NCBI GenBank assembly: GCA_039621445.1
Contig: CP154954.1
Coordinates: 3,601,715 to 3,665,714, forward strand
Source: Euglena gracilis
Lineage: Eukaryota
Direction: 5' to 3'
DNA: 64,000 nt
Part shown: piece by piece, positions 1 to 64,000 of the stretch
How the letters are laid out: every line of letters begins with the position of its first letter
Position numbering within the stretch: the stretch's first letter is position 1
Program-made: the position numbers and the translations under genes
The notes under the pieces: model-generated
Databases searched by the model: none
What the model was told of the DNA's origin: nothing
The model's input: the letters and a program-made list of their open reading frames with translations, nothing else

Positions 1-241
1 GCGCGACCGTGATTTTCTTGATAATTTGAGTGGATTGATTTTCTTCTTCTTTTCTCAATTGGTGAGGTATTTGAAGTTCCTGTCTTCTGGGTGACGAAGG
101 GCAAATTAGGAATCAGCCAACTCCGGCGAAAAAAGGCACTAGGCCGGACCTCCTAACCAAAGCGCACCAGAACAATCCACACAGCACCGCCGGCGAGCAA
201 GGCATGGCCTCACAAGGGCAAAGTGCGGAGCCCGAGGTGTC
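1..241 (-). mobile_element. Left end (left ITR 113-241 plus leader) of a second DIRS1-like element that runs off the window
   Basis: 1-241 is a near-identical direct repeat of 5463-5698, the left end of the main element. It begins GACACCTCGGG on the minus strand. Confidence 0.8.
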
Positions 242-260
242 GTACTTCGCCGTGGGTGTC

Positions 261-423
261 TCGTGCTCCCTCGAGGAAAACTGACAAGGGAGGAAGGGAC
301 ACCGAGGGCGAAGCACAAAGACCTTGTGAGACCATGCCTTGCTCGCCTGCGGTGTTGTTTGGATTGTTCTGGTGCGCTTGGTTAGGAGGTCCCGCTGAGT
401 GCTGCCTCGCTGGAGTTGGCTGA
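261..423 (-). repeat. DIRS right ITR plus right extension
   Basis: 322-423 is the reverse complement of 113-216 and 5569-5673. 261-321 is complementary to one half of the ICR. Confidence 0.8.
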
Positions 424-558
424 CGATGCTGCTCCGACAGGGCAACGTGGCTTCTTGACCCTGGGGGGTGTCCCCCCCCTCTCCACCCCCCGGCCCCCAC
501 TCTCTGACCGAGGGCTTTTGAACACAAATTTTCTTTTACGGGTGGGGGGGGGGTCGGA

Positions 559-649
559 CTCACAAGGTCTTTGTGCTTCGCCCTCGGTGTCCCTTCCTCC
601 TTTGTCTGGAGGGAGTACGAGACACCTCGGGCTCCGCACTTTGCCCTTG
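559..649 (-). promoter_or_regulatory. DIRS internal complementary region (ICR)
   Basis: Joins the right-end sequence (...gagggagtacga) to the left-end sequence (gacacctcggg...) at 620/621, reproducing the circle junction. Confidence 0.85.
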
Positions 650-714
650 AAAGGCCAGTTTGTGCACTGAAATTCGGTGAGCCAGGGCATTTTCCAGGGC
701 ACCTTGGGCACCAA

Positions 715-1600
715 GTCGTTGGTAGTTGGCTGTAAAAGCCTCCACCCCCCTCAATTGACCAATTTCACAAACTTGCTTGGGCAGAAAAGCCCAAGTTTTT
801 GAGTAAACCAACCCCTGCCCCCCTGGTTTTGTGGGCCCCCCACCTGGGGGGTTACCCTATGTTTGGCCAAAAAGTCTTTTGTGATGGAAGCAACGGTGTC
901 TGCACTTATGGCACTGAAGGGGGGGTTTTAATGAGATCAGAAGGGGGCTCTCAGGTCTGACGACTGAACATGTAGCAGCCACATAGCACATCATCAAGTC
1001 AAATGGGCTTATTTTGGGACACTGGGGAAAGGACACAACCCTTTCCCACTTATGGAATTTCTGTCCTTTACGCTTAATCGTGATGTAGGGTGCCCTACCC
1101 AACACACTGGTGGTTTGTTTCACTTGCGATAAGTCTGAGGATCGGTATAAACAGAAGATTCGTGAGCAAAAAATTAGCCGCGTACACAATGTACAAATAT
1201 CAGTGGGCATGAACGCCTTTGCCAGCCCCAGAATGATTGGGACGGGATCCCAAAATGCCCCATACTTCTCCACGTTTTGGTTCCAAAGCCTCTTGTAGGG
1301 GGTTAACAGAGCGTGGAATCTCAGCCCACCAAACCCAGGAATCAAAAGCATAGCACTGTAGGCATTGCGGGCTTGGGCCTTAGAAAACTGTAATAATCGT
1401 ATTAAAGCGTCAGCCACTTGGTCTGTGGTGGCTTCAGGGGGGGGGGAGGGCAAGCCCATGTGTTCCAAAAATACCCACAGAAGTGCACAAGCACTCTGAT
1501 AACGTTTTAACCTGGGGTTTATCCCCAGAAAACCGTTAATGGTCTCAACCTCAATTTGTTTACCCTCCAAAGTTTTGCGGAGGAAACCATGCAAACCAGG
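715..1600 (-). pseudogene. Tyrosine recombinase of the DIRS element (frameshifted)
   Basis: ORF 857-2053 contains CLYRSSDL and IKRKGQK. Shifted frames downstream give GAHKTRGAG (HxxR) and FTANY (catalytic Tyr region). Confidence 0.8.
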
Positions 1601-3460
1601 GGCCACCTGGGCGGTGGCATTTGCTCCACCCTGCATTTGGTGAACATGCCCCTGTAGGGGGTCATTTTCAGGCGGGGGGTCCCTGGAAATTTCATTTTTA
1701 TTGATTGTGCCCACCAGGTTGCTGGATCCCAGTAGGAGGTGACCATCAAAACTTTGGTTTGGGGAAAATTTTTCAACCTGGGTGGAAATTGTTGAATTAT
1801 TGACCAGGGGGAGTTTGCATAAAGATCCCCCATGTTGTCCAGTGGACAATGTAATGTATTTACAGCTGTGGCATCCCAGTGGGGCCACCTGGCTACAAAA
1901 TTTGGCAGTTTTTTGTTGCCTGTGGAGGCAAATAAATCTGTTTCCAGACTTTTGAAAATTTTGAACTGTTGTTTGAGCCATTGAAAAAGTTGGGGTTCTG
2001 AATAATAATCCCCCCTGTCCATTTCCCATCTGCCGATGGGGTCTGCTAGGCATTCTTTTGAAGGTACCCAGTTGACTTGGAGGTTTACTTGGTGCTCAAT
2101 GCGCCACTTGAAAAATGGTCTCAGAATTTTGTTGAAGGGGTCCTTTCTGCCCCCACCTTTTGTTAGGTAAAAGTAAATTACTTGGTTGTCCACTGACAAG
2201 GAAACGGTTTCACCAGGTTTGCTCAAACTTTTCACAGTGCTGATTGCTGCACTGAGCTTCTTTACATTCATGTGCAAAATTGAGTTTCTTTCTCCAAAAT
2301 TCCTGCACAATTTCTGCTGTGTGGATGTCTGCCCCCCCCCAGGCGTGGGTGCTGCTGTCTGAGTGCAACACTCTGCTTGCATTTTGGGGGAAGGGTCTGC
2401 CCCCCCAGGTGTCCAGCAGAATTTTTATTTCCCTTAATTGGGCTTTGATTTCCTGAGAAATGGGGTGTTTTGAGTCCCAGGGGGATGTGGCCTTTGCCAC
2501 CAAAAAAATTGCCAGGGTCTCCGTAAAAGCCCTTAAAAAGGGCAGGGCCATTAGGTTGCACCTTATTTGGCTCAAAATGGCGGCCAATTGCCTTTTTGAC
2601 ATGTAATCTTTTTTCACAGTTTTTCCCAGCTCCTTTTTTATGGTTTTGACTTTCTGGGGGGAACCTGTAGTTTTCCTTCCTGGAAGTTCAGTTGAAAAAC
2701 CAGATGGGTTACCACTTGGGTGGGCTGCAGGGTAGACTTTTTTCACATAGATTTTGAACCCAGAATCCAGCAAATCTTTGACAACTGTTTTCAGGTGACT
2801 TTGTTAATTGTTTTGGGTGGGGGCCACCAGCAAAATGTCGTCCAGGTAAATAAACACTTGGATGCCCCTTTTTCTCTACACCTTTTCGAATGATTTCATC
2901 ACTGACATTAAAATTTGTGGAATTACATTTAGCCCAAATCAGCCTCTTTGAAATTCCAGGACTGCCCCCCTACCTGATGCTTTAAAAATGACCTGAGGCC
3001 TGGACTTACTGGAATATGAAAACAGGCATCCTTTCGGTCTATTTTTGCTGCCCAGTGGCCTTTTTCCAAATATCATCCAGCTTGAAAGGTTTTACTTGAA
3101 ACTGATTTTTTTTTCTCTGCAGTCGCTGATGATTCTCCATTTGGTTGTTCCCCCTTCTGGTTTTGAAATTAAAAACCATGGGATCAAATACTGGGTTTGT
3201 GAATCCCAAACTCGTTTCACTGACCCAGTTTTTTCGTAATCCAGCAGAATTTTTTCTGCCATGTTCAGGTCCAAGTTGGATCTGGGTTTTGGGTGGGTGG
3301 ACAATTTTGGGGGATTCACCCAGGGTGGTTTAATTCCATTGTTTTTATCAATTGACATGTTGCTTGGGGGGCATTTTTTGTCCACCATTTTAGTCTTTTC
3401 TTGAAGTCTCTGGTACAAGGGGTGTCTCCCCATTTTCCTCCATGGAATGTATTTTGCCAA
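1519..3460 (-). pseudogene. DIRS pol: reverse transcriptase, RNase H and adenine-methyltransferase-like domain (frameshifted)
   Basis: RT: KIDRKDACFHIPV (~3040) and IQVFIYLDDILL (~2845). RNase H: LHSDSSTHAWGG, VDNQ, ADPIGR. MT: DLFASTGNKKL and YANSPW (NPPW-like). Confidence 0.88.
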
Positions 3461-3576
3461 CTAGCTGATTTTCTGGGTGCTGGGTTGGGGGTGTTGGACA
3501 TTGCACCGCTGGTGTCCCTGGGGATTGAGCATTCTCTAAAGGTGGCTTGGTGGGTGTGCACGCTCTTCTCACAGGT

Positions 3577-5370
3577 TCACTGATCCTCCACTTTGTCATT
3601 GGTGTTGTCGATTGACATACCATAGGGGTCCCTTTTTGGGTCTCCCGCTGGTTTTGGTTTGCCCCTGCCATGGGCATTGACAGAGAATGTTGAGGGGGGG
3701 TTGCCCCCTTGTCCTCCACTGCCCCTTTGGGGGCATCCTCCTGGGGCTGCCACCGTACATTGAAACCCCCTGCTGGGGGACAGCCTGTTAGAGTCTGCGG
3801 TTTTCCCCCTTCTGATAATTGATGGCCCCAGAGGCCTTGAAATTGTTGATGTTGTTGATGATAAATCTGGCCCCCTGGCCCTCTTGATGTTGGCTCCACT
3901 CTTAAAATTTTGATAGTCCCCATTAACTTCTTTTGGATGTTGGGTGCCATGCCCATTGAAAATCTTGGGGGACCACTGGCGGCCCATCATGTACCCCTGA
4001 TGGGGTTTGAGATAAAGAAATGATTGGGGTGTTGTTGACCTGTCCTGGCCCTGCCACTGGGCCTCTGTTTGTGGAATTTGGCCACCCTGGCCTTGGTATT
4101 GTTGGCCACCCTGGCCTTTGTTCCATCGGCCGCCATGGCCATTGCTGTTTTGGCCGCCATGGCCCAGCTTGCCATTGTGGCCGTCATTACCCAGCTTGCT
4201 ATTGTGGCCGCCATGGCCCAGCTTGAACAAGGTATTGGTGTAACTGGCAGAATGTTGGACACCTCGGGCTCCGCACTTTGCCATTGTGAGGCCATGCCTT
4301 GCTCGCCGGCGGTTTGTTGTGTGATTGTTCGCTGCGCTGGGTTAGGAGGTCCCGCTTAGTGCCTTTTTTCGCCGGTGTTGGCTGATTCTTAACTTGCCCT
4401 TCGATACCCAGAAGAAAGGAACAGAGTCAACGAACGAAGAAGAACCAAGAAAAGAAGTCAATATCAATTCAATATCCAGAAGGACACGAACCAGACGAAT
4501 ATCAACTCAAAAGTCAATTATCAAATTTCAAGTTTGACTTCAGTGAGCAATGCAGTTGAGAAGAAATTGGAATTTCATGGCCGCGGACGTCTTGGAGCAG
4601 AGGCCGCAGCAGCAGCTGGAGAACTTGGAGATGCGGACGACACGTGGCAAACCGTGGCCGTTCTTCCCACCCAGACCCCCACCCCAGAAATTTCCCACAA
4701 AAACCTCCCCAGTGACGGCCACGGTCCTTGGACCACTGTGGCCAGAAGGTCCAGAAAACAGAAGTCAGCCCAAGCCCTCAGTGGGCAAAGGATGGGCCAT
4801 GGAGGCCCAAAATACTTCAGCATTGGACATCCAAAGCTCACAAATCAGGGGCTTTTCCCCCAAGCCTGTACACAATTTGGCCAAAGGCTGGGGAGATGGA
4901 ATCAAGGCCAAGAAGGTCAACATTACAGGGGCCATGGGGGCCAATTTTACAAGCAAATCCCCTCAGGAAGGGGCAGAAAAGGTCTGTCAAACCCCCCCCA
5001 ATTCATCTTACACAACAACCCCTGTCAAAGGGAAAAGGGGGGTCTTTGTGCTTCGCCCTCGGTGTCCCTTCCTCCCTTTTCGGCTTGCCTCGAGGGGGTA
5101 CGAGCCTCAATGGCCCTGGCTCCAATGGCCGTAGTGGCCTGCTGGTCGTTGTTTCTTCCCCGTTCAGGGTCTTCCGACCACCGTCTGCCAGGGTCCGTGG
5201 CCATCACTTGGGAGGGTTTGAGTTCTGGAAATTTCTGTGGGGGAAATGTCTTTTGGGGTAGGGGCAACCACGGTCCGCCACAGTTGACCCGCGCCTTCAG
5301 GTTGTCCAGCTGCTGCTGCTGCTTCCTCTTGAAGTACTCCAGGGCTTTGCTTCTTTGAAGTTGCATCTTT
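3577..5370 (-). pseudogene. gag-like ORF of the DIRS element, interrupted by a nested insertion at 4258-5103
   Basis: G/Q/H-rich ORF 3577-4284 joins the 5104-5370 segment once the insertion is removed. The joined sequence is homologous to the ORF in the nested copy. Confidence 0.55.
4258..5103 (+). mobile_element. Internally deleted DIRS copy inserted in the opposite orientation
   Basis: Starts gacacctcggg (left ITR), carries a diverged gag 5' part (EAAAAAG...SDGHGPW...GRWNQGQ) and ends gagggggtacga. The flanks rejoin as gttg|gcctc with no TSD. Confidence 0.75.
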
Positions 5371-5377
5371 CATTGAA

Positions 5378-5426
5378 GCCCTCGGTGTCCCTTCCTCCCT
5401 TGTCGTTTTTACTCGAGGGAGTACGA
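5378..5426 (+). mobile_element. 49-bp isolated DIRS right-terminus fragment
   Basis: gccctcggtgtcccttcctccc...gagggagtacga matches the reverse complement of 261-311. It is absent from the homologous position of the nested copy. Confidence 0.7.
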
Positions 5427-6329
5427 TTTCGAAAAGTTCAACAACTTTTGATGTGAAGATCTGCGCGACTTTCTTGATAATTTGAGTGGATTGATTGTCT
5501 TCTTCTTTTCTCAATTGGTGAGGTATTTGAAGTTCCTGTCTTCTGGGTGTCGAAGGGCAAATTAGGAATCAGCCAACTCCGGCGAAAAAAAGGCACTAAG
5601 CGGGACCTTCTAACCAAAGCGCACCAGAGCAATCCACACAGCACCGCCGGCGAGCAAGGCATGGCCTCACAAGGGCAAAGTGCGGAACCCGAGGTGTCCC
5701 TTCCTCCCTTTTGCGGTTTGCCAGCAGGTCACAATCCGCAAAACAAACCGCTGGCGAGCCCGGGCAAAATATTGAGCCCGCAGCGGGCCCGAGGTGTCCG
5801 AAGCGAAAATTGGCCCCGGGAAGGGAAGAAGAAGCATTTTTCTTGATGTCCGAATTTCTTTGATTTGATTCCTTTTTTGACCATTTTCTTGACTTGACTT
5901 TTCGGACCTCAAAAAATGGTCAACACCGAACACAAAACTGCACAGCTGTTGCTGTGCAAGCATCACGGCCATACTGACGATATGAGCAGCAACTTGGGGC
6001 TGTGGTGGACAGCAGGTGGGAGGGAGGAGAGACTTTTGGGGACAACAAAGGTGCTTGCCCGCACCTTTTGGAGGGGGAGGGGGACAGGAAAAGGTCCGGA
6101 AGTGTTGTCGAATCTGAGATTAAACCGGAACACGGGGCAGCGGGTGTTGATGAACTTACAGCTGCGGTGCTCACCTCGGGCAACTGGATGCGGACACCAA
6201 TGCAAATTGCAACACCTTTCCCTCCGCTCTTTCGTGCAAGACATAACACCATGGAAACATCCTTGTTTTCTTATCCCAGCCCCACCATCCAGAACAAACG
6301 GGTTTAAACCCCCATTTATATTAATGGTA

Positions 6330-6460
6330 ATTTTATATATATTATTTGGTTAATATTTATAATATATACATATATATATGATATATATGATATATATAAT
6401 GGAAATATACTATATATACATGATAACATATATCACACATAATATATAATATTATATTTC
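6330..6460. repeat. Degenerate (TA)n AT-rich microsatellite
   Basis: Seen directly. Confidence 0.85.
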
Positions 6461-8133
6461 CCCGTTGTTTTTTATCCCTCCCCCGGGCTCCCCAAAGGGG
6501 AAAATGATGAAGAAACAACCAAAACGTGCCAAAAGTCACAGAAAAAAGGAGGGAATAAAAAGTGACAGGATTCGAGTGATAACTTTTGGATTTCAAAAAA
6601 ATCATAAAAATTCTCAAAGTACCTTATATACTTCGCTTGCAGCAAGGTCAGCATTTTTTGGACCCCTTCTGGGTGCACACTAAGCCTGAACTTATAACCC
6701 TTGAGCACCAATAACCGTATTACCATGAACACACCATCAGCACTGCTTGAAATGCAAAACAAACCACGGTAAATGACACCGGGTTGTTTGCACCATGCTG
6801 AACCATGGGTGCACCACAATCAGGAGGAAACATTTGAGGTGCACATATATTTTTATTAACTTCGCAGAAAACTGAAACAAAAACGAAATCGTGCAAAGCA
6901 ATTTCAAAAAAAATAATACAATGTGACGTCCCTGATTCGAGCAAGGGGCATTTACATTTTACTTCACCCTAAATGACTCGGTGTTGGGAAATGACTCTCC
7001 GGAACAATCAACCCCGGCAGGCATGCTTGCGTTGTGGTCCGGCGCACGACAACTCTTGACGGCCAGGTGGGGTGGCAGCCAAGAGTCACGACGGGAGATG
7101 CTGCCCCTTTCCCGGCAGGCCTTGCCCCGGGTCGGCCCGGGAGGCCTGCTGGGGCCCGGTGGCCCAAAGGGTCGGCATGAGGGTTTGATGTGAGGCAGGT
7201 GGGGGGAGTTGCCCCTCCCCCTCGGTCAGGGGGAATACCATATGGTCACTTTCCACTTTCAAAAAAAAAACTCACTTTCGAAAAGCAGTCGCTCACTTCC
7301 GACGCCGACCAGGGGGAAGGGTCCTCCACTGTTAGCCAAAATGGCTCAAAATCAATAGACTTTGGGCCGTAGTCAAATGAAATCCGAAAGACGCCGGGGA
7401 GGGGGAGGGCGCTGTTGGCCAGTCCTGGCCGAAACCCACCTCGGAGGGGGGGAGAGCCAATAATCAGTCAGTCACATGGAAGAGACCATCCCAGATATTT
7501 CGGCTTATTTCGGGTGGGTTTTGGGTGGGTGGGTGGTGGGTGGGTGGATTGACTCCCGGGGGGGGGGGGGAGGTCGTGGGGGGGGGGGGCAGGTTTCTTC
7601 GAGAGAGAAAAAAAGTGTGTGAGCTTGGCCTGGGAAAAGTTCCCCAAAGGGGTCACAAGTGGATCTATATCACACACCGATGGTGCACCCGGAGGGGGGG
7701 TGGGTCCAGCGGTTCCAACCCACCCACCAATTCTGGAAATCCCCCCCGGGGAGTGGGTCACACGAGTCTTAAGTGAATCAATGATGTGGGGTCAGAAATA
7801 CATCAAAAAATGGTATGGGGTGGCTGCCCCCCACCTGAAGCCGGGACTCCCTCCTTATGTCACTGATATCAAACTCTGGTCCACATGTTCTACGCTGGCC
7901 TCACATCTCAACATCTCAGATGGGAGAATCGGGCTGTGGAGAGTCGGCAACGTGCTGCGAAAGCCTCCGAGGAGACACACCATTGCACCATTAGGAATGA
8001 ATGGAGATGAAATCTAGGAAAGTATGTTGTGAGGATTCCCTTAATAAAACAAACGGGGATCCATCTGTGAACTCTTTCAAACACATCAAGCCATAACTTA
8101 TGAACCCCATTCACATCGACACCACAGCCCTCC

Positions 8134-10320
8134 TCACCAAACCAGGGCCAATATTCCCTTCAGGAATATAGGAATGGGAAAGAAGCCGCCACGTCCAGCA
8201 CCAAGCCCGGGGGGGGGGGGGGGGGAATGAAAATTCTGTTCTTTGGACCAAAGCATCTCTGTTTCAACTGTTTCCACTGTTTCCAATGCTTCATGGAAAA
8301 TACCCCCACATTTGTAACCGCCGAAATACCTGTGTTTTCATAGTTTCGCTCGCTGTCCATTTCAAAACTGATTTGGCTGTCCCACCAGAGGATCACCGTC
8401 AAATAACGGCAGGCAGAATTGCATCAGCCTCAATTGAATCAGATGTCTAGCCCGAGATATGGCCAATTTACAGTTTCTGGCCCGAATAGACCTGAAATGG
8501 GCAAAACTGGCAAAACTGGCCCAAAACCACAAAACGACCATATCTCGGACCCAGCGGAGTTGGCCCAAACCGCGCATACCAATCGATAGGGAAAAACAGG
8601 CTTCGCACGCGGCCGCACGGCGGGACATCGAGGGTGGAGCAATACGTATAGGGATAGGAAGGGCCGCACCTCCTCCTGCCTGAGGCCGGCCAGTCGGGCA
8701 TGGGCCTTGGTCGGCTGGTATTCAAAATAGGACATGAGTAGACCACGCCTGTGCTTACCGACCGGGGGGGGGGGGTGCCTGCCTCCCCGGGGGGGTCTGG
8801 GGGACCAAGAAAATTGTCATTTAAAATGGCCTTTTCCAGGCCCCTGGCGCCTTTGGCGCCGGGGTCGGAGGGGGGTGCCTGCTATGGGCAGGCACCTCCC
8901 CAAAACCCTCCCCCCAGGGAGGGGGGTCGGATGGGGTGCTATAGGGTGCCTGCCCCTAGCACCCCCCATGGGGTAGGCACCCGACTAAGCACATGGTCCA
9001 GTGGGTGGGGGGTGGGGCACAGCGAAAAATTCACCCAATTGTGATATCTCCCTGGAAAAAAATGGAACCTGCACTCGCGTCAATGGGGAGGGGGGGGGGG
9101 TTGCTAGTTGGTACACCAATTTTGCAATACCTCCCAGCCACAATGAAATTTTGGCATTCCAACTGCTCCTCATCTGCACAGAAAATGTACGGAAAACTTC
9201 CAGAAAGATGACCTCGAAAAACTGGACCAGGGGTTCGCTTTGAGATGCTCAGACCGAGGGGGGTGATTAAATTGTCTGTCGTCTCTGGGGGTTTTGAAGC
9301 TGACCCTGTTTTTTGTCTCTTTCAGGCAAGGTTTACGACATCAAAAACCCAGACACAGACATTTGAACACAAGAAACGAGCGAGATTGCGAAAGAGATGC
9401 CGATTGCTTTTTTTTTTACCATTGAGACACTTGTGGTGAAGGTATATGCACTGTGCACTTGATCCATGAAGCGAGTCCATGAGCGATGCCCTTCCGAAGA
9501 AGGCGGGAGCAGGTCGGGGCAAAACAACAACCACAGTGACAGGTTACGACGGGATTTGATGAGGAACGGCGCTCCCCCGGCAGCTGTTCCCAGCATGTCG
9601 GCACCGGGGTGCCTTGGACTCTGGGATGCCTTTCCACACAAATACACCTGTCTCCCCCCTGGTCGTTTTTTTTAGGCCCTGGCTGGTCCAGCCAAGGCAC
9701 ATACGCTTACATAAGCCATTCTCTGCCCCCGGTGACACACCCCAAAGACCCCTGAGGGTTGATCCCCCCCCTGCCTGACCATGGCACCAACCAACCTAGG
9801 GGGAAGGGGCCACACGATGTTTTACCGACCCGGGGTGGGTGGCGTCACTTCCACTATTTCAAAAACCAGTCAGTCACTTTCCAGAAAAACAGTCAGTCAC
9901 TACCCTACCCCCCAGGGGGGAGGTAGGCCACTCTGGAATACAATGGGAAATTTGACGACAAACGTGGAAAAAAAGCAAAAAATTTCCAGCGCCTTCGGAA
10001 GTGGGTCACTTTTGCGGGTTTTTTTGCCGATCCCCCCCCCAGGGGGAGGAGGTCTGGGCCAAAACCACTCAGTCACTCTGAAAAAAAACTAGTCACCATC
10101 TTCGGGGGTTGGCCAGCAGGCATCAGCCGCCTTAAAAACCTTAAAATACCTTTAAAAGCGCCTTAATTTTTTGGCCAAAATGCCTTAAAATGCCTTATAA
10201 CGCTTTCCTGCCTTAACGGACGGGCAGAATTCTCTCCAGAACAAAAACAAAATTGCAAAATCTCGGCAACAACTAGCCAACGCCGTGAAGAAAAATCATT
10301 TCTGGCATCGTTGTTCTCAC
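8134..10320 (-). CDS. Putative 3' part of a multi-exon gene of unknown product
   Basis: Candidate exons at ~10279-10330, ~9456-9575, ~9130-9173, ~8686-8748, ~8383-8404 and 8134-8190. One join reads ...EEQLECQNFIVAGRRGLLMSYFEYQPTKAHARLAGFDGDPLVGGFFPIPIFLKGILALVW*. Exon phases are ambiguous. Confidence 0.3.
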
Positions 10321-11805
10321 TGGCTTGTCAGTTGGCAGTTTCCTGGGGGGGGGGGGAAGATACCCCCCCAAATTTAAACAACCCATTTCAGCCAAACTGC
10401 CCAAAGGGTTGCTTAAGTTCTTCACAAGACAGGCCAGAAGGTCACTGAAATTTGGACCAAATGGTCCAAAGAGAAGTTCCCAGCGTGAAATTGAGCCAGT
10501 CATCCAAGGGACAGGTTACCCCACACTGGGACATCTGAAACCCCCCCCCAAATTTGAGCAACCCCCTGGGAACCAGGGCAACACTCAAATTGAAGCCACC
10601 CCGGAAAAATGTTAAAAAAAATTGAAGAGGGAAGATTTAAAAATTCTCCAAAAATGTGCCTCCTTCCTGCAGTGGGAAAGGGGGCATTTTTTTTGCTCTC
10701 AAAAATATTGCCAAAAAAATTGCAGAAAAATTGTGGAAATTGTGGGATATTGCGGGAAATGGCATCGGGAATGCATTCATTTCAACTGGAGAGGAATTGG
10801 AAAAAATCAGCCCTCAATTCTCTTCATTTTGCAACATTCATGGATGTTTTGAGTTGTCATTCCAATGAAAAGGGCCAAAACATGATTTTGTTGTTTTGGG
10901 AACATGCTATTCCAAACTATGGGTAGGTTGCCCCCCCCAAAAAACAAGCAGAAAAAAATGAGGAAAATGTGGTCTCAAGGAAAAATCTGGTTCAAACGAG
11001 AAAAAAAATTCTGAGTATAAATTTTTTTTTCAGCAGAACTCAAGGGGGAAAAATAACAAAACTGCCAAAATTGGCGGATTCTGTCAAAATTTGGGGGGGG
11101 GGATGGAGAAAAAAATGAACAGCTGGAAAACAACAAGCCTGCAGTATCTGAGAAACTGTCAGATCTCAGAAAGTTCTATTAATCTCAGAAAGTACTATTA
11201 ATGTAAACCCCCCTTGCCGGAAGCAAGGTGGCGAATGCCAGGGGAAAACACTGGCTGGAGGGGGACAGTTGCTGGGGAAGGTGGGAGCTCGACAATTGTT
11301 CAAGGAGAAGTCTGGGCCAAATGCCTCATTAGGGGGGATTAGGGGGGTGCACATGCAGTGGAGGAGCACAGAATCCCACTGGACGGCCTTCGGGGGAGAA
11401 ACAAGTCCGAGCGGGGAACCGCTGGAGTTGGGGCCAGTTTGGAGATGGAAGGTTTGGATTTTGAAAGCTACCAAGTTTGTGGAAACCTCGCGTTAAATGT
11501 TTCTGAGACGCTCCCAAAAACACCTCTTGTTCTGCCGGTTAAAAAAAAAGATGGTTGGGGGAAAAAGAAAATCGAGAAATGCCTCCTCCCCAAGTGGAAG
11601 GTTTCCTGGGTTGGTACCCAGGAAGTTGTCAGCTTGGGCCTAGCCCTCTTCCTGACGTTCTTGGCGTAAAACTTTCACAGTGGGCCCAAATGACAGCCCT
11701 AAACTTTTCCTTCAATAACCCTTAGAACCTGTTAGCTGGTTTCAGAAAAAGGATCACATCCCATGCCAGTAATCCATTTTGTTACCCTCCCCCCAATTGG
11801 AAAGA

Positions 11806-12449
11806 GTAACCCCCCCCCACAAATAAAAGTTCCCCCCTAAATATAAAGCCCCCCCTGACGTGGAGTGGAGCCATTCAAGAAAAAATAGAAAAATTTTGGG
11901 AGGATGTATTTTTTTTTATTCACCAGAGATGCTCCATTTTGAATAAGAATTTCACGTTTCTGCAAAGAAAAACAAGAGGTACACAACAAATTTGGCATAA
12001 AATTGGTGTTTACAATTGAAAGCCCAGAGGTCATAGAGGCCACCCGAAAACGTTTGATCCCCCCCAAATATAAAGCCCCCCCCCCCAATTGAAATACCTA
12101 CCCCCCCCCCCGGGAAACTGTCATGCCCGAGAACCTGTCAGGGTCCCGCCCGGGAAACTGTCAGGGTCCCAGGTACCGGCCAACCTGTCAGTATAGGAAG
12201 CTGTCAGGGTCCCCGGTACCGGCCAACCTGTCAGGGTCATTTTTCATTGACTTTCCCTTGAAATGCCCTACCTGGGAAACTGTCAGGGTCCCGCCCGGGA
12301 AACTGTCAGGGTCCCCGGTACTGGCCAACCTGTCAGTATAGGAAGTTGTCAGGGTCCCCGGTACTGGCCAACCTGTCAGGTGACAGTTTCCCGGGGGGGG
12401 GGGTATCGTCCTATATAAAGCCGGGTGGCTTTATATTTGGGGGGTTTAC
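11806..12449. mobile_element. MITE-like element with GTAA(A)CCCC...GGGGTTTAC ends and AAATATAAAGCC subterminal repeats
   Basis: Motif at 11838, 12066 and 12413, and inverted at 12427. Contains the nested MITE 12101-12403. Confidence 0.5.
12101..12403. mobile_element. MITE with C11-GGGAAACTGTCA TIRs and TA TSD
   Basis: Inverted termini flanked by TA, with internal CTGTCAGGGTCCC repeats. A reverse-complement copy lies at 23597-23885. Confidence 0.75.
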
Positions 12450-13899
12450 CTTGATGGAAACTACACATGAATATATATCCACTATGAACACACAATAATA
12501 TTCCGACGGCAGCAAATTCACCCATGGTTATGAAACTGGCACGCACTCCTCTGGCTTACCCGTTCCTTTGCAGCTGTCTCACAATACTTGGGCAAAATGG
12601 GGGCCAAAATCTGGGACCCATTCTGGGGTCAATGTTACACACTCATGACTTCGAAAAACAAAAATTCAGAGAGAGAATTTATCCAGAAACAAAACGTAGA
12701 ACAAAATTGAAGTAACAATCCGAATGAGGCGGTCCAACTCAAATTACACATATTCGATGGTGTGGTTAAATCTGTTGGAGTAGTGGACCATTGCACCACT
12801 GTGCAATGCACTGTGTCCTCGGTACAGGAGAACAAGACGGGTTTGTTCTGTTGACAAATTCTTGCGTGCAGCGGAATTGTCAACGGTGTCAAAAAAATTT
12901 TGGCACAAAGAACCGAAAACTGAGGGAAACCCTGTCTTTGGCGGGGTAAACCCCCCCATTTGAGTGTGCAGTACCAGTGCCCAGTGTGCGGCCCCAAAAT
13001 GTGTGATGCCCAGATAAGTGTCACACCCCCCGAGGGTCCGAAAGTGGAATCCAAAAAAGTGCGCACCACCCAAAAAAAAATCCATTTTACATCAACTGCT
13101 TTCGCATAGTACCCAAATAAGTGTCACACCCTGGTCCGAAACTTGGGTCCAATGATGTGCGCACCCTGTGCACTTAAATGGGGGGGGGGGTGTAATCCAC
13201 TCAGCCCGAACCCCCTCCTGGGGGGGGGGGGTCGGACCCCCCCCCTCCCGACACGGAGGGGGGTGGGGGGGGTCCGGACCCCCTCCCAACATCTGGGGGT
13301 TTGGGTTTGGGTTTGCTTTGCCCTGCTGACGCGCAGTGCCCACGGTCAGCAGACCCAGCATGAGCACCAGGCCAGCTTCCGTGGGGCACACCCAGGGCCC
13401 GGGCACACTTGAACACCGGAGCAGGAAACTGTGACATCCAGCAGCCCAGCAGCCCAGCAGCCCAGAAGGCTTCAGGGGAGGGGTGGAAGCATGCCCATGA
13501 GGGCAGGCCGAGGGATGGTACAATGAAATTCAGGGGGGACAACACATTGTTGGGAGACAGAATAAAAAACACAGAAAAATGTGGTTATCGAGCTGCCCAA
13601 GTTGACGGCTGCTCCGCGGGGAGGCAGCATGTGGCTGCATGAACTGGACCAGATTCTAATGTCTTCCGCTGAAATTGGCAAGCTTTATGTTTTGCATTCT
13701 TTTGGGCATACGTGCGATGCCACTCTTGTGGAAACGAGCCTGGCTGTGACTTTCAGGGTGTCCTTCATGAGAATTCTTCAGTGGATCATGTTACTAGAAA
13801 GTAGCGAAAAAATTGTGCTGGCATTGTTGCCCTGTGGGGGGTGGCTCAGAGGTGGGTTTATGGTGAGTTAATGGCAGACCTCAGAGCAGCAGCAGCAAG

Positions 13900-15171
13900 C
13901 ACACAGTCGGGGCGGTGCTGGGTGTTGCAGCCGGCGGGTGCAGCCCAACCCCAGGACTTGGCGGCGCCCATGGTGGAGGGGGATGGCTGGCCGTGGTCCA
14001 CCTCCCCCCGCAGGATGAGGGGCGTGATCTTCGCCCTGATCCACTACGACGGGTGTCCAGTGGCAGACGGCGAATGGATCTGCAGCCATGTCGAGCGCGA
14101 CGATGAGCTGTCCTCTCGGCAGGTGGGACAGATGACCCCCTGCCGCTGATGCCGGGGCTGCCAACCTTTTCTCTCACCGTGGGCAGAACAAAATATCCCC
14201 CCACCGCAGAATGGACGGCATGAGCTCGCCCTAAAACGGAACTTGCCAGCGCAGCTGTGTCGGCCAGCACGAAACACGCGCCTCCTGCCTGTAGTGGACA
14301 ACGTTGGTGCACGCCAAGGACGACACTTCCAGCACATGCTGTATCTCCCAATGTCCCAGTGAAATCGACTGGTTCGACCCAGGTCGCCGGGAACAGAGGA
14401 CTCTACACACGATGCGTGGCATTTTGAACCCATTTGTGAAAAATATCGTCCTTCGCACCCACAATGTTCAAGCTCAGCCTGGTACTGCCGGGCTGGCCCC
14501 ATAATAACGCCATCGGATCTCCTCCCCCCAGGGATCCCTTGGAGGGCAGCTGCTGGCCCGGAAATGATTCCTGGCTGCTGGCTTAAGAAAACCACTGTCC
14601 CCCCCCAGCCGAAGAGGCAGTGTGCCATGGGCTGCTGGCTTTGAATTGGGCGGGGCGTTGTGCATGTGTTGCGCTCTCCCCAGTTTGCCGCCATCCTTGA
14701 CGACGTAGCCCAAAAAGCTTCCCGAACCCTGCCAGCCGGGAGCACGCCATTAGAGAGACCACTGTCTCAACCTGTAGCATGCGGAGGAGGCAATCTTGTA
14801 GCCAGCGGTGCCGGGCTGCACCCGTGGAGGGGATGGGGTGGAGGGCTCTCGTCGAGCATGCGGTGCTGCTGCTCCAGTCTGGGCTGCTAAGCCACACCGA
14901 GGCGGCACGTCAAAATTGTCTGCCCAACATTTGCGTCCTCACCACCTGCCCAGCCATGGGTACCGTGGACAGTCTCGGCCTGAGGTGTGACAGGCTGCCT
15001 CTGCCTCCACCAAATTCCTTGTGCCACTGGTGGAGTGCCTGCTGGTGCACCGGTTCAGCTAGCAGCCAACCCAATTTACCAACCTCTGCATGGGTGCAGA
15101 GGCGAGAACGGGTTTTTTCAGTTTGCCGGGACGCGCTCAGCCAAAGCTTCAACCCACACACCCCCTCCTAG
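13900..15171 (+). pseudogene. hAT-family transposase remnant
   Basis: C-terminal dimerisation-domain-like signature HWW...PTSA...(AEA)ERVFS at 15026-15125 with a 1-nt frameshift. DGW motif near 13981. Confidence 0.5.
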
Positions 15172-16892
15172 CGCATCTGGGGACTGCAAGGGTCATTGGC
15201 AATACTTCCTCTGGGGCGGCCAGAAAGAAGCTTCGAGAAGACGACAACAGCATATGCGACGGTGGGCGGTGGGCAGTTGGCAGCGGGCGGTGGCCATGTC
15301 CGCCACACCACTGGAGCAGGGGCACCCGCCGTCTGTGATGTCAGCAGCTACGGACTCCATGGTGGGGGCAGGAAAAAATAAATGTGACCCCTCAAACAAA
15401 GGCACAGGGCGGGGAGTGGGCAGACAGCAGGACCGAACCACTATGCCACTTCCCCAAGGAACATTTGCAGTGTGCCGATATGGCATCCTTTATTGTTTCT
15501 TATTTTTTTATTTTTGAAGTACTAAAATTGCTCGAAAACTGGACCGGACCCATAGAAATGCCTAACCCCATCCCACGGAGCTGGTGGGTTGGCAGGTAAT
15601 TTTTCAAGAGATTGTATTTGTGGCGCTGGACGGCAGCTCTTAAGGTTTAGCCCTGACAGAGAGAGAAATCTCAAGGGGTGCAAAATAAACAGGTAGCTCC
15701 AGTTTACTTTGCACGACTTCAACAAGCACAATTTTGAACACAGACCCACAGTTGAGGGCAATGAAATTGCCAATACTGACACACACCTGGGATGCCCCTC
15801 ATCATGAAGCATTTGACCCGAGGAGAACTCCTAAAGGGGGACCTTTAACTGTTTAAACACTGTGCAATGCTTGATTTGAGTGATGCCTCGGTCTGGATTG
15901 ACCCTGGATTGAAATGTATTACTCCAGCGGGATTCGGGAGGAAAATGAATTTAAATCCAACCAAGTCAAACGCCGACTTTGCCTGTGGGTGGCCCAGGTC
16001 ATAAAGCAGAGGTGGCACAACCGAAATAATGCAGGCCCAAGGAATCCACTTCTTCACCGGCACGGCACAGTCGGTGAATAAGTCAGGGTGGACCACCAGC
16101 TCCAAAACACCCAGAGGAGTCTGGTCAGTCGAACGATCGGTCCGGAAGAAACAGCAGGTCCAGCTGGGGGTCATCTCGCCGAGAAGCACTCACTGGCCCA
16201 CGAGGCAAGAGGCATGGAGCAGGTTGGTGACCAGCACAGGAGAGCCTTCACACCCCAGCACCAGGGCAAGGCCGGCAGTTTGAAATGGGGGGGGGGGGTC
16301 TCACCAATCAGCGAGGATTTAGATTGGACGTCCACAGCATTGTTGCCAACTGTCCAAGAGTCAGGACAGCGTTGCCATCAGCGCACCTTCCGAAATCAGA
16401 GGGGCGGATACAGAACCACACAGCTGCAAGATATTATCGGACCCAACCTAATCGGGGAGGCTCAGCTGGCGGCTGCACACACAACAGGTGCAGGGTGCAC
16501 AGCGAGTCCGTCAGGAGCTGCTACTAGGGCCAGAGGGTCGCAGTAGGCGCGCGATAACCAGCCAGCATTAGTGCATGGTGCCATGTGTGTCAAGGATGTG
16601 CAGCAGAATGATCTGCTCCATGTCGAGTGCCGGACATCGGCACCACTCCTGGGGATGGCGAGCGACCTATCCCTCCTTCCATGAAGACCACAGGGGCAAC
16701 AGGGACTCAAAAGAGGGCTGTAACAGTGCCCACGGGAGCGGGCATTACCTCAGTAGTACTGTGGCAAGGCGGATTTAAGCGACAGGAGTGAAATTACTCC
16801 GTGGCGCTCCAGTGAGCCCAGGGGGAGGGGTGATGGTGGGGGCAGCAGCTGCGCTGCACGGCAAGTTGCGCTGCGTTGCGGCAAATGGTGGT

Positions 16893-18913
16893 TCTGTTGG
16901 ATGGCCCCAGAAGAGGTGCGGTCGGAAGAACACCACAGTCATGTTGGACGGCCCCAGATGAAGTTCAGTCGGATGAACACCAGACACTTGTTGGAAAGCC
17001 CCAGTGGAAGTTTGGTTTGATGAACACCGCAGACTTGTTGGACGGCCCCAGTTGAAGTTCGGCTGGATGAACACCACAGACTTGTTGGACGGCCCCAGAA
17101 GGAGTTAGGTTTGATGAACACCACAGACTTGTTGGACGGCCCCAGAAGGAGTTCGGTTTGATGAACACCACAGACTTGTTGGACGGCCCCAGATGAAGTT
17201 CGTTTGGATGAACACCACAGACTTGTTGGATGGCCCCAGATGACGGTTGGATGAACACCACAGACTTGTTGGACGGCCCCAGATGAAGTTCGGTTGGATG
17301 AACACCACAGACTTGTTGGACGGCCCCAGATGAAGTTCGGTTGGATGAACACCACAGACTTGTTGGACGGCCCCAGATGAAGTTCGGTCGGATGAACACC
17401 ACAGACTTGATGGACAGCCCCAGATGAAGTTCGGTTGGATGAACACCACAGACGTGTTTGACGGCCCTAGATGAAGGTCGGTTGGATGAACACCACAGAC
17501 TTGTTGGACGGCCCCAGTTGAAGTTCGGTTGGATGAACACCACAGACTTGTTGGACGGCCCCAGATGAAGTTCGGTTGGATGAACACCACAGACTGGTTG
17601 GACGGCCCCAGATGAAGTTTCGTCGGATGAACACCACAGACTGGTTGGACGGCCCCCAGTTGAAGTTCGGTCGGATGAACACCACAGACTTGATGGACAG
17701 CCCCAGATGAAGTTCGGTTGGATGAACACCATAGACTTGTTGGACGGCCCCCAGTTGAAGTTCGGTCGGATGAACACCACAGACTTGTTGGACGGCCCCA
17801 GAAGAAGTTCGGTTGGATGAACACCACAGACTTGTTGGACGGCCCCAGAAGAAGTACGGTCGGATGAACACCACAGACTTGTTCGACGGCCCCAGTTGAA
17901 GTTTCGTCGGATGAACACCGCAGACTTTTTGGACGGTCCCAATTGAACTTCGGTCGGATGAACACCACAGACTTGTTGGACGGCCCCAGAAGAAGTTCGG
18001 TCCGATGAACACCGCAGACTTGTTGGACGGCCCCAGAAGAAGTTCGGTTGGATGAACACCACAGACTTGTTGGACAGCCCCAGATGAAGTTCGGTCGGAT
18101 GAACACCACAGACTTGTTGGACGGCCCCAGTTGAAGTTCGGTCGGATGAACACCACAGACTTGTTGGACGGCCCCAGAAGAAGTTCGGTTGGATGAACAC
18201 CACAGACTTGTTGGACGGCCCCAGAAGAAGTACGGTCGGATGAACACCACAGACTTGTTCGACGGTCCCAATTGAACTTCGGTCGGATGAACACCACAGA
18301 CTTGTTGGACGGCCCCAGAAGAAGTTCGGTTGGATGAACACCGCAGACTTGTTGGACAGCCCCAGATGAAGGTCGGTTGGATGAACACCACAGACTTGTT
18401 GGACAGCCCCAGAAGAAGTTCGGTTGGATGAACACCGCAGACTTGTTGGACAGCCCCAGATGAAGGTCGGTTGGATGAACACCACAGACTTGTTGGACAG
18501 CCCCAGATGAAGTTCGGTCGGATGAACACCAGACACTGGTTGGACGGCCCCAGATGAAGTTCGGTCGGATGAACACCACAGACTTGTTGGAAAGCCCCAG
18601 ATGAAGTTCGGTTGGATGAACACCACAGACGTGTTGGATGGCCCCAGAAGGAGTTCGGTTTGATGAACACCACAGACTTGTTGGACGGCCCCAGATGAAG
18701 TTCGGTCGGATGAACACCACAGACGTGTTGGACGGCCCCAGAAGAAGATCGGTTGGATGAGCACCACAGTCTTGTTGGACGGCCCCAATTGAACTTCGGT
18801 TGGATGAACACCACAGACTTGTTGGACGGCCCCAGAAGAAATTCGTTTGGATGAACACCACAGACTTTTTGGATGGCCCCAGAAGGAGTTCGGTTTGATG
18901 AACACCACAGACT
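16893..18913. repeat. 47-bp tandem repeat array (~43 units)
   Basis: Unit GGATGAACACCACAGACTTGTTGGACGGCCCCAGATGAAGTTCGGTT. Period 47, e.g. 17281 to 17328. Confidence 0.97.
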
Positions 18914-21389
18914 CCAACATCTGGGGGGGTTGGGACCTCCCCCCCCCCCCCTACCACCTTACCCCCCCAGGGGGGGGGGGGTGGTCGGGACCCCCCCCCC
19001 TACCACCTACCTCAATACCGAAAGGCTTCCCATCCATCCCTGCTCCCGGAGGGGGGGGTGCTCGGCCCAGACCCATCCACCCCCCCCTCCCTGCCCTAGG
19101 TCACCAAACTTCAAAAAACCTTCTGGGTCCAATGCCCATGCAATTTTGTGCCTTGGGCTCCACACCACAAATGCACCTCCACCTTCAGGGGAAAATTTGG
19201 TGTGCGTGAAGGCACTGATGGACCCGGGTCCGCCCACCATTGAAAATTGCAAGAAAAAATTGCTTTTAAGATTTTTCCTCTTGGAAGAAGATTCTGCCCG
19301 AAGGGGGGGGGGGCGGAAACACCCCACCAGGATGGGGCTGGCCAACCGACAGGGTTACGGTAGGAGGAGGCTCTCGAGCCTCCTCAGACGCGTTCAAGGC
19401 ACAGTTCAGCCTCCTCGAAAATATCCTCGAACACATTCGAGGCAGTCTCGAGGAGGCTCAGGAGTCTCCTGAACGTGCCTCGAACATGATTAGGCTGAAG
19501 AGAAATTTCCAACTAATTACCTGCATGAAAACTCGCTTTGTTGCCATGTTCTTTTGTAAACAAATGTTCGGAGGACTCCAAAATGACAAAATCTCTTATG
19601 TTTCACATGCCTGTGTGTGCAACTCCCATTTGGTGCCCATGTCGTTTTGTACGCAACTGTTCGGAGGGTCAAAAAAGCAATATCCTTTAAGTTGCATACA
19701 TCCTGTGCGTGCATCTCCAATTTGTTGTGCAAGGCCTCTGTGTGGGCAACTTTTCACAAAGAGCCTGAAGACACCTCTGTGCGTGTACGTAGGTGGAGCC
19801 TCCTCGAACGCGTTCCAGGCACGTTCAAGGAGGCTTGATAGCTTCTTTGAATGCGTTCGAGGCACGTTCGAGGCACGTTCGGGGGGGAATTAAAAACGTT
19901 GGAGGAGGTTTGAGCTTGAACCTCCTTATGGTAACCCCCCAGCCAACCCCCCAGGCAAGGCACCACCACATACTCACTGAGTTCCCCACCTCGTGGCAGC
20001 GTTTCCCCAGGCCAACAGCCCCCCCAGGTCACACCCACCCACCCACCCACCCAAAATCAGCCAAAAACCCTTGAATTTTCTTTCCATCCCGGCCTTCGCC
20101 GCAACCGCAGGGTTGAGTTGAGTTGAGTTGATCCATGGGCATAATCAATGTTTGTAACGCCTTCCAGCACTCCCTCTGCAAACCACAGAAAAAAGATAAG
20201 CTTTAAGCAACACCCTTGTGACTGTGGAAATGCTTAAATATGAAATATATCTTTTTCCGATATTTTTTGGATTTATATCCACTTTATTTTTTTATTTTTT
20301 TATTTATTATTATTATTATTTTCTATTTTTATTATATACTTTATATATTTTTTGGATCAGATTTGTATCCACTTTTTTTGCATCATAACTGGGGTTTTTG
20401 TGATAATTATTTGTTCATTTGAAAAATCTTGCACATCAGACCTGTTTTCGGCCCACAGGAAGACTTTTCCAGCCAAAGTCCCCCCCCCCCCCCGACCGGG
20501 GTTAGGGCTGCACAGGAAGGCCTGTGGGGGGGGGTCACCCCAATCTGGGAGGTGGGGGGTCGACCCCCCCGCCCACCATGAAACCGGGCAAGTAAAATTC
20601 TCCTTTGGGGCCAAAGGAAATTTTGACCCAAAAATCGACACATGGGAGACGTGGGGGGTCAGACCCCCCAACCCCCCCCCCCCGTTCACCACCCATACGG
20701 TTCCCGAACAGTCCTGCCGGGGGGATGGTTGTTGGGCATAGGGTTATGACACCAGAAGGTGTCCTCCGACTGGGGGACCGTCGTCAGATAAGACGTCAAA
20801 AAATACATGGACCAGCCAAACCTTCGAAAGAAGTCCCTCGACTGGGCGGGGGGGATAATCATAGGGGGGGGGGGGTAGCAAAAGGTAGTTGTTGGACATG
20901 AGGGGTAGCAAAACTCCCAAAAAAAAACTTTTGGGACCCCCAAAATTACAAACCTTGGTGTTTTCAGCAACCACCCAGAAAGCGACCGAGGGCTATTTGA
21001 AGGAGGAGTTGAACTTCAAATTCCTGAATACCCTTCGTGAGCCATACCACAGGGCAAACAAAGGAGAGAAAGAGCTAATCGCAGGTGGACCATGCCACCG
21101 GACATTCAACAAGAAACCCTTTTGATGGACCATTGTTGCAGTTCGCAGTCGCATCACATGCCTGAGCATTTCCTTGGGAGCCCGGCTGGGCACCTTCTGC
21201 ACTGAATCTAATGAAGGCTCAGAACCCAAGCTCACTGCGAACCGGCTCCAGGCTGGGAGAAGGCTGTGCTGCCTCCCTGGGCTCTCGGGCGAAGCAAGGC
21301 GCGGCACGGGTGGCGGGGGGGTCCTACACTGCGCCGGCCAGGGGGCTCGATGTCTGGGGGCCTGGGGTTTCAACGGGGACCTCGCCAGC

Positions 21390-30174
<8,785 letters not shown>

Positions 30175-30620
30175 TTTTTAATACCTGGACTATCTAAGGC
30201 CAGGGGGGATATGCAACGAGGCACCTCAAAATATGCAATGCAAAAAAATGAAAAAAAAATGCAAATGATGCAACTTATGTCCCCCCTGGATGCAGCAAAC
30301 CTTTTGTGCATGATGGAGGTGCGCTCCAGCAAGCGTTGTGCCCTTTCTTGAGAGGGGCTACCCAGGTTCTTGGGCAAAGTTGGAGATTGTGAATCATTCA
30401 AGGATCAAAACCTTTGACTCGATCTGGACAAAAGATCGAGAACGTGGATGGGCAGGATCCAGCCCAACGTTTGAAAGCAAAGGAAGAAGAAGAAGAGGAA
30501 TAACAATTGTTGCCTCCTGAATCGAGTGGAACAGCGTACTGCGTGGAACAGGTACACGACAGCTCACTGGGTACGGGTGCCTGGGTCGGGCTCTCCCTCG
30601 CCGCGCGGCGCGGCGCTCGC

Positions 30621-30764
30621 TCACTTTTCCGTGAAGTGGAACACGCCGTCCCACGGCCGGCCGGCCTCCGTGTGCTCCAGCTGGGCGGCCAAGGCGGCCC
30701 ACGCCTTGTCCGGCGGGTCCAGCAGCGGATTGGCCGCCAGCAGCTGCCGCGCCCGTTGGTGGTC
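30621..30764 (-). CDS. Adenylate cyclase terminal exon (copy 1)
   Basis: DHQRARQLLAANPLLDPPDKAWAALAAQLEHTEAGRPWDGVFHFTEK*. Confidence 0.85.
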   Translation of the reverse strand, partial: DHQRARQLLAANPLLDPPDKAWAALAAQLEHTEAGRPWDGVFHFTEK

Positions 30765-33700
30765 CCCAGCAGCCCGCTCTGCAGCCTAAACTTTGGGGAG
30801 GGGGACAATCATCCAAACCTTGTGTGCGTGGACCAGACAATTTGCGGAGTTTGGGCCTGCCAAAATGAATGCTTCGCCTTGTTCAGAGAGCGGGTGCCTG
30901 GCAGCATTTTCCACCGCACAGCAAACGCCATTGTAAGGGTAATCTCATGTGCCTCGGATGCTTTAATTGGATGCCAGGTGCCATCTTAAGAACTTTAAAC
31001 TTTTTTTGTGCAGAAAAAAATCAAAAAACGTCTGTGCAGGAAAAAAGGCGAAGTAAAAAGGGTCTTGCAAAAGAAACAGGGTTCAAGGAGCACAGAAAGA
31101 GAGCTCTTGGGAGGATCGTCTTGGAGTCCGGTGGAAGAAAACAAAGCATAGAAAACTCCAGAACATCTGTCACCAAAACCTTGGATAATTACCCTTTGAA
31201 TTGTGTTGAACTGAATTACCTTTGAATTGAACTGAGTTGTCCCCAAGGAAAAAAACGGCAGCACCTAACCACCGCCCCCCCCCCCCCCCAGGGAGGGCCC
31301 AATGCTCAAAAGGGTCCACACCTGTGTGTTTAAGAAATAGCTCGGACCCGAATTTGCCTATGTTTTTGTGCTCCCCACGGGGGATGTGGTCAGGGTTGGG
31401 CCAAAGTTAGGAGGTTAGGCCAGAATCGGGCCAAAAGGCCTCAAGGCCTGAACCCTAACCCTAAACCAATTCCCAACGCTAACCCCAACCCTCTCCCCAA
31501 GACCAAACCCCACACTGCGAGCAGGCCTTCCATGCTGCACATTTTTCAAGGACATCGTGATCACTTTTGGAACGACAATTGCAACCCTAAGCCTATTCCT
31601 AAAAACAACAGAACAGGAGACAACTTCTGGGGTGCCGTTAGATAAAAAGTTGACATCCTCCGACACAAACAATTGTCCCATGTAGGAAGAGTTTCCCATG
31701 GAGGAGGGGGTATCGGTGGGGAAGAGGTTTATACGAGGGGTGGTGATAAATGTTTGGGGGGGGGTTTAGCCACCCCACTTATCCTCGGTGCCTGCATGTG
31801 TGCAGTATTCACAGTGTATGCATGTATTTGGGTAACAACCATGCCCGGTGGCCTCCCCGCACCACCGGGATGGCGCCGGTCCGTCCGGAGCCCCCCTGTC
31901 CTGTTTAATGTAACCGGCTGTGTGCATATATGTATGCCCCTCGGTTGGAGGACAGAGATGGGAAATGGGGGGGGGGACGGGAAGGCCTGGTGAGGTGGGG
32001 TGGACCCCCCTACCCGCTGGGAGGTGGGGGTCCAACCCACCACCCACCACTCACAGGGTTGCAGGGATTCCTGTGCAGGGATTCCTGATTCCTGGGAGGG
32101 GTACTGCTAAGCTGTCCTCTTAGGACCCTTCCCCCTCCCTTGAACCCACTGACCTGCCTATGGAATGGGGAATGTCAAATGGAATTTTTCAACAAATTTT
32201 GTTTTAAAGAAGGGATTTGGAGGGTGTTTTGGGGTCATTCTGGGTGGGGCAGGGCTGTACGGGAAGGCATGGTGGGGGTCGATCGACCCCCACCCAGAAG
32301 GTGGGGGGTCACACACGATGGCACCACGCAGGGAAAAAACCACACAAATTTTGACCTAAAAATTGGTGTCCCCAGAAATACGGGAAAGGGTGTGGGAGTG
32401 GTCAGACTCCCCTACCCACCAGGTTGGAAGGGGGATGACCCCCCCCACCCACCCTCCCACTCATGGTTTGGGGATTCTCGCCCTGGGATGAGGCGGCACA
32501 GCAGGCTGTCTGCCCGCCACTATTGAGGCGTATGCCTGCTCATACCGCGCTGACGACTGCAGCAGCGTCAGGCGGTCCACGAGGGTCCAGTGGTAGGTCG
32601 CCTGGCTGGGGGCAGGCCGGGGATGAGAGAGGTCTGAGGACTGTGTGGGAAGGCCTGGGGGGTTGCCCCCCCCCCCCCCACCCGGGAGGGGTGGGGTCGA
32701 ATACCCCCACAAACGGTGTCGCCGAGCAAGGAAAAATTCCTTTGTTGCCAAAGAAACTTTCACCTAAAAAGTGCCCTGGGAGGGGGGGGGGAAACGGGAA
32801 GGAGGTGGGGGGTTTGGGGGACCCCCATGACAGGTATGGGGGGGCACCACCACCGCCAATTGGTTTCAGGGAGTTGTCTAGGGGAACGTCTTCAGAAATC
32901 ATATGACCCTCCACATGAGTTGTTCTGTCAGGATAAAACTCAGTGAATGGACGTTTGAAAGAAAATTTCCAAACTCCTTGTTTCATGCATTATATATGTC
33001 ACTCATAATATACAACACATATGCACTTAAATGTGGAAGTCTGAGTGAGAAAGGTTTTGCAATGTCGTGTGCTGTGGTCAAAATAGATCCAGATTCCCAC
33101 CAAGGAACTTGGCAGCACGTATCGTCCTCACCTTGCACCCGAGGAAGATCTCTGCAAATCTGCACCGTTGGGAAGCGGTCACCCAGCCATTTGGCTGTGG
33201 GGACAAGGCGACGTTTGAGCGGGCCACAGACCAGACTTGCAATTATCCCGAGCTATCGCACGTCCTGGATTGGCCGCAGCGTATGAACAGAAGCAAAGCA
33301 AGACATTGCCTTCTCCCGGGCCATGGACAGGACCGCAGGACTCTGACCCCTCCTCCATGCTGACGCTGCCGACTTGAATGTAGGAATGCTCTCCGGGCCA
33401 CAGCAGGGAGGCCCACCCACACAACCCAGGGGGAAGACCATGGGAATCGCCAGAGATGGCAACGACCGAGTGCGGTGTGCAGCTGGACAGTGGCGGGAAT
33501 TGCTTTCCGTCAGTCCATGTCGGGAAGTGTCGTGTCGCACCACAAACCACCCCAAGGCCCAACCGCTTTGCGAAGGCTCAGAGATTTCTCCCCCTGCCCA
33601 CATGGCTGGGAACTGTGGTTGCATGGACAAAGCCCCCGCATCGGGCGGCTGGAAAAATAAAAGTCGTCGATGAGGGAGGAGGGGTCCAAGGCTGGAGAAA

Positions 33701-36700
33701 GGCTGTTGGCAGGGGGGGGGGGGATGCACCAGAGGGAAAAAAAATGCGAAAAAATGCACAAAAAATGCACAAAAAAATGCACAAAAATGCACAAAAATGC
33801 AAAAAAAATGTGCAAAAATGCACAAAAAAATGCACAAAAATGCATAAAAAATGCACAAAAATGCGCAAAAATGCAAACACATCCCCCCTGCAGTTGGCTG
33901 GAGAAAGGCTGCTGTCTTGCTGGACGACCCCCCCCCGGGGGGATGGGGTCCACTTCGGCTTCAGGGACGCCCTGGTTTGTTCAGGGGTACCACATCATCC
34001 CTTGATTTTGATTGGGGGGGTCAGTAAGACGGAGGTTGGGTGGAAGGGGGGGAGGGGCATCGCTGGCCGGCACCGGCAGGACGTCCAACGCGTCGTCCAC
34101 CTCCAGGACGGCGCCATCGCGGGGGAGCAGCCCCGGGGGGCCAGCCCCCTTCGGGGTGCACATCTCGGCGCACTCCGCCGCACACAGCACCTCGTAGACC
34201 GGCAGCACCTCGACGCTAGGGTGGGGGGAACAACCCACCCCAATGCCCAACCCTCCTGGGGTCCGGTCGAAAATGCCCCCTCCCAGCCTTGAATCGATCT
34301 TTTGAAGAAGAAAAAAAGTATGCAGTCCACCCAAATGGCAGGGAGTGTAAACCAGGTTTTGAATAGTGCTGAGCTCTTAATAAGCGCGCCCCACCCCTTC
34401 ACTGACCCCCCCATATGAACCGGCCCACTCCATGGAGCTCTTTTGACTGAAATGCAAGGGTTTTGTGCCCGAAACGGGAGGCCAGGGGGTCAAAAAACGC
34501 CCATTTTTTGGCTCAAAAAACACGTTTTCTGGGTCCAGGAGGCCCAAAAACATGGTTTTGGGCAAAAAAAAATCGATTTTTTCGACTTTTTTGGCCCGTT
34601 TTTGACCCAAAATCAATGGGTTTCGGGCCAAAAACGGGGCACTGGCGGGTCGAAAAACGCTCATTTTCGGCTCAAACACATTTTTTCCGGGTCCAGGAGG
34701 CCAAAAAACTCGGTTTCGGGCAAAAAAATTTGGATTTTTTCGACTTTTTTGGCCCGTTTTTGACCCAAATTCAATGGGTTTCGGCCAAAAACGGGGCGCT
34801 GGCGGGGCAAAAAACGCTCATTTTCGGCTCAAAGACAGCTTTTTGAGGTCCGGGAGGCTAAAAAACATTTCAAAAAGGCAAAGAAAAATTCGATTTTGTT
34901 CGTTTTTTTCCCGACTTTTTTGGCGGAAAACGGAAATCTGACAGTGGAAAAAGTGTGCAAAATGTCCCAAATTGGCCGAAAAACGGCCGTATCTTGGGCT
35001 AGGCGGGGAGTTGCGGGGAAATCAAAATACCAGTAGATGGGGCGTTCCAAGGGCTTCAAATTAGGTCTCCGGACATTTCCTTTGATTTGGCTTCATTTTG
35101 GAGATATTTTGAAAATTGACATTTTTTGGCCGAAATGGCAGAGTCCAAAGGGGGGGGCTTAAAAAGGGGGGCGGGCTGATTCTACCCAGTTTGGACCCCT
35201 TCGCGCGTGAATAACTCAGGCCTGGCGGGGAGTTGGGGGTCAAACCCAGGTGATTCGGAAGCTAGAAATCCAGTCGCTTGCAACTGGAAAAAAAAAATCC
35301 GGGAACGGGGCCGGGATCATGGTGATAATCCGTCGGTTCTCCTGGTGGCCCCAACCGGGGGGGGGGGGTTCGCCAGGGGTAAGCTTCGCTCTGGCCCATA
35401 AAAGGATAAGAGCTCAGCGACCCCCCCAAAATAAGACCCTCCCCCAAAATTAAGACCCCCACCATAAAACAAGACCCCCTGCCAATTTTCAGCAAAAATC
35501 CAAAACTAGACCCCCCCCAAATAGTAAGACCCCCTTGGGGTTTTGGCGGGAAAAAACCAAAAAATAAACCCAAAATGCTCCCCAAAATGGGTGATTTCTG
35601 TCATTTTTTTTTGATTTTTGTCCGTGTTGTGTGTCAAAATTGGCATTTTTTTTTACACTCGATGCCGAAAATCACCCTTTTTAGACCTGTTTTAGGACCC
35701 TCTCGCGGGAAAAAAAATTTTGGATGAATTTCTCAGCAAAAAGTGGACCCCCAAGCCAAAGAATTACCCCCCACCCCGCGCGCTTTTCAGCGACGGACCC
35801 AAAAAGTAGACCCGGGGGGGGGGGGGTTGAGGGATGTGCCTGACCAATGACACGACACATCAGTGTTGTGTTGGAGTCCTGGCTGGGTCCCCCTGGGTGG
35901 TTTTACATTTTTTCTGTTCTCTTTGCCATTTCATCACAGTTTCTTTGCCATGGGCATCACATCGGCCCATACCTGCATGATTCCACAGCCCTTGATGTTC
36001 CGGGGGGGGGGGGGGCATGGGCAGCCAGAAACAGCCACTTTTGACCCACGCACAAGCGCACACCCCAGGGGGGTTCAATACAATTCCTCTGTCATGCAGT
36101 TCTGGTGCCTCCGCAGGACAGCAGAAGAGCAGGTCCGCCAGTGCGTTCCGGAAGCCCCTGCACCCTGGGCGGCCTTGCCGGGCACCGTCACCTTCGCCAG
36201 CCGCCGGAAGTGGAAGTCCCCCCGGCAGGCCTCGAACGTGGCGTGGGACACGCAGAGGAACGTCCCGAACTTCTTGTTGAGCGGCTCCAGCCGCGCCGAC
36301 AGGTTGGGCCGGCAGCGCCCCTCCCGCCCCCCATCCATCACAAGAGAAGCTTCTTGGTAGGAACATGGATTCACTCAGTGGCCCCCTGGGAGGGGGTGGG
36401 CACCTGTTGCAGGGCCTCCCCCTCCCCCCCTGCAGGGGGGGGGGGGGCACCCACCCACTCATCCAGCCCAAAACCATGCCAAATCTGCCAAAACCCCTCG
36501 AAATATGTATTGCCAACCCAGCCCCGGCCCAGTTGGGCTGACTCAAAGTGCATCCCGCCCCCAGGGAGTGGGGCGGGGTCCAGCAGCTCAACCCCAACCC
36601 ACCCACTCTCAAACCCCCTCAGAGGTGGGGTCACACGGGCTAAATGAAGAAACGGTGGGAATAAATAAAATACATTTTTGAACACCCACAAAAAAAAACA

Positions 36701-39700
36701 CTCAAAGAAACCCTGTGAGTGAGCTGAATTGCAGATCATGGTTTGCATGCAATACCATGGTCAACACCCCCGTGACGACTTGAAGAACCTCAACCCCCCT
36801 GGTGAATCATTTGGAGGCACTCAAAATGGGGCAGTGTTCAGAAGGCATGGTGCGCAGCACCTGGGTGTGGGACCTGGGGTGTGGGGAGAATGGTCGGGAG
36901 GACTCCAACTGACCATGGCAGTCAAACAAAATTCCTTCGGTGCCAATGGTGCCTCAAAATCGGCATTTGCGAGATGGGAAGGGGTGAAGGAAGGGGTGAA
37001 GGGGTGATGCCGCCCCCCCGACCAGGATGAGGAGGTCGACACACCCTCCCACCACCCATGAGGTTTCAGGGATCCCAACCCTGGGGCAGGGGGGAGTATG
37101 GCCAAATTTTTCAAAAATAAGACAAACCCCCCAAACCCCCAATTCTGCTGAAACAGGGGTGAAACATTAAAAACAATAGCATGCAAAACAGTCGTTCGGG
37201 GAGTGTGCTTCTGCAGATCTCAGGGGGAAGGGCAAACTAGACCAACGACTGCAACGGCCCAATGTCCACATGGGCAGCATGCCAATCGGGAGGGGGCTGG
37301 CCCACCCCGTCCCCCAGGCAGGTGTAGCTGACACGGTAGCTGCAGCCAGCCCCCAGCGACCGAGCCCACCTCCCCGGGACAACGGAGAATGGGGCGAAGA
37401 AGACGAGAAGCACGCACCAGAATATCGGACAGAAATACAACTTCTTTGCCTGGGAACGTTGCTCAGGAAAATGGGGTTCCTGAGAGCAAGCGGAGCAGGA
37501 TACTACTACAGTGGTTGAATTGACTGGAATGCCAGGGGCCTAGACAATGGGGCTTTTTGTTTTTTGCTTGCCTGTGATTGTCAGATGACAACTCTTTTCG
37601 ATAACTCCTCCCATTCCACTTGCCAACCTGCCTGGCCAGAGGTCTTCTGAAACAAGAGGGGAGTATTTGGGGGGTTGGGGTGGGGCGGTCAATCACAATT
37701 CCAATATCATTTCTGTCAATTTGGTGCCATTTTTGCACGCTTTTGGGTATTTTTTTCACATTTCTTGATGTTTGTGCCTTATCTCTAGGTTTTGCACACA
37801 AAGTGCCACATTTTTGTGCATTTTTTGCACATTTTCTTCGACGTCGGCAAAGTCCCCCCGCCAGTCAGCAGCAAAAGTCAGGTTGAAAAAATTTCGAAAA
37901 TCTCAAGAAAATGCAAAGTATTGCAAAAATGGTCAAAAATTCGAAAAATTGGGAAAATCACAAAAAAAAATGGCAAAAAAAGCAAAAAAAAATTGTGTCG
38001 AAAAAAATGCAAAAAGTGCCCATTTGTGGAAAATTTTGGGGGGAAATGCGCAAAAAAAAAGCCCCAAAAATGCAGGAAAAAATGCGAAATGCACCCCCTG
38101 CAGCCAGCCAGGTCAGCCAGCAGCATGACCTGGGCTTCTGCAATGAGGTGCGAATCAGATACCCCCACAAAAAGCTTTCCAACTTCAGAATTTGGCATAT
38201 TTGATGAGGAGCTCTGGAAAAATTCTTCTAAATGTCCTTCAAAGCTTCGAAATTCACTGTGGATAGCGTCATTCTAGCTGCGCCTTGTGCATTATCTGTG
38301 GTCATAAACATAACTTTTGTTCTGAACATTCCAGGGCATTCCTCATACTCCGGATTCTCCTTTTATGGTTCAAGGAAAAAAATTGAACCCCCCCCCCGGG
38401 TGTCTCACAACCATGAAGAAAAGAGGGTGGATCTGGAGCCAGCAAAAATCAAAGCTTGAGAAAAACCAATGTTTGAAGGAAAAATTTCCGTCTGTGGTGC
38501 CTTCTCGATGTTCAAGGAAAACCTGTTATATGGGAGAAAACCAGAAACAACCTGGGGAAGGGTCAGCAACCACCAAAATGAACTCTGACCTGGATTTGCA
38601 GACTCCTGTTGAGGGAAGCATGTTATGAGATCCGGGAAGGGGCAAAAAAGGTATCCACAGACACGTGGACTCGGCACTGGCCGAAGTTGCCCACAAGACA
38701 TTGGCCGGTGTGGATGCCCGCACGGAACTTCAGCACTGGCAGCCCCAGGCCTCTCCTTAGTGTGGGTCAAGGCCCCCGATTCGCAAATATTTTTGCAAAT
38801 TTGGAAAAATTTGCATTTTTTGCCGACATGCGCCAAGGAGAGGTCTGGGCAGCCCCCGGGACCGCCATAACTGGTGGAGGTCCATGACGCAAGCGGCAGG
38901 ACCTGATCTTGGAAGAGGACCAAGAGCTTCCACATGTGTTTGTTTTTTGGGACCCTCTGCCAACAATGCCATCTCCGTTGGGGGGATGGTTTTGGCTGCC
39001 ACACATCCAATTTCGGATGGTTTCGGTTCATATCTTACCAAGAACCATTGAAATTGACTATGCATTGAATATCCATTCAACCCAAAATGGAAGCAGCCAC
39101 CAAATTTAGGCCACCCCTTGGGCAGATCGGCTGAAACCCAAATTCATTCAACGGGTGCTTAAATCTGGGGGAGTTTCCCTTCAGAATCAGGGGATGGGAT
39201 GGGCAGTGGCGGTGTTGAGCAAAAAGGTACAAAAAGTTCGAGAATTTTGAACCCATCATTTTTTGGTCCTGTCCCTGATGATGACTTCCGTCGAGAATTT
39301 GCGATCGGAATTCTGGTGCAAACCAAACTGGATGGTGAGCTTAACTCTGGGTGCAAACTTACTTCTTTTGTGTTCGCTCACCAACAGAGAAATGATTTCC
39401 GCCCAGATGGTGCAGAAAAGAAATTTCAATGGGATCACAGACCAAAAAAATAACATGAATCTTGCCATGTATGGAGCGTGGGGTCTAACTGAAGGATGCA
39501 TGCCAACCCCCCCCCCATCAGACGTTGTCATAAAAGCCGAGAGAACAGCTTGACAGAGGACCTCTAGTGGCAAAATCTGTCCAACATAACCCGTCAGCCG
39601 GTGACAGTCCCCAAAACGAGACCTTTTCCGGGGGGGGGGGGGGCTTGGTAATGTCTGAGCCCTGGGCGTCCTGCATCGCCAGCGACGCGGCCACAGCGTC

Positions 39701-40045
39701 CCTCTCGTGTCCGGGCAGCCTCTCCGGCGCGTTCCACATCGCCATGGCGCAGCCCCACGGGTGGGAATCGACAGAAACAGGTGGTGGACTGGGTGGTTTA
39801 TGAGGAGAAGAATCTGGTACAAATACATAAGTATGTACAGTATTATTATTTATATTTATGTAAAGCGAGGACACGTGCACAACCTTGTTCAAACAGTCGT
39901 GAGGATATGCATACACACATATACACACATACATACATTCATTCATACATAGATACATACATACATACATACATACATACATACATACATACATACATAC
40001 ATACATACATACATACATACATACATACATACATACATACATACA

Positions 40046-40076
<31 letters not shown>

Positions 40077-42763
40077 TCACATGCATGCATGCATGGCGAC
40101 CCCATATTAGTTGGGCCCGACTGGTGGGGGGTCCCACCAGTATGAGGTGAGGGTTTTTTTACCCTCCCGCGTCATACAAGTGGGACCGGCCCCTTGATTT
40201 TGGCCGTTTTCTCCACCAACTTCGATCTTCCGACGGTGGAAATTTGATAATTTTGGATGTGAGGAAGCGAGTTCCAGATTATCCCATAAAAAGCAATTGG
40301 GGTTGGGGTTTGGGAGTGGTTAGGGTTAGGGTTTTAGGCTACAGTTAGGCCGAAATCCTAAAAAAAATATAGGCCTTGCATTATGCCCAAACTAACCTAT
40401 AATTAGGCCGATAATTAGCCTAACCCTCATTATCCCCAGGGCATCCGTGGCCAACCAAGTGTGCACTTTGATACCCCCAAGGGGGAGGGAATCAAAAGGT
40501 GCACCTGCCAATACATATGGACACACACATGCACATGTGTGTGTCCCTACATCCCTATGCATATGTGCATATTATATATATATATATATACATATGCGGT
40601 GTGTGTTCCTAAATACATGCACATATCCATTACATTAGATTGTTTATTAAAAAAAGGAAATCTGGACGATAATGTTCAAACACTGTCAGGAAGTGCCTTT
40701 TCCCCACTTGCCTCGGAGTCACACCACCAAACGAGTAGTCAAAAGCGGAGCAGTTGGATCGAAGGGGGGGGGTTGACCGAACCGCCGACCGTGGGGCTTT
40801 CAATGCAGTCACCGATGAACTTGTCGATGGTGCCATTTCGTTCCACAATATTGGGGTCCGAGACCCATACAGAGGACGTTCCAGCAGGCTCCTTTTAACA
40901 AGCCCCGGGGAGATTGTGCCTCGTGCTAGAAGGTTTTCAGAGGTTCTTCAGGATCTGGAGGGGGAGGTCGGCACCCACCCACCCACCCAGAGGGCCCCCA
41001 CGGGGGGGGGGGGGAGAGCTCGGAGGTCAAATTTGGTCCAAAAAGTTTTCAAAAAGCTTTCAGACCGAAATTAGAGGAGAACCGCTAGAGGAGGATACCC
41101 CCTCGACTAAACCCCAGCAGGAGGGGGGCGCCCCCCCCCAGGTCAACAAACTTAAAACATCGCTGTGTGGGGTGCTAGCTCATAGCAGGGACACAACCAG
41201 GGGGGGAATTTGAGTCCCAGCTTGGGCCATTTTTGGGCTCCTAGAACCTTCCGCATCGAAGGGGGGGGGGGTTGCTCTCTCACGACCCACATCCCCCTGG
41301 GGTTGAGACCTTCCCTGGGAACAAGACCGTTCCTTATTTTAGAGGGTATGTTCCCACCCATCAGAAGCCGACTTGTTTCAAAATGGCTTTTCGTTTCGCC
41401 GTTGGCAAAACGGCGAAAAAGCCGTTTAGCCGTTGGCAAAACAGCAAAAAAGCCGTTTCGCCATTGAGAAAATGGCGAAAAAGCCGTTTTGCCAGCCAAA
41501 TGTGAGAAAAATGGCAAAAAAGCCGAAGAGCCGAAATGAAACACATATGGGTGGGAACATACCCCACTTTCAAGATTCTTCATTGAGGAAGGACCCCGAA
41601 TAAAGGACCCACATTTTCCCAGTAGACACATCATTTCCCAGTTCCTGAAAACCTTCGGTGATTTGAGCCATATTTTCCTTCGCTTAGTGTGTGTTTGAAA
41701 GTTTCCAAAACTTCCTGTCGTTGGGGGGGGGGGGGTTCTGGGGTTTGTCTGCAGGAGACTCGGTGCGCTGCACATGGCCTCGAAGTACTCCGTGCACACG
41801 GCGACCAGCGCGGCGGGGGTCTCATTCTCACAGATGGTGGAGAAGCCCTCAATGTCCGCAAACATGATGGTCAGCGTTTCAGTGGCAGGCAACTGATTGC
41901 CCCACCACCATCTCCATGGTGGTGGGGCTTTAAACTCACGTGTTTGGTTGCGACCTCAGGAAAACCATCCCATGTCCCCTCCGGCAGGCTGCAACCACAG
42001 GTGGAACTGATTCCAAACAGCTCAACAGTGACGCCAAAGGCATCTGCAACCCACAGCCAGGGGGCCGATGAAAAAAAAAAACGGGAAGTTCAGCAGATCA
42101 GGAGTTCAGCGGGCTCACTTTGGTGCAAATTTATGATTAAACGGATTACCACTGACGGCCCATATCTTCGGTTTCCGGATGAGAGACGAAACCTTTAGGA
42201 TTGCAGATTAGACCTCAGGAACAATGAACAGCGGCCTGCTTGGGGTGCATCTCATCGTTGGCTTTCATTTGGCCAGCAATCAGAATCAGCCGACGGTCAA
42301 AAGAGGTGACTCGACAAAGAAGCCGCACATTCGATGTACAGGTGAAGAGTCACCGGTTTCTGTGGTTGGTTTGAAATGCCCCAGTGCCTTGGCATTGCAA
42401 TCGGAGACGCCCAGCTGTGATGCCTGGGTTTTTCTCCTTGTGCTCAAGCAGCCAAGCAAATGATTTTTCAAGGTTTCCTTTTTGGTTGCAGGTGTTGGCC
42501 CCATGTCATTTGGGGTGTGTCATTTGACGTGACGTGTCACATCCTGCTGGGACAAATCTGGCATCTCAGGTGGATTTGGCTGTTTTTCCCGCTGGTCCCT
42601 TTTGTCACTCCAGAAAGGGATTCCAGAGAGAAACCTCATTTCCCAGATGCCATTCAGGATCCATCAGGGTTTGTGCAAGACGCAATGCCCCAATTTGGCA
42701 CATCACGGGCCGGGGCTGCCCAGCACCTTCACCACCGCCTGGGGCACGAACTTCCCAAACGCC
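30621..42763 (-). CDS. Class III adenylate cyclase, copy 1 (multi-exon, 5' part cut by the gap)
   Basis: Exons 42722-42763, 42242-42281, 41767-41880, 40802-40852, 39668-39745, 38851-38891, 38683-38740, 37303-37347, 36171-36305, ~34069-34211, (possible exon(s) ~33270-33530), 32512-32607, 30621-30764. Joins down to 34211 are in frame; the link from ~34069 to 32607 is unresolved. Motifs FADIEGFS, GTIDKFIGDCIMAMWNAP, FRAGIHTG, SYTCLGDGVNLSARLE, WDGVFHFTEK*. Confidence 0.9.
32512..32607 (-). CDS. Adenylate cyclase exon (copy 1)
   Basis: SQATYHWTLVDRLTLLQSSARYEQAYASIVAG. Confidence 0.75.
34069..34211 (-). CDS. Adenylate cyclase exon (copy 1)
   Basis: EVLPVYEVLCAAEC...; the 3' boundary is approximate. 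Confidence 0.7.
36171..36305 (-). CDS. Adenylate cyclase exon (copy 1)
   Basis: NLSARLEPLNKKFGTFLCVSHATFEACRGDFHFRRLAKVTVPGKA. Confidence 0.9.
37303..37347 (-). CDS. Adenylate cyclase exon (copy 1)
   Basis: GCSYRVSYTCLGDGV. Confidence 0.88.
38683..38891 (-). CDS. Adenylate cyclase, two exons 38851-38891 and 38683-38740 (copy 1)
   Basis: CVMDLHQLWRSRGL|PVLKFRAGIHTGQCLVGNF, separated by a 110-bp intron. Confidence 0.88.
39668..39745 (-). CDS. Adenylate cyclase exon (copy 1)
   Basis: MAMWNAPERLPGHERDAVAASLAMQD. Confidence 0.88.
39929..40076. repeat. (TACA)n microsatellite
   Basis: Seen directly. The counterpart at ~57826-58010 is longer. Confidence 0.95.
40802..40852 (-). CDS. Adenylate cyclase exon (copy 1)
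   Basis: NIVERNGTIDKFIGDCI. Confidence 0.9.
41344..41564. mobile_element. MITE with perfect 18-bp TIR GGGTATGTTCCCACCCAT
   Basis: Inverted termini with internal GCCGTT/AAAACGGC repeats. Second copy near 59264-59483. Confidence 0.65.
41767..41880 (-). CDS. Adenylate cyclase exon (copy 1)
   Basis: ETLTIMFADIEGFSTICENETPAALVAVCTEYFEAMCS. Confidence 0.92.
42242..42281 (-). CDS. Adenylate cyclase exon (copy 1)
   Basis: (L)IAGQMKANDEMHP; phases match both neighbours. Confidence 0.8.
42722..42763 (-). CDS. Adenylate cyclase exon (copy 1)
   Basis: (Q)AFGKFVPQAVVKV(L), the pre-catalytic helix. Confidence 0.85.
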
Positions 42764-43338
42764 CACAGCAGCCTTCTTTTCCACAACCCCCTGGAGGAGG
42801 GGGTCTTCGGCTGTTATGCACGCGGTCCAAGCTGAGTCTGACCAACCCCCCCCCCCCCCCCGAGGGATTGGTCCGGACAGTTCATTAAGTATGGGGTTCA
42901 TTAAGCATTAAGCATTAGACGTTCATTAAGCATGGGGTTCGCAACCTCCCCCCATTTCATGATTCAATGACACCAAATGATCGTCTCCGGCTGGGGGGGG
43001 GGGTGCTAAAACAGCCAACGTTTGTCTCCAACCAGGGGGTGGAGGGGGTTGTTAGACAATAGGGGAACCCCATGTTGGCAAAAAGTTGGCCACAAATAGG
43101 GAATCAAGACCATTTTGGCTGTTTTTAGCCCCTTTTTTTTTTTGCACAATTGGCATCCTTTGACCACTTCTGGCCATTTTTGGCCACTGTCGGCCATTTT
43201 TTTGGCCATTTCGACTATTATTGGTCATTTTTTGGCCAAATTTGAGCAACTTTCGGCTGTTTGTCGCAACCTCACTTTACCAGCCCCCTCCCCATTGACC
43301 AGGTTCCAACAACCCCCGACCAGGGAGTGGTTGCACGA

Positions 43339-43752
43339 CTAAACCCCCCCCCCAAAAAATAAGACCCCCCCCCAAAAATAAGACCCCCCCCAAAAATAAG
43401 CCCCCCCCCCCCCTGACGGCGCGAAGCGCCGGGGACGGTGAAAATTTTCCCTGAGAAATTGCCAAAAACCCAAATTTCACACACAAAAATGATGAAATTT
43501 CAAAAAATTTCAGATTCTTGAAGTGCAAAAAACATGCTAAATGTCCACTTACACAAATTTACACATGGCGCGAAGCGCCGAAGGAAAATTTTTAGTGTTT
43601 TTGGGAACCTGAAAAATGATGTTTTTTTCGTCCCGGGTCGGTCAAGAAAAAATCCAAAAATAAGACCCCCCCCAAAAATAAGACCCCCCCCTGGAGGTTT
43701 CCAGCAACGGACCCAAAAATAAGACCCGGGTCTTATTTTGGGGGGGGGTTAG
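43339..43752. mobile_element. MITE with CCCCAAAAATAAGAC subterminal repeats
   Basis: Inverted termini ctaaaccccc.../...gggggttag. Second copy at ~61222-61633 and related repeats at 35421-35535. Confidence 0.65.
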
Positions 43753-44799
43753 GTGCCAAAAAAAAACCCAATATTCAAAACCACCTGCAACCTTCATCCT
43801 CCGACCAGGAGGTGTCGATGTATAGGGGATTTATCCCCATTGGGACCTTTCCCTGACATGATCTTTTGCTGGATAGACATATGATTGGGTGTCATCTGCC
43901 ACGTTCCCCTGAAATGTATTATTCAACCCTGTGACATCTTCCATCAGCAGGAAGGCAGGAATGAGATTTCGATGTCATACAGCCTGACAAAAAGCCTGAC
44001 GGGGTGGTCAGCAGACAGGGGGTACACCAATTTGAATCATTTTGGGAGCCATTGCGGGGGCATTGGCCATTTTTTGGGGGGGGTCATTTTGGCATTTCAG
44101 CCAGTTTATGGTTTTTCCAACAGGCTGCAAAAAAAAAGCTTCTCTGAAACTTGCAAATACAAAAAAAAGCGAAATTAAACCACAATTCCTCCATTACTTA
44201 GGGACAAACATCACAGGTCGCATCTGACCAGGGGGGGATTTCTTGGACAAGCCCGGTCATTGGACGAGGAAATAATCATCCATTTGCTGTGAAAGGAGAC
44301 AATCTACACAGTCTGGACGCCCCTTGTTCGTTGGACAATTGGCAACGGTCGCCCAGCCCCCCAGTATGGACAGGCGGAGTGGGGGGGGGGGTATTTTGAC
44401 CCCCCAGGAGGCAGGGTTTTTTGGTGCTATAAGGGGGTTCATTTCATTTTTAGGAAGGGAGGGTGAGTAACAACTTGCCGTGGAGGCCTCCCAGTGGACT
44501 TTCCAACAGAAAAAGTCAGTTGACCCAACGTGACATCCAAGGGAGAGGGACAAAATGTCCTTGAAATGGCGGGATCTGATCAGCAACAATTGCAGATGGA
44601 AAATTTTTTGTGGGGAATCCTCAAAATGCGGGGAAAATCCTGGACGCCCCCTTAAAACGGCCAGGAAATTTCTGGATGAAGAAAATCTCACAAAGCCATT
44701 CTTCAGGGAAATTCCACACCAAACCCAAAAATTGGTTTCTCCAAATCCAAAATTCAAAAAGTTTGGATTTGAACGTTAAAAAATCACATGCTGAATGAT

Positions 44800-44812
44800 N
44801 NNNNNNNNNNNN
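44800..44812. other. Assembly gap (13 N)
   Basis: N run at the junction of the two duplicated segments. Confidence 1.
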
Positions 44813-46442
44813 CCTCGAAATTGCAGGATTTTTTGGCAAGAGAGTGCCAGCAGGAAAAATTCGACCATTTCGGGTGGTCCCGCAATCCCCCCAGGGTCGG
44901 TTGGATGGCCCCTTGGCAGGTGGGGTGGTGGTCAGGACCCTGCCCCTCCTCCCCACGGTCAAGGGGGGGGGGGACACCCCCCACCTAAAGCCGGGGCCCC
45001 CCCCCCCCTTGATCGAACCCTGTACCCCCCCCCCACAGGCCCCATGGGGCGGCAGGACAGAGTTGCGCCAGAAATTGTTTCTTCCGGACTTGCACCGCCC
45101 TCGGCACCAGAGTGCCCGAGCTGAATGCCCAGGCAATCTTTTCCGTGTTCCCGATCCCCCCTCCCCGGGATCGAGGCGCCTTGGAGTGTCTCCAGGCAGG
45201 CAGCCCCCTCCGGGGTGGGGGGGGAATCAGCCGGTTGGGTGTGCAGCACGGTGTCGGGAGGGTCAGGGAGGGGACAGGGTGCCGGGCAGCGGGAGGGAAG
45301 GCGGTCCTCCCCTCGGCAACGCCCGCTGGGTAAGCCGCTCGTGGCCTTCCCAGGCTTGTGCCACGCCCCACCCCCACCCCGGACCCAGGGGTGGCCACCA
45401 CCCCCCCGCCCCCCCCCCCAACCGCACTGACGACACCGTCCCCATGTTGAGTTTGACGGTGCTCGGGCTAATGGCAAAAGAAGGCGGGCAGGTTCAGGGG
45501 TTTTTTTTTAAGACCGGGGGTCAGCCCCCCCCCCCAACCCACCCCCTCCCCCCCCCCCCCGGGGTCCTGGGGGACCCACCCACTTTTCCCTGAAAATGAC
45601 CAAAAATCGCGAATAATGCTAAAATTTCACCATTTCAAAAAAAATTTGGCGCCAAAAGCGCCGAAAAGTATATCCCCCCTGGGGGGACCCCCTGGGGGGG
45701 GGGGGGGGCGCGGGCGGACCCACCCAACCGACCCCCCCAGGGGTCCAAGACAAAAAAAACCTTTAGGAAGGTTGTTGGTATATGTGAAAGAACCTCAAAT
45801 GCCACCATTGGCCCCGTGTCCGCCGCAGGTTCGTGATGGGTTGGGGGTCTGCCTGAAAAAATGTGGCGCGTGGCGCCGGAAGCTGCTGACAGGGGAGAAG
45901 GAGGTTCGACCCTTCACTACGTAATGGTTACAGTCAACTTTTTTTAGGCCCTGAGGAGGTGCCCGCCCCCCCCCCCACTGCCCACCCTTTGGGGTGGGGT
46001 GGGGGGCTTGAGAGACCTTATATTTCTTGTGCGCCCGGGGCTGTGGGGGGCCAACAAGGCTGCACGGGAATGCCCAGTGGGGGGTCGGACCCCCCACCTG
46101 GGGGGAAGGTCGACCCCACACCAAGGCACCACGCAAAAAAAAAATCGAAGGCTGCAAAAGAATCGTTTTTGAACGAAAATCAGCGGAAATACGAGAAGGC
46201 TTGGAGGGGGGGGGTTCGCCCTCCATGTGGCTTTGGGGATTCCTACACAGCCCTGGGGGTGAAAACTCCATTTTTGGTGAACGCAGGGCTCACCGGACAC
46301 AAGCACAGGTTTAACTCGGTCTGTCCGCCGGTGGATTGCAGCCAACAAAAGCCTGCCCTGCAAATAACCCAAGGCTATTTTACATGGCAAACACTGATCC
46401 CAGGCATCCGTCATGCTTGACAGAACAGAAACGGTGATGGCA

Positions 46443-46498
<56 letters not shown>

Positions 46499-46520
46499 CA
46501 CCAACAACAACAACAACGAG

Positions 46521-46552
<32 letters not shown>

Positions 46553-49500
46553 TGATGATAATAATAATAATAATGACGAACACCATTGGGCTCAACCTGT
46601 TGGGAGGCGGCAGCCTTCGAAATTTTCCACGCTCTAGCCAGAGGTTTTAAAAGGCCCCAGGATTGGGTCTTCCACACCACCCACCCACCCCTGGAGGGGG
46701 ATTGGGAGTTAATTTTGGGGTTCACGAAAACTCGGGGGGGGCAAACTCCTCTTTGAAAGGGTAAAACCCCCCAAATAATACCCCCCAGGGTATTATTTTT
46801 TCGCCCGAGTCCCGGCCCGAGGGAGGGGGGTATTATTTGGGGGGGGGGTATTATTTCCCAAAAATTTTCGAACTTTTTTTGAAGTCCCGTAGGAGCAAAA
46901 ATAGCGCCAAAACGCCCCTTTGGGGTCATTTTTTGTACTTTCTCATGAAATTTACCATTTCTTTTTGGAGGCCAGATGATCCAGAAAAATCGATTTTTTT
47001 TGTAATTTGTTGTAAGAGATTGTGGTTTTTACCTACATTTTCAGGTCAAAAATCCGGGCCTTGGGCCCGAAACCGGGGGGGGGGGGTATTATTTCAGCAG
47101 CCCGAGGGGGGGGTGGGGGGGTATTATTTGGGGGGGTATTATTTGGGGGGGGTATTATTTGGGGTGAGGGTTTACTCACTCGGCCCTACGCTGGGCCGGA
47201 CCCACCCATCCCCCAGGTCGCCAAACTGGAAACGTCTCTGGCTCTGACGCAATTGAAGGGAAAAGGTGCTCGCGTTGTCATGCAGCCGCCTGGGTTTCGC
47301 TCGCATCTGCACCTGGGTAGGGGCAGGGTCGGGGGTAGGAAGGGGCCCGCGCACACGGCGTAGACCCTGCCACAGGCTTCTGAGTCTGTCGTGTAACAGC
47401 GATGGACAGCGATCCCCGTGTGTGAGTGCCAGCGAACTGTCCAAACCAACATGCTGTGTCGAGGTTGGGAATAGAGTGGAATCGGCAGAAAGAATTGGCC
47501 CACGCCTCCGAAAGACTTCTTTGAAACAGCGGTTCCTGCAGGGGTCCAAGAATGCCTCCCTCCCCCGGCCTGCCCATAGCACCCAGCCCCCCACCGGAGG
47601 GGGGGTTCTGTAGAAAGGCTGTTGCTGATGGGAGAGGCTCTGATTCAGTGCCCATTTTTAAATACCTGGACTATCTAAGGCCGGGGGGGTATGCAACGAG
47701 GCACCTCAAAATATGCAATGCAAAAAAATGCAAAAAAAATGCAAATGATGCCACTTATATCCCCCCTGGAGGTGCGCTCCAGCAAGCGTTGTGCCCTTTC
47801 TTGAGAGGGGCTACCCAGGTTCTTGGGCAAAGTTGGAGATTGTGAATCATTCAAGGATCAAAACATTTGACTCGATCTGGACAAAAGATCGAGAACGTGG
47901 ATGGGCAGGATCCAGCCCAACGTTTGAAAGCAAACGAAGAAGAAGAAGAGGAATAACAATTGTTGCCTCCTGAAGCGAGTGGAACAGCGTACTGCACAGG
48001 TACACGACAGCCCACTGGGTACGGGTGCCTGGGTCGGGCTCTCCCTCGCCGCGCGGCGCAGCGCTCGCTCACTTTTCCGTGAAGTGGAACACGCCGTCCC
48101 ACAGCCGGCCGGCCTCCGTGTGCTCCAGCTGGGCGGCCAAGGCGGCCCACGCCTTGTCTGGCGGGTCCAGCAGCGGGTTGGCCGCCAGCAGCTGCCGCGC
48201 CCGTTGGTGGTCCCCAGCAGCCCACTCTGCAGCCTAAACTTTGGGGGGGGGGGGACAATCATCCAAACCTTGTGTGTGTGGACCAGACAATTTGCGGAGT
48301 TTGGGCCTGCCAAAAATGAATGCTTCGCCTTGTTCAGAGAGCGGGTGCCTGGCAGCATTTTCCACCGCACAGCAAACGCCATTGTAAGGGTAATCTCATG
48401 TGCCTTGGATGCTTTAATTGGATGTGAACACAGAAAAGAAGATGCACAATGTGAGGTGCCATCTTAAGAACTTTAAACTGGCATTTTTTTTGTGCAGAAA
48501 AAAATCGAAAAACGTCTGTGCAGGAAAAAAGGCGAAATAAAAAGGGTCTTGCAAAAGAAACAGGGTTCAAGGAGCACAGAGGGAGAGCTCTTGGGAGGAT
48601 CGTCTTGGAGTCTGGTGGAAGAAAACAAAGCATAGAAAACTCCAGAACATCTGTCACCAAAACCTTGGATAATTACCCTTTGAATTGTGTTGAACTGAAT
48701 TACCTTTGAATTGAACTGAGTTGTCCCCAAGGAAAAAACGGCAGCACCTAACCACCGCCCCCCCCCCCCCGAGGGAGGGCCCAATGCTCAAAAGGGTCCA
48801 CACCTGTGTGTTTAAGAAATAGCTCGGACCCGAATTCGCCTATGTTTTTGTGCTCCCCACGGGGGATGTGGTCAGGGTTGGGCCAAAGTTAGGAGGTTAG
48901 GCCAGAATCGGGCCAAAAGGCCTCAAGGCCTGAACCCTAACCCTAAACCAATTCCCAACGCTAACCCCAACCCTCTCCCCAAGCCCAAACCCCACACTGC
49001 GAGCAGGCCTTCCATGCTGCACATTTTTCAAGGACATCGTGATCACTTTTGGAACGACAATTGCAACCCTAAGCCTATTCCTAAAAACAACAGAACAGGA
49101 GACAACTTCTGGGGTGCCGTTAGATAAAACGTTGACATCCTCCGACACAAACAATTGTCCCATGTAGGAAGAGTTTCCCATGGAGGGGTATCGGTGGGGA
49201 AGAGGTTTATACGAGGGGTGGTGATAAATGTTTGGGGGGGGGGGTTTAGCCACCCCACTTATGCAATTGCTTGGATAGCTTTGCAGTACCTCCCCCCCCC
49301 CTTGTCCAACGACCACTAATATTCGACCACTAATACTCTGACCGGGGGGGGGGGGCGGTCGCTAAAATGGCCAATGTTCGTCTCCGACCAGGGGGGGGGG
49401 GGTGGTCGTTAGACAAGCGGGGTGGACCCCAAGTCGGAGGAAAATTTACCATAGATGGGGGTATATGGCCATTTTTGGGCTGTTTTTGGCCATTTATGCT

Positions 49501-52500
49501 ATTTCTTGACTACGGTTGGCCACTTTTGGCCATTTTTGGACATTTTTGGGGCACTTTTGGGAATTTTTAGGCATTTTTGACCGCTTTTCGCCATGTTTGG
49601 TCGCTTTTGGCCACTTTTGGCAACTGTTGGCCACACTTTGGCCCCCTTTGCCCATTTTTGGCCACTTTAGGCTGTTTTTGGTTACTTTTGGCAATTTGTG
49701 CCTTATTTTTGCTATTTTTGGCAACTTTTTGGGCACTTTTGGCCATCCTTTGGCCATTTTAGGCCATTTTGGGCTATTTTTGACTGTTTTTAGCCAACTT
49801 TTAGCAATTTTGGCCGAACCAACATCGTATACAAAGAGATCGTCTCTGACTGGGGGGGGTGGTCGTTAGACAAGCCCGGTCGTTGGACAAGGGGGGGGGA
49901 GGTATCCTCGGTGCCTGCATGTGTGCAGTATTCACAGTGTATGCATGTATGTATGCCCCTCGGTTGGAGGACAGAGATGGGAAATGGGGGGGGGGGACGG
50001 GAAGGCCTGGTGAGGTGGGGTGGACCCCCCCGGGGGTCCAACCCACCACCCACCACCCACAGGGTTGCAGGGATTCCTGTGCAGCCCTGGGAGGGGTACT
50101 GCTAAGCTGTCCTCTTAGGACCCTTCCCCCTCCCTTGAACCCACTGACCTGCCTATGGAATGGGGAATGTCAAATGGAATTTTTCAACAAATTTTGTTTT
50201 AAAGAAGGGATTTGGAGGGTGTTTTGGGGTCATTCTGGGTGGGGCAGGGCTGCACGGGAAGGCATGGTGGGGGTCGATCGACCCCCACCCAGAAGGTGGG
50301 GGGGTCGCCCCCCCCACCCACGATGGCACCACGCAGGGAAAAAACCACACGAATTTTGACCTAAAAATTGGTGCCCCCAGAAATACGGGAAAGGGTGTGG
50401 GAGTGGTCAGACTCCCCTACCCACCAGGTTGGAAGGGGGATGACCCCCCCACCCACCCTCCCACTCATGGTTTGGGGATTCTCGCCCTGGGATGAGGCGG
50501 CACAGCAGGCTGTCTGCCCGCCACTATTGAGGCGTATGCCTGCTCATACCGCGCGGACGACTGCAGCAGCGTCAGGCGGTCCACGAGGGTCCAGTGGTAG
50601 GTCACCTGGCTGGGGGCAGGCCGGGGATGAGAGAGGTCTGAGGACTGTGTGGGAAGGCCTGTGGGGGGGTTGCCCCCCCCCCACCCGGGAGGGGTGGGGT
50701 CGAATACCCCCACAAACGGTGTCGCCGAGCAAGGAAAAATTCCTTTGTTGCCAAAGAAACTTTCACCTAAAAAGTGCCCTGGGAGGAAAAAACGGGGGGA
50801 AAAAAGGGGGTGGGGGGTTTGGGGGACCCCCATGACAGGTATGGGGGGCACCACCACCGCCAATTGGTTTCAGGGAGTTGTCTAGGGGAACATCTTCAGA
50901 AATCATATGACTCTCCACATGAGTTGTTCTGTCAGGATAAAACTCAGTGAGTGGACGTTTGAAAGAAAATTTACAAACTCCTTGTTTCATGCATTATATA
51001 TGTCACTCATAATATACAACACATATGCACTTAAATGTGGAAGTCTGAGTGAGAAAGTTTTTGCAATGTCGTGTGCTTCGGTCAAAATACATCCAGATTC
51101 CCACCAAGGAACTTGGCAGCACGTATCGTCCTCACCTTGCACCCGAGGAAGATCTCTGCAAATTTGCGACGTTGGGAAGCGGTCACCCAGCCATTTGGCT
51201 GTGGGGACAATGCGACGTTTGAGCGGGCCACAGACCAGACTTGCAATTATCCCGAGCTATCGCACGTCCTGGATTGGCCACAACGTATGAACAGAAGCAA
51301 AGCAAGACATTGCCTTCTCCCGGGCCATGGACAGGACCGCAGGACTCTGACCCCTCCTCCATGCTGACGCTGCCGACTTGAATGTAGGAATGCTCTCCGG
51401 GCCACAGCAGGGAGGCCCACCCACACAACCCAGGGGGAAGACCATGGGAATCGCCAGAGATGGCAACGACCGAGTGCGGTGTGCAGCTGGACAGTGGTGG
51501 GAATTGCTTTCCGTCAGTCCATGTCGGGAAGTGTCGTGTCGCACCACAAACCACCCCAAGGCCCAACCGCTTTGCGAAGGCTCAGAGATTTCTCCCCCTG
51601 CCCACATGGCTGGGAACTGTGGTTGCATGGACAAAGCCCCCGCATCGGGCGGCTGGAAAAATAAAAGTCGTCGATGAGGGAGGAGGGGTCCAAGGCTGGA
51701 GAAAGGCTGTTGGCAGGGGGGGGGGGGATGCACCAGAGGGAAAAAAAATGCACAAAAAATGCGAAAAATGCACAAAAAATGCACAAAAAAAATGCACAAA
51801 AATGCAAAAAAAAAATGTGCAAAAATGCACAAAAAAAATGCACAAAAATGCAAAAAAAAATGTGCAAAAATGCACAAAAAAAATGCACAAAAATGCATAA
51901 AAAAATGCACAAAAATGCGCAAAAATGCAAACACATCCCCCCTGCAGTTGGCTGGAAAAAGGCTGCTGTCTTGCTGGACGACCCCCCCCCGGGGGGATGG
52001 GGTCCACTTCGGCTTCAGGGACGCCCTGGTTTGTTCAGGGGTACCACATCATCCCTTGATTTTGATGGGGGGGGTCAGTAAGACGGAGGTTGGGTGGAAG
52101 GGGGGGGAGGGGCATCGCTGGCCGGCACCGGCAGGACGTCCAACGCGTCGTCCACCTCCAGGACGGCGCCATCGCGGGGGAGCAGCCCCGGGGGGCCAGC
52201 CCCCTTCGGGGTGCACATCTCGGCGCACTCCGCCGCACACAGCACCTCGTAGACGGGCAGCACCTCGACGCTAGGGTGGGGGGAACAACCCACCCCAATG
52301 CCCAACCCTCCTGGGGTCCGGTCGAAAATGCGCCCTCCCAGCCTTGAATCGATCTTTTGAAGAAAAAAAAAGTATGCAGTCCACCCAAATGGCAGGGAGT
52401 GTAAACCAGGTTTTGAATAGTGCTGAGCTCTTAATAAGCGCGCCCCACCCCTTCACTGACCCCCCCATATGAACCGGCCCACTCCATGGAGCTCTTTTGA

Positions 52501-55500
52501 CTGAAATGCAAGGGTTTTGTGCCCGAAACGAGAGGCCAGGGGGTCAAAAAACGCCCATTTTTTTGGCTCAAAAAAAAAACACGTTTTCTGGGTCCGGGAG
52601 GCCCAAAAACATGGTTTTGGGCAAAAAAAAATTCGATTTTTTTTCGACTTTTTTTGCCCGTTTTTGCCCCAAATTCAATGGGTTTCGGGCCAAAAACGGG
52701 GCGCTGGCGGGGCGAAAAACGCTCATTTTCGGCTCAAACACATTTTTTCCGGGTCCGGGAGGCCAAAAAACATTTCAAAAAGGCAAAAAAATTTCGATTT
52801 TGTTCGTTTTTTTTCCGACTTTTTTGGCCGAAAACGGAAATCTGACAGTGGAAAAAGTGTGCAAAATGTCCCAAATTGGCCGAAAAACGGCCGTATCTTG
52901 GGCTAGGCGGGGAGTTGCGGGGAAATCAAAATACCAGTAGATGGGGCGTTCCAAAGGCTTCAAATTAGGTCTCCGGACATTTCCTTTGACTTGGCTTCAT
53001 TTTGGAGATATTTTGAAAATTGACATTTTTTGGCCGAAATGGCAGAGTCCAAAGGGTTAAAAAGGGGGGCGGGCTGATTCTACCCAGTTTGGACCCCTTC
53101 GCGCGTGAATAACTCGGGCCTGGCGGGGAGTTGGGGGTCAAACCCAGGTGATTCGGAAGCTAGAAATCCAGTCGCTTGCAACTGAAAAAAAAAATCCGGG
53201 AACGGGGCCGGGATCATGGTGATAATCCGTCGGTTCTCCTGGTGGCCCAACCCGGGGGGGGGTTCGCCAGGGGTAAGCTTCGCTCTTACCCATAAAGGGA
53301 TAAGAGCTCAGCGACCCCCCCCCAAAATAAGACCCTCCCCCAAAATAAGACCCCCACCATAAAACAAGACCCCCTGCCAATTTTCAGCAAAAATCCAAAA
53401 CTAGACCCCCCCCAAATAGTAAGACCCCCTTGGGGTTTTGGCGGGAAAAAACCAAAAAATAAACCCAAAAATCTCCCCAAAATGGGTGATTTCTGGCATT
53501 TTTTTTATTTTTGTCCGTGTTGTGTGTCAAAATTGGCAATTTTTTTTTTACACTCGATGCCGAAAATCACCCTTTTTAGACCTGTTTTAGGACCCTCTCG
53601 CGGGAAAAAAATTTTGGTCGAATTTTTCAGCAAAAAGTGGACCCCCAAGCCAAAGAATTACCCCCCCCCCCCCCGCGCGCTTTTCAGCGACGGACCCAAA
53701 AAGTAGACCCGGGGGGGGGGGGTTGAGGGATGTGCCTGACCAATGACACGACACATCAGTGTTGTGTTGGAGTCCTGGCTGGGTCCCCCCTGGTGGCTTT
53801 ACATTTTTTTCTGTTCTCTTTACCATTTCATCACAGTTTCTTTGCCATGGGCTTCACATCGGCCCATACCTGCATGATTCCACAGCCCTTGATGTTCCGG
53901 GGGGGGGGGGGGCATGGGCAGCCAGAAACAGCCACTTTTGACCCACGCACAAGCGCACACCCCAGGGGGGTTCAATACAATTCCTCTGTCATGCAGTTCT
54001 GGTCCCTCCACAAGACAGCAGAAGAGCAGGTCCGCCAGTGCGTTCCGGAAGCCCCGCACCCTGGGCGGCCTTGCCGGGCACCGTCACCTTCGCCAGCCGC
54101 CTGAAGTGGAAGTCCCCCCGGCAGGCCTCGAACGTGGCGTGGGACACGCAGAGGAACGTCCCGAACTTCTTGTTGAGCGGCTCCAGCCGCGCTGACAGGT
54201 TGGGCCGGCAGCTCCCCTCCCGCTCTCCATCCATCACTAGTGAATCTTCTTGGTAGGAACATTTATTCACTCGGTGACCCCCTGGGGAGGGGGTGGGCAC
54301 CTTTTGCAGCGCCCCCCCCTCCCCCCCTGCAGGGGGGGGGGGCACCCACCCACTCACCCAGCCCAAAACCATGCCAGATCTGCCAAAACCCCTCAAAATA
54401 TGTATTGCCAACCCAGCCCCGGCCCAGTTGGGCTGACTCAAAGTGCATCCCGCCCCCAGGGAGCAGCTCAACCCCAACCCACCCACTCTCAAACCCCCTC
54501 AGAGGTGGGGTCACACGGGCTAAATGAAGAAACGGTGGGAATAAAACAAAATACATTTTCGAACACCCACAAAAAAAAACCCTCAAAGAAACCCTGTGAG
54601 TGAGCTGAATTGCAGATCATGGTTTGCATGCAATACCATGGTCAACACCCCGTGACGACTTGAAGAACCTCAACCCCCTGGTGAATCATTTGGAGGCACT
54701 CAAAATGGGGCAGTGTTCAGAAGGCCTGGTGCGCAGCACCTGGGTGTGGGACCTGGGGTGTGGGGAGAATGGTCGGGAGGACTCCAACTGACCATGGCAG
54801 TCAAACAAAATTCCTTCGGTGCCAATGGTGCCTCAAAATCGGCATTTTGCGAGATGGGAAGGGGTGAAGGAAGGGGTGAAAGGGTGATGCCCCCCCCCCC
54901 CGACCAGGATGAGGAGATCGACACACCCTCCCACCACCCATGAGGTTTCAGGGATCCCAACCCTGGGGCAGGGGGGAGTATGGCCAAATTTTTCAAAATA
55001 AGACAAACCCCCCAAACCCCCAATTCTGCTGAAACAGGGGTGAAACATTAAAAACAACAACATGCAAAACAGTCGTTCGGGGAGTGTGCTTCTGCAGATC
55101 CCAGGGGGAAGGGCAAACTAGACCAACGACTGCAACGGCCCAATGTCCACATGGGCAGCATGCCAATCGGGAGGGGGCTGGCCCACCCCGTCCCCCAGGC
55201 AGGTGTAGCTGACACGGTAGCTGCAGCCAGCCCCCAGCGACCGAGCCCACCTCCCCGGGACAACGGAGAATGGGGGGAAGAGGACGAGAAGCACGCACCA
55301 GAATATCGGACAGAAATACAACTTCTTTGCCTGGGAAGGTTGCTCAGGAAAATGGGGTTCCTGAGAGCAAGCGGAGCAGGATACTACTACAGTTGTTGAA
55401 TTGACTGAAATGCCAGGGGCCTAGACAATGGGGCTCTTTGTTTTTTTGTTTGCCTGTGATTGTCAGATGACAACTCTTTTCGATAACTCCTCCACTTGCC

Positions 55501-57980
55501 AACCTGCCTGGCCAGAGGTCTTCTGAAGCAAGAGGGGAGTATTTGGGGGGTTGGGGTGGGGCGGTCAATCACAATTCCAATATCATTTCTGTCAATTTGG
55601 TGCCATTTTTGCACGCTTTTGGGTATTTTTCACATTTCTTGATGTTTGTGCCTTTTCTCTAGGTTTTGCACACAAAGTGCCACATTTTTGTGCATTCTTT
55701 TTGCACATTTTCTTCGACGTCGGCAAGGTCCCCCCCCCCCCGCCAGTCGGCAGCAAAAGTCAGGTTCAAAAAAATTCGAAAATCTCAAGAAAATGAAAAA
55801 AAATGCAAAAAAGGTCAAAGAATCGAAAAAATGGGGAAAACAGGAAAAAAAAATAAAAAAAAAAAGCAAAAAAAAATTGTGTCGAAAAAAATAAAAAAAA
55901 GTGCCCATTTGTGGAAAATTTGGGGGGAAATGCGCAAAAAAAGCCCCAAAAAATGCAGGAAAAAATGCGAAATGCACCCCCCTGCAGCCAGCAACATGAC
56001 CTGGGCTTCTGCAATGAGGTGCGAATCAGATGCCCCCGCAAAAACCTTCCCAACTTCAGAATTTGGCATATTTGATGAGGAGCTCTGGAAAAATTCTTCT
56101 AAATGTCCTTCAAAGCTTCGAAATTCACTGTGGATAGCGTCATTCTAGCTGCGCCTTGTGCATTATCTGTGGTCATAAACATAACTTTTGTTCTGAACAT
56201 TCCAGGGCGTTCCTCATTCTCCGGATTCTCTTTTTGTGTTTCAAGGGAAAAAATTGAACCCCCCCCCGGGTGTTTTCGCAACCATGAAGAAAAGAGGGTG
56301 GATTTGGAGCCAGAAAAAATCAAAACTTGAGAAAAACCAATGTTTGAAGGAAAAATTTCCGTCTGTGGTGCCTTCTCAATGTTCAAGGAAAACCTGTTAT
56401 GTGGGAGAAAACCAGAAACAACCTGGAAGGGTCAGCAACCACCAAAATGAATTCTGACCTGGATTTGCAGACTCCTGTTGAGGGAAGCATGTTATGAGAT
56501 CCGGGAAGGGGCAAAAAAAGGTATCCACAGATACGTGGACTCGGCACTGGCCGAAGTTGCCCACGAGACATTGGCCGGTGTGGATGCCCGCGCGGAACTT
56601 CAGCACTGGCAGTCCCAGGCCTCTCCTTAGTGCGGGTCAAGGCCCCCAATTTGCAAATATTTTTGGAAAAAATTGCATTTTTTGCCGACATGCGCGAAGG
56701 AGAGGTCTGGGCAGCCCCCGGGACCGCCATAACTGGTGGAGGTCCACGACGCAAGCGGCAGGACCTGATCTTAGAAGAGGACCAAGAGCTTCCACATGTG
56801 TGTGTGTTTCTTTTTTGGGACCCTCTGCCAATAATGCCATCTCCGTTGGGGGGATGGTTTTGGCTGCCACACATCCAATTTCGGATTTGGACGGTGTCGG
56901 TTCATATCTTGCCAAGAACCATTGAAATTGACTATCCATTGACTATCCATTCAACCCAAAATGGAAGCAGCCACCAGATTTAGGCCACCCCTTGGGCAGA
57001 TCGGCTGAAACCCAAATTTATTCAACGGGTGCTTAAATCTGGGGGAGTTTCCCTTCAGAATCAGGGGATGGGCTGGGCAGTGGCGGTGTTGAGAAAAAAG
57101 GTACGAAAAGTTCGAGAATTTCGAACCCATAATTTTTTGGTCCTATCCCTGATGATGACTTCCATCGAGAATTTGGGATCGGAATTCTGGTGCAAACCAA
57201 ACTGGATGGTGAGCTTAACTCTGGGTGCAAACTTACTTCTTTTGTGTTCGCTCACCAACAGAGAAATGATTTCCGCCCAGATGGTGCAGAAAAGAAATTT
57301 CAATGGGATCACAGACCAAAAAAATAACATGAATCTTGCCATGTATGGAGCGTGGGGTCTAACTGAAGGATGCATGCCAACCCCCCCCCATCAGACGTTG
57401 TCATAAAAGCCGAGAGAACAGCTTGACAGGAGGACCTCTAGTGGCAACATCTGTCCAACATAACCCGTCAGCCGGTGACAGTCCCCAAAACGAGACCTTT
57501 TCCGGGGGGGGGGGGGGGCTTGGTTATGTCTGAGCCCTGGGCGTCCTGCATCGCCAGCGACGCGGCCACAGCGTCCCTCTCGTGTCCGGGCAGCCTCTCC
57601 GGCGCGTTCCACATCGCCATGGCGCAGCCCCACGGGTGGGAATCGACAGAAACAGGTGGTGGACTGGGTGGTTTATGAGGAGAAGAATCTGGTACAAATA
57701 CATAAGTATGTACAGTATTATTATTTATATTTATGTAAAGCGAGGACACGTGCACAACCTTGTTCAAACAGTCGTGAGGATATGCATACACACATATACA
57801 CACATGCATACATTCATTCATACATAGATACATACATACATACATACATACATACATACATACATACATACATACATACATACATGCATACATACATACA
57901 TACATACATACATACATACATACATACATACATACATACATACATACATACATACATACATACATACATACATACATACA

Positions 57981-58011
<31 letters not shown>

Positions 58012-61000
58012 TCACATGCATGCATGCATGGCGACCCCATATTAGTTGGGCCCGACTGGTGGGGGGTCCCACCAGTATGAGGTGAGGGTTTTTTTACCCT
58101 CCCGCGTCATACAAGTGGGACCGGCCCCTTGATTTTGGCCGTTTTCTCCACCAACTTCGATCTTCCGACGGTGGAAATTTGATAATTTTGGATGTGAGGA
58201 AGCGAGTTCCAGATTATCCCATAAAAAGCAATTGGGGTTGGGGTTTGGGAGTGGTTAGGGTTAGGGTTTTAGGCTACAGTTAGGCCGAAATCCTAAAAAA
58301 AAAAATAGGCCTTGCATTATGCCCAAACTAACCTATAATTAGGCCGATAATTAGCCTAACCCTCATTATCCCCAGGGCATCCGTGGCCAACCAAGTGTGC
58401 ACTTTGATACCCCCAAGGGGGAGGGAATCAAAAGGTGCACCTGCCAATACATATGGACACACACATGCACATATACCTATGTACATGTGCATATTTTATA
58501 TATATACATATGCGGTGTGTATATGTTCCTAAATACATGCACATATCCATTACATTAGATTGTTTATTAAAAAAAGGAAATCTGGACGATAATGTTCAAA
58601 CACTGTCAGGAAGTGCCTTTTCCCCACTTGCCTCGGAGTCACACCACCAACCGAGTAGTCAAAAGCGGAGCAGTTGGATCGAAGGGGGGGGGTTGACCGA
58701 ACCGCCGACCGTGGGGCTTTCAATGCAGTCACCGATGAACTTGTCGATGGTGCCATTTCGTTCCACAATATTGGGGTCCGAGACCCATACAGAGGACGTT
58801 CCAGCAGGCTCCTTTTAACAAGCCCCGGGGAGATTGTGCCTCGTGCTAGAAGGTTTTCAGAGGTTCTTCAGGATCTGGAGGGGGAGGTCGGCACCCACCC
58901 CCCCACCCAGAGGGCCCCCACGGGGGGGGGGGGAGAGCTCGGGGGTCAAATTTGGTCGAAAAAGTTTTCAAAAAGCTTTCAGACCGAAATTAGAGGAGAA
59001 CCGCTAGAGGAGGATACCCCCTCGACTAAACCCCAGCATGAGGGGGGCCCCCCCCCCCCAGGTCAACAAACTTAGAACATCGCTGTGTGGGGTGCTAGCT
59101 CATAGCAGGGACACAACCAGGGGGGGAATTTGAGTCCCAGCTTGGGCCATTTTTGGGCCCCTAGAACCTTCCGCATCGAAGGGGGGGGGGGTTGCTCTCT
59201 CACGACCCACATCCCCCTGGGGTTGAGACCTTCCCTGGGAACAAGACCGTTCCTTATTTTAGAGGGTATGTTCCCACCCATCAGAAGCCGACTTGTTTCA
59301 AATGGCTTTTCGTTTCGCCGTTGGCAAAACGGCGAAAAAGCCGTTTAGCCGTTGGCAAAACAGCAAAAAAGCCGTTTCGCCATTGAGAAAATGGCGAAAA
59401 AGCCGTTTTGCAAGCCAAATGTGAGAAAAATGGCAAAAAAGCCAAAGAGCCGAAATGAAACACATATGGGTGGGAACATACCCCACTTTCAAGATTCTTC
59501 ATTGAGGGAGGACCGACATAAAGACACATCATTTCCCAGTTCCTGAAAACCTTCGGTGATTTGAGCCATATTTTCCTTCGCTTAGTGTGTGTTTGAAAGT
59601 TTCCAAAACTTCCTGTCGTTGGGGGGGGGGTGTTCTGGGGTTTGTCTGCAGGAGACTCGGTGCGCTGCACATGGCCTCGAAGTACTCCGTGCACACGGCG
59701 ACCAGCGCGGCGGGGGTCTCATTCTCACAGATGGTGGAGAAGCCCTCAATGTCCGCAAACATGATGGTCAGCGTTTCAGTGGCAGGCAACTGATTGCCCC
59801 ACCACCATCTCCATGGTGGTGGGGCTTTAAACTCACGTGTTTGGTTGCGACCTCAGGAAAACCATCCCATGTCCCCTCTGGCAGGCTGCAACCACAGGTG
59901 GAACTGATTCCAAACAGCTCAACAGTGACGCCAAAGGCATCTGCAACCCACAGCCAGGGGGCCGATGAAAAAAAAAAACGGGAAGTTCAGCAGATCAGGA
60001 GTTCAGCGGGCTCACTTTGGTGCAAATTTATGATTAAACGGATTACCACTGACGGCCCATATCTTCGGTTTCCGGATGAGAGACGAAACCTTTAGGATTG
60101 CAGATTAGACCTCAGGAACAATGAACAGCGGCCTGCTTGGGGTGCATCTCATCGTTGGCTTTCATTTGGCCAGCAATCAGAATCAGCCGCCGGTCAAAAG
60201 AGGTGACTCGACAAAGAAGCCGCACATTCGATGTACATGTCAAGGGTCACCGGTTCTGTGGTTGGTTTGAAATGCCCCAGTGCCTTGGCATTGCAATCGG
60301 AGACGCCCAGCTGTGATGCCTGGGTTTTTCTCCTTGTGCTCAAGCAGCCAATTTTTCAAGGTTTTCTTTTTGGTTGCAGGTGTTGGCCCCATGTCATTTG
60401 GGGTGTCACGTGACGTGTCACATCCTGAGACTGGGATGGGACAAATCTGGCATCTCAGGTGGATTTGGCTGTTTTTTCCGCTGGTCCCTTTTGTCACTCC
60501 AGAAAGGGATTCCAGAGAGAAACCTCATTTCCCAGATGCCATTCAGGATCCATCAGGGTTTGTGCAAGACGCAATGCCCCAATTTGGCACATCACGGGCC
60601 GGGGCTGCCCAGCACCTTCACCACCGCCTGGGGCACGAACTTCCCAAACGCCCACAGCAGCCTTCTTTTCCACAACCCCCTGGAGGAGGGGGTCTTCGGC
60701 TGTTATGCACGCGGTCCAAGCTGAGTCTGACCAACCCCCCCCCCCCGAGGGATTGGTCCGGACAGTTCATTAAGTATGGGGTTCATTAAGCATTAAGCAT
60801 TAGACGTTCATTAAGCATGGGGTTCGCAACCTCCCCCCATTTCATGATTCAATGACACCAAATGATCGTCTCCGACTGGGGGGGGGTGCTAAAACAGCCA
60901 ACGTTTGTCTCCAACCAGGGGGTGGAGGGGGTTGTTAGACAATAGGGGAACCCCATGTTGGCAAAAAGTTGGCCACAAATAGGGAATCAAGACCATTTTG

Positions 61001-62681
61001 GCTGTTTTTAGCCCCTTTTTTTTTTTGCACAATTGGCATCCTTTGACCACTTCTGGCCATTTTTGGCCACTGTCGGCCATTTTTTTGGCCATTTCGACTA
61101 TTATTGGTCATTTTTTGGCCAAATTTGAGCAACTTTCGGCTGTTTGTCGCAACCTCACTTTACCAGCCCCCTCCCCATTGACCAGGTTCCAACAACCCCC
61201 GACCAGGGAGTGGTTGCACGACTAAAACCCCAACCCAAAAATAAGACCCCCCCCCAAAATAAGACCCCCCCCAAAAATAAGACCCCCCCCCCCTGACGGC
61301 GCGAAGCGCCGGGGACGGTGAAAATTTTCCCTGAGAAATTGCCAAAAACCCAAATTTCACACACAAAAATGATGAAATTTCAAAAAATTTCAGATTCTTG
61401 AAGTGCAAAAAACATGCTAAATGTCCACTTACACAAATTTACACATGGCGCGAAGCGCCGAAGGAAAATTTTTAGTGTTTTTGGGAACCTGAAAAATGAT
61501 GTTTTTTTCGTCCCGGGTCGGTCAAGAAAAAATCCAAAAATAAGACCCCCCCCAAAAATAAGACCCCCCCCTGGAGGTTTCCAGCAACGGACCCAAAAAT
61601 AAGACCCGGGTCTTATTTTGGGGGGGGGGTTAGGTGCCAAAAAAAAACCCAATATTCAAAACCACCTGCAACCTTCATCCTCCGACCAGGAGGTGTCGAT
61701 GTATAGGGGATTTATCCCCATTGGGACCTTTCCCTGACATGATCTTTTGCTGGATAGACATATGATTGGGTGTCATCTGCCACGTTCCCCTGAAATGTAT
61801 TATTCAACCCTGTGACATCTTCCATCAGCAGGAAGGCAGGAATGAGATTTCGATGTCATACAGCCTGACAAAAAGCCTGACGGGGTGGTCAGCAGACAGG
61901 GGGTACACCAATTTGAATCATTTTGGGAGCCATTGCGGGGGCATTGGCCATTTTTTGGGGGGGGTCATTTTGGCATTTCAGCCAGTTTATGGTTTTTCCA
62001 ACAGGCTGCAAAAAAAAAGCTTCTCTGAAACTTGCAAATACAAAAAAAAGCGAAATTAAATCACAATTCCTCCATTACTTAGGGACAAACATCACAGGTC
62101 GCATCTGACCAGGGGGGGATTTCTTGGACAAGCCCGGTCATTGGACGAGGAAATAATCATCCATTTGCTGTGAAAGGAGACAATCTACACAGTCTGGACG
62201 CCCCTTGTTCGTTGGACAATTGGCAACGGTCGCCCAGCCCCCCGGTATGGACAGGCGGAGTGGGGGGGGGGGGTATTTTGACCCCCCAGGAGGCAGGGTT
62301 TTTTGGTGCTATAAGGGGGTTCATTTCATTTTTAGGAAGGGAGGGTGAGTAACAACTTGCCGTGGAGGCCTCCCAGTGGACTTTCCAACAGAAAAAGTCA
62401 GTTGACCCAACGTGACATCCAAGGGAGAGGGACAAAATGTCCTTGAAATGGCGGGATCTGATCAGCAACAATTGCAGATGGAAAATTTTTTGTGGGGAAT
62501 CCTCAAAATGCGGGGAAAATCCTGGACGCCCCCTTAAAACGGCCAGGAAATTTCTGGATGAAGAAAATCTCACAAAGCCATTTTTCAGGGAAATTCCACA
62601 CCAAACCCAAAAATTGGTTTCTCCAAATCCAAAATTCAAAAAGTTTGGATTTGAACGTTAAAAAATCACATGCTGAATGAT
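44813..62681. repeat. Copy 2 of the duplicated segment
   Basis: Starts with the sequence of 25604, lacks 25763-27448, and ends with the sequence of 44799. Confidence 0.95.
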
Positions 62682-63017
62682 CAATACACCTTTTGAACAG
62701 GTGACTTGGAACATTCCAAGGAACCGTGCAAAATGCCAAAGAAAATTTCGCAGGTTCACTGGAGGAAATTGGGCTTTTCTTGAATCTGCCGTAAAAAAAT
62801 CCTGGGCAAAACTTGGTCCAGAATCTCCCCACAACAGTTTTCTTCTGGTATCACCCACCTGGGAGGGGAGGTGACCACTTTTTTTTCATTGAAAAGAAGC
62901 CTGCCCTGCAGGCCGCGCTCCATCTGGGTGAAGGAGGTCTGGAAGCGGTGAAGTTCCCGGAACACAGTGGGCTTCGTGGCTGTGGTGGTGAACTGCAGCT
63001 GGGCGATGCGGTCCATC
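48069..63017 (-). CDS. HAMP / class III adenylate cyclase, copy 2 (5' end beyond the window)
   Basis: Exons 62907-63017, 60611-60652, 60139-60178, 59664-59777, 58722-58772, 57543-57620, 56713-56753, 56553-56610, 55184-55228, 54067-54201, ~52124-52266, 50516-50611, 48069-48212. Differences from copy 1 are mostly synonymous. Confidence 0.9.
49289..49902. mobile_element. MITE with CCTC(C)nTTGTCCAACGACC TIRs and TA TSD, present in copy 2 only
   Basis: Inverted termini flanked by TA. Absent at the equivalent site near 31781. Confidence 0.8.
62907..63017 (-). CDS. Adenylate cyclase HAMP-like exon
   Basis: MDRIAQLQFTTTATKPTVFRELHRFQTSFTQMERGLQ joins in frame to AFGKFVP. The intron ends pair (caggcttctttt / aaaagaaggctg). 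Confidence 0.8.
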
Positions 63018-64000
63018 GGAGGCAGGGCCTTGTCCGCAGCGGTCTGATTTCAAGTTGATGAAAATCATGGAATGAAAACAGAAATCAAACTGGAAGAAGT
63101 CTGATGATCTGGACACTTTTGACTTTGCAAGAAAAAGAGCACACCCAAGAAAGAAAGCTTTGGACAGGGCTGTACAAGAAGGTCTGATGGGGGGATCTAC
63201 CCCTTCCCACCCTGGCAGTTTGCAAGAAAAACTTCTTTGGCCCCGAAGGCACAGAGAAATCAGCGCCTTGGAGATATGAGATGGGGTGGCATTTTTTTTA
63301 TTTGCAAGGCATTTTTTTAAAAAACCTTAAATGCCTGAAAATGAGCCTTGAATTTTTTTTGGCTAAAATGCCTCAAAATGCCAAAAAATTCAACAAATTC
63401 GGGCTGGCAGAAAATTCTCCGACCGAGCAAAGAAAAAGCCAAAAAACCTCAGCAAACGCAGGTCAGCTCTGGAAAGAAAAATGATTTTGGCATTGCCCAA
63501 ACGTTGTTTATTAACAAAAATGCAAAAAAAAATTAATTGGACCACATGCAAAATCAAAAAAAAAACTTTTCTGATGCCCGGACAGCCCTTGGACTCCCCT
63601 GGAGAATAGTGCCTTAAAAAGCCTCAAAAAGCCTTAAAGAATGCCCTATAATGCCATAAAAATTTTGCCTTAAAAAACCAATGCCCGGGTGGCCCCGCAA
63701 CACCCAAAGGGTCCCAGGGATTCCCACACAGTCTTGTCCAAGGCACCAAATGAGGGTGGAGGGGGGGTCAGGCCCCCCTCCTGCGAAAAGCAAAAAGCCA
63801 CGAAGCGCCGGGACAATTGGGGGAGGGGGCTCAAAAAGCCAAAAATCGTGTTTTCGGGTTCATTTCGAAAAATCAGCAATACGTGAAAATCCTTTCCCCG
63901 GTGCTTTGAAGGGGAAGAAAATTTCTCGGTTCTTGGGGGTCTGACCCCCCTCAAGAACCCCCAGCCCAGAGGGGGGGGGGGGGCTCTCCCCGCATGAAAC

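What the first reader, a model, noticed from the sequence alone, without database searches (positions are those of the whole stretch)
38738..38855. A nonconventional intron with the exact structure of a hAT-type insertion
Seen: the 110-bp intron 38741-38850 consists of a 102-bp core (38746-38847) with 17-bp inverted ends (CAGACCTCTCCTTGGCG / CACTAAGGAGAGGCCTG, 14/17 match). It is flanked by a perfect 8-bp direct repeat GGGCTGCC at 38848-38855 and 38738-38745 (7/8 in copy 2). Most introns of this gene have 3 nt before the stem and 5 nt after it. 3+5=8, so splicing removes the core plus exactly one TSD and restores the pre-insertion ORF. The HAMP intron keeps a 5/8 relic (CTGCAGGG/CTGTGGGC); the others keep only 2-4/8. 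The polymorphic element at 25763-27448 also starts CAG, ends CTG and has an 8-bp TSD. Established: hAT elements make 8-bp TSDs, and euglenid nonconventional introns pair CAG(+4..6) with CTG(-8..-6). Inference: hAT/MITE insertions may act as intron generators, and the splice code may be a fossil of hAT end plus TSD geometry. This rests on one perfect case.
Basis: partly seen in the sequence, partly recalled or inferred. Interest (0 to 1): 0.85.

Follow-up and report, generated by a model that had tools for sequence, protein, structure and literature searches.

The report
Transposon-shaped nonconventional intron in Euglena
A 110-base intron in a Euglena adenylate cyclase gene looks exactly like a small jumping-DNA element plus one copy of its 8-base target duplication, a clean example of a published idea about where Euglena's odd introns come from.

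Summary
On the minus strand, a 102-bp core (38746-38847) has 17-bp inverted ends (14/17). It is flanked by a perfect 8-bp direct repeat, GGGCTGCC. Removing the core plus 8 nt reproduces a Euglena gracilis transcriptome protein, P0001, exactly. The intron meets every part of the experimentally defined nonconventional splicing code (PMC12501133).

A second element in the window, 25763-27448, also has CAG..CTG ends and an 8-bp duplication. The other gene copy holds its empty site, so such transposition was recently active here.

A recently gained Euglena agilis gapC intron, published in PMC4770533 Table S3, shows the same layout of 8-nt repeats directly against the stem.

- The "relics" in the other introns are at chance level: 21/64 in register against 11-28/64 for shifted controls.
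- No second copy of the core was found.
- The hAT assignment is unproven, because no transposase was found.

The MITE origin of these introns has been in print since 2014. I did not find the link "3+5 = one 8-bp duplication" in print. Verdict: a new member of a known kind, of moderate interest.

The parts
38741..38850 (-). 110-nt nonconventional intron in the register of the published code (GCC-CAG ... CTG-GGGCT | G). Ten cut positions give the same mRNA.
   Evidence: equivalent cuts, repeat of 9 nt. (spliced translation equals P0001).
38746..38847 (-). 102-bp core, the presumed inserted element. GC is 47%. The inner 68 nt are 60% A+T.
38831..38847 (-). 5' inverted end, CAGACCTCTCCTTGGCG (gene orientation).
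38746..38762 (-). 3' inverted end, CACTAAGGAGAGGCCTG (gene orientation). 14/17 complementary to the 5' end.
38848..38855 (-). Upstream copy of the 8-bp duplication, GGGCTGCC. Five nt are exonic and three are the N3 spacer.
38738..38745 (-). Downstream copy of the 8-bp duplication, GGGCTGCC. Five nt are the N5 spacer and three are exonic.
38851..38891 (-). Upstream exon, coding CVMDLHQLWRSRGL(P). It lies in the class III cyclase catalytic domain.
38683..38740 (-). Downstream exon, coding (P)VLKFRAGIHTGQCLVGNFG.
56608..56717 (-). The same intron in the second copy or haplotype. The core, 56616-56709, carries an 8-bp internal deletion. The repeat is 7/8.
25763..27448 (.). 1,686-bp non-coding element. 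TIRs are CAGGGTTCGATATAAGG / CAGGGTTTGACATAAGG (15/17). It is flanked by CCCCCCAC at 25755-25762 and 27449-27456 and carries a 47-bp x 23 satellite.
44977..44984 (.). Empty site of the 1,686-bp element in copy 2. It holds a single CCCCCCAC.

Best explanation
A 102-bp non-autonomous DNA transposon (MITE-like) inserted into the coding sequence of a class III adenylate cyclase gene of Euglena gracilis and duplicated 8 bp of target, GGGCTGCC. It belongs to a superfamily that makes 8-bp target duplications and has CAG...CTG termini, most likely hAT-like.

Its inverted ends pair in the pre-mRNA. Euglena's nonconventional, non-GT-AG splicing machinery measures from that helix. It cuts 3 nt upstream of CAG and 5 nt downstream of CTG, so it removes the element plus exactly 8 nt, which equals one copy of the duplication. 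The original reading frame is restored without a scar.

Shown: the anatomy, the exact splice product, the fit to the published code, and that elements of the same geometry transposed recently at this locus.

Inferred: that this core arrived by transposition, which superfamily it belongs to, and the exact cut positions, which the repeat makes unresolvable.
For: - Anatomy. Fold: -54.3 kcal/mol, z = -4.07.
- Splice product: in-silico splicing of seven consecutive introns gives 158/160 identity to P0001 (EG_transcript_6004). Both mismatches lie upstream of the first exon. There is no gap against paralog P0005 over 280 aa.
- No conventional alternative: none of the equivalent cuts has GT/GC-AG ends.
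- Code: N3-CAG / CTG-N5 followed by a purine matches 5'-N3CDG-/-CH'GN5-6|R. In that paper the spacer lengths were tested by insertions and deletions (PMC12501133, abstract and passages).
- Rarity: the repeat is 9 nt here against 0-3 nt in the other eight introns.
- Same geometry with an empty site: element 25763-27448.
- Scan control: of 212 CAG..CTG inverted-repeat pairs in the window, 3 have 7/8 or better non-low-complexity flanks in register. There are 0 at each of six shifted registers.
- Independent published case: gapC intron 4 of E. agilis ACOI 323 is present in one strain only (PMC4770533, passages). Its Table S3 row reads exon GTCCC|aac-cat...atg-gtccc|AAC, which is the 8-nt GTCCCAAC on both sides, directly abutting the stem, split 3+5 (read by eye).
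Against: - No second, dispersed copy of the core is in the 64-kb window. The one 15-nt TIR-like match, at 11300-11314, has no partner.
- The bin holding the intron shows ordinary DNA word depth, 137 against 102 and 316 in the neighbouring bins. The tool warns that this is not a copy number. At most it argues against a young high-copy family at 95% identity or more.
- No transposase was found in the window.
- The TIRs are only 14/17.
- The other eight introns carry no in-register repeat signal, so this locus alone says nothing about the origin of old introns.
- The inverted ends are also a requirement for splicing. Their presence is therefore partly a survivorship filter and not fully independent evidence of a transposon.
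Confidence: 0.72

Rival explanations
1. This is not a transposon. A staggered double-strand break was repaired with filler DNA, and fill-in of 8-9-nt overhangs made the direct repeat. This is the explanation Milanowski et al. 2016 offered for the gapC intron. The insertion survived only because it happened to be palindromic enough to be spliced.
For: The authors of PMC4770533 propose this for an 8-nt repeat (abstract and passages). No dispersed relatives of the core were found here. The inverted ends are demanded by splicing, so they are selected for whatever the origin (PMC12501133).
Against: A non-genic element 13 kb away has the same CAG..CTG ends, the same 8-bp duplication and a clean empty site. 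The repeat abuts the inverted ends exactly, both here and in gapC intron 4. Random filler DNA with a 17-bp terminal palindrome is unlikely.
Confidence: 0.12
2. It is a transposon insertion, but not of the hAT superfamily. It could be Merlin, which is documented in E. gracilis with 8-bp duplications, or another or undescribed 8-bp-duplicating superfamily.
For: PMC8101967 (passages) reports two Merlin families in E. gracilis, both with 8-bp TSDs. No hAT transposase is linked to this element. As I recall them, the hAT target consensus nTnnnnAn and the fifth base of the terminal consensus YARNG are not matched by this element.
Against: Per the same paper, Merlin TIRs start with GG and are 24 bp or longer. 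Here the ends start CAG and are 17 bp. hAT TIRs of 10-25 bp with 8-bp TSDs fit (PMC3942097, passage). The neighbouring element starts CAGGG, as I recall Ac does.
Confidence: 0.25
3. The geometry is a filter and not a fossil. The nonconventional splicing machinery, with its 3+5 spacing, is older than these transposons. Elements whose duplication is 8 bp and whose ends are CAG..CTG are simply the only insertions tolerated in exons.
For: Old introns of the gene show no duplication relic. Two of nine introns use 3+6 or 3+7. The code tolerates N6. Synthetic 50-bp introns that obey the code splice (PMC12501133), so no transposon-specific sequence is needed.
Against: Nothing here excludes it. It predicts the same structures as the fossil reading for young introns.
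Confidence: 0.4
4. The repeat is a chance coincidence at the borders of an ordinary old nonconventional intron.
For: Short direct repeats flank 84.4% of E. agilis introns (PMC12501133, passage).
Against: The probability is 1.5e-5 per intron for 8/8 in one register. The other introns have repeats of 0-3 nt. The same structure occurs in a proven recent gain.
Confidence: 0.02

Closest known systems
Euglenid nonconventional introns (Milanowski et al. 2014, 2016; Nomura et al. 2025)
   Same: There are no GT-AG borders. CAG sits at +4..+6 and pairs with CTG at -8..-6. The spacers are 3 nt and 5 nt, the downstream exon starts with a purine, and an extended terminal helix forms. All of this was tested here and met.
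   Different: Nothing differs in kind. This one is unusually short (110 nt), and its flanking 8-nt repeat is still perfect.
gapC intron 4 of Euglena agilis ACOI 323 (PMC4770533, Table S3)
   Same: It is a recently gained nonconventional intron with a perfect 8-nt direct repeat directly abutting the terminal stem, split 3+5 by the annotated junctions.
   Different: It is in another species and another gene. Its termini are CAT..ATG and not CAG..CTG. Its authors read the repeat as a footprint of break repair, not as a target-site duplication.
Introner elements: transposon-generated spliceosomal introns of Micromonas, Aureococcus and others (Huff et al. 2016, seen only as a reference entry; review PMC11282704, passages)
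   Same: A non-autonomous DNA transposon lands in an exon, and splicing removes the element plus one copy of the target duplication, which restores the ORF.
   Different: Introners use the spliceosome and GT-AG sites, partly supplied by the duplication. Here the excision follows the non-spliceosomal Euglena code. Multi-copy family status is not shown for this core.
hAT-superfamily MITEs (for example Ds of maize; general features from PMC3942097)
   Same: 8-bp target duplication, short TIRs (10-25 bp), termini beginning CAG, no coding capacity.
   Different: No hAT transposase is linked to this element, no family of copies is shown, and the target consensus as I recall it is not matched.
Merlin transposons of Euglena gracilis (PMC8101967)
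   Same: 8-bp target duplications, and documented in this species.
   Different: Merlin TIRs begin GG and are 24 bp or longer. This element begins CAG and its TIRs are 17 bp.

Membership tests
Euglenid nonconventional intron (code of PMC12501133) | No GT/GC-AG borders at any compatible cut | tested here: met
   None of the 11 protein-equivalent cuts ends in AG.
Euglenid nonconventional intron (code of PMC12501133) | 5' N3 spacer followed by CDG | tested here: met
   GCC then CAG.
Euglenid nonconventional intron (code of PMC12501133) | CH'G followed by an N5-6 spacer, with the middle bases complementary | tested here: met
   CTG then GGGCT; the middle bases are A and T.
Euglenid nonconventional intron (code of PMC12501133) | Purine as the first base of the downstream exon | tested here: met
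   G. The same holds for 8 of the gene's 9 introns.
Euglenid nonconventional intron (code of PMC12501133) | Base pairing beyond CAG/CTG | tested here: met
   3 bp, one mismatch, then 11 bp. MFE -54.3 kcal/mol, z = -4.07.
Euglenid nonconventional intron (code of PMC12501133) | Absent from the mature message | tested here: met
   The spliced translation equals transcriptome protein P0001. Direct RNA reads were too few to list a joint.
MITE | Short, non-coding, with terminal inverted repeats and a target-site duplication | tested here: met
   102 bp, TIR 14/17, duplication 8/8.
MITE | A family of dispersed copies with different flanks | tested here: inconclusive
   Only the allelic or duplicated copy is in the window. 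No genome is held. The metagenome pattern scan gave 0 hits.
hAT superfamily | 8-bp target-site duplication | tested here: met
   The feature itself is from PMC3942097.
hAT superfamily | TIRs of 10-25 bp | tested here: met
   17 bp (PMC3942097).
hAT superfamily | Terminal consensus YARNG and target consensus nTnnnnAn (both recalled, not from a call) | tested here: inconclusive
   CAGAC and CAGGC match 4 of 5 terminal positions. GGGCTGCC matches neither T2 nor A7. The neighbouring element, CAGGG, matches 5 of 5.
hAT superfamily | Mobilised by a hAT transposase with matching ends | not testable with these tools
   No transposase domain was found in 100 of the 159 ORFs of 120 aa or more in the window. 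The whole genome is not held.
Merlin superfamily | TIRs that begin GG and are 24 bp or longer (PMC8101967) | tested here: not met
   The ends begin CAG and the TIR is 17 bp (paper passages).
Introner elements | Many near-identical copies serving as introns in unrelated genes | not testable with these tools
   This needs the whole genome and its intron annotation.
Introner elements | Spliceosomal GT-AG excision | tested here: not met

The most novel reading that the evidence does not exclude
Euglena's second splicing system is, in origin, an RNA-level excision system for one class of DNA transposon. Its fixed spacers (3 nt before CAG, 5 nt after CTG) sum to 8 because the transposase of CAG..CTG (hAT-like) elements duplicates 8 bp. 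Any such element landing in an exon is then erased from the message without a scar. This would have licensed the spread of hundreds of thousands of nonconventional introns. On this reading the spacer rule of the splicing code is a molecular fossil of a transposase's staggered cut.
Probability: 0.35. Interest if true: 0.8.

Novelty: new member of a known kind. Interest (0 to 1): 0.55.

Why it matters
The origin and removal mechanism of euglenid nonconventional introns are open questions. These introns make up about 72% of introns in E. agilis (PMC12501133). A MITE origin has been proposed since 2014 on the strength of inverted ends alone.

Three things turn that idea into a sharp, countable prediction: this locus, the empty-site element 13 kb away, and the published gapC case. 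The prediction is that young nonconventional introns should carry an in-register repeat of exactly 8 nt, split 3+5 by the splice sites.

As far as I could see, the published sliding analysis was shown only for -5 to +5 (SI text), so such a peak would have been missed. The test needs only existing genome annotations.

Tried and rejected
- **RNA-seq junction check.** Two RNA runs were laid on 30000-39950. Depth over the exons was about 1, and no RNA joint at 38741-38850 appears among the 15 listed joints (195 others not shown). No verdict. No RNA holder was listed in the run search.
- **First lay request.** I then asked for the part beside it, as the message advised.
- **Own-genome search.** No genome is held.
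- **Dispersed copies.** Window BLAST and a TIR pattern search found only copy 2 and a partnerless 15-mer at 11300-11314. A TIR-pair pattern scan of metagenome contigs gave 0 hits. That result is uninformative, since Euglena DNA is probably not in that collection. A look-up in earlier notes by sequence gave nothing.
- **Relics in the other introns.** Rejected.
- **Inverted-repeat pair 38186-39579 with 7/8 flanks.** Rejected as chance. It spans two exons, and about 0.08 such hits are expected by my arithmetic.
- **Inverted-repeat pair 44896-45732 with a 9-nt repeat.** Its left arm is missing in copy 1, and I did not pursue it.
- **104-nt indel at about 31815-31918.** It has a 13-nt imperfect repeat, so it is not of the 8-bp type.
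- **Hand count of Tables S1-S3 of PMC4770533.** I compared the older E. agilis intron positions by eye. Some rows, such as hsp90 position 5, looked enriched. I ran no shifted control, because these sequences were not put into a script, so I do not use them as evidence.
- **Searches for the 8-bp/hAT idea in print.** I found the MITE hypothesis, 'TSD-like' repeats and one 8-nt repeat, but no statement that 3+5 equals the duplication length. Figures, and any paper outside the library, were not seen.
Full report
**What is there.** The window is Euglena gracilis nuclear DNA. Exon translations match EG_transcript proteins of the E. gracilis transcriptome at 100%. On the minus strand at 38738-38855 the sequence reads GGGCTGCC | CAGACCTCTCCTTGGCG ... 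CACTAAGGAGAGGCCTG | GGGCTGCC. The inverted ends are 17 bp and 14/17 complementary. As RNA they form 3 bp, one mismatch, then 11 bp. The 124-nt stretch folds at -54.3 kcal/mol, z = -4.07 against shuffles. The direct repeat is 8/8. It extends to 9 nt only because the base before the upstream copy equals the terminal G of CTG.

**It is an intron, and its removal is exact.** The gene is a class III adenylate/guanylate cyclase. Pfam PF00211 covers residues 503-639 of P0001, and the intron interrupts codons 596-597 inside that domain.
- I spliced seven consecutive introns of copy 1 in silico. The translation matches P0001 (EG_transcript_6004) at 158 of 160 residues, and both mismatches lie before the first exon begins.
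- P0001 carries Met at CVMDL, as copy 1 does, whereas copy 2 encodes Val.
- P0001 aligns with paralog P0005 at 86% identity over 280 residues with no gap across the site. Excision therefore leaves no scar.
- This rests on a transcriptome-derived protein. My attempt to see the joint in raw RNA reads failed for lack of depth.

**Fit to the known splicing code.** Nomura et al. 2025 (PMC12501133; abstract and passages) defined the code genetically as 5'-N3CDG-/-CH'GN5-6|R. The 5' spacer is strictly 3 nt and the 3' spacer is 5 nt, with 6 tolerated. Here the intron reads GCC-CAG...CTG-GGGCT|G, so every element is met. None of the compatible cuts has GT/GC-AG ends.

**The other introns of the gene.** I could define nine introns from P0001, seven in copy 1 and two only in copy 2. 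All nine are nonconventional.
- Seven have the helix at 3 nt and 5 nt. One is 3+6 and one is 3+7.
- Their nucleotide-level repeats are 2, 3, 0, 1, 0, 0, 3 and 0 nt, against 9 for the target.
- The in-register identity of the 8-nt flanks in those eight introns sums to 21/64. Shifted registers give 11 to 28 of 64, and flanks paired across different introns average 2.75 of 8.
- There is therefore no relic signal.

**A second element with proof of insertion.** The element at 25763-27448 has these features:
- It is 1,686 bp long.
- Its TIRs are CAGGGTTCGATATAAGG and CAGGGTTTGACATAAGG (15/17).
- It carries 23 copies of a 47-bp satellite.
- It is flanked by CCCCCCAC on both sides.

The other copy of the region holds the uninterrupted site with a single CCCCCCAC at 44977-44984. 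Elements with CAG..CTG ends and 8-bp duplications were therefore moving after the two copies diverged. The copies are 97.5% identical in aligned columns.

In a window-wide scan, 212 CAG..CTG inverted-repeat pairs were found. Three had 7/8 or better non-low-complexity flanks in register and none did at six shifted registers. The three are the target, its copy-2 twin, and one probable chance hit that spans exons. The 1,686-bp element is excluded by the low-complexity filter.

**What I could not show.**
- No dispersed relative of the 102-bp core was found. The window holds none, no genome is held, and a metagenome pattern scan gave nothing.
- DNA word depth over the intron bin is ordinary. At most this argues against a young high-copy family.
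- No transposase domain is in the window. I scanned 100 of 159 ORFs of 120 aa or more. Those left out were copy-2 counterparts, alternative frames of the 47-bp satellite arrays and a few repeat-rich overlapping frames of copy 1.

**What is already known.**
- The MITE origin of nonconventional introns was proposed by Milanowski et al. 2014 (PMC3935182; abstract and discussion passages).
- It is repeated in a 2024 review, which also mentions 'TSD-like' repeats at the junctions (PMC11282704; passages), and by Nomura et al..
- Milanowski et al. 2016 (PMC4770533; passages) reported that gapC intron 4, present in only one E. agilis strain, has eight-nucleotide direct repeats, and suggested break repair as the source.
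- In their Table S3 that row reads GTCCC|aac cat...atg gtccc|AAC. The 8-nt GTCCCAAC lies on both sides, directly against the stem, split 3+5. This is the same layout as here, with CAT..ATG ends. It is an independent, demonstrably recent case.
- I found no paper stating that the 3-nt and 5-nt spacers sum to the duplication length, and none naming hAT (searches). The SI text of Nomura et al. describes sliding positions only from -5 to +5. I could not see the figures.

**Which transposon?** hAT elements have 10-25-bp TIRs and 8-bp duplications (PMC3942097, passage), and this element fits both. Merlin elements occur in E. gracilis and also make 8-bp duplications. However, their TIRs begin GG and are 24 bp or longer (PMC8101967, passages), which is not met here. 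From memory, the hAT terminal consensus YARNG is matched 4/5 by this element and 5/5 by the 1,686-bp one, and the target consensus nTnnnnAn is not matched. hAT-like is the better guess, but it remains unproven without a transposase.

**Mechanism and rivals.** The most likely sequence of events is transposon insertion into the exon, pairing of the TIRs in the pre-mRNA, and excision by the nonconventional machinery at fixed distances from the helix. Because 3+5 = 8, one duplication copy goes with the element.
- Break repair with filler DNA would also give a repeat. It does not explain the neighbouring bona fide insertion of the same geometry, nor the repeat abutting the palindrome exactly.
- Whether the spacer rule descends from the duplication length (fossil), or merely selects which insertions survive in exons (filter), cannot be decided here. 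Both readings predict what is seen.

**Earlier notes of this scan.** They report the same 3+5 = 8 reading in several other windows of this genome, and a high-copy CAGGGTTG-ended hAT-like family. These are unchecked AI notes, and I use them only as leads. The CAGGGTTCG-ended element here fits the latter note.

**Verdict.** This is a particularly clean member of a known, hypothesised kind: a MITE-derived nonconventional intron. The general claim about the splice code remains an attractive, testable conjecture.

Noticed in passing
window 44800-44812, with 25604-44799 and 44813-62681: A 13-N scaffold gap. The two 'copies' end and begin flush with the gap edges. They are 97.5% identical in aligned columns, with 12 indels of 20 bp or more. 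Copy 1 of the cyclase gene is cut off at the gap. This looks like two diverged haplotype contigs scaffolded in tandem (a false duplication) and not a real tandem duplication.
   Followed up: partly
window 16895-18913 and 26003-27092: Arrays of the same 47-bp satellite. The second array lies inside the 1,686-bp transposon, so the transposon carries or seeds satellite DNA. 13257-13460 also matches 25782-25994 at 87%.
   Followed up: no
window 27479-27495 and 45006-45022: A solo TIR-like end, CAGGGTTCGATC..., of the same family. It lies about 22-30 bp from the insertion site of the 1,686-bp element and is present in both copies. It may be an older truncated element or reflect nested-insertion preference.
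   Followed up: no
window about 49263-49905 (copy 2 only): An insertion of about 640 bp that is absent from copy 1. It has roughly 27-nt inverted ends, TACCTCCCCCCCC..TTGTCCAACGACC, and an A/T-G-rich 'TTTTGGCCA' interior. I saw no clear 8-bp duplication. It is a different element type.
   Followed up: partly
window about 31815-31918 (copy 1 only): A 104-nt indel flanked by a 13-nt imperfect direct repeat (11/13). It is more like a microhomology deletion in copy 2 than a transposon.
   Followed up: partly
window 34316-35643: Intronic repeats with summed DNA word depth of 1e5 to 1.7e6 in two DNA runs, and many DNA-level joints. They are very high-copy, nested repeats inside an intron of the cyclase gene.
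   Followed up: no
window 37303-37347: RNA reads that end here continue into a sequence coding HTGVCLVGNF, which is a paralog's version. They do not continue into this gene's HTGQCLVGNF (loose ends). Paralogs of this large cyclase family cross-map at 95% likeness.
   Followed up: no
window 11300-11314: A 15-nt match (2 mismatches) to the intron's TIR, followed by GGC as at the intron. No partner arm was found within 1 kb. It is either chance or a solo end.
   Followed up: partly
window 39850-40100: A (TGTA/TGCA)-type microsatellite inside intron I5. Its length differs by 60 bp between the two copies.
   Followed up: no
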